Shown in pieces: positions 1 through 64,000 of a stretch of 64,000 nt of DNA. Source of the DNA: Candidatus Latescibacterota bacterium (lineage in GTDB: Bacteria; Latescibacterota; UBA2968; UBA8231). The stretch is taken from NCBI GenBank assembly GCA_965219385.1, contig CBDCNM010000002.1, forward strand, positions 1,668,936-1,732,935. The letters are read 5' to 3'. The stretch's first letter is position 1. Each line of letters opens with the position of its first letter. The notes beneath the pieces are model-generated. The model made no database searches and was not told the origin of the DNA. It saw only the letters and a program-made list of their open reading frames with translations. A program made the position numbers and the translations under genes.

Positions 1-1
1 G

Positions 2-502
2 TTTCTCGACACCGCGGAACAGTTCATCGGGGCCGACATCGTCCTGCAGCGTTCGAGCCTCTACGAGAAGAGGAAATCGAACCTCGTCGGCCCCTTCCGC
101 ATGCACCAGGACTGGATATACGGGCCGACGCGGAAGGACACCATGGTTTCGGGGATGATCCACCTCGGGAGGACCACGGCGCCGATGGGCGCCCTGCGCG
201 TCTACCCGGGCACGCACCGCACGCGGATGGAGAATTCCAGGGCCGACGATGCCAGCGCCGCCTTCCACCAGCGGTTCCCGCTCGAACAGGCGACGGTGCT
301 CGAGGCGGAGGCCGGCGACGTTCTCTTCTTCCACTATTGTCTCGTGCACGGTTCGATGTCCAACGAAACCGAAGAACCGAGGAAGGTGGTGCACGTGAGG
401 ATGTTCTCCGGCCGGGACTGCCGGGAGAACGCGGGCCAGCCCATCGAAAACCTCGTGCTGCGCGGCTGGAATTTTCACGCCAACGCCTCCACTACGCGGT
501 AA
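2..502 (+). CDS. Phytanoyl-CoA dioxygenase (PhyH) family Fe(II)/2-oxoglutarate dioxygenase, 5'-partial
   Basis: Frame is open from position 2 (FLDTAEQFIGADIVLQ...). It has the HQD iron motif, 'GALRVYPGTH', 'GDVLFFH..LVHGS..N' and a distal R. Confidence 0.85.
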   Translation, partial: FLDTAEQFIGADIVLQRSSLYEKRKSNLVGPFRMHQDWIYGPTRKDTMVSGMIHLGRTTAPMGALRVYPGTHRTRMENSRADDASAAFHQRFPLEQATVLEAEAGDVLFFHYCLVHGSMSNETEEPRKVVHVRMFSGRDCRENAGQPIENLVLRGWNFHANASTTR

Positions 503-554
503 GAGACACAGGTAGACCAAGCGCGGCTATGGTCGTCCTCCTCCTTGCCGATCT

Positions 555-1004
555 TCACTTAGGGGGCAGTTCGACGATTTCGAACCAGTAATTGCCCAGA
601 CCCTTCATCACCTCGATCAGAGATTCAAAACTCACGGGCTTGACCACGAATCCGTTTACGCCCAGATCGTAGGTGCGCAGGATATCCTCCTCGGCCTTTG
701 AAGTGGTCAGCACCACGACCGGGATCCGCCGCAGATTGGGATCACTCTTGATCTCCGCCAGGGCCTCGCGCCCGTCTTTTTTGGGCATGTTCAGGTCCAG
801 CAGAATCACGCTCGGATGGGGGGCCTGATCCATTCCGGCGTACGGGCCCTGGTGGCGCAAGAAATCCAGTAGCTCCTCGCCGTCTTTGGCGAAATGCAAG
901 TCGTTGGCCAGGCGGGCCTCGTGGAGCGCATCCTCGATCAGCAGGCGGTCGTCGGCATCGTCGTCGGCCACCACGATCTTAATCGAAGTTCCTTTTTCTG
1001 GCAT
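555..1004 (-). CDS. Single-domain response regulator receiver (Rcp1-like)
   Basis: Acidic 'ADDDADD' pocket, 'LLDLNMPKKDG' phospho-Asp, 'VVLTTS' and 'KPV'. Confidence 0.92.
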   Translation of the reverse strand: MPEKGTSIKIVVADDDADDRLLIEDALHEARLANDLHFAKDGEELLDFLRHQGPYAGMDQAPHPSVILLDLNMPKKDGREALAEIKSDPNLRRIPVVVLTTSKAEEDILRTYDLGVNGFVVKPVSFESLIEVMKGLGNYWFEIVELPPK

Positions 1005-1105
1005 GTTGGCTGTTCTTCTGTGAACTGTATTAATGGAATGGAGAGCATATGAACCTCGACTAGCAATTAGAAGCCTTCTTACGTAAAAGTATAAGAAGGA
1101 AGATA

Positions 1106-1281
1106 AGCCCGCGCTACAGGCTCACCGCTCATCCGCTGCGCCGCCGCAGGCACTTTGAACCGAACTCCAACCTTCCTGGGCGCCAAGCAAGGGGATCGTG
1201 CAGGTGCGGACCCAGGCCCACAAAACTTTCGGCTTCTACACCCTGCGAACGTCCTGCTGTTGACCTGGAGCGCCATGGGCC
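1106..1281 (-). ncRNA. ssrS: 6S RNA (probable)
   Basis: The minus strand forms a ~175-nt rod: GCCC/GGGC, GCGCU/AGCGC and CAGG/CCUG outer stem, then CGCAGG/CCUGCG, AGCCGAA/UUCGGUU and CCUGGG/CCCAGG. The G-U pair works only on this strand. It carries 6S-like motifs GACGUUCGCAGG, GAAGCCGA, GGUUCAAAG and GCCUGCGGCGGC in the same order as E. coli 6S. TATAAT lies just upstream (1283-1288). Confidence 0.75.
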
Positions 1282-1282
1282 T

Positions 1283-1288
1283 ATTATA
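1283..1288 (-). promoter_or_regulatory. -10 element (TATAAT) for the putative 6S RNA
   Basis: Perfect TATAAT on the minus strand immediately upstream of the rod. No good -35 is visible. Confidence 0.45.
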
Positions 1289-1367
1289 TAAATGGGCCTT
1301 GGGGGCCGGGAATTCCGGCCTGGCTTTCGAAAAATTATTTGACTAGTCTCCAGAGAAAGGATGGAAG

Positions 1368-1661
1368 ATGGAACCCAGGATCAGCGTGCGGAGTGGCAAA
1401 ATTTCGGATAAAACCAAGGCACATATAAAGAAAGCCTGTGCCAAGCTAGGCCGTTTTTACGATCGAGTCATAGACTGCGAAGTGATTCTGGGAGAGCAAA
1501 AGCAGGGCAAAGAAGTCGAATTCATCCTCAAGGTGCCGCACCAGATCCTGACCGCTTCGAGTGTGGATGAAAACCTCTTCAAGGCCATTGACGAAGTCGA
1601 GAAGCGGGTGGAAGCCCAGTTGAAAAAATACCACGACAAGAAGGTCGAGCACCGCTCGTGA
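1368..1661 (+). CDS. hpf: Ribosome hibernation promoting factor (short HPF/RaiA, S30AE family)
   Basis: 97 aa with 'DENLFKAIDEVEKRVEAQLKKYHDK' (S30AE helix). RBS AAAGGA upstream. Confidence 0.9.
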   Translation: MEPRISVRSGKISDKTKAHIKKACAKLGRFYDRVIDCEVILGEQKQGKEVEFILKVPHQILTASSVDENLFKAIDEVEKRVEAQLKKYHDKKVEHRS

Positions 1662-2827
1662 TCGTCGGAATTCTCAAGGAGACCTTTCCAGGAGAAAGGC
1701 GAGTCGCCCTCATTCCCGAGGTTTTGTCTGCCCTGACGGCCAAGGGTATTGAAATCCTGGTGGAGGCCGGGGCTGGGGAGGCCGCCGGGATCGCGGATCA
1801 GGGGTACCGGGATAAGGGTGCTCAAATCGCCGCCTCGCGCGGGGATGTGTTTTCCGCGGCGGGCGCCATCCTCCAGGTGCGCACCCTCGGCGCCAATCCA
1901 GAGGCCGGTCGCGCCGATCTGGAACTGCTGCGTCCTGGCCAGATCCTGGTCGGTTTTGCCGAACCATTCACCGCCCTGGAGGAGACGCGGGCAGTGGCCG
2001 AGGGGGAAGCAACCCTCCTGGCCATGGAACTCATACCGCGGATCACCCGGGCCCAGAGCATGGACGCCCTCTCTTCCATGGCCACCATCGCCGGGTACAA
2101 GGCGGTCCTGCTGGCGGCGGGACAGTTGCCCAGGATGTTTCCCCTGCTCATGACCGCGGCCGGCATCCTCACTCCGGCCCGGGTGCTGGTCATCGGTGCG
2201 GGTGTGGCCGGGTTGCAGGCCATTGCCACGGCCCGGCGCCTGGGCGCCGTGGTGGAAGCCTACGATCTGCGCCCCGCGGTCGGGGAACAGGTCGAGAGTC
2301 TGGGCGCCCGTTTCGTGGAGCTGGACCTGGAGGTGGACGCGGCCGAGGATGCGGGGGGATATGCCCGGGCCCAGGACGAAGACTTCTACCGCCGCCAGCA
2401 GGAAGCCATGGGCCAGGTGGTGGCGGGTTTCGATGTGGTGATCACCACCGCGGCGGTGCCGGGCAAGAAGGCGCCGGTGCTGCTCACCGGGGAGATGGTG
2501 GAGGGCATGGCCCCTGGTTCGCTCATCGTGGACCTGGCGGCCGAGCGCGGGGGCAACTGCGCACTCACCCGTCCGGGCGAGACCACGGTGGAGCATGGGG
2601 TGCAGATCCTCGGACCCCTCAATATACCGAGCACCATACCCTATCACGCCAGCCAGATGTACGGACACAATATCGCGGCCTTTTTTGCCCACCTGGCCGG
2701 GGAGGGCGAACCGTGGCTCGATCCGGAGGACGAAATCACCCGCGCCACCCTGGTGGCGCACGCAGGACAAATCGTCCACCCCCAGGTGCTCGAACTCATC
2801 CATCCTGCCGCTGCTCCGGCAGGGTAA
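1658..2827 (+). CDS. pntAA: NAD(P) transhydrogenase subunit alpha, domain I (part 1)
   Basis: 'ERRVALIP', 'PRITRAQSMDALSS', 'GAGVAGLQAI', 'VDLAAERGGNC'. GTG start overlaps the hpf stop. Confidence 0.95.
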   Translation: MIVGILKETFPGERRVALIPEVLSALTAKGIEILVEAGAGEAAGIADQGYRDKGAQIAASRGDVFSAAGAILQVRTLGANPEAGRADLELLRPGQILVGFAEPFTALEETRAVAEGEATLLAMELIPRITRAQSMDALSSMATIAGYKAVLLAAGQLPRMFPLLMTAAGILTPARVLVIGAGVAGLQAIATARRLGAVVEAYDLRPAVGEQVESLGARFVELDLEVDAAEDAGGYARAQDEDFYRRQQEAMGQVVAGFDVVITTAAVPGKKAPVLLTGEMVEGMAPGSLIVDLAAERGGNCALTRPGETTVEHGVQILGPLNIPSTIPYHASQMYGHNIAAFFAHLAGEGEPWLDPEDEITRATLVAHAGQIVHPQVLELIHPAAAPAG

Positions 2828-2836
2828 GGAGGAAGT

Positions 2837-3118
2837 GTGGAGACGTTTGTTGTCGCTCTGACGATTTTTGTGCTCGCCGCCTTCGTGGGGTTTGAAGTCA
2901 TCACCAAGATCCCCCCCACCCTGCACACCCCGCTGATGTCGGGGTCCAACGCCATTTCCGGCATCACCCTGATCGGCGCCCTGCTGGCGGCCGGTTCGCA
3001 GCACACCACCCTCACCACCTGGCTGGGGTTTGCCGCCGTGGTCTTTGCCTCCGTCAACGTGGTGGGCGGCTTCCTGGTCACCCACCGCATGTTGGGAATG
3101 TTCAAGAGGCGGGATTGA
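2837..3118 (+). CDS. pntAB: NAD(P) transhydrogenase subunit alpha, membrane part 2
   Basis: 'LHTPLMSGSNAISG' and 'NVVGGFLVTHRMLGMF'. RBS AAGGAGG. Confidence 0.95.
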   Translation: METFVVALTIFVLAAFVGFEVITKIPPTLHTPLMSGSNAISGITLIGALLAAGSQHTTLTTWLGFAAVVFASVNVVGGFLVTHRMLGMFKRRD

Positions 3119-3121
3119 GGC

Positions 3122-4510
3122 ATGAGCGGCGCCCTGATCAACCTAGCCTATATGATCGCCTCGGTCCTGTTCATCCTGGGGCTCAAGGGGCTCACGCACC
3201 CGCGCACGGCCGTGCGCGGCAACCTCCTGGGGGCTCTGGGGATGCTGCTGGCGGTGGTGGTCACCCTCCTGGATCAGCGCATTCTCAGCTTCGAGATCAT
3301 CCTGGCCGGGGTGGTGCTCGGAGCCCTGGTCGGCCTGGTCCTGGCGCTCAAGATCCAGATGACCGCCATGCCCCAGCTCGTGGCCCTGTTCAATGGCTTC
3401 GGTGGCGGGGCTTCGGTCTTGGTGGCCGGCGCCGCCCTGGCCGAAAGCAGCCTCCTCAGCGGCCGGGTTCTCTCGGCCCAGTTCCTGGTGGCCACGGCCG
3501 CTTCCGGTCTGATCGGCGCCGTCACCTTCTGGGGCAGCTTGGTGGCCTTTGCCAAATTGCAGGAACTGGTCTCCGGGAGTCCTTTCCTTGTGCCCGGCCA
3601 CCACCTGCTCAATATCCTGCTGACGCTCGCCAGCCTGGCTCTGGGGGTGTGGGCCGTGGTCGAACCGGGTTCCATCGAGGTGTTCTGGATCATGGTAGCC
3701 GCCGCCGCCCTGCTGGGGGTCTTGCTGGTGGTGGCCATCGGCGGGGCGGATATGCCGGTGGCCATCGCCTTTCTGAACTCCTGCTCGGGACTGGCAGCAG
3801 CGGCTACCGGGTTCGTCCTGGAGAACAATGTCCTGATCGTCGCCGGCACCCTGGTGGGGGCCTCCGGACTCATCCTCACCCAGATCATGTGCCGGGCCAT
3901 GAATCGCTCCCTGGCCAACGTGTTTTTCGGGGGCGTCGGGGCCACGGCGGCGGACAGCGCCGACGAGGTCTACGCCGGCAAGGTCAAATCCACCTCGGCC
4001 GAGGAGCTGGCCCTGCTCTTCGACACGGCTCGCCGGGTGGTCATCGTCCCGGGCTACGGCATGGCCGCGGCCCAGGCGCAACACGCGGTGCGCGATCTGA
4101 CCAATCTGCTCGAAAACCGCGGCGTCGAGGTGGAATTCGCCATCCATCCGGTCGCCGGCCGCATGCCCGGGCACATGAACGTGCTGCTGGCCGAGGCCGG
4201 GGTGCCCTACGAGCAGCTCGTGGAAATGGACCGCATCAATCCCACCTTTGAACAGACCGATGTGGCCCTGGTCATCGGGGCCAACGACGTGATCAATCCT
4301 CTGGCCCGGGAGGATTCCTCCAGCCCCATAGCCGGCATGCCGATTCTGGATGTGGACAAGGCGCGCACCGTGGTGGTGATCAAGCGCAGCCTGAGCCCTG
4401 GCTTCGCCGGGATTGCCAATCCACTCTTTGCCGCCGACAATGTGCTGATGTACTTCGCCAGCGGCAAAGAAGCGGTGCTGGATCTGGTTGCCGCCCTGAA
4501 GGAAAATTGA
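3122..4510 (+). CDS. pntB: NAD(P) transhydrogenase subunit beta
   Basis: 'IGGADMPV', 'VPGYGMA', 'HPVAGRMPGHMNVLLAEA', 'GANDV.NP'. Confidence 0.96.
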   Translation: MSGALINLAYMIASVLFILGLKGLTHPRTAVRGNLLGALGMLLAVVVTLLDQRILSFEIILAGVVLGALVGLVLALKIQMTAMPQLVALFNGFGGGASVLVAGAALAESSLLSGRVLSAQFLVATAASGLIGAVTFWGSLVAFAKLQELVSGSPFLVPGHHLLNILLTLASLALGVWAVVEPGSIEVFWIMVAAAALLGVLLVVAIGGADMPVAIAFLNSCSGLAAAATGFVLENNVLIVAGTLVGASGLILTQIMCRAMNRSLANVFFGGVGATAADSADEVYAGKVKSTSAEELALLFDTARRVVIVPGYGMAAAQAQHAVRDLTNLLENRGVEVEFAIHPVAGRMPGHMNVLLAEAGVPYEQLVEMDRINPTFEQTDVALVIGANDVINPLAREDSSSPIAGMPILDVDKARTVVVIKRSLSPGFAGIANPLFAADNVLMYFASGKEAVLDLVAALKEN

Positions 4511-5832
4511 AGAGGCTCGAGGATATGTTCCGCCTGGATAGGGCCGGCACCCATGTTGGAAGGGAGATACGCGCCGGCCTGGCCACCTTCGCGACCATGG
4601 CCTATATCATCGTGGTCAACCCGCACATCCTGGCGGCGGCCGGCATGCCCGCGGACGGGGTGATGGCGGCCACCTGTCTGGCGGCGGCCCTGGGCTGTTT
4701 TCTGATGGGCGGGCTGACCAATTACCCCTTTGCCCTGGCGCCGGGCATGGGCCTCAATGCCTTTTTCACCTACACCGTGGTCCTGGGGATGGGCCTGTCC
4801 TGGCAGGGCGCCCTGGCCGCGGTTTTTATCTCGGGAGCGCTCTTCTTCACCTTGACCCTGTTCCGGGCGCGCCAGGCCATCGTCAACGCCATTCCCGTCA
4901 ATCTGAAATCCGCCATCAGCGTGGGCATCGGTTTCTTTATCGCCCTGATCGGCCTGAAGAATGCCGGCATCCTCGCATTCAATCCGGGTACGGGGAGTCT
5001 GGGGATGGTGACGGCCGACCTGCTGCCCGACGGGGCTTCCTTGAAAACCGTGTACCTGGCTCTCTTCGGCCTGCTGCTCACCGGGGCCCTAGTGGTCCGC
5101 AAGGTCACGGCCGCGCTGTTGTGGGGTATCCTGGGGACCTTTCTGGCCGGCATCCCCCTGGGCCTGGTGCAGGCGGACCAGCTGGACTTCGTGGGGTTGC
5201 CTTCCGGCCTGGGTCAGACCTTCCTGGCACTGGACTTCGAGGGGGTGTTCGACTACGGGCTGCTGACGGTGATCTTCACCTTTACCTTCGCGGACCTGTT
5301 CGATACCACCGGCACCCTGGTGGGACTTTCGAGCAAGGCCGGGATGCTGGATGAACGGGGCCACCTGCCCAGGGCCAACCGGGCCCTGATGGCCGACTCG
5401 GTGGCGACCATGGCCGGCGCGGTTCTGGGGACCAGCACCACCACCACCTACATCGAGAGCGCGGCCGGAGTGGCCGAAGGCGGACGCACCGGCCTGACCG
5501 CCGTGACGACCGGGACGCTGTTTTTGCTGGCGTTGTTCTTTTTTCCTCTGGTGCACCACATCCCCCCGGCCGCCACGGCGCCGGTGCTGGTGATCGTGGG
5601 GATTTTCATGATGGAACCGGTCACCCGCATCGACTTCGGCGATTATCTGGAGGCCATCCCAGCCTTTTTCACCATTGCCATGATGCCCCTGGCGTTCAGC
5701 ATTGCCGATGGCATCGTCTGCGGGATCCTGGCCCACACCTTCCTGCGGGTCGCGAGCGGGCGGATGCGAGAAATCGGCCTGACCCTGTGGATCCTGAGCG
5801 GGCTTTTCGTCCTGCGCTTTTTCCTCGCCTAG
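4507..5832 (+). CDS. NCS2/AzgA family purine permease
   Basis: 'EIRAGLATF.TMAYII.VNP', 'APGMGLNAFF', 'TTYIESAAGV.EGGRTGLTA'. TTG start overlaps the pntB stop. Confidence 0.92.
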   Translation: MKRLEDMFRLDRAGTHVGREIRAGLATFATMAYIIVVNPHILAAAGMPADGVMAATCLAAALGCFLMGGLTNYPFALAPGMGLNAFFTYTVVLGMGLSWQGALAAVFISGALFFTLTLFRARQAIVNAIPVNLKSAISVGIGFFIALIGLKNAGILAFNPGTGSLGMVTADLLPDGASLKTVYLALFGLLLTGALVVRKVTAALLWGILGTFLAGIPLGLVQADQLDFVGLPSGLGQTFLALDFEGVFDYGLLTVIFTFTFADLFDTTGTLVGLSSKAGMLDERGHLPRANRALMADSVATMAGAVLGTSTTTTYIESAAGVAEGGRTGLTAVTTGTLFLLALFFFPLVHHIPPAATAPVLVIVGIFMMEPVTRIDFGDYLEAIPAFFTIAMMPLAFSIADGIVCGILAHTFLRVASGRMREIGLTLWILSGLFVLRFFLA

Positions 5833-5966
5833 AAATTGTTTGGCAATGCACTGGCAGCGGATTCAGAGAGTCCTGCATCCGCCTACCTGACTGTATTGTC
5901 TCTTGCAAATGCTCCTCACCGGCTGCCGTTGCGACATCGAGACAGGCCGGCACCTAGAATCATCCT

Positions 5967-6542
5967 TCACCCGAGAAAAATAGCCTCGTCCGGCCACTCC
6001 GCGCTCAGGACCCCCTTTTCCATATTGACCATAGGCAAATAGTTGTGCTCGCGGCGGATTGAGCCCAGAAGGCGGATGGTGCGCAGTTCCATGATGGAGT
6101 CCCGGCCGTGGTTTTTCTTGAGCGAGGGGATGATCTTGCCCTGCAGGCTTTCCACCACGTCGCTGTCGGACTCGCCCTCCATCACCAGCACCAGGGCGAT
6201 GTGGCCATCGATTTCGGCGATGTAGCTGTCGCGGATCAGCTCGCTGAAGACATTGGCCACATTGGGTTCGCTGCGGATTTCCTCGACGATCTGGTTGCGG
6301 GTGATGCCCAGCTTGAACTTGATGGTGATCATGTGCTGAGCGTTGAAGCGGGCCGTGCCGTTGGCCTGCATGTCCACCGCGGTATAGTACGAGAGGATTC
6401 CCTCCTCTTCGAGGCGGGCCCGCTTGCGGCTGACCGTGCGCACCGGCACGCCGGTCAGGGCGCTGACCCTGTTGTCCGAAAGACGCGGATTGCGAATCAG
6501 GGCGCAAATGATCCGCCGCTCCTGCTGGTCGAGTTTTCTCAT
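5967..6542 (-). CDS. Lrp/AsnC family transcriptional regulator
   Basis: N-terminal 'LD..ERRII.ALIRNPRLS...S..TGVPVRTVSRKRARLEEEGIL' AsnC-type HTH. Divergent from gltB. Confidence 0.75.
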   Translation of the reverse strand: MRKLDQQERRIICALIRNPRLSDNRVSALTGVPVRTVSRKRARLEEEGILSYYTAVDMQANGTARFNAQHMITIKFKLGITRNQIVEEIRSEPNVANVFSELIRDSYIAEIDGHIALVLVMEGESDSDVVESLQGKIIPSLKKNHGRDSIMELRTIRLLGSIRREHNYLPMVNMEKGVLSAEWPDEAIFLG

Positions 6543-6648
6543 GGCTTAAATTCCTCCAATAATAATTGAATCATACAAATTTAGGCCATTTATCTCGACT
6601 ATGCCAGTATAAAATTGCGTTTCCCATGAAAAAAACGTCACTTTTTGA

Positions 6649-6678
6649 TTGACAAAGCAAAGGTATTGCCTATATTAT
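6649..6678 (+). promoter_or_regulatory. Sigma70-type promoter of gltBD
   Basis: TTGACA (6649-6654) with TATATT (16-bp spacer) or TATTAT (18-bp spacer) in an AT-rich intergenic region. Confidence 0.6.
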
Positions 6679-6755
6679 ATCTTTCGCCTTGAAAGGCGTG
6701 ATTCGCTGGGGCGGCGGGTCATTTTTCTTTCTATGAGATCGAGAAAGGCAGCCTT

Positions 6756-9700
6756 ATGGCACATCCCGGGTATCCCCCTAGGCAGGGTCTGTACGATCCC
6801 CGCCACGAGCACGAAGCCTGCGGCATCGGCTTCGTGGTCAATACCAAAGGCGCCAAATCCCATCAGATCGTGCGCCAGGCCCTCACGGTGCTGGTGAACC
6901 TGGACCACCGCGGCGCCTGCGGCTGCGAGGAAAACACCGGCGATGGCGCCGGTATCCTGATGCAGATCCCCCACAACTTTCTGCACCAGGCCTGTGCGGG
7001 TATCAGCATAAACTTGCCCAGCCCGGGTCAGTACGGGGTCGGCATGGTCTTCCTGCCCCCGGTCCGCGAGCAGCGCCACGCCTGCGAGCGGGTCTTCAAC
7101 CACATCGCCGAGACCGAAGCCCTGGAAGTCCTGGGCTGGCGCAGCGTGCCCACCGACAATTTCTACCTCGGCCAGACCGCCAAAGCCGCCGAGCCCTTCG
7201 TGCGCCAGGTCTTCCTCAAGCGCGGCGCCGATCTGGAGGACGACCTGGCCTTCGAGCGCAAGCTCTACCTGGTGCGCCAGCGCGTGACCCATGCCATCGC
7301 CCACTCCAGGGCTGAGGGCAGTGCGTTTTTCTACGTGCCCAGTCTGTCCTCCCGGACCCTGATCTACAAAGGCATGCTCACCCCCAGGCAGCTCGAGGAC
7401 TTCTACCCGGACCTGTCCGATCCGCGCATGGAGACCGGCCTGGCCCTGGTCCATTCGCGCTTCAGCACCAATACCTTTCCCAGCTGGGATCGCTCCCACC
7501 CGTATCGCTACCTGATCCACAACGGCGAAATCAACACCCTGCGCGGCAATGAAAACTGGATGTATACCCGCCAGGCCATGCTCCAGTCCGAACTCTTCGG
7601 GGAGAATCTCGAAAAGCTCTTTCCCATCATCTTCGAGGACGGCAGCGATTCGGCCAAATTCGACAACTGTCTGGAGTTTCTCTCCCTGGCCGGGCGCTCG
7701 GTGCCGCACGCCATCATGATGATGATCCCGGAGCCGTGGGAAAAACACGAGGATATGAGCCCTGCAAAGCGAGCGTTCTACGAGTACCACAGCTGTTTGA
7801 TGGAGCCGTGGGACGGCCCGGCCTCGATCGCCTTTACCGACGGGATCAGGGTGGGGGCGGTGCTGGACCGCAATGGCCTGCGGCCCTCGCGCTACTACGT
7901 GACCAAGGACGATATGGTGATCATGGCCTCCGAGGTGGGGGTGCTGGAGGTGGAGCCCGAGCGCGTGCTGCACAAGAACCGGCTGCAACCCGGGCGGATG
8001 TTCCTGGTGGATACCGAGCAGGGCCGCATCATCAGCGACGAAGAACTCAAGCAGCAGATGGCCGCCGAGCACCCCTACCGCGAGTGGCTGGACCGCTACC
8101 TGGTGAAGTTCGAGGATCTGCCGGCGGTGTCCCGTGAGCGGCCGCAGCGGGACCACGAAGAGGTCCTGCACCGCCAGCAGGTCTTCGGCTACACCTTCGA
8201 GGATCTGCGCGTCAATGTCGGCCCGATGGCCCGGGATGGGATCCAGCCCATCGGCTCCATGGGCAACGACGCGGCCCTGGCCGTGCTCTCCGACCAGCCG
8301 CAGTTGCTCTACAACTACTTCAAGCAGCTCTTTGCCCAGGTGACCAACCCGCCCATCGATCCGATCCGCGAGGAGCTCATCACCTCCACGGAGATAAACC
8401 TGGGCGCGGAGCGCAACCTGCTCAAACCCGAGCCGGAAAGCTGCCGCCGGATCCGGCTCAAAGACCCGGTCCTCAAAAACGAGGACCTGGAAAAACTGCG
8501 CCAGGTGGACCAGCCCGGGTTCAGGGCCGCGACCCTGCCGATCCTGTTTTCGGTGGAGGCGGGCCAGGCCGGGCTGGAGCGGGCCCTGGACGAGCTCTTC
8601 GCCGCGGCCGACCGGGCGATCAAGGAGGGCGTCAATATCCTGATCCTCTCGGACCGGGACTTCACCCGGGAGCGCGCCCCCATACCCGCCCTGCTGGCGG
8701 TGGCGGGCCTGCACCACCACCTCATCCGCGCCGGCAGTCGCACCCGGGTGAGCCTGGTACTCGAATCCGGAGAGCCGCGCGAGGTGCACCACTTTTGCCT
8801 GCTGCTGGGCTACGGGGCCCAGGCCATCAATCCCTACATGGTCTACGAGAGCCTGGACGATATGATCCGCGAGGGCATGCTGACCGAGCTATCCTGCGAC
8901 CAGGCCATAGCCGGTTATAACAAGGCTGTGGTCAAGGGCGTGGTCAAGGTCATGGCCAAGATGGGCATCTCCACCATTCAGTCGTATTGCGGGGCCCAGA
9001 TCTTCGAGGCCGTGGGGCTCAACCACAGCCTCGTCGACCGCTACTTCACCTGGACCGATTCGCGCGTCGAAGGCATCGGTCTGGACGCGATTGCCCGCGA
9101 GGCCCAGCGGCGCCACCGGCACGCCTTTCCGGAAATTCCGGTCGACGGCCACACCCTCGAGGTGGGAGGCCAGTACCAGTGGCGCCAGGGCAGCGAGCAC
9201 CACCTCTTCAATCCCCAGACCGTACACAAGCTGCAGCTGGCCGCGCGCACCAACAACTACGCGGTCTACAAGGAATACGCCGAGCTGATCAACGACCAGT
9301 CCGAGAAGATGGCCACCCTGCGCAGTCTGCTGGAATTCAAGTACGCCGACGAGCCCGTTCCCCTGGACGAGGTCGAGTCCGTGGAGGCCATTACCCGGCG
9401 CTTCAAGAGCGGGGCCATGTCCTACGGTTCGATCAGCAAGGAGGCCCACGAGTACCTGGCCATTGCCATGAACCGGCTCGGGGGCCGCAGCAACACCGGG
9501 GAAGGCGGCGAAGATCCGGCCCGCTACGTCCTGGATCCCAACGGGGATTCGCGCAACAGCGCCATCAAGCAGGTGGCCTCTGGGCGCTTCGGGGTCACCA
9601 GCCATTACCTGGTCAACGCCCAGGAGTTGCAGATCAAGATGGCCCAGGGTGCCAAGCCGGGCGAGGGCGGCGAATTGCCGGGGCGCAAGGTCTATCCCTG

Positions 9701-11357
9701 GATCGCCAAGGTGCGTTATTCCACCCCCGGGGTGGGGCTGATCTCGCCGCCGCCGCACCACGACATCTACTCCATCGAGGACTTGGCCCAGTTGATCCAC
9801 GATCTCAAGAATGCCAACCACCACGCCCGCATCAACGTCAAGCTGGTCGCCGAGGTGGGGGTGGGCACGGTCGCGGCCGGAGTGGCCAAGGGGCACGCGG
9901 ACGTGGTCCTGATCAGCGGCCACGACGGCGGCACCGGAGCCTCGCCCCAGACCAGCATCAAACACGCGGGCCTGCCCTGGGAACTGGGCCTGGCCGATAC
10001 CCACCAGACCCTGGTGCTCAACAACCTGCGCAGCCGCATCGTGGTGGAGACCGACGGCCAGCTCAAAACCGGCCGCGACGTGGTCATCGCCACCCTCCTG
10101 GGCGCCGAAGAGTTCGGTTTTGCCACCACGGCCCTGGTAGCCCTGGGCTGCATCCTGATGCGGGTCTGCCACCTGGATACCTGTCCGGTGGGCGTGGCCA
10201 CGCAGAATCCGGAGCTGCGCAAAAAGTTCACGGGGGATCCGGCCCACGTGGTCAACTTCCTGCGCTTCATCGCCCAGGATGTGCGCGAGCTCATGGCCCG
10301 GCTGGGTTTTCGCACCCTCGACGAGATGGTGGGCCGCACCGACCAACTCGAATCCACCAGGGCGGTGGAGCACTGGAAGGCCAGGGGGCTGGACTTTTCC
10401 AGGATCCTCTACCAGCCCGAGGCCGGTCCCGAGGTCGGGCGCTACTGCCAGATTCCCCAGGACCACGGCCTGGAAAACGCCCTGGACAATCAGATTCTGC
10501 TGGATCTGTGCGATCCGGCCCTGGAAAACGGCGAAAAGGTCACAGCCACCCTGCCCATCCGCAACACCAACCGCGTAGTGGGCACCATCCTGGGCAGCGA
10601 ACTCACCCGGCGCTTTGGTCCGGACGGCCTGCCCGCCGATACCATCCATCTGCACTTCCAGGGATCGGCCGGCCAGAGTTTCGGCGCCTTTGTGCCCCCG
10701 GGCATCACCCTCGAACTGGAGGGCGACGCCAACGACTACTTCGGCAAGGGGCTGTCGGGCGGCAGGCTGATTCTCTATCCGCCCGCCGGGTCGACCTTTG
10801 CGCCCGAGGACAACATCATCGTGGGCAATGTGGCGTTCTACGGGGCCACCGGGGGCGAGGCCTATATCCGCGGCATGGCCGGCGAGCGCTTCTGCGTGCG
10901 CAACAGCGGCGTCAACGCGGTGATCGAGGCGGTGGGAGATCACGGCTGCGAGTACATGACCGGCGGCCGGGTGGTGGTGCTGGGCTCGACCGGGCGCAAC
11001 TTCGGCGCCGGCATGTCGGGCGGCATCGCCTACGTGCTCGACCAGGCCGGGGATTTTGCCTCTCACTGCAACATGGAGACGATCGAACTCGAGCGTCTGG
11101 AGGACGAGGAGGAAAGCGCCCAGGTAAAGGGGATGATCCGGCGCCACGCCGAATACACCCACAGCGAGTTGGCCTGGAAGGTGGTGGCCTCGTGGGATGA
11201 AATGAAACACAAGTTCGCGGTGGTCATGCCCACGGACTACAAGCGGGTGCTGGCGGCGCTCAAGCGCGCCGAGGAAGCCGGGTTGAGCGGAGAGGAGGCC
11301 ATCATGGAGGCCTTCGAAGAGAACAAGAGTGACGTGGCCCGCGTCAGCGGCAATTAG
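6756..11357 (+). CDS. gltB: Glutamate synthase large subunit
   Basis: 'HEACGIGF' Ntn-amidotransferase start, '[12 protein letters not shown]', 'QVASGRFGV', '[13 protein letters not shown]', 3Fe-4S '[13 protein letters not shown]'. 1533 aa. Confidence 0.98.
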
Positions 11358-11369
11358 CGAGGAGAGGCA

Positions 11370-12854
11370 ATGGGTAAGCCAACCGGTTTCATGGAATACG
11401 AACGCGAGCTGCCGGCCGATCGTTCACCGGAAGAGCGGGTGGGCGACTGGCAGGAGTTCCACCTGCCCATGCCCGAGGAAAAACTCCAGAACCAGGGGGC
11501 GCGCTGCATGGACTGCGGCGTCCCCTTCTGTCACACCGGGACCCTGATCAACGGCATGGCTTCGGGGTGTCCGATCAACAACCTGATCCCCGAGTGGAAC
11601 GACCTGGTCTACCGGGGCCGCTGGCAGGAGGCCCTGGAGCGGCTGCACAAGACCAACAACTTTCCCGAGTTCACCGGCCGGGTCTGCCCGGCCCCCTGCG
11701 AGGGCTCGTGCGTGCTGGGCATGGACCAGCCGGCCGTCACCATTAAAAACATCGAGTGCAGCATCATTGACAAAGGCTTCGAGGAGGGCTGGGTGGTGCC
11801 GGAGCCGCCCGACAAGCGCACCGGCAGAAGGGTGGCGGTGGTGGGGTCCGGGCCCTCGGGGCTGGCCTGTGCGGCCCAGCTCAACCGCGCCGGCCACCGG
11901 GTGACGGTGTACGAGCGCGCCGACCGCATCGGCGGCCTGCTGATCTACGGGATCCCCAACATGAAACTCGACAAAAGGACCGTGCAGCGCCGCGTCGACC
12001 AGATGGCGGCCGAAGGGGTCGAGTTCGTGACCAGCACCGAAATCGGCGTGGATATCCCGGCCACCCGGCTGGCGCAGGAGTTCGACGCGGTGGTGCTGTG
12101 CAGCGGCGCCACCAAGGGGCGCGACTTGCCGATTGAGGGCCGCGAGCTCAAAGGGATTCACTTTGCCATGGAGTTCCTGCACGCCAATACCAGGAGCCTG
12201 CTGGACTCCAATCACCAGGACGGCAACTACATCTCGGCCAGGGACAAAAACGTGGTCGTCATCGGCGGCGGCGACACCGGCACCGACTGCGTGGGCACCT
12301 CCATGCGGCACGGATGCGCCAGTCTCACCCAGTTCGAGATCCTGCCCCGGCCCCCGGACGAGCGCGCCCCGGACAACCCCTGGCCGGAGTGGCCCAAGGT
12401 CTACCTGCTGGACTACGGCCAGGCCGAGGCCAAGGCCCGCTTTGGCGAGGATCCTCGCAAATACCTGATGACGGCCAAAAAGTTCATCGGCGACGACAAC
12501 GGCCACGTCAAGGAACTGCACTCGGTCCAGGTCGAGTGGGCCAAGGGTGACAACGGCCGGCCTTTCCCCAAGGAAATCCCCGGCACCGAAAAGGTGTCGC
12601 CGGCCGAGCTGGTCCTGCTGGCCATGGGGTTTCTGGGGCCGGAGGACACCGTACTTGAGCAACTCGACATCGAGCGCGATGAGCGCTCCAATGCCCGGGC
12701 CGAGCACGGCAAGTTCGCCACCAGCGTGGAGGGAGTTTTCGCGGCCGGGGACATGCGCCGCGGCCAGAGCCTGGTGGTGTGGGCCATCAACGAGGGCCGG
12801 GGCGCGGCGCGCGAGTGCGACCGCTACTTGATGGGCTCGACCAATTTGCCTTGA
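11370..12854 (+). CDS. gltD: Glutamate synthase small subunit
   Basis: 'MGKPTGF', '[10 protein letters not shown]', '[16 protein letters not shown]', 'GSGPSG', 'GGGDTGTDC', '[14 protein letters not shown]'. Confidence 0.98.
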
Positions 12855-12887
12855 GGGCTATTTTGGTATAATTCCGTACAGTAACAT

Positions 12888-12925
12888 GAGGCGCTCGATT
12901 TTCCAGGTCGGACGCCTCGTTTTCT
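12888..12925 (+). terminator. Possible rho-independent terminator after gltD
   Basis: GAGGCG...CGCCTC imperfect hairpin followed by GTTTTCT. Confidence 0.4.
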
Positions 12926-12971
12926 AGGTATTCAGTTTTCAGGACAAGGGACGACGTGTGTTATTTTTCTG

Positions 12972-15240
12972 TCAATCAGCGATTAAGTTTTCCATGACTA
13001 TCCGGTTAAAAATAGACGCGTACTTATCGAAATTGCACCCGTCTCGATTGCGTGTCATACTGATGATGAGGTCATTTTCTGGATCAATAAGCAGGCGAGA
13101 ATTAGAGGCGGAGCCGTGGGTAAAGGTCTGGAGACTGAGACCATCGCTTGGGAAAAACATGTTGAACCATATGGTGCCGATGCCCCATTCTGCCGTGGTC
13201 TCAGGTCCCAATAATTGGGTCAGGCGTTGCGGCAGCATCTGTTCAAAGGTAGACTCTCTGAAAAAGCGCTTGTCGCCATAGGCACCGCGGTTGAGTATCA
13301 TCTGACCGATACGCGCCATATCGATGGCGGTGGAACGAGCATCGTAGGAGGAATTGCTAACCTCGGTGTTGGTGCACCCTAGGGGATCGAGTAAGTGGTT
13401 CTTGTAAAGCTGCGGCAAAGACTCCCCGGTGACTTGCTCGAGGATTTTTGAACCCAGAGCGAGGCTGGCGCCGTTGTACTGGAGCATACGACCGATTTTC
13501 AGATGGGGGTAGTAGGCGGCTACGAGATGTTCGAAGTCGTGGCGCTCATCGCCCCAATGGCCCCACAGACCAGCAGTATGTGTGAACAGGTGGCGTACCG
13601 TTGCCGGGGTTTCGGTCTGGATACCTTCAAAGGCGGGAAGGTAGACGTTGATGGGGGCATCCAGATCGATCAAACCCTGATCGACCGCCATCATGACCAA
13701 GGTGCCATTGAGCAGCTTAGTGAGAGAGGCCATCCAACTCTTGGTCTCAGTGGTCATGGGCTGGCCATCTCGCACGCCATAGGCCCTATGCAGGATAATG
13801 ACGCCATGGCGGGCTATGCAAGCGATAAAGGCCTGATCGCTATTGGCCGCCCACTCTTGTAATACGGCGTCGATTTCGTCGATAGCGTCTGTCTGGAAAC
13901 CAGCTTCCTGTACCGTACCCTCACGCAGGACCGGGACAGAGGGAGGCGCAATAGGCCGCGGACAGACAAAGGACTCGGGAAAGCGTCTATCATTGCCGTT
14001 GAGGCGTCGCTTCAGACCGACCCACCACTGCCGATCTGCGGCCTCTGGACCGTTAAAGGTGGAGATGGGTTCCTGGCCGGGCTGGGTTTCGGAGAGCCAG
14101 GCCAGGAAAACGGCCGCATCGCTGGAGTGGGCGGCGCCGTCTCGCAAGGTGCGGTTGAAAAAGCCGCGAATCAAGTCATCGTGCTCGACGGCAATGGCTG
14201 GATCTATCCCTAGTTGCGGGTTTAAAGGTAGTCCATCAGCAGATGGACCGAGCCATTCATGCATCCCGTCGGGAGCGCGGAAGAGGGTGAGAAAACGAGT
14301 AAAATGTCGGCCATCAATAGTATTAATCCGGGCCACAGCTCCGTAGCGACCGAGTTTATCGGCCACCCGGCTGGGGCCTGGGCACTTCCAGGGCCAAAAT
14401 CGCTTGGCCTTCTTGTAGTTCTAATACGCCCTCGGCCAGAAGTTTTTCTCCATCCATTACGGCGACTCGTTGGCTGGCCAGCACTGGACTAGCGGTAACA
14501 CCGATATGGAGATTGAGGTAATGATCATAACTGGCAGTGGCGGCGGCTCTGATAGTGGAGCCGGATGTGTCGGCGAGGTGCAGGCGGTTCAGGCGAGCTT
14601 GGTCTACGTAATGTACGTCCATCGGTAGAGGGTGCCAGTGGACCCGGCTGCCGCTGGAACTCGAATCACCATCGACGACGTGGAGTTGAAAGCCCACTTC
14701 GCGCCCCCGACGAGGAGAGATGCCCAAGTTTTTCCACGGCAGGAGGGCTTCGACGATATACCCCTTCTGCGTCTTGGCACTCCGGGATTCAAAAGCCAGA
14801 GGGGCAGTCCTATTATAGTCGTAGGAGTAGTAGCGTAGCTTCGGATAATCCGGATCGAGTCCGGGTGCCACGTCAAAGCGCACAGCCCCGTAGCCAGACT
14901 CCAGATTGCCCAGGTAAAATTGCACACAGTCGGCCAGAATCAACCAGGTATCCCGGGGCGATTCTTTGATTTCGTCATCGGTGACGACGACGAGAACCAA
15001 TAAACCATCCGAGTTCCATCCCAAGCGGAAGCGGAAGCGGACGTTTAGATCAGCGGGGTGATCAATGTGGCCGTCGTCGCCTGTGAGAGCCTCCACGCGG
15101 AAGCCTCGTTCTTGCCAGTCCTGAAGGTTGCCATCAATATAGATGTTCTCAAGGCGTGGGATGGCGTAAGTTAAAGGGGAGGATTCTGCTCGGGCTGACA
15201 GGCAGAGGATACTCAGCAAAAATCTGTATACTAATGTCAA
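12972..15240 (-). pseudogene. Secreted CBM9-like sugar-binding domain plus beta-lactamase-like serine hydrolase, split into two frames (14356..15240 and 12972..14366)
   Basis: The upstream ORF has a signal-like N-terminus and 'IDGNLQDW...FRLGWNSDGLLV.V.VTDD...GYIVEALLPW' (CBM9/DOMON-like). The downstream ORF has SxxK ('ASLTK'), 'HLFTHTAG', 'YNG' and 'HGS'. The two ORFs overlap by 11 nt in different frames. Confidence 0.6.
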
Positions 15241-15351
15241 GTGAAGTTTCCCTTCTTAAGTTTTCTGAGTGAGGCGCCGATCTGCTAACGAATCAAGACC
15301 ATCTTGCTAATCCCGGTAAAATGATCCTACTTTAGCCGCTACAGCTATTCC

Positions 15352-16722
15352 CTACCGGAAGCGAAAAGCGTACAGGTCGGCATCCACGAGCGCAAAACGC
15401 AGCCGCAAGGGCCGGCCCGCGAGTCCGCTCACATCCTTCCCCCCGTTCCAGCGCATCACCCCTTCGATCTCGTCGCCGAACTTCTCGGGGCAATCCTCCA
15501 GCGCAAAGCCGGGCTGCGGCCGGCCTTCGGCGTCCTGGATCTCGATCCGGATCGACCCCACGGCCGAGGTCGAGTAGTTCAGCTCCAGCTCGCCGCCGGC
15601 AAAGATCAGCGGATGGGTGGTGAACTCCCCGCCGGCGTATCCGGCTTCGACCGCGACGAAGCCGTCGGTGCGCAGGGCGTAGCGGCGGATGCGCTGGGTG
15701 GGCAGATGCGCGTTTTCCATCCCGTACATCGACATCTCGGTGTCCGAGGTGTGCAGCACCCCGACCTCGAAGTAGATGCCCCGATCGTGCCAGTTGCCCA
15801 AGTCGAGCCCGGGACGAATGAACGCCTCCATGAAACTACGGTCGAAGTGGAGGCCGTCGCGACTGGACATAAAGACGATGTCGCTGACGCCGGTATCGTA
15901 GGTCCAGTCGGGATCGGGCACGCGTTCGTGCACGAACCTGGAGGGGAACATGAGATAGGTGCCCGGGGCGCGCTGGTACTGAATGCACGAGTTGGTATAG
16001 AGGTGCTCGTAGGGGGTATCCCCGCAGTCGATGGGTTCGAGCGGCGTCCAGTTGAGGAAGTCTTGGGAGGTGGTGCGGCGAATCCAGCGGACCCCCTCGA
16101 AGAAATCGCCCTGCCCCTTTCCGGCCACCCCTCGGGTATAGGCGACGTAGTGGTTGTGCCAGGTGTCCCAGAAGGCCAGGTTGAGGCTGTCGAAAGGGGC
16201 GTCGGTCAGGATGGGTTCCTGGCGGATCAGGCGCCAGCGGATGCCATCGGGTGAGGCCAGGGCCAGGATCACCTGCTTGGCGCGGATCAGGGCTTTGTAT
16301 TTTTCTTCCTCCTTCGCTTCGGGATTGGCGTCCTTGAAGGGGGCGAAGTTTATCCCTGGGTCGGTCCAGACAATGTTGTTGTGGGTGGAGCCCTCGAACT
16401 GGATCAGATCCAGCATCGGTTTGGTCCAGTGAATGCCGTCGGCGCTCTCGGCGTAGCAGGTGATCGAGTTGTGGTCGGAGTCCTGGGTTTGGGGGGCGGC
16501 CCGGTACCAGCCGCGAATCTTGCCCGCGTCCGGGAAGGCGACGAGATACGACAGTCCCCCCGTCTCCCAGGGGTGCTCTGGATTCAGGGCGATTTCCCGT
16601 TTTTCCGGGCGCTGCAGCCGGCGTTGGGCGCCGGTGATCCGGGCTATCCGGAACGGGTCGACGAACAGCTGGCGGTCGGTGCCGATGTCCACGGGTTCCG
16701 GGGGGGAAGATTGTATGTCCAT
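15352..16722 (-). CDS. Putative beta-propeller glycoside hydrolase-like protein
   Basis: 'IGTDRQLFVD', Asp-box-like 'YAESADGIHW', 'SPDGIRW', 'SRDGLHF', and C-terminal 'LRTDGF...G.FTTHPL..LRF.L.DADLYAF'. Confidence 0.7.
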   Translation of the reverse strand: MDIQSSPPEPVDIGTDRQLFVDPFRIARITGAQRRLQRPEKREIALNPEHPWETGGLSYLVAFPDAGKIRGWYRAAPQTQDSDHNSITCYAESADGIHWTKPMLDLIQFEGSTHNNIVWTDPGINFAPFKDANPEAKEEEKYKALIRAKQVILALASPDGIRWRLIRQEPILTDAPFDSLNLAFWDTWHNHYVAYTRGVAGKGQGDFFEGVRWIRRTTSQDFLNWTPLEPIDCGDTPYEHLYTNSCIQYQRAPGTYLMFPSRFVHERVPDPDWTYDTGVSDIVFMSSRDGLHFDRSFMEAFIRPGLDLGNWHDRGIYFEVGVLHTSDTEMSMYGMENAHLPTQRIRRYALRTDGFVAVEAGYAGGEFTTHPLIFAGGELELNYSTSAVGSIRIEIQDAEGRPQPGFALEDCPEKFGDEIEGVMRWNGGKDVSGLAGRPLRLRFALVDADLYAFRFR

Positions 16723-16769
16723 AACGTTGTCCTTTCTGGGGCGCTGCGGCAGAGTTTTCCGCAAAAAAG

Positions 16770-17789
16770 CTAAAACTGAGAAGGACCGAAGGGCTCGGCC
16801 TGCTTGTAGGGCGAGGGCTGCGGCAGGGTGTCCAGCAGGGCGGACCGGGTGGGGAAGAGCAACTCAGCTTTAGGAGCTGTGATGGTGAGCACCTGGCCGG
16901 TGGTACGGTGGCGCAGGAAGGCGTGGCCCTGGTGGTTGCGGCCGCCCACCTCCAGCACATCCACGGCCCCGTCCTCGTGCGCCAGTTCCAGCCAGCCGGA
17001 GATTTCTGCAAAGGCTTCTGATTGTTGGGGATCGTGCAACTCTTCGTAGCGCAGGCGGGTGAGGAAGGAGGTGTAGGCAAAGGCGCTGGCATTGAGGCAG
17101 GTGTCCTCCCGGCCGGCAAAGGCGGCGAGCCAGGCGTAGGGCGGGCCCTGGAGGGGACCGGCCGGCAAGGTCTCCACCCGGCGCAGCGCTCGCAGGGTAG
17201 AGCCGTGCTCGAAGTTTATCCGGACGATGGATCTCCTTTTGAGGGCCCGAGGCAGGACATGGGGATCGAGCATGGGCGGATCCCCGCCGCCCAGGACCAG
17301 GCGGGGATTGGCGTGCAGGTGAAAAAGGGTGTCGCTGTCCGCCTTTCTCACATAGGCTTCGCCGGCATCCAGGCCCGGGGCCCCGCGACCGACCAGGACC
17401 TTGAGCAGGAGGGCGCCGGAGGCATCCTGCAGGTCAATTGCTACGGCCTGCTCGGGCAAGAGGCCAAAGTGGGCGCGGTTTTCCGGCTCGGTAGCGACCA
17501 CGGTGCCCAGGCTTTGCAGGAGGCTGCCCAGGAGCTGGTCGACGCGGGCGGACTGGACAAAGGCCTCGAAGTAGTCGGGGTAGCGCCAGGTCGAGTCGCG
17601 CCGGACATAGGTCCAGATTCTGGGGGAAGGGCCCGACCGCACCTGGAAGGATTGCACCCTTTCCACCGGCAGGTCGGCAAACGGGCGCAGGGTGCCTCCG
17701 CTACGGCGCCGGGCCTCCCGGTGGTGCTGGAGGAAATGGTCCGTTGCCATCAGGAGGCCCAGGAGCAGGGCAATAAGAAGGTACTTCAT
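16770..17789 (-). CDS. DUF4340-type membrane-anchored protein associated with the Gld-like ABC system
   Basis: N-terminal TM, 'AHFGL', 'LVGRGAPG....AYVRK' and operon position. ATG overlaps the upstream stop (ATGA). Confidence 0.7.
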   Translation of the reverse strand: MKYLLIALLLGLLMATDHFLQHHREARRRSGGTLRPFADLPVERVQSFQVRSGPSPRIWTYVRRDSTWRYPDYFEAFVQSARVDQLLGSLLQSLGTVVATEPENRAHFGLLPEQAVAIDLQDASGALLLKVLVGRGAPGLDAGEAYVRKADSDTLFHLHANPRLVLGGGDPPMLDPHVLPRALKRRSIVRINFEHGSTLRALRRVETLPAGPLQGPPYAWLAAFAGREDTCLNASAFAYTSFLTRLRYEELHDPQQSEAFAEISGWLELAHEDGAVDVLEVGGRNHQGHAFLRHRTTGQVLTITAPKAELLFPTRSALLDTLPQPSPYKQAEPFGPSQF

Positions 17790-20700
17790 GCCCACCTCGA
17801 GGGATGACGGCGGCGCCCGTAGCGCCACAGGCCATACAACAGGATGGCCAAAGGGCCGGTGGCGATCGCGAAGAAACGCCAGGTCGCCTTGGTGACAGGG
17901 CCGCGGAATGCAAAACCCCGCGTGGTTTTGCGGCGCGCCTGCAGCGCGGCCATTTCCGGCCCCCAGGCCATGTAGGCGACGGCGTTGAGGAGGAACTGGT
18001 CGTGCTGGAAAGGCCGGACGTAGAGGTAGTCGTTCTTGAACATCTCGGAGCTGCCGATCAGCAGCAGGCTGCCCGGGGCCGCGGGCGGGGTCTTTTGCGG
18101 CACCAGTTGTTTGCGGCCCTGGTCGTCTTCCTGGAATTCGACCCTGGGGAACGGGCCTTCGAGCAAAACCGCCAGGGGCTGCGGGCCCGGCAGATAGGAG
18201 GTGGGCGCAAAGATCTCCGGCGGCAGCCAGCCGCCCTTCCAGGGAAAGGACCAGGCCCGGGCCGAGGTGGTGATAAGGGTCAGGTGGTCGAGGCCGTTGG
18301 CCTGCAGCCGGGCCAGGTCCAGGGCAAAGCGGTTGCCCCAGATGAAGAGGACATCGCCCAGACGGCGGGTGATCGGAGAGGCGGGTGAGAAGTGGGGGCT
18401 CACGGCGCGGATCAGAAAGGGCAGGGCCACCTTCTGGGAATCGTACTCGCGCACTGCCGTGCGGTTGACCTGGGTCTCCAGGTCCAGGTGCGACTGGGTG
18501 CGGTCCATCAGTACCTCGCGGACCTGTTCGACGCCGAAGAGCCGCAAATAGCGGTCAAAGTCCTGGAACTGGGGCTGGGGCCAGTACACCGTCTCAAATC
18601 CGGCGCCGCGGTACTGGCGCTGCTGGATGTTGAAGTGCTGCAGGGCCACGATGGCCTTGCCCCCGCGGCCCAGGTGCTCGGCCAGCAGGAGAATGAGGGG
18701 ACCGGAATCGCGCCGCGGCTGCAGCCACAGCAGCACGTCGACCTCCCCAGGCCAAGCGGGCTCGCGGATGTTGATGTAGGAAATGCGATAACCATAGTCC
18801 TGCAGCAGGGCCTCGACCTGGCTGTAGACATCGGCGCCGGCGGGCGGCAAAAGCCCCTTTTTGTGAAAGTCCTCCAGGGCCTCGGCCGGCGACAGGCGGG
18901 GCAGATCCGCGATCACAGCCAGGTGCGGGGCGCGGCCTTGCTCGAGGCGCTCCAGGGCGGTGATCAGGAGGAATTCGAGGTGGTCCAGGGTGTGGATATC
19001 CAGGCGCGGAATCACGGCCGCGTCCTGGTCCCGGCGCAGGCGCAGGCCGCTCCAGACCGGCCGACTGGTCAGGGTATCGCGCACCACCCGCTGCACTTCA
19101 AAGGGCTTGAGCCCCCGGCTCTTCAGAAGCTGCTGTTCGCGGGGGGTGAGGTGCTCGGGACGCAGGGTGCGCCAGGGGATCCGGCCGCGTTCGAGCAGGG
19201 CCTGGATCCGGCTCTCGGCAGGTTTCAGGGCCGCGGGCAGGGAGGCCCTGGAGGTGATGGCCACTTCAGCCTGCACATCCGGGCGGGGGCGTTCGAGGCG
19301 CTGGCGGGTCAGGGGGGCCAGGGTGTGGAGGCGGTCCTCGGTGAGGTCCAGGTAGAGCGGCAAGGTCCCGCGCCAGATCTGGGCGGCCAGGACCACGATC
19401 AGCAGGGCCGCGCCCAGGCGCCAGAGGATCCAGCGGGCCCCGGACTTGTGCGGCCAGATCCCGCCTTCGCGCACATAGCGCCGCACCCCTGCACCGAGGA
19501 GGACCAGCGGGACGAGAAACACCGCAAAACCTCGCCACCACAGGCGGGCTCCCCCTCCCAGCAGCGGGATGGTCGGGGGGACGGGGCGCTCCACCCGGCC
19601 GCGGACCAGGCGCTGGGGCTCGGCAAAGGTGCGCAGCAGGGTTTGGGCAAAGACCTGGTGGGCATAGCCGGGCTGGTTGAAGATGCCGTCCTGAAAGGGC
19701 GCGGCGCTGGCCAGGACCAGGATCTGCCCTTTCCAGGGATCCTGCGGTTTGAGCAGGACCATCAGGTTTTGCTTGCCCACCTCCAGCTCGGGGTTCAAAT
19801 CGGCGTTGCCGAAGGGCCGGACGGGCAGGGCCCGCACCCAGGCGTGTTCGGTGGTGGTGCCGACGATCTCGGCCTGGAAGCCGGCCTCTTCCACCTTGCG
19901 GGGATCCACCTCCAGGGCGCTGGCAGCGACAAAATTCAGACCGCCCCGGGCCGGTCCCATAAAGCTTTTCATGTTGTAGAAGGCCGGCAGGCAGCGCAGG
20001 TGAAAGGGGGCTTCCACCTGCCGGGTCGAGCCATCCTGGGTGGCCAGCAGCACCGGACCGGCGTTGCGGTCCATGAGCAAATCCGGCAGGGGGGAAATCC
20101 CCAGGGACTGCACCAGGGTTTCCCAGCCCCCGGGCAGGCGCCGGGCGCGAAAGCGGGCCGGACCCTCCTGGTCGACTTCGTAGCCCACGGAGTAGGCGCT
20201 GCCGGCCAGGACCACGGTGCGGCCCGAGTCCACGAAGCGCCGCAGCTGGCGCAGGTGCTCCGGGGTGATGCGGGCCGGTTGCATCCAGAACAGCACGTCG
20301 GCTTGTGTGGGCAGGACCGGATGGCTCTCCAGGTCAATGGGGTCCACCAGGCCGTACTGGCCCAGGAACTGGGTCAGGAGCTGGAAGCCGGGCGGGGCCG
20401 CCACCGCAAACCTGGGTCTGGGCGGCTGATCCAGGGCCTCGAGGTGGGCCAGGATGAGTTCTTCGAGCAGGGGCAGGTGGAGGTTTTCGATGCCCTGAAT
20501 CAGAACCTCGGGGCGGCCTTCCCGGGCCAGGATCAGGGAAGACCAGATCCGCTGCTGGCTGTGCTGGTCCCTCAGGACGCGGCGCACCTGGATCGAAGAG
20601 GCCTTTTTGCGGGCGGCGTAGGCCGCGCCCGCAGCCCCGCTCAAATCCGGGTCGAGGATGCGGAAGTCAATGCGCCCGGGGGCCTCGGCGCGCAGGGCCT

Positions 20701-20962
20701 GGAGCAGGGCGCGCACCGAGGGTTCCACCTCTTTCAGGTGAGAGGGCATATCTTCCCGGGCCGAGACGAAGAAGGTGATGGCCAGGTTGCCTTCGAGCTG
20801 GTGCACAAAATCGAGGGTAGCGGCAGAGAGGGTGGAGGCCTCGCGGCCGCCCAGATCCACCTGCCAGCCGCCCGTGTGGCGAAGGAGACGACCGGCGTAG
20901 ACCGCGATCAGCAGGAGGAGGACAAAACACAGGGCGGTGTGGAGCAGGAAGCGGATTTTCAA
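17786..20962 (-). CDS. GldG-like ABC transporter auxiliary protein with two tandem GldG modules
   Basis: Two units, each TM, then 'DL.....TLS/LA..T', then a glutamine-amidotransferase-like domain ('FVDSGRTVV' / 'HLGRGGKAIV'), then TM. In-frame TTG at 20962 overlaps the permease stop. Confidence 0.72.
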   Translation of the reverse strand: MKIRFLLHTALCFVLLLLIAVYAGRLLRHTGGWQVDLGGREASTLSAATLDFVHQLEGNLAITFFVSAREDMPSHLKEVEPSVRALLQALRAEAPGRIDFRILDPDLSGAAGAAYAARKKASSIQVRRVLRDQHSQQRIWSSLILAREGRPEVLIQGIENLHLPLLEELILAHLEALDQPPRPRFAVAAPPGFQLLTQFLGQYGLVDPIDLESHPVLPTQADVLFWMQPARITPEHLRQLRRFVDSGRTVVLAGSAYSVGYEVDQEGPARFRARRLPGGWETLVQSLGISPLPDLLMDRNAGPVLLATQDGSTRQVEAPFHLRCLPAFYNMKSFMGPARGGLNFVAASALEVDPRKVEEAGFQAEIVGTTTEHAWVRALPVRPFGNADLNPELEVGKQNLMVLLKPQDPWKGQILVLASAAPFQDGIFNQPGYAHQVFAQTLLRTFAEPQRLVRGRVERPVPPTIPLLGGGARLWWRGFAVFLVPLVLLGAGVRRYVREGGIWPHKSGARWILWRLGAALLIVVLAAQIWRGTLPLYLDLTEDRLHTLAPLTRQRLERPRPDVQAEVAITSRASLPAALKPAESRIQALLERGRIPWRTLRPEHLTPREQQLLKSRGLKPFEVQRVVRDTLTSRPVWSGLRLRRDQDAAVIPRLDIHTLDHLEFLLITALERLEQGRAPHLAVIADLPRLSPAEALEDFHKKGLLPPAGADVYSQVEALLQDYGYRISYINIREPAWPGEVDVLLWLQPRRDSGPLILLLAEHLGRGGKAIVALQHFNIQQRQYRGAGFETVYWPQPQFQDFDRYLRLFGVEQVREVLMDRTQSHLDLETQVNRTAVREYDSQKVALPFLIRAVSPHFSPASPITRRLGDVLFIWGNRFALDLARLQANGLDHLTLITTSARAWSFPWKGGWLPPEIFAPTSYLPGPQPLAVLLEGPFPRVEFQEDDQGRKQLVPQKTPPAAPGSLLLIGSSEMFKNDYLYVRPFQHDQFLLNAVAYMAWGPEMAALQARRKTTRGFAFRGPVTKATWRFFAIATGPLAILLYGLWRYGRRRHPSRWA

Positions 20963-21726
20963 TACTTGATCCTTTGCAAGGTGAGCTGGTTCATCCAGAT
21001 GAAAAAGCCGCTCATCAGTACAAAGTAGAGGGTGTGGGACAAGCCGATGAGGCCGCGGCCAAAGGCCCGGTAGTGCGGCATGACCGAGACCGACTCGTAG
21101 AGCCAGGTGCCCAGTTGCCAGGAGGGGACCTGGCCGTCGACGACCTCGACCACCTTGTCGTGGCCGCTGAGCACGGCGAAAAACCCGAGGAGGGCGGCCA
21201 CGACAAAGGCCACGATCTGATCTCTGGTCAGGCCCGAGGCAAAGAGGCCGAAGGCCAGGAAAAAGGCGCCCAGGAGCAGGGCCCCCAGGTAGTTGCACAG
21301 GATCAGGCCCAGGTCCGGATCACCCAGCCAGGCGAGCATGAAGACGATGGGCAGGCTGCCCAGCAGCACCAGCAGGTAGAAGCACAGGGCGGCCAGGTAC
21401 TTGCCCAGGACCACCTGAAAGGAGTGCAGGGGCAGGGTCATCAAAAGTTCAAAGGTGTGCTGGGCGTGCTCCTCGGCCCAGGTGCGCATGGTGATGGCCG
21501 GGACAAAGGGGATGAGCAAAAAGGGCAGAACCTCGAAGTAAGGAGACATGTCCACCACCCCGTCGAGGAAGAAGGAGTTCATGAAGGTGGTGCCCGAAAG
21601 CACCAGGAAGACACTGGCGTAGATGTAGGCGATCGGCGCGTCGAAATAGGCGCCCAGCTCCCGGGCGAAGACGATCCGCACGCCGGCGACCAGCTCGCCC
21701 GCGCTCAGCTTTGCAGTATCAGGCAT
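20959..21726 (-). CDS. ABC-2 type permease (GldF-like)
   Basis: 'RELGAYFDAPIAY', 'PAITMRTWAEE....TFELLMTLP....VVLGKY', 'SGLTRDQIVAF'. Confidence 0.9.
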   Translation of the reverse strand: MPDTAKLSAGELVAGVRIVFARELGAYFDAPIAYIYASVFLVLSGTTFMNSFFLDGVVDMSPYFEVLPFLLIPFVPAITMRTWAEEHAQHTFELLMTLPLHSFQVVLGKYLAALCFYLLVLLGSLPIVFMLAWLGDPDLGLILCNYLGALLLGAFFLAFGLFASGLTRDQIVAFVVAALLGFFAVLSGHDKVVEVVDGQVPSWQLGTWLYESVSVMPHYRAFGRGLIGLSHTLYFVLMSGFFIWMNQLTLQRIKY

Positions 21727-22450
21727 GGGCGGATTGGCGCACCAGGTGGGCGAAGAGTTCTTCCAGCGCGGCCCCGGGCACCCCGGCCTGGGCGGCCAGG
21801 TCCGGGAGACGGCCGGAGGCCAGGAGACGGCCCTGGTGGATGATCAGGACCCGGTCGCTGATGGCCTCCACGTCGGCGATGATGTGGGTGCTGAAGAGGA
21901 TGGCGCGGTCCGGGCTCAGATCCCGCAGCATCTGGCGAAAGGCCAGGACCTGAAGCGGATCGAAGCCGTGGGTGGGCTCGTCCAGCAGCAGGACCGGCGG
22001 ATCGTGGATCAGGGCCGTGGCCAGGCCGATGCGCTGGCGGAAACCAGTAGAGCACTGATCGATGCGCTGCCCGAGGACCGGTTCCAGGCCGCAGACCTGC
22101 ACGGTCCGGGCAAAGCGTCGTTCGAGCTCGGGTTTGCGCAGGCCGCGGGCCTTGCCGATGAAGAGGAGAAATTTGTCGACCCGCATGCCCTGGTAGAGCG
22201 GGGTATCGCCGGAGAGGTAGCCGATGCGGCGGCGCACCGCCAGGGGGTTTTCCGCCACGTCCAGGCCGTCGATGGCGATCTTGCCGGCGGTGGGCAGGAG
22301 GAAGGTGGAGAGCATCTTGAGCACGGTGCTCTTGCCGGCGCCGTTGGGACCGACAAAACCGACGATTTCGTTTTCTTCGACCTTGAAGCTGACGTTGTCT
22401 ACCGCGGTGAGGGTGCCGTAGCGCCGGGTGACGGATTCGACGGAGATCAT
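21719..22450 (-). CDS. ABC transporter ATP-binding protein (GldA-like)
   Basis: Walker A 'GPNGAGKST', signature-like 'STGFRQRIG', Walker B 'LLLDEPT', H-switch 'STH'. Confidence 0.93.
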   Translation of the reverse strand: MISVESVTRRYGTLTAVDNVSFKVEENEIVGFVGPNGAGKSTVLKMLSTFLLPTAGKIAIDGLDVAENPLAVRRRIGYLSGDTPLYQGMRVDKFLLFIGKARGLRKPELERRFARTVQVCGLEPVLGQRIDQCSTGFRQRIGLATALIHDPPVLLLDEPTHGFDPLQVLAFRQMLRDLSPDRAILFSTHIIADVEAISDRVLIIHQGRLLASGRLPDLAAQAGVPGAALEELFAHLVRQSAHA

Positions 22451-22466
22451 AAAATACTTGCTGTAT

Positions 22467-24191
22467 TCAATCCAGGAGAAGCAGGTGCAATAGTTCCTGC
22501 AGGCGCCGCTCCTGCGCCCCGGTCAATTTCTCGACTTCTTCGAGCGCCGCCAGGGAGTCCAGTTCCTCGGTGAGTTGCTCGAATTCGGCGCGGCTCAACC
22601 TGCGGATCCCGACGCCGAGTTCGGCGTATTCCTCCAGGTAATCCTGAAAATCTATTTCCAGTTCTTCTTGGTGGGATTTTGCCGACCGCAGATCTTCGCC
22701 CAGCATCTCGCCCATCCTTTCCATGGCTTCCTCGAAGGGCTCGCTGCGGGCCTTGTCCGTGGCATAGGCTATGGTCCCCTGTTCCCGTCGAGAAACTCCG
22801 TTCCAATCTCTCCGGCGCGCTTGGACACGGAGCCGGCGGATATGCCATAGCGCTGGGCCACTACCTGCTGGGTCTGGTCCCGAAGGCCTTCGATCCAGCC
22901 GATGATATAGACCACGGCCGCGGCCCATACCTCCAGCTTGGAGATGCGCGGGGCGTGGAACTGGTAGAAGTCGCGCCACAGCATGCGTCCGTTCAGGGTT
23001 TGTTGAGCGTCGAAGTTCGCTGCGGGCATGGTGTCGCGCAATAACTCCTCCACGGCGCCGGCCTTGCCGGGCAGAGGGGAATGGGCTTCGCTTTCCAGGG
23101 ACGGTAGTTGCACCGACGCCTTCCCCTCGAACAAGGTCCGGGCGATCAGCCGGTGAAAGCGGCGGTACTCCAGGGGGATTGGACGGGCATTGTGGATGTT
23201 GGCCCGCAGGGCCTGGGCCAGGCGTCGGCGGACGTTCTTGGCGTTGATAGGCACCATAGGTATTCCCTGCTGATTGGACATCTGTATTATTTCGGCGAAT
23301 TCCTCGGGCCCGGTGGATGGCTTGAGAAAAAAGTCTTTGATGGCGCCGCCCCAATGGGCTGTATCGATCAGGAAGGAGAACAAAAATCAGCTGATCCAGC
23401 GATTGCTCCCAGATAAAGAGCAACTGGGTCTGGGTAGCCTGTGGGCCCATCTCCGAGACATACCCCTGGGAGAAGCGGCCCGCATGGGTGGCGGATACCA
23501 TATCCGGGCTGGGCTTCAAATCGCGCCAGCGCATTTCCTCCAGGCCCTGGCCGGCCAGGTCGCGAATTGCGTCCTCCGGGCAAAACTCGCGCAGGACCCA
23601 GAGCATATCCGCGGCTACGGGTCGGTCCTGCTCGGCCAGGGCCTGGACCAGGGTCCGCAGCATATCCGCACTGTTTCCCCGCCCCATGAAGTGGCCGATC
23701 TCATCGAAGAGTTCGTCCAGCATGAAAGCCCGTTCTTCTACCCTGACCTGTTGTAGTTGCCGTTCGGTGTCGTCCAGGATCTTCTGCAGGATTGCGTGGA
23801 TGTTTCCCGCCTCGGAGGCAGGCAGGTCCTCCAGGTCGAGGGGTTCCCCCAGAGCGTGCAGGACAATGGCCGCATCGGTGCGAATGCGGGGCGCCAGATG
23901 GGGGGTGCGGGCGATTTGAAGCATCTGTTCAATCACGGCATTGCCGCCGATTTTTTCCAGGGCCCAGACCAGGGCGGTGGAGTCATCGTCGGGCTCGAGT
24001 CGGGTGAGGCGACGGCACAGTTCGTCGACCATTTCGTCCGACCCGAAATCCTGGATACCCCCCTGTAGCACGGCATTGGCGTCGCCGAGGTTGCGACTTC
24101 CCTCGGCAAAGACCTGGGCCAGTTCGTTCAGGACCGCCGACGCTCCGAGGCGTCCCCGCATGTCTACTATTTTATTGTTGCCATTGGCCAT
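22467..24191 (-). CDS. Helical (HEAT-like) protein with a C-terminal HTH-like motif, interrupted by two compensating homopolymer frameshifts
   Basis: Protein-like sequence runs in frame A to ~23385, in frame B from 23383 to ~22785 ('WAAAVVYII...TQQVVAQRYGISAGSVSKR'), then in frame A again to 22467. Confidence 0.55.
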   Translation of the reverse strand: MANGNNKIVDMRGRLGASAVLNELAQVFAEGSRNLGDANAVLQGGIQDFGSDEMVDELCRRLTRLEPDDDSTALVWALEKIGGNAVIEQMLQIARTPHLAPRIRTDAAIVLHALGEPLDLEDLPASEAGNIHAILQKILDDTERQLQQVRVEERAFMLDELFDEIGHFMGRGNSADMLRTLVQALAEQDRPVAADMLWVLREFCPEDAIRDLAGQGLEEMRWRDLKPSPDMVSATHAGRFSQGYVSEMGPQATQTQLLFIWEQSLDQLIFVLLPDRYSPLGRRHQRLFSQAIHRARGIRRNNTDVQSAGNTYGAYQRQERPPTPGPGPAGQHPQCPSNPPGVPPLSPADRPDLVRGEGVGATTVPGKRSPFPSARQGRRRGGVIARHHARSELRRSTNPERTHAVARLLPVPRPAHLQAGGMGRGRGLYHRLDRRPSGPDPAGSGPALWHIRRLRVQARRRDWNGVSRREQGTIAYATDKARSEPFEEAMERMGEMLGEDLRSAKSHQEELEIDFQDYLEEYAELGVGIRRLSRAEFEQLTEELDSLAALEEVEKLTGAQERRLQELLHLLLLD

Positions 24192-24304
24192 TTGCCACTG
24201 CCTTTTTGTCGCTCGCAAAAGGACAAAGAGTAAATTACGGGAAAAACACCTCAAAATAAAAGAAAAATAAAAGGCCCGGCTGGCAACTGCTCTACGGCCC
24301 TTGC

Positions 24305-26011
24305 CTATTTCTGCTTCACCGCCAGCGTCCTCAGGCGGTTGAGGGCCGCGGCCAGCTCGTACCTGCGGAAAAGGGCGTGGTCGCCCACAGGGTACGGACT
24401 GAGCACATCCAGTCCTTTCTTCTCGATGTCCTCCATGACCAGGGCCAGCAGTTCGCTCAGAGTGCGGCGGCCGTCCATGTAGTTGTGCCGCGCGTAGACG
24501 AGGGCCGCGGCCAGGGCGCGGGTCTGGCTGGGGTCCACCAGCTGTTCCACTGCGTCCAGGTCGATGGCCTCGGTGCCGAAGAGGATGGTGCGCACCCCTT
24601 GACTCTTGACGTTTACCTCGCGCCGGCCTTTGCTGGGATCAATGCTTTGCTGCAGGGGGACGCGGGGGGTGAGGGCGCCGAAGGAGTCGCCGCCTTCGGG
24701 CCAGCGTCGGGCTTGAAAAGAAGCGGCGATGGTCCGGGCTTCCTGGGTGACCTCGCGCGGCACGTAGTTTTCCATGGCGATGACGGTGTCGGCCACGTCG
24801 AAGTAATCGCCGCTGCCGCCCACCACCAGGATGGTGGAAACCCCGTGCTGGTCGTAGAGCTGCCTCACCCGGTCGACGAAGGGGGTGATGGGCTCGTTTT
24901 CCTTGGCAATGAGTTGCTGCATGCGCTGGTCGCGGATCATGAAGTTGGTGGCCGCGGTATCCTCGTCGATGAGCAGGAGGCTGGCACCGGCTTCGAGGGC
25001 CTCGATGATGTTGGCGGCCTGGGAGGTGGAGCCCGAGGCATTGTCGGTGGAAAAGTCGCGGGTGTCGCGGCTGTAGGGCAGGGCGTTGATGAAGGGCGAG
25101 ATGTCCACTCCGGCCACCCGCCGGCCGTCCTCGGCGCGAATCTTGAAAGCGCCGGGGTGGGCCACGACCTGCTCGCGGCCGTCGCCGGGCACGTGGTTGT
25201 AGACCCCGCGCTCCAGGGCATTGAGCAAGGTGGACTTGCCGTGGAAACCGCCGCCCACGATCAGGGTGACGCCCCGGGGAATGCCCATGCCCGCGGTGCT
25301 ACCGGCGTTGGGCAGGTCGAATTCCACCTGCAAGGAGGCAGGGGACTGAAAGGAAACAGCGCCTTGCAGGGGGCGGTCGTCTATGCCGGTGCGGCGCGGC
25401 AGGATGCTGTGGTTGGCCACAAAGGCGACCAGGCCGCGCTCTTCGAGCCGGGCGCGCAGAAAATCGGCGTCTTCGCTGGTCCGGGTGTAGCGGTCGATGG
25501 CCTGTGCATCGTTGTTGTGGTAGACCAGCGCTGCCCGCGCAATGGCGGGCACGTCCTCGCACAGCATGGCGGCGGCCTGGTGGCCCAGGACGCGGCGACT
25601 CGAGGCGGGCAGGCCCACGACAAAGCGGGCCTCGAGGTATTCGGGGGTGACGCCGATACAGGTGCGCTCGAGGATCTGCTGGCCGGGGGCGTCGATTTCG
25701 ATCAGACCGCTCTTGCCCGAGCCGCGGTTTGCCCGGGTGCGCTGTGCGGCCCGGGCAAACCGGCCGGCCAGGTAGGTGCACAGGGCGATGCGCCGGCTTT
25801 TGGGGGCAAAGGTTTCGGGAGGGTAGCCGGCTTTGTCTTGAGGCAGGCACAAACGCAGGCGGCTGGGGGCGGCAAAAGGGTCGCCCTGGACGTGGTCGAT
25901 GTGGAGGGTGAAGATGGGAAAGGCGTAGGTGCCGCGGATGTCTTTGTAGGCCTTGTAACCGCGGCCGTCGATGCGGGCGAGGGTGTGGCGGAGGTTTTGG
26001 TGTGTGGGCAT
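24305..26011 (-). CDS. ABC-ATPase domain-containing protein (predicted ATPase of the ABC class)
   Basis: 'IDGRGYKAYKDI', 'DHVQGDPFAAPSR', Walker A 'GGGFHGKSTLL', 'NASGSTSQAA', 'LIDEDT.ATNFMIRD'. Confidence 0.9.
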   Translation of the reverse strand: MPTHQNLRHTLARIDGRGYKAYKDIRGTYAFPIFTLHIDHVQGDPFAAPSRLRLCLPQDKAGYPPETFAPKSRRIALCTYLAGRFARAAQRTRANRGSGKSGLIEIDAPGQQILERTCIGVTPEYLEARFVVGLPASSRRVLGHQAAAMLCEDVPAIARAALVYHNNDAQAIDRYTRTSEDADFLRARLEERGLVAFVANHSILPRRTGIDDRPLQGAVSFQSPASLQVEFDLPNAGSTAGMGIPRGVTLIVGGGFHGKSTLLNALERGVYNHVPGDGREQVVAHPGAFKIRAEDGRRVAGVDISPFINALPYSRDTRDFSTDNASGSTSQAANIIEALEAGASLLLIDEDTAATNFMIRDQRMQQLIAKENEPITPFVDRVRQLYDQHGVSTILVVGGSGDYFDVADTVIAMENYVPREVTQEARTIAASFQARRWPEGGDSFGALTPRVPLQQSIDPSKGRREVNVKSQGVRTILFGTEAIDLDAVEQLVDPSQTRALAAALVYARHNYMDGRRTLSELLALVMEDIEKKGLDVLSPYPVGDHALFRRYELAAALNRLRTLAVKQK

Positions 26012-26041
26012 GGTGAGGGGGGTGCAGGTGGAACGGATGCA

Positions 26042-26069
26042 TTGACAGGATGAAGACAATTTGTAGAAT
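26042..26069 (+). promoter_or_regulatory. Sigma70-type promoter
   Basis: TTGACA-16 bp-TAGAAT, about 30 bp upstream of the 26100 ORF. Confidence 0.55.
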
Positions 26070-26099
26070 AGCTAGTAGCAAGTCAACAGGCGGAGAGCA

Positions 26100-27545
26100 A
26101 TGAGCGCAGACCACTACCCCGGCCCCAACGAAGAGGTCCTGGAAGCCCAGGCCAGGGTCTGCACCGGGCCGCACCAGAGCCGGCCTCTGGGGAAGAAGGA
26201 AGGGGATCCCCGGCCCGAGCGGATCCTGGAGTTGATCGTGCAATCGGCCAGGGAAGAGTTGCCTTGTGAGCAGCGGGTTTCCACCGCGCAGATGGGGGCG
26301 TTCTTTGCGGCCATGACCATTCGCCGCAGGTTCGGGGAAGAGACCGGCTGGAGCCAGGCCGAGCAGGAGGCCATGGCGCACTACGGTGCCGAGCTGGAAG
26401 CGTGCCTGCCGGCACAGGTGCTCTTTTTGCTGGATCCGACGCGCGGTTATACGGCGACCAGTGCCCGGGAGGAAAAGGTGGCCGTGGCGCTGGGAAAGAT
26501 CCTGCAGGGGCAACACCTCGGCTACGAGGAGACCCGCCAGAGCCTGGAGATCATCCTCGCCGACCAGGTCGAGGACGCCTGGAAGGCCGCGGTGCTGATC
26601 GGGCAGCGCATGAACCTGGAGAGCTACGACGAGCTATGCGGCTACCTGGACGCGGTCTCGGGACCCGAAGAGGTCCTGCCGCTCGAGGTGGATTCACTGA
26701 CCCACTTTGGGCAGCCCTTTGATGGGGCGACGCGCTACTTCCGGCCGACCCTGTTCGTGGCCGCGGTGCGCGCGGCCCTGGGCCGGGCTTCGGTGCTGCA
26801 CGGGGTCGACGAGATGCCCCCCAAGAGCGGAGTGACCGAGGAGCAGATCCTCCGGGCACTGGGGGCGCGCAAAGAAGGGTCGCGGGCAGAGGCCGCGGCT
26901 TTGATCCAGGATCCCGAGGTGGGTTTTGCCTACCTGAGTCAGCGGGTCTACGCTCCGGGGGCCTACCGCCTGCGCTTGTTGCGGGTGCACATCAAGAAGC
27001 GCCCGCCCTGGGCCACCACCGAGAAAGCCCAGCACTTGTTTTCCTGCCCGGGGCGCAACCACATGGTGGTTGGTTTTTACCACGCCGGGTACGAAGAGCC
27101 CTTGCTACGGCTGATGTGGGAGCGCGGTTTTGCCGCTGGAGTGGTGATCAAGGGCGAGGAAGGCTCGAGCCATTACTCTTTGCGTCTGAGGCAGCCCTCC
27201 ACCGCCGCGCGCAAGGCCATCAACTACACCGAGGGGTTTCGCCGGGTGGGTGGGAAAAGGGCGGATTTTGCCGCGGATGTGGACCCGGGGGAATTCGGTT
27301 TTGTCTACCCTCAGAGTCCACGCCTGGAGGAGGTGAGCGCCGCGGCCTTTGCCCAGGCCGGGGTCGAGGCCCTCGAGGGGAAGCGCGGGCACGTGTACGA
27401 CCGGATCGCCCTGAACGCGGGGATGGTGGATTACTGGCTGGGGTTGTGTCCCGATCCGCACGAAGCCGTGGTCCAGGCCAGAGAAGCAATGGACAGCGGC
27501 CGGGCGCTGGTGCGTTTGCAGACCTATGTCGCGCGTTGCAGGTAG
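26100..27545 (+). CDS. Anthranilate phosphoribosyltransferase-like (glycosyltransferase family 3, YbiB/TrpD2-like) protein
   Basis: 'AQMGAFFAAM', 'GQPFDG.TR', 'LHGV..MPPK.G', 'KKRPP.AT.EK', 'G.YH.GY', 'KGEEG', 'LNAG'. Confidence 0.75.
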   Translation: MSADHYPGPNEEVLEAQARVCTGPHQSRPLGKKEGDPRPERILELIVQSAREELPCEQRVSTAQMGAFFAAMTIRRRFGEETGWSQAEQEAMAHYGAELEACLPAQVLFLLDPTRGYTATSAREEKVAVALGKILQGQHLGYEETRQSLEIILADQVEDAWKAAVLIGQRMNLESYDELCGYLDAVSGPEEVLPLEVDSLTHFGQPFDGATRYFRPTLFVAAVRAALGRASVLHGVDEMPPKSGVTEEQILRALGARKEGSRAEAAALIQDPEVGFAYLSQRVYAPGAYRLRLLRVHIKKRPPWATTEKAQHLFSCPGRNHMVVGFYHAGYEEPLLRLMWERGFAAGVVIKGEEGSSHYSLRLRQPSTAARKAINYTEGFRRVGGKRADFAADVDPGEFGFVYPQSPRLEEVSAAAFAQAGVEALEGKRGHVYDRIALNAGMVDYWLGLCPDPHEAVVQAREAMDSGRALVRLQTYVARCR

Positions 27546-28162
27546 ATGCGAATCTGCCGCATGGAGCGGCGAAAGCTTTCCTGGATGGGTTCCTTATAAG
27601 ATTCAAAGGCCGCGAATTCAACGTCTCTTTCCTGGATTTCGTCCGGCCGTTCGGCAAAGCGGCTCTGGCCCCGGACATGTTCCCGCCGGCCGTCCAGGAG
27701 TTGGATGAAATCCTCCAGTCCCAGTTCCACAAAGCCGCTCACTTCCTCGTTGAAGCAAACCTCCCGCAGATCAATGGGCCGGTGGCACAGGTAGAAGTGC
27801 TGGATGACCCGGCGGCACGGGCCGGTGTGGTTGGCCAGAGGGCGCTGGTCCAGGTGGATCAGGTCTTCCGGCTCCAGCTCGACCCCGACCTCCTCGCGGA
27901 ATTCCCGCAGGGCGCCCTGGCGATGGGTCTCGGAGGCCTGTACGTGCCCGCCGGCCGGGGCGTCCAGGTTGCCCAGGAAGGGATCCCCGGGCCGGGCCCG
28001 CATCTGCAGCAGGGTGCGGGCCCGGCCGTCCTGGTCCAGGCGCGCGGCCCAGACAAAGACCAGCCAGTGCCAGTCGTGATCGCGGTGGACCTGGGCGCGG
28101 GTTTTGGCGCCGATCCTGCGGCCCCTGTCGTCGAAGATGGCAAGCAGCTCGGAAGCGGACAT
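27524..28162 (-). CDS. NUDIX hydrolase (IDI type 1-like)
   Basis: 'G.KTRAQVHRD.DWH' and Nudix box 'GGHVQASETHRQGALREFREEVGV'. Confidence 0.82.
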   Translation of the reverse strand: MSASELLAIFDDRGRRIGAKTRAQVHRDHDWHWLVFVWAARLDQDGRARTLLQMRARPGDPFLGNLDAPAGGHVQASETHRQGALREFREEVGVELEPEDLIHLDQRPLANHTGPCRRVIQHFYLCHRPIDLREVCFNEEVSGFVELGLEDFIQLLDGRREHVRGQSRFAERPDEIQERDVEFAAFESYKEPIQESFRRSMRQIRIYLQRAT

Positions 28163-28164
28163 TT

Positions 28165-28971
28165 TTACCACATGCTCACGGCGGTCAGGGCCTGCAAGGC
28201 AAAGGCGAGGAGGGTGAGCACGAGGCACAGACCGGCTCCGACATAGGCCCCCAGGCCTTCGCGCCCCTGCACCTTGCTGAACAGATAGGCCATGCCGTAG
28301 CCGCCGACAAAGCCGCCCAGGTGGGCCAGATTGTCCACCCCCGGGAAGACCAGGCCGAAGACAAAGAGGATGACGGCCCACTGCAAAAACTGCCGGGTAA
28401 AGAGGGAACTGCCCTGCTGGCGGCCGTACACGACGGCGGCGGCCAGCAGGCCGAAGATGGAGCCCGAAGCCCCCAAGGTATAGGCGTTGCCCATGAAGGA
28501 GGAGATGAGAAAGCCGAAGAAGCCGGCGACCGTAAAGATGGTGAAGAGGCGAAAGGGGCCGAAGAGTTCTTCGACCAGGGGAGCCAGCTGGCGCACCCAC
28601 ATCATGTTGAAGAAGATGTGCAGCAGCCCTCCGTGCAGGTACATGGCGGTGATCAGAGTCCACCAGTGCCCCAATCTGAAAACGGGATCGGCCCCGGTCA
28701 TGCCGAGCATGAAGCTGGCTTGAACGCTGGGAGCCAGCAGGTTCATCATGCCCCCGGTTTCGAAGATGGCGCCCGGATCCAGCAGCAGGGCGAGGATGTA
28801 GAGACCTATGCACACCCACAGGATCAGGCGGGTGAAATCCAGCTGGAGCCCCAGCTTGCGCATGGCCGAGGTGAAACCCCACAGCCCGGGCCGGACCTGG
28901 CCGCAGAAGGGGCACTGGGTCGCGTCGTTACTGATCAGTTTGTGGCAGTTGGGGCAGAGGATGGCGGGCAT
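28165..28971 (-). CDS. Rhomboid family intramembrane serine protease with N-terminal zinc ribbon
   Basis: CPNC/CPFC, 'WWTLITAMYLHGGLLHIFFNM', catalytic 'GASG' and 'AHLGGF'. Confidence 0.92.
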   Translation of the reverse strand: MPAILCPNCHKLISNDATQCPFCGQVRPGLWGFTSAMRKLGLQLDFTRLILWVCIGLYILALLLDPGAIFETGGMMNLLAPSVQASFMLGMTGADPVFRLGHWWTLITAMYLHGGLLHIFFNMMWVRQLAPLVEELFGPFRLFTIFTVAGFFGFLISSFMGNAYTLGASGSIFGLLAAAVVYGRQQGSSLFTRQFLQWAVILFVFGLVFPGVDNLAHLGGFVGGYGMAYLFSKVQGREGLGAYVGAGLCLVLTLLAFALQALTAVSMW

Positions 28972-29568
28972 GGGGATCTCCTGTAGAGAAAGTGTTCAAC
29001 GGTGTACTGGGCCACGGTCCCGCTCTCAAAGAGTTCGGTTGTTTCCGCCTGATGCTGGATCACTGCGCAGACTTCGTCACTCAGTTCCAGGGTCAAAGAT
29101 TGGGAGATGTATTTCCCGAATACAGGGCTGCGCTCAACTCTTGTAAAATATGCGGAACGAGAAATCCGGTCAACGGACAGCGTATTGGGCAATTTGTTCA
29201 AAGCTTCTTGAAGTCGGCAAATACTCAGTACTTCACGAAATACCCGTACCTATTTGGATCTCAAGGCCGGGAGGGGATTTTGCCGGAGGCGTTTTGTGGG
29301 GAGATGGAGCGGGGGAAAGGGTGCTCTGGGACTCAGGCCTGCCTGGGGGGGTGGCGAGGGGCAAGAGCGCCCTGGGACTCATAAAACGCCAGAGGCACAA
29401 GCCCCGCACGGCCGAGCGCCAATTCCGTGAAGTACTGGTACTGGGTCCGCCGCTGGAAAATCGGTGAAAAATAGCTGATTCTCCGTACCAGGGTTTTGTT
29501 GAATACTCTTTTAGATTACCTTTTGCTGGAAAAAATCCAGGACCATATACTCGACTGGAGAAAGACGG

Positions 29569-30585
29569 ATGGCAAAGAAGGTGAAAGTCGGCATCATCGG
29601 TCTGGGCTGGCCCGGGCGCGAGCACCTCAAGGGCTACAAGCAGTGCGCCGACGCGCAGGTCGTCGCCCTGTGCGACATGAATACCGAACTCGCCCGGCAA
29701 CAGGCCGAAGAGCACGGGATCGAGGCAGTCTACGCGGATCACAAGAAGATGCTGAAGGAGGCCGGGATCGACGCGGTGAGCGTGTGTCTGCCCAACTTCC
29801 TCCACGCCCCGGTCAGCCTGGACGCGCTGCGGGCGGGCCTGCACGTGATCTGCGAAAAACCGCCCGGCATGAACGCCCGGGAAGCTCGGAGGATGGCCGC
29901 TGCGGCCAAGGCGGGCGGGCTGACCCTCCAGTACGCCCTCAGCCAGCGCTTTGGCGGAGCGGCCCGGCTGGCAAAGGACTACATCGACAAGGGCGAGTTG
30001 GGCGAGATCTACTACGGCCGGGCCGTGTACCACCGTCGGCGCGGCATCCCGCTGGGCACCCAATCCTGGTTTGTCAACAAAAAGCTCAGTGGCGGCGGCG
30101 CCCTCATCGACATCGGGGTGCACGCCCTCGACTGCGCCTGGTGGTTGATGGGTACGCCCAGGCCGGTGTCGGTGTCGGGCAACACCTACCAGAAGTTCGG
30201 GCACGTGGTTCCGAAAGGCGCAAAATTCGATGTGGACGACTCGGGCTTCGGACTGATCAAGTTCGACAACGGGGCCATCCTGGTCCTCGAGTGCAGCTGG
30301 GCCCTCAATCTGCCAGGCAACAACGCCATCCAGGTCGCGGGCACCAAGGGCGGCGCCGAACTCAACCCGATGAAGATCTACATGGAGCGCGACGGCATCC
30401 AGCTCGACGTTTCACCCGAGGTGCCCGGTGCCGATGCATTCGCCGGCCAGACCGGTCATTTTATCGAGTGCATCCAGAAGAAGAAAACGCCGCTCATGTC
30501 GGGCGAACAGGGGGTGCAGCTCATGCAGATGCTGGATGCGATCTACAAGTCGGCCTCGAGCGGAAAGGAAGTGCGGATCAGATAA
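29569..30585 (+). CDS. Gfo/Idh/MocA family oxidoreductase
   Basis: 'VGIIGLG', 'PNFLH', 'HVICEKP', 'GGGALIDIGVH.LD'. Confidence 0.93.
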   Translation: MAKKVKVGIIGLGWPGREHLKGYKQCADAQVVALCDMNTELARQQAEEHGIEAVYADHKKMLKEAGIDAVSVCLPNFLHAPVSLDALRAGLHVICEKPPGMNAREARRMAAAAKAGGLTLQYALSQRFGGAARLAKDYIDKGELGEIYYGRAVYHRRRGIPLGTQSWFVNKKLSGGGALIDIGVHALDCAWWLMGTPRPVSVSGNTYQKFGHVVPKGAKFDVDDSGFGLIKFDNGAILVLECSWALNLPGNNAIQVAGTKGGAELNPMKIYMERDGIQLDVSPEVPGADAFAGQTGHFIECIQKKKTPLMSGEQGVQLMQMLDAIYKSASSGKEVRIR

Positions 30586-30629
30586 AGGAAGCAAGATGTA
30601 AAGCTGATGGTCCCCCAAGAGAAACAAAC

Positions 30630-31406
30630 GTGCAATCCATCATCATCGGCGCCGGCCGCGGCAACCGGCTGAACGCCCTGACCGATAGCCAGCCCAAAAG
30701 CTACGCCCCCATCGGCGGGCGGCGGATCTTAGACTGGCTACTGGAGGCGCTAGAAGAAGTCGGCCTGGACACCCCGGTCTTCATCGGCGGGTACCAGATT
30801 GACCTAATCCGCGCCGATTATCCCCACCTGACGTTCTGCCACAACACCGACTGGCCCAACAACAACATCCTGGCCTCCCTGTTCTACGCCGAGGAGCACA
30901 TGCGCGGGGGGTTCGTGTGCTCGTACGCAGATATCCTCTACCGCGGCAGCGTGGTGCGCCGCGCCCTGGAGCACGAAGGGGATATGGTGCTGTGCGTGGA
31001 CACGGACTGGAGGACCCGCTACGTGGATCGCACCCAGCACCCGGAAAATGACGCCGAAAAGGTGATCGCCCGGGCGGACCGCATCGTGCGCATAGACCGC
31101 GGCATTCCGGCCGCGGAGGCCAGCGGCGAGTACATCGGCGTGGCCCGCTTCAGCGCCGCGGCGGTGGAGTGGTTGCAGGCGCACTACAATCGGGTGAAGG
31201 AGATGTTTGCCGGCCGAGCCTGGAGGGATGGGACCGTGTTCGAGAAGGCCTACCTGATCCACCTGTTTCAGGACATGCTGGAACAGGGCCTGAACTTCCA
31301 CATGGTGACCACGGACGGGGAGTACATGGAGATCGACACCGAGGAAGACTTCGAGTTGGCCAATGCGCGCTGGCCAGAGGAGTACGGCGCGGGGGGAGAA
31401 AAGTAG
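30630..31406 (+). CDS. Nucleotidyltransferase (phosphocholine cytidylyltransferase/LicC-like NTP transferase)
   Basis: GTG start, 'IIIGAGRGNRL..LT..QPK', 'N.LASL', 'SYADI', 'GEYIG', 'MEIDTEED'. Confidence 0.85.
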   Translation: MQSIIIGAGRGNRLNALTDSQPKSYAPIGGRRILDWLLEALEEVGLDTPVFIGGYQIDLIRADYPHLTFCHNTDWPNNNILASLFYAEEHMRGGFVCSYADILYRGSVVRRALEHEGDMVLCVDTDWRTRYVDRTQHPENDAEKVIARADRIVRIDRGIPAAEASGEYIGVARFSAAAVEWLQAHYNRVKEMFAGRAWRDGTVFEKAYLIHLFQDMLEQGLNFHMVTTDGEYMEIDTEEDFELANARWPEEYGAGGEK

Positions 31407-31408
31407 CC

Positions 31409-32488
31409 ATGTCCACGATCGACGACTACGGGGTGCTCTTCCCCACCAGCGTGGTGGGGTCCATGCCGCGGCCGGATTTTGTCCGGGAAGTGGTGCTGGC
31501 TGAAAAGCCGCTGGCGCCCGAGCGCCAGGCGCAGACCATGGACGCGGCCGTGGCCTATGTGGTGGCCCTGCAGGAAGAGGCTGGCCTGGACATCGTCACC
31601 GACGGCGAGTGGCGCCGGGCTTCCTACATCGGCGTCATCGCCGAGCTGGCGCACGGTTTCGAGGTGGGGCGCAATCCGGCGGATGGGCGGCCCTGGACCG
31701 TGGTGGTGGAGCAACTATCTCCCAAGAGGCCGGGGTTTATCGTGGAGGAAGCCCGGTTTCTCAAGCGCGTGGCCCGCTCCCGGATCAAGGTGACCCTGCC
31801 GGCGCCAGCGCTTTTGGGCGAGCGCATGTGGGACGCGGAAAAGTCGGCGCTAGCCTATCCCACCCGGGAGGATTTTGTGCAGGCCTGCGTGCCCTTTTTG
31901 CGGCGCGAGGTGGAATTGCTGCGCGACGAAGGCGTGGACGTGGTGCAGATCGACGACCCGCATCTGTGCCTGCTGGTGGACCCCCAGGTGCGAGCCCACT
32001 ACGAGGACGCGGACAAGGAGGCGGATTTTTCCGCGGCCATGAACAACCAGGTGGTGGAGGGCACAGAGGGGGTCAAGCTGGCGGTGCATCTGTGCCGCCG
32101 GGCCGGGGCCCGGGTGCGCGGCGACGCGTGTCACACCGGCGGCTACGGTCCCATCGTCCTCTATTTGAACCGGCTCAAGGTACACCACCTGACCATGGAG
32201 TTTACCAACCCGGGAGCCGGAGACGCGGCGGTGTTCAAGGATTTGCGCCAGGACTTCGAGATCGGCCTGGGCTGTGTGGGGGTGCACCCGGGCAAGGTCG
32301 ATACTCCGGAGACCATTGTGGCGCGGGTCGAACAGGCCATGGAGTTTCTGGCGCCGGAGCGCATCGTGCTCAACCCGGACTGCGGCTTTGCGCCGGGCTC
32401 GGCCGCCCGGGGCGACATCGACGAGGTGTACCTCAAGCTCGAGAACGAGGTGGAGGCGGCGCGCCGGTTGCGGGAGAAATATGGGTAG
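31409..32488 (+). CDS. Cobalamin-independent methionine synthase, single-barrel (MetE C-terminal-like) family protein
   Basis: 'TSVVGSMPRP', 'QEEAGLDIVTDGE.RR', Zn ligands 'HLC', 'MEF' and 'NPDCGF'. Confidence 0.88.
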   Translation: MSTIDDYGVLFPTSVVGSMPRPDFVREVVLAEKPLAPERQAQTMDAAVAYVVALQEEAGLDIVTDGEWRRASYIGVIAELAHGFEVGRNPADGRPWTVVVEQLSPKRPGFIVEEARFLKRVARSRIKVTLPAPALLGERMWDAEKSALAYPTREDFVQACVPFLRREVELLRDEGVDVVQIDDPHLCLLVDPQVRAHYEDADKEADFSAAMNNQVVEGTEGVKLAVHLCRRAGARVRGDACHTGGYGPIVLYLNRLKVHHLTMEFTNPGAGDAAVFKDLRQDFEIGLGCVGVHPGKVDTPETIVARVEQAMEFLAPERIVLNPDCGFAPGSAARGDIDEVYLKLENEVEAARRLREKYG

Positions 32489-32612
32489 CGACTGCGGCTG
32501 ATCCTCAGACTGATTTCCCACCGGCTGGCGGCGCTGAAATACAGCTTCCGTCAATTCACCGCTTTTCGATTGCCCCTTGCCTCGCGGTCAGCCTACCGAG
32601 GTCGCTCACCCA
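32484..32612 (-). pseudogene. Decayed VapC/PIN toxin fragment
   Basis: 'WVSDLGRLTAR..AIE', then after a frameshift 'KLYFSAASRWEISLRIS'. This matches the VapC pattern W..D..RLS.....IE....FSAAS.WEI.IK. Confidence 0.45.
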
Positions 32613-33910
32613 CTTCCCGGCGCCCGCCGGATCCACACGCGGATGCGGGCAAGAGAAGGAAGGGGGATATCCGGGGCCGCGGCCCGGAGCCGGTTGTGGA
32701 CCTCCTCGGCAGATAACTGGCCCAGCTCTTCCAACGAACGGATGCCCGCCTGCAAAAGTAGATTTCCGCACTCCACCCCAATGCCCTGGTGCAGGTAGAG
32801 TTGCGCGAGGCGTTTGAGTTTTGCCAGGCGTTGGGCATCCAGGTCTTCTTCCAATCCTTGCCACAGCCTTGCGGCTCTCCAGCCTTCCAGATCGGTCAGG
32901 TAGTGGATACTGCGACTTTCCAGACGTGAAAGGGTGTGCTGGTCGAGGCCGTCTACCTGAGTCAGTCGGGGCGTTAAAGAGGTCGTGGTCATCCGATCCA
33001 AGTAGTGGAGCACCACCAGGGCGAAAACAGCGGCCAGGAGGCCGGTAGCAAACCTTGAAACGGGACGAACCGGCTCCGGCCTCTGCCGGGTAAAGGCGCC
33101 GAAGGAGGGCGCCAGCCGGTGCCAGACCAGGAAGCGGTAGAGGATGGCGCACCCCACGGCAAAGGGCGGGAAACCCAGAAACCCGGCCAGGGGCATTTCG
33201 AACAGCTTCAACTCGTCGAAGAAGGGCACGGTGTAGATCCACTTGGCCCGGGCCCAGAAGTTGAAAAATTCCCACAACAGCCCGGCGATGAGACCGGCCA
33301 GAAGCAGGCGGAGAAAGGGACCGTAGTCGCCCGCCTCGAACTGGCGCAGGAAACCATCGCTGTTGTGGCGGTAGTGGATCGGCTCCAGGATCAGGACCAG
33401 GGCCAGCCAGATCAGGGGGAAGAAGTAGGTGGGAAAGAGCAGGGGCAGGGCCAGGCACAAGAAGCCGGCCGCGCCCAGGAGGCGACGCCCGGAGGCGGAA
33501 AAGCGCAGGGGGCGGCCCCGCCCTTTAGCCCCTACCCCGCGCAGGGCCAGATAGTGCTCGATCCAGAAGATGCCGGGAAAGACCGTGGCAAAGGCCACCA
33601 AGGTATTGGCGTGGCGCAGGACGGGCTGGGCGGGTGCGAATACGTAGTACCAGTTTTGCAGGCGCAGGTTGATCAGCTCGAAAAACAGCCAGCTCACCGC
33701 CGACCAGAACAGCACCAGGAAAAAGCCCGGACCGCAGCGACCGATCAGGGAGCGCCCTTCGCGGTGGAGGATCAGCCGGTCCAGGGTGAAGATCAGTCCG
33801 TACCAGGCGCACAGGTAGAAGAAGGTGGCAAAGGGCTCCATGCGCTGGAGCATCAGGACCAAGCTGACGACGATGAAAAGCGGCCCGAGCACGAGCAGGA
33901 AATGGCGCAT
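32606..33910 (-). CDS. Multi-pass membrane protein with C-terminal HhH-like (DUF4332-like) domain
   Basis: 'FELINLRLQNW.Y', 'WEFFNFWA.AKW.Y', 'FEMPLAGFLGFPPF', then 'GIG.ECG.LL..AGIRSLEEL...IRVWIR.A'. Confidence 0.72.
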   Translation of the reverse strand: MRHFLLVLGPLFIVVSLVLMLQRMEPFATFFYLCAWYGLIFTLDRLILHREGRSLIGRCGPGFFLVLFWSAVSWLFFELINLRLQNWYYVFAPAQPVLRHANTLVAFATVFPGIFWIEHYLALRGVGAKGRGRPLRFSASGRRLLGAAGFLCLALPLLFPTYFFPLIWLALVLILEPIHYRHNSDGFLRQFEAGDYGPFLRLLLAGLIAGLLWEFFNFWARAKWIYTVPFFDELKLFEMPLAGFLGFPPFAVGCAILYRFLVWHRLAPSFGAFTRQRPEPVRPVSRFATGLLAAVFALVVLHYLDRMTTTSLTPRLTQVDGLDQHTLSRLESRSIHYLTDLEGWRAARLWQGLEEDLDAQRLAKLKRLAQLYLHQGIGVECGNLLLQAGIRSLEELGQLSAEEVHNRLRAAAPDIPLPSLARIRVWIRRAPGSG

Positions 33911-33948
33911 CGTGGTCCCCCTTCCTTTTAGAAGCCTTCTTAGCCTTC

Positions 33949-34968
33949 TTAAAACCCCCGCTGGCGTTCGACGATGAGCTGGTGGCGGATGGCCGCGATT
34001 TCCTCGGGCGTGACCCCGGTGGAGAGCAGATAGTTCTCGGCTCTTTCCATGTAACCGTTTCCAAAAGGCGCCAGGGCGTCCAGCAGGCCCTGAAAGCCCT
34101 CCGAGGCGGTGTCGCGCTCTCCCGAGCCGGACAGAGAGGTCAAGTTGTAGTCGCGGAAGAGGTCCTCTTCGGCCACGCCCAGCAGCGCTTTCAGCACGAA
34201 GGCTAGGGTGCCGGCCCGATCGGCGCCGGCGGCGCAGTGGAAGAGGATGGGGTAGTTCGAGGGCTGCGCAAAAAGCTCAAACACCCTGGGGTAGTTCTCC
34301 TTGTCCTCATCCTCGCAAATCCGGCCATAGCCCAGGATGGGGATATTGATGTACTGGACCCGGTCCTGGTCCAGTACGGGCAGGGTCTCTTCCTGGTCGC
34401 TCCAGCGGATATCCAGGTCGGTGCGGATGCCGAGCTGGTGCGTCAGTACCTCTTTGCCTTGGGGGGTGATTTCCCGGCCGCCGTTGAGTTGGCCGCTGCG
34501 GTAGACCATGCCCTGACGCACCATGCGGTTGCCGGGCAGAGGCCAGCCCCCCAGGTCGCGGACATTGGTGATGCCCGGCACCTCGATCCAGCGAGGGGTG
34601 GCAGGGTGGGTCACAAAGCGCCAGACGGGCGACTCGGCTATCGGGTCGTTTCTGCGTCGGGCAATCACCTTCCAGGCATAGGATGTGTCGAGGAAGAGGT
34701 GCGCTACTTCGGCTCTGGGTTCGGCCAGGTCTTCCAGGATCAGGGGATCGGCCAGGTCGGCATAGAGGGAAAGGTGCAAATCGTATTTGAGGGGGCCGTC
34801 CTCTCCGGCAGGGGCTTTCCAGGCGAAGGAGACGGGGCGGGGCAGGCCTCTGTCTTCGGGGGGGGCCTCGGGATCGGCCTGGGGCAGGGGGGCAGCCGGC
34901 CATGGATGTAGTTGCAGAGGGTCTGTCATGGAGCCGTTGAGGGGGTGGGTGAGTTTTATGTCGGGCAC
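33949..34968 (-). CDS. Tyrosine/lipid phosphatase (Y_phosphatase3 type) with N-terminal fibronectin-like domain
   Basis: 'NVRDLGG', 'YRSG', 'DLDIR', P-loop 'HCAAGADRAG'. GTG start with GGAGG RBS. Confidence 0.85.
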   Translation of the reverse strand: MPDIKLTHPLNGSMTDPLQLHPWPAAPLPQADPEAPPEDRGLPRPVSFAWKAPAGEDGPLKYDLHLSLYADLADPLILEDLAEPRAEVAHLFLDTSYAWKVIARRRNDPIAESPVWRFVTHPATPRWIEVPGITNVRDLGGWPLPGNRMVRQGMVYRSGQLNGGREITPQGKEVLTHQLGIRTDLDIRWSDQEETLPVLDQDRVQYINIPILGYGRICEDEDKENYPRVFELFAQPSNYPILFHCAAGADRAGTLAFVLKALLGVAEEDLFRDYNLTSLSGSGERDTASEGFQGLLDALAPFGNGYMERAENYLLSTGVTPEEIAAIRHQLIVERQRGF

Positions 34969-35071
34969 CTGTATCCTCCGTTCTGGGGGTGTAGGGCAGG
35001 GAGATTTTAAAATAAACCGGGACAGGGTGGTGGGCAAGAACTTGACGCTTGCAGAGGAGTTTGCTACTTAG

Positions 35072-36518
35072 CTCGATTTTATCCAAACGCGCATGGCAGG
35101 AGGCCGGTATCCTCCGTACTGTTGATGGTATCCAAGCATCGACAGCCCAGGAGAAACCGATGAGCCCCCTGCCGAAAGATATAATAACGATTTTGTCGCC
35201 CTTTGCCCCCCTTTTTTCGAGCCGCGTTTGGCCGCAGGCTCAGACGCTGTTGGTCGGGGCGCTGTTAGCCCCGGGTAAACGCACGGTCAGCGCCGTGTTG
35301 GAGGTGTTGGGCTTGAGCCAACAGCCTACCTTTCAAACCTACCACCGGATCCTCAACCGCTGTGTGTGGTCGCCCCTGGCCGGCAGTAAGCTACTCCTCC
35401 AGGCGTTGGTGGCCGCCTTTGCCCCCCACGGGCCCCTGGTCCTGGGCCTGGATGAGACCATCGAGCGGCGCCGGGGCGCCCAGATTGGGGCCCGAGGCAT
35501 CTACCGGGATCCCGTCCGCTCGAGTGGGCCCCACCTGGTCAAGGCTAGCGGCTTGCGCTGGCTGTCGTTGATGCTGGTAGCGCCTATCCCTTGGGCGGAT
35601 CGAAGTTGGGCCTTACCCTTTATGAGTGTGCTGTGTCCGTCGGCCCGCTACTATACTCAGCGCCAGCGCACCCCCCTCACCCTGTTGCAACGGGGGCAGA
35701 CTATGCTCAAGCTGGTAGCGCGCTGGCTGCCCACCCGCCGGCTGGTCGTGGTCGCCGATAGCACCTTCTCCGCCTTGGCCTTTCTCGACGCGGTTCGGCC
35801 CCACGTGGGGCTGATTACCCGCTTGCGGTTGGATGCGGCCCTGTATGACCCACCACCAACCCGCACGCCGCACACGCGGGGACGCCCCCGCGGCAAAGGC
35901 GCCCGGCAGCCCACCCTCCAGCAGCACCTGGACGATCCGACTACCCCTTGGCACCCCCTCACCCTGGACCGGTGGTATGCCGCCGGCCCCTATACAGTGG
36001 AAACCTACAGCCAAACGGCGCTGTGGTATCACACTGGCTTGCCCGCCGTGCCCCTCCGCTGGCTGCTGATCCGAGACCCGGCCGGCCGCTTCGCGCCCCA
36101 AGCCTTGCTCTCGACCGATGTGCGTCTGTCCCCTCGGCAAATGCTGACCTATTTTCTCCAACGCTGGTCGGTAGAAACTACCTTTGAGGAAGCCCGCGCC
36201 CATCTGGGCATGGAAACCCAACGCCAATGGAATGAGCGGGCCATTGCCCGGACCACGCCGGTCATCTTGGCCTTGTTTAGTCTGGTCGCCCTCATCGCCA
36301 ATCGGCTGGCCCCCAAAAGCGCCTCCCCCTGCCATGCCACGGCCTGGTATGGCAAACGAAAACCCACCTTTTCCGATGCCGTGGCCTGGGTCCGACAACG
36401 GCTCTGGCAGGCTTTTTCCAACCTGCCCAACCAACACGACCTGATAAAAATCCCTCGAAGCCTACTCAACCGCTTGATACACACCGTCTCGTACGCTACA
36501 TAAATGGATAAAGTCGAG
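35072..36518 (+). mobile_element. Complete IS701-family insertion sequence
   Basis: Terminal inverted repeats CTCGATTTTATCCA (35072-35085) and TGGATAAAGTCGAG (36505-36518), 13/14 match. Flanked by the 5-bp direct repeat CTTAG (35067-35071 and 36519-36523). Confidence 0.9.
35160..36503 (+). CDS. IS701-family DDE transposase
   Basis: 'LGLDETIERR.G', 'VADSTF', 'RW.VETTFEEARAHLG'. Intact 447-aa frame. Confidence 0.9.
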   Translation: MSPLPKDIITILSPFAPLFSSRVWPQAQTLLVGALLAPGKRTVSAVLEVLGLSQQPTFQTYHRILNRCVWSPLAGSKLLLQALVAAFAPHGPLVLGLDETIERRRGAQIGARGIYRDPVRSSGPHLVKASGLRWLSLMLVAPIPWADRSWALPFMSVLCPSARYYTQRQRTPLTLLQRGQTMLKLVARWLPTRRLVVVADSTFSALAFLDAVRPHVGLITRLRLDAALYDPPPTRTPHTRGRPRGKGARQPTLQQHLDDPTTPWHPLTLDRWYAAGPYTVETYSQTALWYHTGLPAVPLRWLLIRDPAGRFAPQALLSTDVRLSPRQMLTYFLQRWSVETTFEEARAHLGMETQRQWNERAIARTTPVILALFSLVALIANRLAPKSASPCHATAWYGKRKPTFSDAVAWVRQRLWQAFSNLPNQHDLIKIPRSLLNRLIHTVSYAT

Positions 36519-36582
36519 CTTAGAGACTGTTTTAAAACCCCGAACGGGTCTATACTTGAGCATTTCGAGGGGGGAAATCTAC

Positions 36583-37362
36583 ATGCAACCTATCGAGTCG
36601 ACGACCAATCCCTTTGGCGGGACCCTGCCCAGGCCCGAGGCGCTGGACCCCGATCCGGACCAGTTCGCGCACCAGCTTCAGCACTCCCTGAAGGTCTGGA
36701 AGGAGCAGGACTTCAAGGTGGCGTGGCTGGAGGTCCCCATCGCCAAGTCCCAGCTGATTCCCGTGGCAGTGAAGGCAGGGTTCATTTTTCACCACAGCAG
36801 CCAGGACTACCTCATGCTCACCTTCCGCCTGGAGGAAGGCGCCTTCATTCCGGCTCACGCCTCGCACTACATCGGCGCCGGAGGCGTGACCCTGAACGAG
36901 CGCGAGGAATTGCTGGTGGTCAGCGAGAGGTACCACAGGACCAACAACAGCGGCCCTCCGCGCTACAAACTCCCCGGCGGCGCCCTGCACGAAGGCGAGC
37001 ACCTGGTGGGGGGGGTGATCCGGGAGGTGCTGGAGGAGACCGGGGTGCAGACCCGCTTCGGGGCCCTGGTTTGCTTTCGCCACTGGCACGGCTATCGCTA
37101 CGGCAAGTCGGACATTTACTTTGTCTGCCGCCTGCACCCGCTGAGCGAGGAGATTTCCATCCAGGAGGAGGAGATCGCCGAGTGTTTGTGGATGCCGACC
37201 GCGGACTACCTCAGCGATGAAAACGTCAGCCCCTTCAACAAGCACATCGTGCAGGCGGCGCTGCAGAGCCCGGGCGTGGTGCCCGCCCAGATCGAAGGGT
37301 ATGCCGAGCCCGAGAAGTACGAGTTTTTCATGCCTCCGGAAGGCGGCTTTTACACCCCCTGA
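36583..37362 (+). CDS. NUDIX hydrolase with N-terminal pre-Nudix domain (NUDT6/AtNUDT-like)
   Basis: 'SLKVWKEQ..K.AWLEVPI....LIPVAV..GF.FHH', 'P.HASH.IGAGG', Nudix box 'PGG.LHEGE......IREVLEETGV'. Confidence 0.85.
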   Translation: MQPIESTTNPFGGTLPRPEALDPDPDQFAHQLQHSLKVWKEQDFKVAWLEVPIAKSQLIPVAVKAGFIFHHSSQDYLMLTFRLEEGAFIPAHASHYIGAGGVTLNEREELLVVSERYHRTNNSGPPRYKLPGGALHEGEHLVGGVIREVLEETGVQTRFGALVCFRHWHGYRYGKSDIYFVCRLHPLSEEISIQEEEIAECLWMPTADYLSDENVSPFNKHIVQAALQSPGVVPAQIEGYAEPEKYEFFMPPEGGFYTP

Positions 37363-38127
37363 TCAGCGGGCGGAAATGCCCCCGTCCACCATGTACACCC
37401 CACCGGTGCAATAGCGGCTGTCGTCGCTGGCCAGAAACAGCATCAGCCGGGCCACTTCCGCGGGGGTGCCGTAGCGCTTGAGGGGAATCGTGGCGGTGAT
37501 GGCCTCCCGGGCCCTTGGCGCGGCGCCGGGGGCGAGGCCCTCCTCCAGGGAACGCATCATGCGGGTCTCGACGGGGGCGGGGTTGACGGTGTTGACGCGG
37601 ATGCCCAGGGGAGCGCACTCCAGGGCGGCGGTGCGCATCAAACCGATGACCGCGTGCTTGCTGGTCACATAAGCCGACAGGTTGCGGGCTCCTTCGATGC
37701 CGGAAACGGAGGAGGTGATGACGATGCTGCCCCCGCTGGTCCGCATCGCGGGGATGGCGTACTTGAGTCCCAGCCAGGCGCCGCGCACGTTGACGGCCAT
37801 GACCTGGTCGAAGGCCTCTATGGGGTAGTCGGGGATGGGTTGCACCACCCCCTCGATGCCGGCGTTGTTGACAAATACGTCAATGCCGCCGTAGCGCTCC
37901 ACGGCGGTCTGCACGTAGTGCTGGACCTGCTCGGGCTGGGTGACATCGGCTTCGACCCAGCTGGCCGGGTCGCCGCCCAGGGTTTGAACGGCTTCTTTGA
38001 GGGCTTGGGAGTCGCGATCGACCAGCAGGACGCGGGCGCCCTCCGCGGCGAACAGTTCACCGGCTGCGCGGCCGATCTCGCCGGCGCCTCCTGTTATGAC
38101 TGCGGTCTTATTGGTCAGTTTTCCCAT
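37363..38127 (-). CDS. Short-chain dehydrogenase/reductase (SDR)
   Basis: 'VITGGAGEIG', 'NNAGI', 'YVTSKHA' (YxxxK), 'IRVNTVNP', 'VDGG'. Confidence 0.93.
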   Translation of the reverse strand: MGKLTNKTAVITGGAGEIGRAAGELFAAEGARVLLVDRDSQALKEAVQTLGGDPASWVEADVTQPEQVQHYVQTAVERYGGIDVFVNNAGIEGVVQPIPDYPIEAFDQVMAVNVRGAWLGLKYAIPAMRTSGGSIVITSSVSGIEGARNLSAYVTSKHAVIGLMRTAALECAPLGIRVNTVNPAPVETRMMRSLEEGLAPGAAPRAREAITATIPLKRYGTPAEVARLMLFLASDDSRYCTGGVYMVDGGISAR

Positions 38128-38154
38128 AATCACTACTTCAATTGTTCTAAAAGG

Positions 38155-39315
38155 TCATGGGAGCGCTTGCAGGAGGCGGTCTATATCTTCCTGGTTGTTG
38201 TACACCGAAGGGGATATCCGCATCTTGTTGCCAAAGCGCATCGCCACATGGACGTCGGCGTTTCGGAGTTGTTTCATGGTTGTTTCGGGATCTTTCACCT
38301 CGAAGGCCAGGATGGGGCTCTCGTTTCCCCGCGGCGTGATGGAGGGATACCCGCGGGCGGGTAGTTCCTCTTGCAGGCGGTCGGTGAGGGTGCGGGCGTG
38401 GTTGCGGATGTTGTGGACGCCGAGCCGGAGGATGTACCTCAGGCTCTCCTGGGCGCACACGGCCCCTTCGTAGGAGGGGTAACTGACTTCGTAACGGGAC
38501 GCCCCGGAAGCCGACGAGGCAATGATCTCGGGGACGGTCGGATCCGGCTCTTCGACCCAGGGGGCATAGTTGAGGCGCACGCCGCCGGAGGGCTGACTCG
38601 GCTTCACCACGTTTCCCTGGAGGTCCGCCCGCACGTAGAGGAAGCCGAAGCCCTTGACGCCCATGAGCCATTTAAAGGTCGAGCACGCGGCAAAGTCGAT
38701 GCCCATGGCTTTGACGTCTATGGGCACGGCCCCGGCGCCCTGGATGATATCGGCATAAAGATAGGCGCCGTGGGCGTGGGCCAGGTCGCCGAGCGCCTTC
38801 ACGTCCGCCAGATAACCGTTGACGTTGGAGACCAGGGTGGTGGCAATCAGTCGGGTGTTGCAATCCACGGCGCGCTCCAGGTCGCGGAGGTCAATTTGCC
38901 AATCGCGGTGTTTGACGATGCGCACCTCGAGGCCGTCCTGCTGCCGTATCTTGTAGTTGTGGAGGGCCGCATTGAAGTGCAGATCGTGGGTCACGATGTT
39001 GCCCCCGGAGAGGTGCTCCTGCATGCCGTTGAGCAGGTTGCTCTCGGCCTCGATGGTGCTGCGGGCAAAGGCGATTTCCTCTGGCCCGGCATTGACCAGC
39101 CGGGCGAAGAGCCGGCGGGTTTCGTCGTGGGGCCCGGCCCACAAGGGCCACCACGGCTCGCCCACTTCGTGGGTGAGCCAGTCGACGTAGCGGTGCAGGG
39201 CCGCGGCCGAGTGCACGCTGAGGGGGTGGGACGAGGCGTTGTCGAGGTAGGCGGCGCTGCGGACCCGCGGGAAGTCGGTGCGGACGACATCGAAGTCGAT
39301 TGGACCTTGATTCAC
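38155..39315 (-). CDS. PLP-dependent aminotransferase class V family protein
   Basis: 'YLDNASS', 'YADIIQGAG..P.DV', PLP Lys 'STFKWLMG..G.GFLYV', 'RISPSVYN...DID'. Confidence 0.9.
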   Translation of the reverse strand: MNQGPIDFDVVRTDFPRVRSAAYLDNASSHPLSVHSAAALHRYVDWLTHEVGEPWWPLWAGPHDETRRLFARLVNAGPEEIAFARSTIEAESNLLNGMQEHLSGGNIVTHDLHFNAALHNYKIRQQDGLEVRIVKHRDWQIDLRDLERAVDCNTRLIATTLVSNVNGYLADVKALGDLAHAHGAYLYADIIQGAGAVPIDVKAMGIDFAACSTFKWLMGVKGFGFLYVRADLQGNVVKPSQPSGGVRLNYAPWVEEPDPTVPEIIASSASGASRYEVSYPSYEGAVCAQESLRYILRLGVHNIRNHARTLTDRLQEELPARGYPSITPRGNESPILAFEVKDPETTMKQLRNADVHVAMRFGNKMRISPSVYNNQEDIDRLLQALP

Positions 39316-39431
39316 GCTGGCCCTCCAGGTCTACTAGGCACGCTCTGGGCCGTTTCTCTCATCCGGCAGGCTCTTCCTTTTCTTCTGCCGCCGCTTCCGG
39401 TGATGATGGCTACCTTGCCTTCGAGTCGCAT
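39312..39431 (-). pseudogene. SDR N-terminal relic (39-aa minigene)
   Basis: RBS GGAGGGA, then MRLEGKVAIITGSGG followed by unrelated sequence. Its stop overlaps the next GTG. Confidence 0.7.
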
Positions 39432-39440
39432 GAGTCCCTC

Positions 39441-39911
39441 CTAATCCTGGGTGGAAAAATCGAATGTGGTAGGTGCGGCAATTTTGAGGTAATCCTCGAC
39501 CTCCATGACGATGGAGTCGGTCAGGGAGCCGGCGTTGAAGGCGATCCGCTGATTTGTGGTGATGGAGTGGTCCACGTAAAGGTCAAAGGGCAGGAGCGGC
39601 TCGCCAAAGGGCGGCACCGAGCCGGGGACCAGCCCGGTGAGTTCCAGCAACTCGTCGGGGGTCGCAAAGCGGAGTTTCCTGGCCCTGAAATGGTCTTTTA
39701 TGCGGGCGGAATCCAGCCTCAGGGCAGCGCTCAGAACGAAGAGTTTGAAGGATGTACCGACCTTGAGCAGGATGGCCTTGCCACCGATCGAGAGATCTTC
39801 GTTGCGGGCTCTGGCCGCCGCGGCCGAGGTGGGGGTGGGCTGGTGGTGCACCTGGCGGTAGGAGATGGCGTGCTGGTCCAGCAGGTCTTTGATGGCGCGA
39901 GCGGTCGTCAT
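39441..39911 (-). CDS. YbaK/ProX-type aminoacyl-tRNA deacylase
   Basis: 'H.PT.TS..AA..R', 'KAILLK', 'LRFATPDEL..LTGL.PGSVPPFG', 'FNAG'. Confidence 0.88.
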   Translation of the reverse strand: MTTARAIKDLLDQHAISYRQVHHQPTPTSAAAARARNEDLSIGGKAILLKVGTSFKLFVLSAALRLDSARIKDHFRARKLRFATPDELLELTGLVPGSVPPFGEPLLPFDLYVDHSITTNQRIAFNAGSLTDSIVMEVEDYLKIAAPTTFDFSTQD

Positions 39912-39929
39912 GGGCTTTGCATGCAGGGT

Positions 39930-39961
39930 GTCCAGTTCGGCTTTTGCCGGGTGGACTTTTT
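39930..39961 (+). terminator. Rho-independent terminator-like hairpin (plus strand)
   Basis: GTCCA-GTTCGGC-TTTT-GCCGGG-TGGAC followed by TTTTT. Confidence 0.5.
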
Positions 39962-40102
39962 GTGGTTGGGAGATCTGCCGGGCCCAGCAAAATTACATCT
40001 CCGCTGCGATCTTATCAAGAGGGTTGCTGGTGTTGCGCAACTTGCAGCAAGGAGATTTTTCTTTTGGCGGGATGCGATGCGGAGCAATCTACAGCATCGC
40101 TC

Positions 40103-41266
40103 TCAGCCGACGGTCTGTTCGAATACCCGCAGGGCATTGCCGCCCAGGATTTTTTCGGCGTCCTCTTTGCTGTAGCCGTGTTGGAGCAGGGCGCCGGTAA
40201 ACTCGCGCCACTGGGGCACGTTCTGGAAGTGCGACGACAGGGCCACGTGGTCAATGCCCGCCAGATCGACGGCGCGGTTGATGTTTTCCAGGTCCAGTTT
40301 GGTGTTCCAGACTTCGGCGTCGGTGAGCTTGGCCGCGGCCAAGTCGAAGGGGTCGGGGAACTGTTCCCGCAAGCGGCGGTCGCGGTCCAGGCGCGCCTGC
40401 CGGGCCTCGGGGCCGGGGCGAGGAGCCGGGGCGAGGATGCCGACCACGCCCCCGGTGGCGGCGATGGCTTTGATCAACTCGTCGGGCAGGTCGCGCTCGC
40501 TGTCGCTGAGGGCGCGGCACTTGGAATGGGTGGCGATGAGGGGCCCGGAACACACCTCGAGGGCGTCCCAACAGGTCTGGTCCGAGGCGTGCGAAAGATC
40601 CACCAGCATGCCCAGCTCATTACAGGTGCGGACCACCTGGCGGCCGAAGTCGGAAAGCCCGGTTTTTTGGTTGAGGACCGAGCTGGAGTCGGCCCAGTTG
40701 AGGGCGGCCAGGTGGCACAGGGCCATGACGCGGATGCCCCACTGATGGTATTGTTGCAGGACGGTCAGATCGTCGTTGATCCAGCCGCTTTTGAGCATCA
40801 GCACCAGGGCGATCCTGCCGCGTTCGACCGCGCGGCGCACTTCGGCGGCGCTTTGGGCCACTTCGATGTAGCGGCTGTAGCGCCGGGCAAAGAGGAGGTG
40901 CTCGTCAATGCCCTGTTTGACGCGCTCGACGATCTCGGGGCCCTGGAAGAGGTCCTTCCATATGCCCTGATACTGCGCCGGGGCGGCAGAGGGGTCGGGG
41001 TAGAAGAGTTCCTCGGCGGAGATGGCCTGGAAGACTACATTGACGCCGCCGCGTTTCAAATCCAGCAAATCCACGGCGGCGGAATAGGCGTCGACCACGG
41101 TGAACCGACGATGCAACTCATCCCCTTCTTTGGGCTGGTACACCGATTCGACAACAGGACGCGTGGTCGGGTCGAGGCGGCCGATTGTGGTGCCCAGGTC
41201 CAGCCCCAGCAGGGAGGCGATGCGCCAGTGCAGGTAGCGGGTCTTTTGCCTTTTTCCGCGTTTCAT
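40103..41266 (-). CDS. Membrane dipeptidase (peptidase M19) family amidohydrolase-like protein
   Basis: 'GLSDFGRQVV..CNELGMLVDLSH', 'ATHS', 'RDLPDE.IKAIA.TGGVVG', 'KILGGNALRV'. Several metal ligands look substituted (DAYS for DxHxD, KSG for EG). Confidence 0.8.
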   Translation of the reverse strand: MKRGKRQKTRYLHWRIASLLGLDLGTTIGRLDPTTRPVVESVYQPKEGDELHRRFTVVDAYSAAVDLLDLKRGGVNVVFQAISAEELFYPDPSAAPAQYQGIWKDLFQGPEIVERVKQGIDEHLLFARRYSRYIEVAQSAAEVRRAVERGRIALVLMLKSGWINDDLTVLQQYHQWGIRVMALCHLAALNWADSSSVLNQKTGLSDFGRQVVRTCNELGMLVDLSHASDQTCWDALEVCSGPLIATHSKCRALSDSERDLPDELIKAIAATGGVVGILAPAPRPGPEARQARLDRDRRLREQFPDPFDLAAAKLTDAEVWNTKLDLENINRAVDLAGIDHVALSSHFQNVPQWREFTGALLQHGYSKEDAEKILGGNALRVFEQTVG

Positions 41267-41339
41267 AAGCTGTCAACCATCCGCGGGCGGCATGGTGTTC
41301 CAGATGTCGCGGTGTAGTTTACGGTTGTTGCGAAACGAG

Positions 41340-41498
41340 TTAATGGTTTGAGAAGGCTTGAGGATTGTGATCAATATCAATCCCCGCGCTCACGTTTATG
41401 TTGGCCTGCTGGGGACCGTGCGTCATGCCGCCAATGCCGCAGAACAGATCAACGGCGGGTATAGCACTTGGGCTGTCTCTTTTGATGATACGTTCATG
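41340..41498 (-). pseudogene. C5-cytosine DNA methyltransferase N-terminal relic
   Basis: 'AVDLFCGIGGMTHG.QQANINV.AGIDID' is motif I-II, followed by a stop. Confidence 0.75.
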
Positions 41499-41502
41499 GC
41501 GA

Positions 41503-41913
41503 TCACTGTTTGAACTGCCAGCGTTTGATGTCGTCAAATCGGTCAAAGTCCTTATCAAATGTCGCCACATGGTCGCCGGATGCCGCAGCGAGGGCAGCCA
41601 AGTAACAATCCAGAAAGTCGCATTTTGTCGACGCCAAGCGATGCAAAGCGTCGAGCATTTCATCTTGCTTCATACAGCGTACACCGGCACTAATGATGAC
41701 CTTCCGCAGCCATTCTGCAATCTGTTCGCGCTCGGTCTGGTAGAAGGAATTGAGCACCCACACCACTTCGGCAACAGCCACTTCGGTTAATATCAGCACA
41801 CATTTTCCATCGCAAGCGTCCGAAAATAGTGCCCGAGCAGCCGGGGAGTGCTGGGCATCGTCGCCGCGTAGAAAACGGAGGAGGACATTGGCGTCTAAAA
41901 GATACTTGATCAT
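41503..41913 (-). CDS. vapC: PIN-domain toxin (VapC family)
   Basis: 'LLDANVLLR', 'VAEVVWVL', 'DFLDCYL', 'TFDKDF'. Confidence 0.9.
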   Translation of the reverse strand: MIKYLLDANVLLRFLRGDDAQHSPAARALFSDACDGKCVLILTEVAVAEVVWVLNSFYQTEREQIAEWLRKVIISAGVRCMKQDEMLDALHRLASTKCDFLDCYLAALAAASGDHVATFDKDFDRFDDIKRWQFKQ

Positions 41914-42152
41914 TCGTATCTGGCCGCTCTTGCCTTGCGTGCTGCTTCTCGTTCCTCGGATTTGGACGCAGAGGGCTTGTCATCTGCAAGACAGCCATAC
42001 AGATCCTTGAGCGTTTCGGGCTGGGGCTTCACCAAAACGGCACCGTCAGCCAACTCATAGATGAGCTGCTGCCGAGGCTTGAGGTGGAGCGCCTTGCGGA
42101 CTTCGGCCGGGATGGTGGTTTGCCATTTATCGGTTAAAGTTGACTTGATCAC
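41910..42152 (-). CDS. vapB: AbrB/MazE-type antitoxin (VapB)
   Basis: 'STLT.K.QTTIP.EVRKALHL.P...L.Y'. RBS AAGGAGG. Stop overlaps the vapC start. Confidence 0.88.
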   Translation of the reverse strand: MIKSTLTDKWQTTIPAEVRKALHLKPRQQLIYELADGAVLVKPQPETLKDLYGCLADDKPSASKSEEREAARKARAARYE

Positions 42153-42185
42153 TGGTCCACCTCCTTTTCATTGTTTTTATGAATC

Positions 42186-42222
42186 CATTGTGTTAAATAT
42201 AACAATGTAAATCCGGTCCGCA
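42186..42222 (-). promoter_or_regulatory. vapBC promoter with overlapping inverted-repeat operator
   Basis: Minus strand TTGCGG-16 bp-TATATT with an extended TG. The CATTGT...ACAATG inverted repeat (42186-42207) spans the -10. Confidence 0.45.
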
Positions 42223-42236
42223 AGGCATCAACAAGC

Positions 42237-42506
42237 TCAACGATACACTTCACTCCTGTGGCCAATCTTCACAATGAGGATGAGAAGGGCATCGTCCTTG
42301 ATGTGGCTGATTACGCGATAAGCGCCCACGCGGTATTTCCAGAACTCGCCTAACTTGGAACCCTTGAGGGCTTCGCCAATGCTGCGCGGATCGTCCAGCC
42401 TAGCAACACGGTCATGCAAAAATCTCAGAATCCGCCTTGCTGCCTGTCGATCTATTCTTCTCAATTCACGCTCGGCGTCCCTGGCAAGCTCAATCTGCCA
42501 GGCCAT
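42237..42506 (-). CDS. relE: RelE/ParE family toxin
   Basis: 'AERELRRID.....RI..FL..R.....DPRSIGEALKG...GEFWKYRVG.YR.I......LI.IVKIGHRSEVYR'. Confidence 0.93.
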   Translation of the reverse strand: MAWQIELARDAERELRRIDRQAARRILRFLHDRVARLDDPRSIGEALKGSKLGEFWKYRVGAYRVISHIKDDALLILIVKIGHRSEVYR

Positions 42507-42720
42507 GCTCATTCATGACTTTCTCAAGAGGCACGGTCTGAGATTTCCCTTCGTGAATATCCTTCAGTCGTTGTTCGGCAAGATGCAAGTCTTCGAGGTC
42601 GTCCAGATACTCTCGGATAGCCTCAATCATATATTCGGTTTCGCTGCGTCCCGTGCGGGCAGCCAGTTTTTGTAGCCGTTCAAAAACTGTATCGGGCAAC
42701 TGAAAAGCTACTCGGCTCAT
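42490..42720 (-). CDS. Ribbon-helix-helix antitoxin (RelB/CopG-like)
   Basis: 'LP..V.ERL..LA.RTGRS...Y..EAI.EYLDDLEDL.LAE.RL.....G...TVPL..V'. Overlaps relE. Confidence 0.88.
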   Translation of the reverse strand: MSRVAFQLPDTVFERLQKLAARTGRSETEYMIEAIREYLDDLEDLHLAEQRLKDIHEGKSQTVPLEKVMNEHGLAD

Positions 42721-42974
42721 GTCGTTTCTCCTATGGGTTATCTACTAATCGTCTCGTGTCAACTTGCTGGACTTGACCCCGTTCAGCGGTCACTATTCAC
42801 TGAACTCAAGCGTCCCCAAGGCGGAACAATTATATATCTCCCAGCAGCCGTGTTGTATCAACATTGGTATGTTCCTCAAGCAGTTCACGAAATGCCGCCA
42901 GTACTCTCAGGACTTCGCGACAGTCTTCGGGGCGTTCGGAATAGAATAATTGTCCAACTTGAGAAAGAGGATGT

Positions 42975-43244
42975 TCATAGCTCCTGCTCGGAGCGGTCAC
43001 GAGGTTTCGCTTGGCCGAGCACCAGCGGGTAAAGGCGGGCCGGGGCGACCGTCACACCCTCGATGCGGTTGGAGGATTCAGTGCTCTGAATGATGGCCGT
43101 GTCGCGGAGCGCTTTGAGGGCTTGTGGCGACTGGCGTGTGAATAGCTCCTGTTTTCCCCTCGACTCGGCGATATCGTTGAGCAGCCACACCGTACTCAGA
43201 GGTATTTCATGGTCGCGCAGGCGGTTGTTGCGAAAAGAATTCAT
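42975..43244 (-). pseudogene. Fic family protein, N-terminal fragment only
   Basis: 'IAE.RGKQELF..QSP..L..L...A.IQSTESSNRIEG.......L..L......PR.RSEQE'. Stops before the HPFxDGNGR motif. Confidence 0.8.
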
Positions 43245-44854
43245 GAACGGTTTGCTCTAAGATCCTTTGACCAAGTATGCCGAACAAACTCATCTGGATC
43301 AGATAGAAGCGCGAACAGATAAACTGTAGCCAGATCAGGGAGGACATTGCTTACTTCGCATGAATGAATGGCTAGAAGACACTCATATGTGTGGCCCATC
43401 ATCCGATAGCCATGCAATGAATTACGTATCCCATGAACTAGCTCTGCCGTGAAATCTTCAAACGTATTCCGGGGGTCGCGATCAACGTACTTGCCTGAAG
43501 CCTTGTCGAATCTCTTGAGCTGAATCAGTTCTCGATCCTGGTCTAACCGATCCTTACTCCAAACTCCCTCCACTGCCTGTTGGACAGTGCGATCGTAGAT
43601 CTCTTCGCCTCTTGCGACTATGTAGGTGCGGAATCGACTGGGCATATGGGCCATTAGCGGTTCGAGACGACCTTTGAAGTGGGACTTCTTGAGCAGGCGG
43701 AGGTAAGTCCTTTCGCGCTTTCCGAGATCAACTTTCTTGGCACTGAGAGTCGCGTACTTATCCAATATGTCAAAGAAGAGTTGTTTTCGCACATAGGTGT
43801 CCTGCTCTGTGTTAACCGTGATTGTCTCTGAAACGATCCGGTCGATGGTGAGATAGAACTGTCTTTGTTTGATGAAATCTATCGATTTGTCGTCTTTCAA
43901 GAATAAAATCGGATTGATGAGCGATAGGTAGAGTGCGTTGATTCTTTCTACTGTCCACTCGACAAGCTTATCTATGTCTTCGCCGCGCCATCGCGTCACA
44001 TGTCGGAGGCGGGTGTCTTCCAACTTAGTCCTTAGGTCCTGCTCATTGGCTGTCATGTCCTGTATAGTCAAATGTGGCTCTAGCATCCTCTTTGCTCGGA
44101 GTACGTCGTCCAGCAGCGACCGCATCGTGGCCTTTTCGCGAATTTTCAGCACAGGGTGACACTGGAAGACGAGTAAGAAGCTGAACCGCTCGGCCACAAA
44201 GCCATACACGTTGGGATGAAACCCATTGAGCACGGCCCGTAGGACATTGCCGCCTAACCCTAGTCTACTTCCTTGCCCTGCGGCAATGCTCCGACGCTTG
44301 TTCCTTCTGATTTCTGGTATGGAGTACACCCCTGAAATGCCTATCAAGTCGATTGCCTGCAGAAGAGTCCCGAGTCCTTCATTAATCCGAATAATGTGAA
44401 TCCGGCCTTTCGGATATGCTGCCAGAAAGGCTGGAACAACTATTTTTCGCAACAGCGGCACGTAGTCCGAGTGACTCGTACGGAACAGAAGACTATCGAT
44501 CCAAAAGAGTTTCTTGTAGCCTCTAGTCTTTTCGATAGTTTCCTTATAGGAGTCACTATTGTACGAAAGCACCTGTGGACGGGCTTTCTCAAGATCCCAC
44601 CAATAACCATCTAACGATGAGAAGATGTTGATATCGTGCATGTTGGCCGCTGTGATGGACCCTGAGTAAACGAACACTCCCTGTTGTCGGACAGAGTCCT
44701 TCAGTTTTACCCAAACACTCGTACTATCTTCATGGAAATCGTATAGACCTGTCTTCGCTAGCTCCATCTTGAATCCCTCAATGGCCCACGTTGCAGGATG
44801 CACCAGTCGGCCGTATCCCATGTCGGCCCACGTTGCCGAAATGATTCCGGTCAC
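43241..44854 (-). CDS. Hypothetical protein with C-terminal HEPN-like helical region (start uncertain)
   Basis: 537-aa AT-richer ORF in the defence island, with 'IRNSLHGY' near the C-terminus. Confidence 0.65.
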   Translation of the reverse strand: MTGIISATWADMGYGRLVHPATWAIEGFKMELAKTGLYDFHEDSTSVWVKLKDSVRQQGVFVYSGSITAANMHDINIFSSLDGYWWDLEKARPQVLSYNSDSYKETIEKTRGYKKLFWIDSLLFRTSHSDYVPLLRKIVVPAFLAAYPKGRIHIIRINEGLGTLLQAIDLIGISGVYSIPEIRRNKRRSIAAGQGSRLGLGGNVLRAVLNGFHPNVYGFVAERFSFLLVFQCHPVLKIREKATMRSLLDDVLRAKRMLEPHLTIQDMTANEQDLRTKLEDTRLRHVTRWRGEDIDKLVEWTVERINALYLSLINPILFLKDDKSIDFIKQRQFYLTIDRIVSETITVNTEQDTYVRKQLFFDILDKYATLSAKKVDLGKRERTYLRLLKKSHFKGRLEPLMAHMPSRFRTYIVARGEEIYDRTVQQAVEGVWSKDRLDQDRELIQLKRFDKASGKYVDRDPRNTFEDFTAELVHGIRNSLHGYRMMGHTYECLLAIHSCEVSNVLPDLATVYLFALLSDPDEFVRHTWSKDLRANRS

Positions 44855-44939
44855 TTTATCACCTCATCTTCCAAGGGAATGCGGCCAATCAAGCGGACGA
44901 ACGAGTGTTGGTAATATCAAGACGATCATTATTTATAAA

Positions 44940-46148
44940 TTACTCAGGGAGTGGACAGATTCCATTTACTTCAAGAATTGAAGACTCAACATTCGTATAA
45001 ATCTGGCGACGGCTACCTTTAAAACTGATCTGTAGCTGATTTAGCTCCAGAAGTTCCAAATCTAATTTGAGTATATCTTCCACCGTATTTGAAAGTTTCA
45101 AGTAGAGAACTGAAGTCAAACGAGCAAACTTCTTGAATCTCTCCACTGTTTGCCCAAAAGATCGATAGATATCCAAAATTGGTGATTCTTGTATTTGTAG
45201 TCCAGGCCCATATGTTGAACCTCCGTGAGAAATAAAAGATTCTAGCAAGGAGTTATCTGTGAGCCCTGCAAAACCTGATTGATTTTGAAAAATTTTTTCA
45301 TTAAGTAAGATCCTCCTTGCACGAATTTCGGCAATCTGATCCGATGAAATATTATTGAATGATACATTATCAAAGGGGCCGAAATTTTGTTTGTTGTCTT
45401 CTTCCGTTAGAACAATTTTCCAAACAGTTTGAGATCCAGATGTAGCTTGAGTAGCATCCTTTGGTCTTACCCACGCAGCATCTTCCTTGTGTGCAAAGGC
45501 AATAATTTTTCCCTGAGTAAATTGATTACTGATACTATTCCTTAATGAATGGAGAAAGGTAGTTTCTTCGGATGATTCTGGGAGAAGATCAAGATTAATT
45601 TCTGTCGGACTCCAGTGTGCATTTTGTGCAGGAATGAAATACGATTTTCCATCCTCCAGATGCAATAGTATAAATTCGCCATAATCGCTCTTGACCTCGG
45701 TGGAAGTTGATATATCAGGCGACGTTACCTGCGATGTATCTCCCGATAGCTTGTAGACTAAAGCCTGATAAATTTCTTCAATTTTCATTGAACGCAAATC
45801 AAGATATCCGACTGTCCGCAAAATTCCCGGAATCTCTGTATCATCAAGACGGACTGGAAGAATATACTCCTTATTTTCCTCAAATGCCCTTGCCTGAGCA
45901 TTCTGTCGTTCATGGTTCGTCCACAACTTCCGTATATAGTTTTCGGATAGGAACATGACACAATAACGTGCCTGATCCTTGTAAACTGATGAAAAGTGAT
46001 CATAGAGATTCTTGCCCCAAAGTTTCGCTGGCTCATATTCATCATAGAAGACTAAATATTCTCCTTTTTTGAGAAGATCTGCTAGCTCCTTGGCATGTTG
46101 TCGATCTTCTCCCGCGAAAGACAAGACAACATCATACTCTTTGGACAT
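44940..46148 (-). CDS. TIR domain-containing protein with unknown C-terminal domain
   Basis: 'YDVVLSFAGEDR', 'VFYDE......WG..L', 'MFLSENY..K.WT.HE' (catalytic Glu position), 'ILPVRLD'. Confidence 0.9.
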   Translation of the reverse strand: MSKEYDVVLSFAGEDRQHAKELADLLKKGEYLVFYDEYEPAKLWGKNLYDHFSSVYKDQARYCVMFLSENYIRKLWTNHERQNAQARAFEENKEYILPVRLDDTEIPGILRTVGYLDLRSMKIEEIYQALVYKLSGDTSQVTSPDISTSTEVKSDYGEFILLHLEDGKSYFIPAQNAHWSPTEINLDLLPESSEETTFLHSLRNSISNQFTQGKIIAFAHKEDAAWVRPKDATQATSGSQTVWKIVLTEEDNKQNFGPFDNVSFNNISSDQIAEIRARRILLNEKIFQNQSGFAGLTDNSLLESFISHGGSTYGPGLQIQESPILDIYRSFGQTVERFKKFARLTSVLYLKLSNTVEDILKLDLELLELNQLQISFKGSRRQIYTNVESSILEVNGICPLPE

Positions 46149-46224
46149 TTCTCAAACACTCCTTCACTATGTTTTGAAATTTTGGCTGCGTAATCAGCGG
46201 CTTTAACCTGAGTTCATCTAAAGA

Positions 46225-46401
46225 TTAGTCCCCTTTCAAACGAGTGGATTCCTCCATCTTCTCTATCTCTTCCTCCGTCAGCCCATACAGCGCATACACC
46301 AACCGGTCTATCTCCGCTTCCTGCTCACCGGTGTCCGCCAACGGGTCGGCCGCTTTGGCCGTCAGAATGCGGTCAACCAAGCGGATGGACGAGTTCCTCA
46401 T
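46225..46401 (-). repeat. Orphan copy A of the RM/MTase gene 3' end (58-aa ORF MRNSS-IRLVDRILTAK...YGLTEEEIEKMEESTRLKGD)
   Basis: 103/114 nt identical, by hand alignment, to the gene's own tail at ~49128-49241. Confidence 0.9.
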
Positions 46402-46410
46402 CTGCCAACC

Positions 46411-46563
46411 CTACCGCCCTTCCACCGCTGCGGTCTCTTCCTCCAGCCCATACAGCGCATAGACCAGCCGGTCTATCTCCGCTTCCTGCTCGCCGGTGCC
46501 CGCCGACGGGTCGGCGACTTTGGCCGTCAGGATGCGGTCAATCAAGTGGATGAATGGTTGCAA
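46411..46563 (-). repeat. Orphan copy B of the RM/MTase gene 3' end (QPFIHLIDRILTAK...YGLEEETAAVEGR*)
   Basis: 99/111 nt identical, by hand alignment, to the gene's own tail at ~49134-49244. Confidence 0.9.
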
Positions 46564-46654
46564 TGCCTGACGGCTTCTAAATCGGTTGACGCTTGGTCAT
46601 TTCATCGTAAGTTACACAAGCCTACTTACACCTCGTAACTCGTAATCCCGTTTA

Positions 46655-47080
46655 TCATTGGACGAAAGATCGGTGTTCTTCAGGTCTGACGTATCGCCAG
46701 GACTGAGGGACGACGAAATTCGGGAATTGGTTCCTTAGCTCGTTCAGACCAACTGGGTTTTCGTATTTCCAAACATTCGTGATTTCCAAAGCATAAGCAA
46801 TGGTCCGCCCCGCATAATAGATGTCAAAAGCCCGTTTATCAACGCCCGCAAGTTCGGACACCTCATTCCAAACTTCCTCGGGCGATCCACTCCACACCTG
46901 TCCGACACGAAAACCGCCACGGAGTTGCCTGACCGGACTGGAAACGTAGATAAACACGTCGCGATTCTCCATATATGGAGTGATGCGCCTTCTTAGTTCA
47001 GCCTCCTTGAGCCCCTCAAAAACTAGGTCCGCATAGCAGGGTTTCAATGAAAAGAGTAAAGGTGCCGTTGCCGCGTTCAT
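46655..47080 (-). CDS. ASCH/PUA domain protein
   Basis: 'LFSLKP.YA.LVF.G.K.AELRR', 'IY.SSP.....G.F.V', 'PQSWRY'. Start overlaps the upstream stop. Confidence 0.88.
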   Translation of the reverse strand: MNAATAPLLFSLKPCYADLVFEGLKEAELRRRITPYMENRDVFIYVSSPVRQLRGGFRVGQVWSGSPEEVWNEVSELAGVDKRAFDIYYAGRTIAYALEITNVWKYENPVGLNELRNQFPNFVVPQSWRYVRPEEHRSFVQ

Positions 47081-49092
47081 GACTGATCCGGGTATCCAAG
47101 TCGAAATAGTTTCCGGAATATTTTCATTGGTACATTTGATGGAGATTGCAGCGTTAGCCCAACTTCATCCTCCCTGAAGACATCTCGCAGCTTATCCAAC
47201 CAAACCGGATCTCGAAAAAGGAACGTGTGCGAAAATCTCAGTGCCATAATCTCTTTTGATAGATCACCACCACACAGGTCATAAACGTCTTTCCATTCCA
47301 GTATCCCAAATTTTTTGAATTTCTTGAAAAGCACTTTTGGAGTGTCTATCTCAACGGCGTCAAGATGGGATATAGCTACAATTTTTTTTCGGTCTCCGCT
47401 GACGTACCACAGAATCCGGGCAGGTGTCTTGAGCATATTATGGCGAGTTTTACGTCGATAATACACGTTATCCCAACGCAACAATACACTCTTCTTACCT
47501 CCGAAGAAATCGTTGGCCGATTGGTATCTATCAAAGAGGCTGATGGCGTAGCCTGGAAGAATTGGTATCAAAAAATAATCCTGGTCCACTGCCAAGCTCA
47601 AAGGTGAGCAATGTCGTTCAATCTCAAGACTCGACATATTCTGATAATTGCTTGAGGATTCAGGAGATAACTCGGAAATCTCACCTGAGACCTCTTCACG
47701 ATCAAGGCAACGCGAAAAGCAAAATCTCACGAAACTATCGTTACATTTTGTAAATCCCATCTCTAAAAGGTCCGTCACCAATCTGGCGGCGATGGCGGTT
47801 CCCTCGAATTTCACCATGTCAATGTTCTCGCTTACAGCTTTGTAAACAGTATCCGCGATCAAAAAGCGCTCGAATAGCAATCGGTCATTGGATCGCACGA
47901 CCCTACCCAAATGTACAGTAAGTGCGTTATCGTTACTATTTTCAAGAATTCGAACCGCGCATACCTCGCTGCCTGACCATAGAAGCTCGCACTCATACTG
48001 ATCAGGACTTGCAAGAAAATACTCCACCCTCTCCCGGAATTTACCTTGCCTTTCCCCTTGGTATAGGAAAGAGGCAAACGGGAAAGATGGGAGGTCACCG
48101 GAGGTCAGGCGACGCCATTCAAGACTGAAGCCCGACACGCGGGCGGGCACATAGGATTGTCTTTCGGAAATTTCGTGAAATTGAATGATCAACTCGGTCG
48201 GAGATAACACTTGAATCCTCGTCAGATCCACAATTGCATCTGCATTTTGTAAGAGGCGTCGGTCCCGAGTGACAAAAAAATTCACGTCGGAGGCAGCAGT
48301 CTTCGCCAATTGCCGAATATCGGATTTTTCACGCGGCATGCGGCTGGGAAGAATTTCCTTCAGATGTTCCTCAAAGTGTTCAGCCAATTGTGCGTCGTGT
48401 ACGATTTTTTGAAATCTGTAGGCTCTGTTTCGGGATTTTTCGCGCTGAACGGGATCGCTTTGCCGGTCAATTTCATTAAACAGTTCATCAGTGATACAAA
48501 TGTTGAGGGAATCTATTAAGAAGTCGGAGAGCAGAGCTTTGGATGGCTTTGATTTATCACTATCCGGCTCATTAAAATCGAAGAAGACTTGGGCATCTAT
48601 GATGATATCGAGAGTCTCATCTGATGTTTTTGCCTGAAAAAGGTCTAACTGGTCATCTGGGGCCAGAGTAAGGCACCAGAGCGTCAGAGGGAGTCCATCC
48701 TTGGATCTACCTGGCTTCTCATCTAAGGCCACGAACCCCAATTGGGGCCACATGTCATGCGCCGAAAAATCGCGGCGGCAATGAAGTTTTATGGCCTTCT
48801 GAGTAGTGGCAGACTCCTTTAAGGTGTTAACAAGTCGCCTTGCGATACTTTGGTGTTGGTATTGTTCCAACACGCAAAGTTGGAAAATACGAAAATAGTT
48901 TCGATTAGCTCCATAGAGGAGATAACCGATGAGTTGGTCGTCGTCGTTCTTGGCCCCCCAAACGCCGCCTTTTTCGAGATAATCACGAAGGGCTTCTCTG
49001 GGAAGAAAACCAAGCGTCTGACTGTAACGTTTCATCAGCTCGTCCACATCATCAATGTCAGCGGACGTTAGCTTTGGGATTGTTATATCCAT
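47077..49092 (-). CDS. GNAT-PIN-PUA(EVE/ASCH-like) multidomain protein
   Basis: N-terminal GNAT ('LIGYLLY', 'QLCV...Q.Q.IARRL', 'W..LGF'), PIN ('IIIDAQVF', 'E', 'SD...L', 'FVTRD') and C-terminal PUA-like ('IPI.PGYA..LF', 'VYYR', 'PARILWYVS'). Confidence 0.78.
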   Translation of the reverse strand: MDITIPKLTSADIDDVDELMKRYSQTLGFLPREALRDYLEKGGVWGAKNDDDQLIGYLLYGANRNYFRIFQLCVLEQYQHQSIARRLVNTLKESATTQKAIKLHCRRDFSAHDMWPQLGFVALDEKPGRSKDGLPLTLWCLTLAPDDQLDLFQAKTSDETLDIIIDAQVFFDFNEPDSDKSKPSKALLSDFLIDSLNICITDELFNEIDRQSDPVQREKSRNRAYRFQKIVHDAQLAEHFEEHLKEILPSRMPREKSDIRQLAKTAASDVNFFVTRDRRLLQNADAIVDLTRIQVLSPTELIIQFHEISERQSYVPARVSGFSLEWRRLTSGDLPSFPFASFLYQGERQGKFRERVEYFLASPDQYECELLWSGSEVCAVRILENSNDNALTVHLGRVVRSNDRLLFERFLIADTVYKAVSENIDMVKFEGTAIAARLVTDLLEMGFTKCNDSFVRFCFSRCLDREEVSGEISELSPESSSNYQNMSSLEIERHCSPLSLAVDQDYFLIPILPGYAISLFDRYQSANDFFGGKKSVLLRWDNVYYRRKTRHNMLKTPARILWYVSGDRKKIVAISHLDAVEIDTPKVLFKKFKKFGILEWKDVYDLCGGDLSKEIMALRFSHTFLFRDPVWLDKLRDVFREDEVGLTLQSPSNVPMKIFRKLFRLGYPDQS

Positions 49093-49094
49093 AC

Positions 49095-52000
49095 CTAACT
49101 TTTTTCTCCAATCAACGCAATTTCCTGCTCGGTCAAGCCGTACAGCGCATACACCAGCCGATCTATCTCCGCTTCCTGCTCGCCGGTGTCCACCGACGGG
49201 TCGGTCGCTTTGGCCGTCAGGATGCGGTCAACCAAGCGGATGAACGGGCGTTGCTCTGTGGCGGGGATTTTGGGGATGGGCAGGCGTTCGATGAACATCG
49301 GCTTGTATTCGTAATAGCCCCCGTCTCTTTCCACGCCAATCAGCCGAAAGTACCAATCTAGTAGCTTTGAGTTGAGTGCTGCCAATAGATAATGATTGAA
49401 TGGCGTCAAGATCGTAGTAGGCGCGCTCACGAACATATCTTGAGGCGCGTAAGAAAACTTGGCCTGATTAGATAAGTTGCCCCACGCAATTTTTTCTTTG
49501 GCGAAATCTTCGTGGTAGTTAGCCCCCCACCGCTGGAGAGCATACCATTCGTACCGAATTCCGGTTTCCGATTTACTTCTAGAGCTCAGGCCGGACTTAT
49601 GTGAAAGTAGATGCCGATAAATCGCCGGATATTGTCCCTTGAACAAATCCTCTGCCTGACTACTGCTTCCCTTGATTGCTGAATCCAAATGTAATGGAAA
49701 ATGCCAAGGGATATTGATCAGCCACAAGCCGGCCCATTTTACCCGGTAGCGCTGTATATCCTGCCCGCGCAACACCGGCTTGATGATGTCCGCGGAGTTG
49801 AGGTCTTCCCCAATCAACGCCTCTTTGATCGCATCGTCAATGATGAAGGCATCATTGCAACCAGTGATGATCCCACGATTGATCTTCACACTCCAATTTT
49901 TCAGCGGCGTTCCGACGGCTTCCATCTTTTCTTTTATACACTGTTTCGTCCCTGACAATACAATCCAAGTATTGCCGCTTTTAGGGCGAATACGCGTCCA
50001 TTCAGTTGGCGGAAATTGCTGTGTCGCTGAACGCATATCGGACGCTTGCAGCACGTTCTCGTTGGATGACCGATTGACGATCAGGATGCAGGTATTGACC
50101 GTTGCATTGTCAAACACATCTGCGCCAAGGTTGACCAGCCGTATCGGATTTTGATTTTCGATGAACTGTCGCAAGATCCGCCCGCTGTCAACGCGCATCC
50201 ACTGATTGGACGATATAAAGCAAACATACCCGGTACGCTGTTTCAGCAGATTCACCCCCTTCTCGTAGAAAAGCTGGTAAATATCGCCGGTGCGGGCGAA
50301 AGTTGCGTAGCCGGTATCCTTGTAGAGGTTGCCCAGTTCGCCGCCGTTCTTCTGCAACTGAATGTACGGCGGATTCCCAATCACCACATCAAACCCATCG
50401 GCGACCCCAAACATATACTCAGCGTCAAAATACTCAGCCTTAGCATTCTGATCGTAAGGGTTCCAGCGAGCAATTTTGTCCGCAGCGGCAGCAGGCATCC
50501 CAATCTGCCTCAGTTCCCCCGCCAAAGCATCCCGTAGTTCCTCATCTCTCGCACGGCATCGCAGTTTTGCCTGGCGATTGGTCGCGTGAAAGTGCCGCTC
50601 GCGGTTCGCGTGCAATTTGTGCTCCAGCCCTTGCACTTTCTCGCTGCTCAACATGCGCTCGCCGAGACCGAGCAAGGTGTTCGCTGCCACAAACCGAGTT
50701 TCCAAGTTGGGTAGCGGCTGGATGCCGAAATTGTCGTCTTTGTTGCCGTTGGGTTCCTGCTCAATCGCGAGCGAAATGAAGAAGCGCAGCTTGGCAATCT
50801 GGCAAGCGATGGGCTGAATGTCCACGCCAAAAATGCTGTTCTGAACAAGGTACAGCTTGCGCCCAAAATCCGAGTCGCGGTAGCGCTCAAATGTCTCGCT
50901 GATCTCCTTCAGTTCGGCGTCTCGTTCCCGTTGATTATGGGTATCAAAAGCAGCAGTAGCACGTTGCCCGGCCAGTTCCTTTTGCAGCCCCTCCCACCGC
51001 TTGTTCTCCGGGTCGAGGCGGCGCAGAGCCAGCGTCAGCTTGTGTAGCGCACCCATGGGGAAGGCACCAGAGCCGACGGCCGGGTCGAGAATTTTGATCT
51101 CAGCGATGGCGCGCACCAAGCCGTCAGTTTCGTCCTCGTCAAAGAGTTCGTTCGCTTCGTCAAAGGCGTCCTCGTAGTCCAACAGATAATGGAGCCGGTC
51201 CCGCCAAGATGCGCTGTCGCCATCCGCCGGTCGGCTTTTGGACGCCAACGTCTCCACCGCTGCCTCGTCCACCATGTAGTCCACCACGGCGCGGGGCGTG
51301 TAGTAGGAGCCGGTTTGCTTACGCGCCGTCTCGCGCGTCTCCGGGTTGTAAGCCGCCAGCAAGTTCTCAAAGACCTTGCCGAGTAGTTCCGGGTCCAGGG
51401 CGACTTCCTTCTCTATGGGCGTGTTTTCCTCCACCGTGAACTTGTAGTGGTTGAGCAGAGTAATCAGCCCGTCGTCATCGAAGAACAGGTGGTTGGGAAC
51501 GCTCAAGTTTTTGTAATGCACATCGGAAAAACAATCGATGCGCCAGCCGCCATAGCCGGTGGCCTCCTCGCTGTCCAGGCAATCGAACAGGCCGCCGTTG
51601 ATGAACGGCGTTTGGGCGAACAGGTCCAGCAGCGCGTCCGGGTTGCTGATTTCCCGTTTGTAGCGATACAGCGAAAAATTTCGGTGCGTGGCGTTTTGCG
51701 CTTTGCTGAAACCGCGCTTGTTGATCTCGGTGTTCAGGGTGGCGAAGAACAGGTTTTGCAGGACGGCGCGGTAGTAGGAATCGCCGCTATCCCGGTCGTA
51801 GTTTTTTAACAGGTCAGCAACTTGCGCCTCGATGAATAGGTCGCCGACAATCAGCCCCTTCTCCTTGATGAACCAGACGAACAGCAGGCGGGTGATGAGG
51901 CGGATGACGTGCTCTTCGGCGGGCAGGGTCCGGGCTTGATCGGTGGGAAACCGGGCCTCTTTGACGGCGCGGTCGAACCAGACGAACAAATCCTGGTAGA

Positions 52001-52721
52001 ACCGCCGGTTGAGTTCCTCGGTGTCCAGTTTGTCCAACCAGGCGGCCAGCAGGCCGTCAAAATTGTGCGGCCTATTGCGGATGTCCATCCATTTCGCGCA
52101 CTCGGTCAGCGACAGCTCGGCCAAAATGTCCAGATGGGCGCGGTGGGGATTGGCCGGGTCAATCTCCCGTATCAGCGACACACGGCCCAGCACATCGCGC
52201 TCCGGGTCGTGCTTGTGCTCGCGGCGATGCACAAAGGCCAGGGTGAGCAGGTTGTCGGCAGTTTTGAACAGAACGACCGTAGGTTGGCTCAGGCGCTTGT
52301 TGATCTCGCGGGTGAATTGGGCGTACTGGCCGCGAGCATAGGTTGCTTCCTTGAGTTCCACGGCGAAGAAGATAAAGCTCTGCTGCTGTCCCTTGTCGAA
52401 GGAAGCGGTCTCAAACCCAAGCGTCGGCTGATCGAATGAGGCGATTTCGTCGTCGGTAAGCTGAAAGACGAACTGCACGGATCGGACGTTTTCGCGGAAT
52501 ACCTGCTCTGTCCTGGTGTTTTCTTTTGGGGCGGGAAACTGCGCAATGAAATCGGCAACAGCGCCCGTCTGTCCAGGCAGGGTGCGCTCGCTGCGGTAGC
52601 CGAGAGTGGCCAGCAGGTCTTTGGTCGCCTCCAAGAAATCGCTGGCTGGCATCGCTGCCAAAGTGGATTGCAGGGCCTCCAGCAGATTGTCAGTGCTCAT
52701 ATCCTCTTTTACGCTGCCCAT
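49095..52721 (-). CDS. Type IIG/Eco57I-like N6-adenine DNA methyltransferase with TaqI-like target recognition domain
   Basis: 'PFINGGLF', 'DPELLGKVFENLL', 'TGSYYTP', motif I 'LDPAVGSGAF', motif IV 'IGNPPY', TRD 'KPVLRG.DI.RY', 'LNSKL..W', 'IDRLVY.LYGLT'. Confidence 0.9.
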   Translation of the reverse strand: MGSVKEDMSTDNLLEALQSTLAAMPASDFLEATKDLLATLGYRSERTLPGQTGAVADFIAQFPAPKENTRTEQVFRENVRSVQFVFQLTDDEIASFDQPTLGFETASFDKGQQQSFIFFAVELKEATYARGQYAQFTREINKRLSQPTVVLFKTADNLLTLAFVHRREHKHDPERDVLGRVSLIREIDPANPHRAHLDILAELSLTECAKWMDIRNRPHNFDGLLAAWLDKLDTEELNRRFYQDLFVWFDRAVKEARFPTDQARTLPAEEHVIRLITRLLFVWFIKEKGLIVGDLFIEAQVADLLKNYDRDSGDSYYRAVLQNLFFATLNTEINKRGFSKAQNATHRNFSLYRYKREISNPDALLDLFAQTPFINGGLFDCLDSEEATGYGGWRIDCFSDVHYKNLSVPNHLFFDDDGLITLLNHYKFTVEENTPIEKEVALDPELLGKVFENLLAAYNPETRETARKQTGSYYTPRAVVDYMVDEAAVETLASKSRPADGDSASWRDRLHYLLDYEDAFDEANELFDEDETDGLVRAIAEIKILDPAVGSGAFPMGALHKLTLALRRLDPENKRWEGLQKELAGQRATAAFDTHNQRERDAELKEISETFERYRDSDFGRKLYLVQNSIFGVDIQPIACQIAKLRFFISLAIEQEPNGNKDDNFGIQPLPNLETRFVAANTLLGLGERMLSSEKVQGLEHKLHANRERHFHATNRQAKLRCRARDEELRDALAGELRQIGMPAAAADKIARWNPYDQNAKAEYFDAEYMFGVADGFDVVIGNPPYIQLQKNGGELGNLYKDTGYATFARTGDIYQLFYEKGVNLLKQRTGYVCFISSNQWMRVDSGRILRQFIENQNPIRLVNLGADVFDNATVNTCILIVNRSSNENVLQASDMRSATQQFPPTEWTRIRPKSGNTWIVLSGTKQCIKEKMEAVGTPLKNWSVKINRGIITGCNDAFIIDDAIKEALIGEDLNSADIIKPVLRGQDIQRYRVKWAGLWLINIPWHFPLHLDSAIKGSSSQAEDLFKGQYPAIYRHLLSHKSGLSSRSKSETGIRYEWYALQRWGANYHEDFAKEKIAWGNLSNQAKFSYAPQDMFVSAPTTILTPFNHYLLAALNSKLLDWYFRLIGVERDGGYYEYKPMFIERLPIPKIPATEQRPFIRLVDRILTAKATDPSVDTGEQEAEIDRLVYALYGLTEQEIALIGEKS

Positions 52722-52759
52722 GTTGTCTCTTTCCTTGTGCCCATCGTTCGGGCCGCAGG

Positions 52760-53770
52760 TCACGCGTCCCCGAGATTGATTCTTTGTACGATCTTCTTCG
52801 CCAAATCCCTGAAATCCCGGCGCGCGTCGTTTGCCGCGGCGGCATGGCTGCCAATGGCGCCGTCGGCTGTGGTGAGGTGGAAAATGGGCTTGCGCGCTTC
52901 CTGAGCCATCGGCACCAAGCTCCGGTAGTGCTTAACGGTGGCGAGGGCATGTTCTTCATCCTGTGCCGGTGTCGCGGGGTACGGTCCTTCGTTATCGCCG
53001 CACAGGTTGCGGGCGTATTCTTCCGGCATTCGATTGACCCACTTGTCATACGCCCTGACGGGACGGTTCAGGCGGACGCCGTGCTGTTGCACCACATAGC
53101 CGACGGGTTGCATCTCCCCATCCGGCAGTGGAAAGTCCGGTTGCTCCCAGTTGCCCCTTCGCCGCTGCCAGTCTTGCCGCCACCGATCCAGCGTCGGGCC
53201 GAGGTTGCGCAGGCCCTGGAGCGAAAACAGGTCGGCGCCCAGCGGAACGATGATGTAATCGGTGGCAATCAGCGCGGAGCGATTAATCGCACCGAGATTG
53301 GGGCCGACGTCGGCCAGGATGACCGAGGCATTCATCTTGGCGGCCCCAGACTGCATGACGGTCGAAAAGGCGGTCAAAATGCGGAAGGGGCGGTACAGCT
53401 CGCTAGAACCCAATGCGTTAGGCCATTCTGACGACAGAGTATCTTCAAATCCGGCCAGGGCCAGATCTCCCGGTATCAGGCACAGCGTAGGGGTAATTTT
53501 CGCGAGCCTCGGGTCTTTGATGTCGCCAACTTTTGTCAGAGGCCGGACGCATTGCAGGATAGTCCGCGCAGATGCATCATTGCCGTCGTCCCACAGCTTT
53601 TCCAACTGTTCTTCATTCAGAAATGCAGCGGTGAGGCTCGCCTGCGGGTCGAGGTCGCAGGCCAGCACCCGATAACCACTGTCGGACAGCATCCACGCCA
53701 GATGATAGACAAGCGAGGTCTTGCCGACCCCCCCCTTGTTGTTGAAGAAAGTCAAAACGGGAACGGTCAT
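52760..53770 (-). CDS. ParA/Soj family ATPase (defence-island type)
   Basis: Deviant Walker A 'FFNNKGGVGKT', 'DLDPQA', 'D.GPNLGAINRSAL'. Confidence 0.9.
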   Translation of the reverse strand: MTVPVLTFFNNKGGVGKTSLVYHLAWMLSDSGYRVLACDLDPQASLTAAFLNEEQLEKLWDDGNDASARTILQCVRPLTKVGDIKDPRLAKITPTLCLIPGDLALAGFEDTLSSEWPNALGSSELYRPFRILTAFSTVMQSGAAKMNASVILADVGPNLGAINRSALIATDYIIVPLGADLFSLQGLRNLGPTLDRWRQDWQRRRGNWEQPDFPLPDGEMQPVGYVVQQHGVRLNRPVRAYDKWVNRMPEEYARNLCGDNEGPYPATPAQDEEHALATVKHYRSLVPMAQEARKPIFHLTTADGAIGSHAAAANDARRDFRDLAKKIVQRINLGDA

Positions 53771-54769
53771 TATTCTGCTCCCCCCGGGTTTTGCCTAACC
53801 TTTATCGTTACCACCACGAAATTATCGGAAATATCAAATTCAGGTTCTGGATGTCCCGCGGCCGCTAGCTGCTGTTTGGCTATTGGTATTCCTACGCCAA
53901 AACGCTGGACATATCCCAGCGTTCTCATGGATTCTGCCAGGTTGGGGTTGCGGTAATCAGTATATCCGGGCTGACCGAAATTCTCAGCATTTACCGTCCC
54001 GAACGCACCGCCGGGGCTCAGGACCTCAATGCGGTCATTGAACCAAGTGATGCGGACGGGAGTATTGGTTCCTTCATAAGTCCTGTGCATCACTGCGTTG
54101 CGGGTGATCTGGTGCAGCGCTTCCATGGGATACAGCTCAGTTCGTTGTTCAATGTAGTTCGTTGTGATATCCACAGCGATGCGATTGTGGGCTTTCAGTT
54201 TCTCATCCAGACGGCGGAGCAGGTCCGGAATGGCGCCGCCGATTTCCTCGCTGTCAAGAATATCATCCGTTAGCTCGCGGCCATTAATTTTGAGGAATTG
54301 CACATAAGCACCTGGCAGAAAATCCTGCGGGTTTTTGCCGATCGTGAGTATGCCCAGCACGGTCGCGGTGGGCTGGTCAGCGGCGACGATCATTTTTGTC
54401 GCTGCCAGTTGCTCATTCAGGCTGCGGTCGTTTACTGCCAGTACCTCATCCGGAAATGCTGCGGTTAAGTATTCGTTCTCAAACCGGGTCAGATTGAGGT
54501 CGGACAAGCCAGCGGTCGGGATTGGCTGGATGTCAAAGGGGCGGTCGCCGTGCCGTCGCTTTTCGTTGAGCATCCTTTCATCCTGTGCCGTGGCGATGCC
54601 GCGGCGAGGGCCGATGCGGACATGGATGACACCTTTGCAGCGAACCGGTGGCGAGTTGGAGGGTTGCACTATGATCACCGCAACTTCCTTGCCTTGCAGC
54701 CTGCGCTTCTCCACCGTCAGTGAGGGCGGAGGTACGATATTGCCGTCGGTCTTCTGTAAAATCTGGCAT
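53770..54769 (-). pseudogene. AlbA_2/Schlafen-like plus HATPase_c_4 'ATP-binding' protein with N-terminal deletion
   Basis: 'YP.EAL.Q...NAVMHRTY', 'DRIEV.SPGG', 'YRNPNLAE....LGYVQRFGVGI'. The apparent start MPDFTE (54769) is out of frame with the following KTDGNIVPPP, and most of the AlbA domain is missing. Confidence 0.7.
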
Positions 54770-54799
54770 TGCGATTGCTCCGCTCATGTTGACCTGTTA

Positions 54800-57700
54800 T
54801 CAGCCTGTGCGTTCAAGCACAACGAGCCAGGTTACCAGCTCAAAATCGTTGTTGTTCGGGTTGGCGGATTGTACGGGCAGCCTGAAGTCGCGCTGGTGGC
54901 CGTGAATGCCCAGTTGCCGTATCTGCGTGGCTCTGTCCGCCCCGACGATGTGGGCAATCACGGCGTTCAATAGTTTGTCGTAACGGGCCATGTCCTGGCC
55001 GTGCTTGGTTTCGTGGTCAAACTGGTCGCATAGCTTTTGCAACGGCTCGGTCTTGCCGAGGGCCGCCGATTCAAACAACTCCAGCACCTGCCGGGCATTG
55101 GCACAACCGTAGCGAATATCGCCGTTGTCGCGGATGTACACCGCATAGTACGGATGTATCGGGCTGGCGGCTTTTTCCCGCTTATCTGCGCCGGCGTTGC
55201 GCTGGCGCAGGAAAAATATCGCGCCCGGCCGTGCGGCACCGTCGGTTACTGCGTAGGCCCCGTAGGGCGTTGCCTCCAGTTCCGCCTTATTTTTCTCCAG
55301 ATACCGCAACAATTGGGCAAAAAAGTAATCGAGCGTAAAGTCGCTCATGACGACGCCGTCGGACAGTTCGTCCAGGTCCAGCACCTCTTCGCGCATTTTC
55401 TTTAGTTGCTCGTCGCGGAAGTTCAGCTCCATCTGGACCTGCTCAGACGGGTCTTCGTTCAACGGATCGTCGTCGCCGCTGGCCGTGGCGTCCGCCAGGG
55501 CCATGCGCGCTTGTACGCGGCTTTGCAGGCGCAGATAGACCTCCATGTCCTTGGTGGGCCAGTAGTTGATCATCCGCACCGATTCGCTGCGGCTGCCGAT
55601 GCGGTCAATGCGCCCGAAGCGCTGGATGATACGCACCGGATTCCAGTGGATGTCGTAGTTGAGTACGGTATCGCAATCCTGAAGGTTCTGCCCCTCTGAG
55701 ATGCAATCGGTGGCAATCAGCAGGTCGATTTCGTCGGTGCTATTGGTCTGCACGCGTGCCCGCGGCGCGAAGTTGGTCAGAATGGCGTTGAAGTTGTTGG
55801 CACCGGAAGTTGTGCGCGTTGCGTCCCCAGAGACCAGCGCCATGTTCAGCCCCAGTTCGTTCGCCAAGTCCGCCAGGTTTTCGTAGAGGTATTCCGCCGT
55901 GTCCTTGAAGGTGGTAAACACCAGCAGCTTGCGGTTGGTCCGGCCGTCCTTGTCGGTCGTCGGGTGTTGTGCCTTGTCTCGAATGTGCGCCTTGATCTCT
56001 CGCAGCTTGCCGTCCCGCTCCGGCGTGATAATGCTGACCCGTTTATGGACCGCCTCCAAGGTCTTCTCGTCCTTCAGCAAGTCCTTTTTCCAGCGGGGCA
56101 AATCCAACTCGCGCAGATGGTAGGGGGTGCGTGCCCGATTGATCAGAAATTCCTCGTCATCGTCGTCGTCATCCGGGAGGATGTCCGCTTGCTCGTCCAA
56201 CAGCAGGTTTTGCTCATAGCGGTCTATCTTCTCTAGCAGGTCTTTAATCTTGCCGATAGTGCGCCCGAGCGTTTCTGTCAGGGAATGGGCCGAACTCTCC
56301 AGGCGTTTCAGAAAATTGACCCGTATCATGCCGATGAGGAAGCGCTCGCGATCTGCCTGATTAAAGCGTAGTTGCTTCTTTTCGTCCGCCAACCGTTTCT
56401 TGGCATCTGCGCTGGTAACGTAGCTTGACGGCCGGTAGATGGATAGGGCGAACTGCTCGATTTGTTCGGATAAATTTTTATATGAAAGTTCGTCCTCTAA
56501 ATCCGTCAGCGGATAGCGGTTCTCCGGCCGTTGCCGCGTGGGGAATTGGCCGATTTTGTCCATTTCTTCGGCGTAGAATCGCTTGATCTGCCGCCGCGAG
56601 CGAGCAATGGAAACACCGCCTAACAGCTTAGAAAAATCAGCGCCCAATTCCTCCAGTAATGTTGCCTTGTCTTTTCTGCCGCTCCTTTCCGCTTTGGTCT
56701 CCCATGCCTTAAACTCCTTTTGCGCCTGCCCCAGGAGAGAGCCGATATGGCCGATACCCAGATTTTCCTGGAACACATCCTCGCGCTTTTCGGTCATCAG
56801 ATAAATCTGATTGCGCAGGTCAATAAGCGAGGTATTGACCGGCGTCGCCGAAAGCATCAGCACCTTGGTTTGGGTCCCGGCTTGGATGACTTCTTCCAAT
56901 AACCGCGAGTAGCGGCTGTGGCGAACTCTGCCGTCGTCGTCGAGGCGGGGCTTGGAGTCATTGCGGAAATTGTGCGATTCGTCGATGACCACCATGTCAA
57001 AATTGCGCCAGTTGAAATTTGCCAGATCAATATCGCCGGCTTGCCCACTGCTGCGGGACAAGTCAGTGTGCGATAGCAAGGTGTAGCCAAAACGGTCATC
57101 AAGGAAGGGATTGCCAGTTTGGGCATTATAGGCTGGATACAGCGCCCAGTTTTCGTGCAATTTCTTGGGGCACAACACCAGCACCCGCTCGTTTTTCAGT
57201 TCAAAGAACTTGATAACCGCCAACGCCGTGTAGGTTTTCCCCAACCCCACGCTGTCGGCCAAAATGCAGCCGTTGTGCCGCAGCAGGCGGGCGATCGCGC
57301 TTTTGGCACCGTCTCTCTGGAAGCCGTACAGCGCGTCCCATATTTGGGTATCGTACAGGTGCGTATCCGCCAGTTGGCGTTCGCGGTTCTGTCGGTCTTC
57401 GATGTCCTGGCGGAACAGCTCGTAGAGGGTTTTGTAATAGATGAACTCCGGCGCGTGATCTTTGCCTATCCGCGCCAGCGCGTCGAGCACGTCCTTTTTC
57501 ACATCCTTGGTCAACGCCTTGTCCGCCCACAGGTCGTCAAACCACTCCCGCAGCTCGGCGCGTATTCCCAACTCGCCAGTCGCCAAGTTGATTTCCACGT
57601 TGGCACTCGTCCCGCAGCCCAAGCCGCTTCTGGTGAAGTTGGAGCTACCGACCACCACCGCGCCACCGCCGGCGGATTCGGCGAGATACATCTTGCCGTG

Positions 57701-58057
57701 CAGAAAGTTGGATTTGCCAATGGAACGGACTTTTACGCCCTGGCCGCACACCCATTCGGCGCACTGCCGCGCGAGATATTTCTGTTGCAACTGGTAATTC
57801 GGCGAAAGCCCGTCTTCGGTCAGGTCAAAGGATTTTTGCGCTTTCTCTCCGGGATCCAACTCGCCGACCGATGCCGGGTCGCCAAAGAGAAAGCGCACAT
57901 CCTCAACGCCGCACAATTCGCTTTGCAGGGCCTCGTACCCGTAAATGGTGAAATACGCCGACACCAAACGGAAAACCTCTGCCGTGGACAAATGCTCGCG
58001 CAGATAGTCGACGACCTTGCAGTCGCGATTGTCCAGAATGTGTTCGTATTTGGCCAT
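54800..58057 (-). CDS. PLD-nuclease / SNF2-family helicase fusion
   Basis: PLD 'LHGKMY...GSSNFT..GL...N.E.N', Walker A 'LADSVGLGKT', 'IDESHNFRN', 'LSATP', 'SEGQNLQ', 'QRFGRIDRIG'. Confidence 0.93.
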   Translation of the reverse strand: MAKYEHILDNRDCKVVDYLREHLSTAEVFRLVSAYFTIYGYEALQSELCGVEDVRFLFGDPASVGELDPGEKAQKSFDLTEDGLSPNYQLQQKYLARQCAEWVCGQGVKVRSIGKSNFLHGKMYLAESAGGGAVVVGSSNFTRSGLGCGTSANVEINLATGELGIRAELREWFDDLWADKALTKDVKKDVLDALARIGKDHAPEFIYYKTLYELFRQDIEDRQNRERQLADTHLYDTQIWDALYGFQRDGAKSAIARLLRHNGCILADSVGLGKTYTALAVIKFFELKNERVLVLCPKKLHENWALYPAYNAQTGNPFLDDRFGYTLLSHTDLSRSSGQAGDIDLANFNWRNFDMVVIDESHNFRNDSKPRLDDDGRVRHSRYSRLLEEVIQAGTQTKVLMLSATPVNTSLIDLRNQIYLMTEKREDVFQENLGIGHIGSLLGQAQKEFKAWETKAERSGRKDKATLLEELGADFSKLLGGVSIARSRRQIKRFYAEEMDKIGQFPTRQRPENRYPLTDLEDELSYKNLSEQIEQFALSIYRPSSYVTSADAKKRLADEKKQLRFNQADRERFLIGMIRVNFLKRLESSAHSLTETLGRTIGKIKDLLEKIDRYEQNLLLDEQADILPDDDDDDEEFLINRARTPYHLRELDLPRWKKDLLKDEKTLEAVHKRVSIITPERDGKLREIKAHIRDKAQHPTTDKDGRTNRKLLVFTTFKDTAEYLYENLADLANELGLNMALVSGDATRTTSGANNFNAILTNFAPRARVQTNSTDEIDLLIATDCISEGQNLQDCDTVLNYDIHWNPVRIIQRFGRIDRIGSRSESVRMINYWPTKDMEVYLRLQSRVQARMALADATASGDDDPLNEDPSEQVQMELNFRDEQLKKMREEVLDLDELSDGVVMSDFTLDYFFAQLLRYLEKNKAELEATPYGAYAVTDGAARPGAIFFLRQRNAGADKREKAASPIHPYYAVYIRDNGDIRYGCANARQVLELFESAALGKTEPLQKLCDQFDHETKHGQDMARYDKLLNAVIAHIVGADRATQIRQLGIHGHQRDFRLPVQSANPNNNDFELVTWLVVLERTG

Positions 58058-58076
58058 GTCGAGTAAGTGGAGCGCG

Positions 58077-58802
58077 TTATTGAATGATGTTCAGCCAGTC
58101 CTTGAAGAGGAACGAGACCCGCCCGATCAGCAGGGACAAACGCCCCATGACGGTATAGCCAAAGGAAGCGCCAAAGGAAATCATCAAAAACCAGATCCCG
58201 ATCCTGGAGACCGCGCCCACCACACCGGTGTGCTCCACCGAAAAGAAAAAATAGACCAGCACCGTCACCACCCCCACCAGGATGATCAGCAGCCAGAGGC
58301 CCTCCAGACTCCAGCTTAAGGGGGCCAGGGTCGGCTCGACCTGGGCCAGGATAAAGGATGAGATGAAGCGAGGGATGGTGAATCCGGCTCCCAGGCCCAC
58401 CACAAAGGCAAAGGCGATCCGACTCAGCCACCCGAACCGCTGGGAGAAGCGCATCAAGATGAAAAAGCCGAGGAGGGTGGGAATCAGGAGCAGCCAGTCG
58501 GGGTCGCGCTCCGCATTTTCATCGAGGTTGAACAAAGGGGTCAGCAGCTCGGCCAGCAGGACGGTGTACCAGACCTGAGCTAGGGTGTAGGCTGCCGCGA
58601 CCCCTACGAAGATGTGTTCGGCGAACTTGAAAAGAGGGTTGTCCTTGTAGAGAAAGCTGTAGAGCGCCAGAGTGAGTCCCGCCCCCACGATGATGCCGAA
58701 ACCGGTCCGGTCCGCCGCCAGGTTGCCGGATCCCAGCAGGTAGGCATTGACCGCGGCAAACAGGCCGACGCCGATCAGAAGTATAAGGGTATCCTGCCTC
58801 AT
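58077..58802 (-). CDS. Conserved multi-pass membrane protein (GlmL-like operon)
   Basis: 'TLALYSFLYKDNPLFKFAEHIFVG', 'L.YFFFS.EH.G', 'FLMISFGASFGYTVMGRLSLLIGR'. Confidence 0.8.
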   Translation of the reverse strand: MRQDTLILLIGVGLFAAVNAYLLGSGNLAADRTGFGIIVGAGLTLALYSFLYKDNPLFKFAEHIFVGVAAAYTLAQVWYTVLLAELLTPLFNLDENAERDPDWLLLIPTLLGFFILMRFSQRFGWLSRIAFAFVVGLGAGFTIPRFISSFILAQVEPTLAPLSWSLEGLWLLIILVGVVTVLVYFFFSVEHTGVVGAVSRIGIWFLMISFGASFGYTVMGRLSLLIGRVSFLFKDWLNIIQ

Positions 58803-59638
58803 CGCCCTGGTCCTCTCTGGGTTGTGCGGCCGTAGAGAAAGTAGATCAGATTGCCCAGAACGATAAAGAAGATGATGACCAGGTGCACGATCGACTGGGA
58901 GGCCATGCCCGCGGTGGCCGCAGCGGTCGCGTCCACCAGTTTTTCGTATTCGGCCGCGCCGGCCAGGCCGCCGATCAGGCCGTTCATCTGCCCCGACTGC
59001 AGGAAGGGGTACATATCGGGCGCCATGACCGCGGTGCAACCGGTGGCAAAGGGGAATTTGTACTTTTCCTGGCCAAAGGGGATCCACACCTGGTCGGGGG
59101 TGTTGCCCGCGGCCAGGCAGATCACATAAGAGAAGTCCCGCAGGGAGGTAATGGGTTGCGTGACCGCCAGGCTTGTGGTCGAGTTGCCCCGCAGGTCTTT
59201 GGCGAAGGCATTGTGGAAATCCTGTCCCATGTTGATGACCAGGCTGTGAGAACCCGGTTTGAAGCCGAGGAAGACATAGTCTTCGCCGTAGGTTTTGTCG
59301 AGTTCTCCGGATATGTCTTCCAGGACTTGCTGAGCCAGTCCCACCCCATCGGGCCAGTGGTTCATGGCCACGATCTTCAGGTCCCGGCGGAAACAGTGCC
59401 GCAGGATGGCCAGGGCCATGGGCTGCAGTTCGGGCATGGAACTGGGCCCGTAGTCGAAGGAAATCAGGACCGTGCCGCCGCCCGAGTCCGCTATTTTTTC
59501 GACGGTATCGTAGACTGCGACCACCTCGTCGCTGATCTCGATCGGGAGGTGGAGCGGGACGAACATCGGAATGGACACGCCGAGGAAGACAAATATATAG
59601 ACCACCCGGCGGTCCAGATTGCGCCGGATCTCTTTCAT
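58799..59638 (-). CDS. Conserved membrane-anchored protein (GlmL-like operon)
   Basis: N- and C-terminal TM segments, 'SFDYGP....EL.P', 'YGEDYV.LG', 'SGQ..GL.GGL.GAAEYE'. Confidence 0.8.
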   Translation of the reverse strand: MKEIRRNLDRRVVYIFVFLGVSIPMFVPLHLPIEISDEVVAVYDTVEKIADSGGGTVLISFDYGPSSMPELQPMALAILRHCFRRDLKIVAMNHWPDGVGLAQQVLEDISGELDKTYGEDYVFLGFKPGSHSLVINMGQDFHNAFAKDLRGNSTTSLAVTQPITSLRDFSYVICLAAGNTPDQVWIPFGQEKYKFPFATGCTAVMAPDMYPFLQSGQMNGLIGGLAGAAEYEKLVDATAAATAGMASQSIVHLVIIFFIVLGNLIYFLYGRTTQRGPGR

Positions 59639-60294
59639 TCTTCACCTCCGCCGAGATAGGATCGTTCGATGCCGAAGATGATGCGCAGGGACGTGGCGAT
59701 GGCGCCCAGGCTCACGCCCAGGAGGATGCCCCGCTTGGCCGCCAGGTTGGGGACGCCCATCAACCAGTCCTGGGTCCAGGGCAGCGCATCCGAGATGAGG
59801 GCGCCGATGGGGACCCGGCCCAGCATGACCAGCACGGCCGAGATGAGCAAGATAGCGGCCTCGGGGGTGCGGGCGCGAAAGGTCCGGTAGGCCGCGGAGG
59901 CGATAAAGAAGGCCAGGATCGAAAACATGGTGGCGTCGGCCGGGACCTGGATGTAGTCGTACATCCAGACAAAGGGTCCGGAATCTATGACCTGTGCTTC
60001 GAGCGGTCCGGCCCCATCGTTGTAGATGGCAAAAACCAGCATCGCGGCAAAACCGAGGTAGACCAGCAGGCTGTAGCCCCACCCGGCCTGGTGCTGCAGG
60101 ATGCGTTCCCAGTGGAGATTCATCAGGCTGTGGATGCCGATGAGAAAGGCGAAGGCCGCCACGATCCGATCCCAGCGGGCCAGTTCGGTCAGCAGGTTCT
60201 GGGCCTCCCGGTGCGGGATGTAGTAAAGGGCTATGCCGATACAGCCGAATACAAAGGCGATGACCAGCGGGAGAGTGCGTCTAAGGAAGAGCAT
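59635..60294 (-). CDS. Conserved membrane protein (GlmL-like operon)
   Basis: 'ATMFSILAFFIASAAYRTFRART.EA..LL', 'R.IFGIER.YLG'. Confidence 0.8.
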   Translation of the reverse strand: MLFLRRTLPLVIAFVFGCIGIALYYIPHREAQNLLTELARWDRIVAAFAFLIGIHSLMNLHWERILQHQAGWGYSLLVYLGFAAMLVFAIYNDGAGPLEAQVIDSGPFVWMYDYIQVPADATMFSILAFFIASAAYRTFRARTPEAAILLISAVLVMLGRVPIGALISDALPWTQDWLMGVPNLAAKRGILLGVSLGAIATSLRIIFGIERSYLGGGEE

Positions 60295-60311
60295 GGGCAG
60301 ATCCTCGTGCT

Positions 60312-61595
60312 TTAGTAGGCAGTGAATAAATGCGTCAGAAACGGAATGTCTAAAGTGGCCAGCAAGGTCCCCAGCACGAGCACGGCAATGAGGAACCCCT
60401 TGCCGATATCCTGTCCCTTCAGGCTCCCCAGGAGTCTGGGCTCGCGGGCCAGGTAGGCGCTGGCAGCGTAGAGTTCCTCTCCCATAAGGGTGTAATCGCA
60501 GGTGGTGATGAAGAAGGGGAGCTGGGTGTAGGAGTCGGTGCCGGCGATCTGGATGGCGCCGGTATTGGCCCCGGTCTCGGCCAGGAGCAGGGACTCGGCG
60601 TAAAAGTAGCCCATCATGATATTGGTGGCGGGCTCTTCGCGCACCATCATGCCCTCCACGGCCGCGGCGTAGCTGAACTGATCGGTGGCGGCCAGGAAGA
60701 CATTGTCCGGGTTGTAGGCGTCGGGCCGGCCCGCTTCCAGGTAGGCCTCCTTTACCACTTCCTGGCTCACGGCCATGACCACCGGATCCCTGTTGGTCAC
60801 GCGCAGGGCAGTGTCGTACTCGGCGGTGCGCCGGGCCACGCGGCTGAGGATGTTGACCGCGGCAATGGTCGAGACACTCCCCATCGGGTTCAAGCCGTGG
60901 ATGAAGAGGACCGGCTTGCCCATCTCGGTGGCCCGCCCCAGGGCTTCGTCCAGGGCCTCCAGGCCGGCGATGCGGCGGATGTAGAACTCGCGGCGCCGGG
61001 CCAGGGAAATGGAGACCAGAACGATGAGGGAGAACACCGTGCCCATGATGAAGTTGTTCAGCAACTTGCGGTCGAACAGGTTGCCGCCGGCCTCGGCCTG
61101 GACCACGGCGGTGCCTTCGATGGTTTGCCCCGCGGCGCGCACCCCGAGGCGGAAGAAATAGGTTTTGCCGTCTTCCACTTTGACGGGTTCCCCTGCCGCA
61201 TCCGCGTATTCGGCGATGTGGGTGAAGTGGTGATTTTCGTTTTCGGCGACGCGGCCAAAGGTGCCGGGCTCGTCGGACATCAGGTTGGCGGCGGCGCTCA
61301 CTTCGGCGGCCGCGTAGAAAGGGCCGTCCGGCGCGGTGGCGATGGAGATCAGGTAGACCGCGTCCGCGGGCACTGAGGCGGACCGGGGCCAGGTGAGGGT
61401 GATGCTGCCGCCGGCGTCGCCGGGGGTGTCAAAGGCCTGTATTGGTGCAGGTGGAACGAAAAGCTCCTCGGCCTCAAGAGGTGGAAGGGCCCCTTCGACG
61501 ACCAATTGGCTCATAGGCCGAGGCCCCCCGGGTTCCTGGGCGTGGCTCAGGGCCAACGTTCCCAGCAGGGTAAAAGAGATGATTAATGGGTTCAT
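60312..61595 (-). CDS. Signal peptide + fibronectin-like domain + DUF6754-like membrane domain protein
   Basis: 'DTP.D.GG.I.LTW', 'IRRIAGL.ALDEA.GRATEMGKP', 'AESLLLAETG...GAIQIAGT....QLPFFIT.CDY.L.GEELYAASAYL'. Confidence 0.75.
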   Translation of the reverse strand: MNPLIISFTLLGTLALSHAQEPGGPRPMSQLVVEGALPPLEAEELFVPPAPIQAFDTPGDAGGSITLTWPRSASVPADAVYLISIATAPDGPFYAAAEVSAAANLMSDEPGTFGRVAENENHHFTHIAEYADAAGEPVKVEDGKTYFFRLGVRAAGQTIEGTAVVQAEAGGNLFDRKLLNNFIMGTVFSLIVLVSISLARRREFYIRRIAGLEALDEALGRATEMGKPVLFIHGLNPMGSVSTIAAVNILSRVARRTAEYDTALRVTNRDPVVMAVSQEVVKEAYLEAGRPDAYNPDNVFLAATDQFSYAAAVEGMMVREEPATNIMMGYFYAESLLLAETGANTGAIQIAGTDSYTQLPFFITTCDYTLMGEELYAASAYLAREPRLLGSLKGQDIGKGFLIAVLVLGTLLATLDIPFLTHLFTAY

Positions 61596-61609
61596 GAGCT
61601 CCCTTTCGT

Positions 61610-62740
61610 TCATTCCTCGATCAACTCGACATTGGCCCGGGGCACCACGGCCCGGGCACCGTCCTCGAACTCCACCTCCAGGACCCGCACCTGGGCGCCC
61701 GACGCCACCTCCTGGAGCTCGGAAGGCAGGGCGCTGACGCGGCCGATGCAGCCGAAATAGGGGGCGCGGATGACCCGCAGGACATCGCCTGTTTCCAGGC
61801 CTTGCTGCTGCTGGGGCGCGGGGTGTTCGTCGGCCCGTGGGGGCTCGTCCTGGAGCGGCACGATGATTTCGGGGCGCAAAACCCCGGCGCGAATCTGGGT
61901 GGCCCCGGAGATGGAGGCCTCTTTGCCGGAGCAGGCCTGGAGAATCTCGAAGGTCTTGCGGGCCATGGCGATTTCGCCGAAGCCCTCGGTGACGATCAGG
62001 CTCAGCCCGATCTCTTCGGTGCCGGTGATGGCCACGCCCAAGTCGTAGCCCAGAAGGTCGCGCAAATCCTGGTCGCGGATGCCGCCCCCGATCACCCCTA
62101 TGGCCCCTGCCTGGCGGGCTTGCTGGACGGCCTGCTGGGTGATCAGGCTGCCGCCCACCAGGATTTTGCCGGCGCACTCGGGGCCGATTCTTGCCGCCTC
62201 CAGGGCATCTTCGGGGTGGGCGGCGAGCAGGTGGAGTGGGCCCCAGCACTCGCCGCCCACCCCGAAGATGCCCTGCACAAAGGCGGCGCGGGTTTCGATC
62301 CGCACTCCTTCTTCGGGGAGGACTTCCACCACGGTGCCGTCTATGTAGGCCAGGACCTCGACCGGCCGGGGCGGCTCCCTCAGAATCACCTGGCCGGTCA
62401 CCGCCGAGATGCTTTCGACGCTGCCGCTCACCGGCGCCTCCACCGTGGTCTTGAACCACTTGATGAAGGGGCGGGTCTGGGCTATGGGCTCGCCGGCCTG
62501 GATGGCTTCGCCCTCCTTCTTGAGCATGTAGCCGGGCAACTCTTCGGGGGTGACGCCCAGGCGGTTCACCAGGTTCAGGGTGGTCACGTTGCCCGGCAAT
62601 TCGGTCCGGGCCACCACCTGGTCGCGCCGCACCCGGGCGCCCGGTTCGACCAGAACCTGGCCCCGGAGGGGAAGTTGCCGTTGCTTGGTGCGGGTGGCCT
62701 GGGGGGTCACCCGCAGGCCGGGGGTGTAGGCGTGGGCCAT
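61610..62740 (-). CDS. Barrel-sandwich-hybrid / KOW-containing conserved protein
   Basis: 'MAHAYTPGL.V', 'G.VLV..G..V', 'APVSG.VE.IS..TG', 'TEGFG..AM', KOW-like 'GD.LRVIR.PYFG.IG.V'. Confidence 0.75.
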   Translation of the reverse strand: MAHAYTPGLRVTPQATRTKQRQLPLRGQVLVEPGARVRRDQVVARTELPGNVTTLNLVNRLGVTPEELPGYMLKKEGEAIQAGEPIAQTRPFIKWFKTTVEAPVSGSVESISAVTGQVILREPPRPVEVLAYIDGTVVEVLPEEGVRIETRAAFVQGIFGVGGECWGPLHLLAAHPEDALEAARIGPECAGKILVGGSLITQQAVQQARQAGAIGVIGGGIRDQDLRDLLGYDLGVAITGTEEIGLSLIVTEGFGEIAMARKTFEILQACSGKEASISGATQIRAGVLRPEIIVPLQDEPPRADEHPAPQQQQGLETGDVLRVIRAPYFGCIGRVSALPSELQEVASGAQVRVLEVEFEDGARAVVPRANVELIEE

Positions 62741-62744
62741 GGGG

Positions 62745-63998
62745 CTATGCTCCGTACAGATTCAAAGCCTGGTTCCAGGCCGCCGATTGTCGCAGGCGGT
62801 CTTCCTGGCGCTCGGGAAACTGGAGGGGCCGGCCGCGGCCGTCCAGGATCAGGCCGGCCGCGCCGCCCTGCGCCGCAGTCTGCACTTCCCGTCCGGGACC
62901 GGCGCCCGCATCCCAGCCCCGAGCAGGCTGCAGGACCACCTCGGCCGCGGCCCCAAAGGCCAGGGGGAAGAGCAGGAGATCGCCTATTTGCAGGGCGCCT
63001 TCCCGGGTGCCGCCGGGCAAACCGATCCGGTAGGTGGCGCAGGTTTCTCCGGGTTTGCCGTGGCCCACGGGTGCAATGCAGGTGCCCAGGTAGATCAGGC
63101 AATCCCGCTCGAAAACATCGGTGGCGGCTTTTTCGTCAACGGTGGAGAGCACCCCGAGGTGGGGCATCATGAAGATGCTGTCCACCGCCAGGCGGGTCGC
63201 GCCCTCGGGCTGGAAGGCGTCGATCAGCAGGGCCGCGGCCTGTTGCCGCCGGGGGGCGTGGGAGAGCACGCCGCCGCTGCCCACCAGCAGGTCCAGGTCC
63301 ATCATCTGGATCAGGCTCTCGCCGCTTGCGCTCTGGTCGAATACGTCCGAGAGGGTGCGCTCGGCCTGCACCCCCTTCAGACCCACGGCCAGCTCCCGGT
63401 GCTGCGCAAAGGCCAGGCGCAAAGCCTCGCGGGCAATGCCGTGTTCGATCTGCAGTTCCTCCAGCATGTGCGGAATCGTGGTCGGGCGGATCATCTTGTT
63501 CTTGATGCGATCGCGCAAATCCGCCTCCTGGATCTGGAAGGGCACCCAGCGCAGCAGGTTGTCCAGGCCGGCTGCGGCCAGGACATTCGAGATACTGTAG
63601 GACATGCCCAGATTGGCGCTGACCGTGCGGTTGAAGACCTCCCCGAAGACGCTGAAGACATCGGTGGTGGCGCCGCCGATGTCCACCCCGATGACGTTGA
63701 TGCCCTGTTGGCGGGCAATGGTCTGCATGATCTGGCCCACCGCTCCGGGGGTGGGCCAGACCGGAGCGTCGGTCCACTCGATCAACTTCTGGTAGCCGGG
63801 GGCCTGGGCCATGACGTGCTCCAGAAAGAGGTCGTGGATGACCTGACGCGCTGGTCCCAGATTCTCTTTTTCGAGTACAGGGCGGATGTTCTCGGTCAAG
63901 GTCAGGGCGGTCTTTTCTCCTATCACTCCCTGGATCTCTTCCCGGGCATCCTGGTTGCCGGCGTAGATCACCGGCAGCTCGAAACCGGTGCCGAACCG
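62745..63998 (-). CDS. GlmL/MutL(Clostridium)-like actin-fold ATPase, 5'-partial
   Basis: 'IYAGN', 'ENIRP', 'APGY', 'PTPGAV', 'VDIGGATTDVFS', 'RTVSANLGMSYS', 'GSGGVLSHAP'. Confidence 0.85.
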   Translation of the reverse strand, partial: RFGTGFELPVIYAGNQDAREEIQGVIGEKTALTLTENIRPVLEKENLGPARQVIHDLFLEHVMAQAPGYQKLIEWTDAPVWPTPGAVGQIMQTIARQQGINVIGVDIGGATTDVFSVFGEVFNRTVSANLGMSYSISNVLAAAGLDNLLRWVPFQIQEADLRDRIKNKMIRPTTIPHMLEELQIEHGIAREALRLAFAQHRELAVGLKGVQAERTLSDVFDQSASGESLIQMMDLDLLVGSGGVLSHAPRRQQAAALLIDAFQPEGATRLAVDSIFMMPHLGVLSTVDEKAATDVFERDCLIYLGTCIAPVGHGKPGETCATYRIGLPGGTREGALQIGDLLLFPLAFGAAAEVVLQPARGWDAGAGPGREVQTAAQGGAAGLILDGRGRPLQFPERQEDRLRQSAAWNQALNLYGA

Positions 63999-64000
63999 GG

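Follow-up and report, generated by a model that had tools for sequence, protein, structure and literature searches.

In rhs loci, older gene ends are shunted downstream without a recombinase to form C-terminal displacement arrays, and a circle was proposed for the tips (Jackson et al., 2009; PMC2935791). For Vibrio T6SS effector-immunity arrays, a combination of frequent replacement and rare homology-facilitated illegitimate addition was proposed (Kirchberger et al., 2017; PMC5361080). Restriction-modification (RM) genes have themselves been described as the insert in insertions with long target duplication (Furuta et al., 2010; PMC2853133), and Cj0031-like type II RM genes located beside PLD-SNF helicases undergo programmed inversions (Milman et al., 2023; PMC9881135).

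We analysed a stretch of 64,000 nt from a Candidatus Latescibacterota bacterium (the window; GCA_965219385.1, contig CBDCNM010000002.1), in which the conserved 3' end of a type IIG-like RM gene (the tail) is present in the live gene (tail A) and in two orphan relics (tails B and C) among candidate anti-phage genes (Table 1). An earlier note on this DNA had read the arrangement as an integron-like defence array. From the comparisons presented below, we regard the phenomenon as real, recurrent and displacement-array-like.

The rhs arrays contain pieces of a conserved gene region that vary in length, share one orientation and lie behind the intact gene, among low-GC genes (PMC2935791); likewise, the window relics are close in sequence to the local gene and lie downstream on the same strand. 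However, the rhs variable tip follows the core in the same protein and can re-fuse (PMC2935791), whereas in the window the conserved piece is the very end of the gene, the variable part lies upstream, and the stacked genes are unrelated to the RM protein. The Vibrio arrays have one homologous anchor in additive events and an integron-like order without an integrase, but they keep a working immunity gene (PMC5361080), while the window keeps a gene-end relic together with unrelated candidate anti-phage cargo. As in insertion with long target duplication, the window has an insert of < 20 kb between direct repeats of > 30 bp and without a mobile-element gene (PMC2853133); in contrast to those cases, its insert is GNAT-PIN plus partner with no RM gene, the RM gene end forms the repeat, and the repeats differ by 10% and in their ends. 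The Cj0031-like loci (PMC9881135) have a gene pair similar to the present one, with a PLD-SNF helicase upstream of the RM gene, and in 9/56 of our relatives the gene end occurs a second time in inverted orientation, but the window is without an inverted silent specificity cassette. Because its tail copies are direct and without the specificity region, they are unable to switch specificity by inversion.

Integrons and integrase-less attC clusters are recognized by IntI, the attC hairpin and a fixed crossover. The window resembles them in its single-module units between repeats and in that the newest module would be the one nearest the upstream gene; it differs in lacking IntI and an attC-like hairpin, in relic borders that vary among related loci and in having coding sequence as repeats. 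Among the openly accessible papers listed in a literature search, none described RM-gene tail relics as cargo borders. What is new in the window is that two single-cargo alleles are seen alongside the stacked form, together with a bare 3' joint.

Three copies of one gene end

The RM gene, whose inferred start lies at ~52721, joins an adenine methyltransferase to a specificity region within a single polypeptide according to both Pfam and PADLOC, as type IIG enzymes do; no nuclease domain was matched in Pfam, NCBIfam or solved structures. A PLD domain is present in the helicase upstream of the RM gene. RecG-C-like and ParA-like genes also precede the RM gene in three other genomes (G052, G150 and G047). 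The 141-aa partner of cargo 1 is probably an ASCH/PUA protein (ASCH below), and the 89-codon anchor ORF is presumably Fic-N-terminal-like. orf537 had no match in Pfam, PADLOC or NCBIfam and only a weak one to unnamed atlas clusters (0.91). Two toxin-antitoxin pairs follow the 89-codon ORF, reading down the minus strand, and the window contains an IS-type DDE transposase at 35049-36503. Rfam gave no match at 41000-58500, and at 44800-49400 sigma-70-like promoters and terminators were about as frequent as expected by chance (4 against 6.4 and 5 against 4.4 respectively). Co-transcription of tail A and the GNAT gene is only suggested, by the 2-nt gap between them. Both cargo modules would serve in defence.

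Table 1. Features of the RM island in the window, listed down the minus strand.
Feature	Position	Strand	Evidence
PLD-SNF2 helicase, first gene of the island	54800..58057	-	Pfam PLDc_2, SNF2-rel_dom, Helicase_C; PADLOC C3a139 HKD+Snf2, E 2.5e-112
RecG-C-terminal-like (HATPase_c_4) and ParA-like ATPase genes, between helicase and RM gene	52760..54714	-	Pfam PF13749, PF13614
Type IIG-like RM gene (Eco57I-like adenine methyltransferase with fused specificity region)	49095..52721	-	Pfam Eco57I, E 7.6e-35, and TaqI_C; PADLOC REase_MTase_IIG, E 1.1e-120
Tail A, end of the live RM gene, ~60 conserved codons (PIPK to stop)	49095..49280	-	Identity with G154 begins here and runs through the cargo
GNAT-PIN-like gene, 671 aa, cargo 1 (candidate defence, PDC-M11A-like)	47077..49092	-	Pfam GNAT; PADLOC PDC-M11A, E 1.5e-19
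Cargo 1 partner, 141 aa, PDC-M11B-like	46655..47080	-	PADLOC PDC-M11B, E 1.5e-30; no Pfam match
3' flank of cargo 1, up to the putative illegitimate joint (~46569-46560) with tail B	46564..46654	-	Common to G108 and G106 until ~46569
Tail B (orphan relic), private decayed end, no own cargo	46411..46563	-	90% identity with A across 110 nt
Tail C (orphan relic), at the head of the TIR module, contains a 58-codon ATG frame	46225..46405	-	88% to A over 127 nt; tail then TIR in G147
TIR-domain gene, 402 aa, cargo 2	44940..46148	-	Pfam TIR_2, E 5.7e-19; GC 39%
orf537, unannotated partner in cargo 2	43241..44854	-	77% to the gene at the same place in G147
89-codon conserved ORF, downstream anchor	42975..43244	-	90-94% protein identity in G154, G147, G103, G106 and G148; no family match

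Each of the three tails represents the final 36-42 codons of the RM gene, and all lie in the same orientation on the minus strand. Tail A is 90.0% identical to B over 110 nt (49247-49138 and 46557-46448) and 88.2% identical to C over 127 nt (49246-49120 and 46391-46265), as the earlier note had stated for its orphan copies (~89-90%); B and C share 89.3% over 122 nt. With all 5.8 Mb of the genome searched, these matches had E values between ~1e-36 and 1e-40, and blastn and tblastn found none of the further tail copies that the note had suggested looking for. Mutually, A, B and C are 89-91% identical, compared with 69-84% to eight other tails, and their longest exact matches to one another are 27, 21 and 24 nt. 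The private ends, stops and spacings also agree with the ORF list: the stop of A ends at 49095, 2 nt before the GNAT ATG at 49092; that of B at 46411, 9 nt before the next ATG at 46401; and that of C at 46225, 76 nt before the TIR ATG at 46148. Direct repeats of 110 nt surround the 2.5-kb GNAT/ASCH block, as had been proposed. The frame opening after tail B had been noted as a collapsed ATG stub, but the alignments identify it as tail C itself and not as a collapsed cargo gene, its ATG probably being left over from a tail start shifted by 2 nt.

When 22 RM gene ends were aligned, they were divergent before PIPK and alike after it; the tail thus reads as a conserved block behind a variable specificity region. 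Comparison with solved structures matched the tail only weakly (best E 0.005). Its GC content is 57-65% in the three copies, against 39-50% in the cargo; tail A has 61% against 49% in the 600 nt upstream, and the tail was more GC-rich than the region upstream in 8/8 loci checked, by 3-19 points. Both window relics begin within ~20 nt or less of one another in the tail. Codon-position differences among A, B and C are few. Tail B carries six private differences, four of which alter residues, two of these at positions invariant in 13 relatives; because private residue changes strike invariant positions, B looks dead.

Only 7-15 residues separate YGL from the stop of each tail, and the cargo lies in separate ORFs. 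The drop in similarity right after YGL, to which the earlier note had drawn attention, was seen, but it is usual in this RM gene family: in the 42 nt that follow YGL, identity between A, B or C and 13 related gene ends is only 29-67%. Among 15 ends, the 42 nt after YGL in tail A are closest to those of the GNAT-linked G108 (67%), followed by G154 (60%, tied with G125), while the core of tail A is closest to B and C (89-91%). For tail C the comparison is not decisive: its end ties between G147 and G108, and its identity to the G147 tail is 78%, which is not specially close.

The layout was checked with short-read contigs assembled from four of six runs (X1, X3, X5 and X6). The A-stop/GNAT junction was bridged without differences at 48979-49182 (X5 and X6), the ASCH/B junction at 46472-46889 in X3, from a second study, and likewise by a contig of X6, and tails B and C with the spacer at 46126-46807 (X1) and 46126-46492 (X5). 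Because exact contigs from two studies, one run of which may be the window's own source, bridge the tail junctions, the layout is real, and an assembly artefact, which the earlier note had considered, is ruled out. X5 also contains a variant of the tail-C end, spacer and TIR start (17 differences and two gaps in 201 nt), preceded by 255 other letters. An X5 contig considered as a tail hybrid was discarded, its 34 unmatched letters sitting at the 49913 end and not at the tail. The X6 contigs leave most of orf537 uncovered and cover the tail C-TIR junction little, which is only lack of cover. A joint of 46379 to 49260 (X5, X6) was rejected as an excision product; with a 21-nt side and 25 foreign letters, it more likely represents another organism's intact gene. 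The excision between repeats that the earlier note had held possible was not seen: among the three joints listed for the X5 and X6 assembled contigs, which drop rare molecules and variants, none was an exact tail-to-tail joint; a wider comparison had covered 15 of 87 joints.

Single-cargo alleles in relatives and the seam at tail B

GNAT-PIN homologues were found in 7/167 other genomes of the phylum, all comparison genomes being 16-25% diverged from the window, and the 141-aa partner follows GNAT-PIN in 7/7. The gene starts directly behind a full tail in G154 (81% protein identity) and G108 (77%), and in G106 it follows an RM gene whose end is of a different type; in three genomes of one genus (G046, G039 and G051) a possible tail vestige of 7-8 codons precedes it, which is suggestive only, and in G165 the sequence before it is not tail-like. 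In none of the seven relatives is a tail present downstream of the GNAT-PIN-ASCH module. Matches to the TIR gene occur in 20/168 genomes, and seven besides the window have it in full length. In G147 it lies directly behind the tail (83% protein identity); in five more relatives it is 1.6-5.1 kb from the RM end, and in G103 it is close to a contig end. Hence each module occurs singly behind the RM gene end, and cargo differs right behind the tail among relatives; the proposal that the gene end is a recurrent joint between variable specificity region and variable cargo is supported.

Two relatives are especially informative. G154 has the order RM-tail-GNAT/PIN-ASCH-89-codon ORF and is 83.6% identical to window positions 49280-46619, from the first base of the tail to just past ASCH. 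G147 has the order RM-tail-TIR-orf537-89-codon ORF and is 84.6% identical to window positions 46167-42981. Neither carries an orphan tail. Compared with each other, they align to the middle of the specificity region, then have only the tail in common (75%), and rejoin exactly at the start of the 89-codon ORF; they are alleles at one host site, the same site as that of the window, which has both cargo sets in series with the two relics at the seam. In G000 this host site is empty. Since the helicase DNA is 87-90% identical to its counterparts in G147 and G154, where host genes are mostly 65-80% identical, and the G000 site is empty, the whole island likely moves horizontally.

The seam itself can be read from G108 and G106. 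In both, ~90 nt after ASCH are common with the window to ~46569, after which they continue into non-tail sequence, leaving the 3' flank of the module bare, and the window enters tail B at this point. Because the G108/G106 flank continues there without a tail, a non-homologous joint can be placed at the left edge of tail B. Homology-facilitated illegitimate recombination is recognized by homology on one side and a non-homologous joint on the other, and these are found in the RM gene and at ~46569 respectively. A short microhomology at the joint is a further mark of its products; with relatives ~20% diverged, the joint and any microhomology are unfixable to the base.

Tail relics in related loci

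After removal of three duplicates, we scanned 87 loci, 60 of which had a methyltransferase core followed by the tail; 56 of these had at least 3 kb of downstream sequence. Six internal 57-residue blocks of the gene, detected in 47-55 of the main genes, served as control. Same-strand tail relics were present downstream in 10/56 loci and upstream in 0/56, as expected if, as the earlier note had put it, older tails and cargo are pushed downstream, and a downstream copy of any of the six internal blocks was found in 0/56. The ten include two loci with the same arrangement (L029 and L031) and three scoring just 18-19 bits; leaving out the window and three loci picked as orphan-looking, 7/52 have downstream relics. 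Because all loci came via tail-bearing queries or cargo matches, the counts are not population frequencies. An additional locus missed by the survey filter, L058, has three relics.

Across seven loci, the left borders of the relics range from -178 to -18 nt, and the relics measured 34-194 nt at 86-99% identity. Overall, lengths extend from ~280 nt (L019) down to 34 nt (L058); almost all are < ~200 nt, and none reaches the GIITG block. The first relic of L019 includes ~40 codons of a specificity allele other than that of the live gene and is therefore a displaced allele end, not a local copy. Among the cargo that precedes or separates relics are an Avs2-like gene (954.7 bits, below the cut-off of 1000), TIR, FRG-TPR, DUF2806, DUF559 and a ParE toxin, and the loci come from several groups, among them Caldilineaceae, Dehalococcoidia, Latescibacterota and Saprospiraceae. 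The second gene-end copy of the nine loci mentioned above is inverted and convergent and is without counterpart in the window. The tail was not found in phage records; three plasmid records have it, at one place in each, and a metagenome scan recovered one locus. In L026 an integrase lies beside the RM gene, though next to an inverted cassette.

Proposed origin of the stack and its alternatives

Since relatives carry each module singly at this spot, the modules were likely stacked by ordinary recombination and not by an integron-like enzyme. We hypothesize, with a probability of roughly 60%, that the orphan tails are leftover 3' ends of RM alleles: homology within the RM gene would anchor incoming DNA, whose other end would join illegitimately close to the old tail, so that this tail and its cargo are displaced downstream. 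The incoming DNA would be the end of another allele with its cargo. In the usual case, exemplified by G154 and G147, a double crossover would swap a block that starts in the second half of the specificity region and ends at the 89-codon anchor, without leaving a relic; the absence of relics in 46/56 loci fits such replacement between the RM gene and a downstream anchor, e.g. the 89-codon ORF. In a rarer case, which would have occurred twice in the window, only the upstream crossover would be homologous; the far end, lacking long homology, would join close to where the old tail begins, and the old tail and cargo would be kept. The two cases together correspond to the two-route model proposed for the Vibrio T6SS arrays (PMC5361080). 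This stacked state needs one more, non-homologous joint, because no relative seen has tail-flanked cargo. We infer a linear donor, a joint formed in a single event, and an order beginning with an RM-tail C-TIR-orf537 allele like that of G147. Allele end B would have followed, either cargo-less on arrival or losing its cargo later, and then tail A with GNAT-PIN-ASCH and its ~90-nt flank. No dedicated recombinase would be required, and the relics would need no function. Two observations count against capture by this route: the specificity region of ~1.1 kb would allow joints anywhere, yet relics mass in the last 200 nt, and, as noted, tail C has no particular affinity to its G147 counterpart. 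Homology-facilitated illegitimate recombination is biased towards GC-rich microhomology, and it is only suggested that the GC step at the tail might bias joints there.

The concentration of short relics starting in or near the tail would be better accounted for if a circle of tail fragment and cargo were excised and entered another cell's tail by a single crossover, duplicating the tail each time and making tail-flanked cargo recyclable. Such a circle is the published model for rhs tips (PMC2935791), and the GNAT-PIN-ASCH block now lies between repeats of 90% identity; in addition, an X5 contig connects a stretch resembling tail C with a GNAT-like start (side 40), a weak hint that probably comes from a different organism. 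We nevertheless consider this route unlikely, given exact matches between tails of just 21-27 nt and the lack of a tail-to-tail joint among the three listed for X5 and X6. Even the first circle would still need an illegitimate joint, because 0/7 relatives with the cargo have a downstream tail. Somewhat more doubtful is the extended idea that RM tails are a maintained, enzyme-free cassette currency, through which tail-bracketed cargo excises as a circle and re-integrates behind related RM genes across phyla, as an integrase-free counterpart of integrons for anti-phage genes. Stacking of whole RM-plus-cargo units by unequal crossover, followed by 5'-side erosion sparing the last codons beside the cargo start, would agree with the decay of tail B and with the graded relic lengths, from ~280 nt (L019) to 34 nt (L058) and perhaps to the 7-8-codon vestiges of one genus. 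It is distinctly improbable in our view, since intermediates are lacking (0/56 loci with a downstream copy of the six internal blocks) and B and C, still 91% identical, would have to result from two independent deletions, each of several kb, with ends within ~20 nt of each other.

The nearly coincident starts of the two window relics could also point to a site-specific, integron-like system in which a recombinase encoded elsewhere uses the tail as an att site. As the earlier note had observed for integrases, the window contains no tyrosine or serine recombinase; the genome's ten PF00589 matches and one PF00239 (resolvase) match, which could supply the enzyme, all lie elsewhere, and the L026 integrase, which could be cited in the same sense, adjoins an inverted cassette. 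No integron integrase was found in the genome (94% complete), where the best TIGR02249 match reached 124.8 bits against a cut-off of 265. The tails have no common hairpin: coding-strand z-scores were -1.4 (A), -3.0 (B) and -1.3 (C), only B folded better than shuffles, and the folds differ. With left borders varying across loci and relics in only 10/56, such a system is very improbable, and the integron-like array of the earlier note is not borne out. Its ready-made cassettes of tail plus cargo, entering through a reusable att-like site, fare no better: besides the variable borders and short exact matches, no module-bearing relative has a tail after the module, tail B looks dead, and most loci are free of relics.

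Genes are known to accumulate next to RM systems in defence islands, but how one is added without an integrase or transposase can seldom be observed; in this locus, both single-cargo alleles are available for comparison with a stacked form. The locus permits a direct test of additive capture by rare illegitimate joining against recycling through circles. As a tail relic is a cheap marker of module borders, the genes between relics (Avs2-like, TIR, FRG-TPR, DUF2806 and orf537) become candidates for defence tests that can be chosen without annotation.

Inverted copies of the RM-gene end

In 9 of the 56 related loci usable for relic counts (L026, L097, L146, L148 and L156-L160), the end of the RM gene, which encodes an Eco57I-like methyltransferase with a fused specificity region, is present as a second copy that is inverted and convergent. 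These copies sit ~65-190 nt behind the RM gene, and their frames span ~250-270 codons; such an arrangement is likely to constitute an invertible specificity switch. At L026, a tyrosine integrase adjoins the inverted copy.

Tail relics and separate RM-gene pieces

Relics of the RM-gene tail also occur in other settings (see table). In genome G030, a relic follows an RM gene whose C-terminus is of another type. In G115, relics occur twice directly 3′ of the ParA-like gene, at a locus from which the RM gene is apparently absent. In several relatives, a separate copy of the RM-gene N-terminal region (~330 codons) is located between the helicase and RM genes. In six loci (L029, L031, L022, L024, L025 and L059) the RM tail continues into an extra segment, which we take to resemble an antitoxin end; at L029 this segment is followed by a ParE-family toxin, and the relics there have their own start and lie behind a repeated 112-nt element.

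Coordinates of features in the window and in related loci
Feature	Location	Strand	Remark
Tail relic (G030)	L091:10038-10151
Two tail relics (G115)	L090:7898-9071
Separate RM N-terminal copy	L101:14995-15975
Separate RM N-terminal copy	L103:4470-5450
Separate RM N-terminal copy	L160:2861-3841
Region with extended RM tail, ParE-family toxin and relics	L029:3714-13117
Empty host site (G000)	C2:240335-240501		compared with L103, L165, L166
Two toxin-antitoxin pairs, RHH-ParE and PrlF/AbrB-PIN	window 41503-42720	-	closing genes of the island
orf537	window 43241-44854	-	no Pfam, PADLOC or NCBIfam match
Perfect inverted repeat	window 62201-62275		27 nt, loop 21 nt

Cargo and host site

The GNAT-PIN module was found without an RM gene nearby in four genomes (L151 and L152-L154). 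In three of the four, the sequence upstream of GNAT-PIN may retain a trace of the final codons of the tail.

The host site occupied by the island in both G154 and G147 is vacant in G000, and no integrase was detected within the island of the window. Fragments of the window's two toxin-antitoxin pairs reappear downstream in G108, G103, G106 and L011. The window also contains a perfect inverted repeat.

In G147 the TIR gene is again accompanied by orf537, which is similar to unnamed atlas clusters and may encode a partner for the TIR protein.
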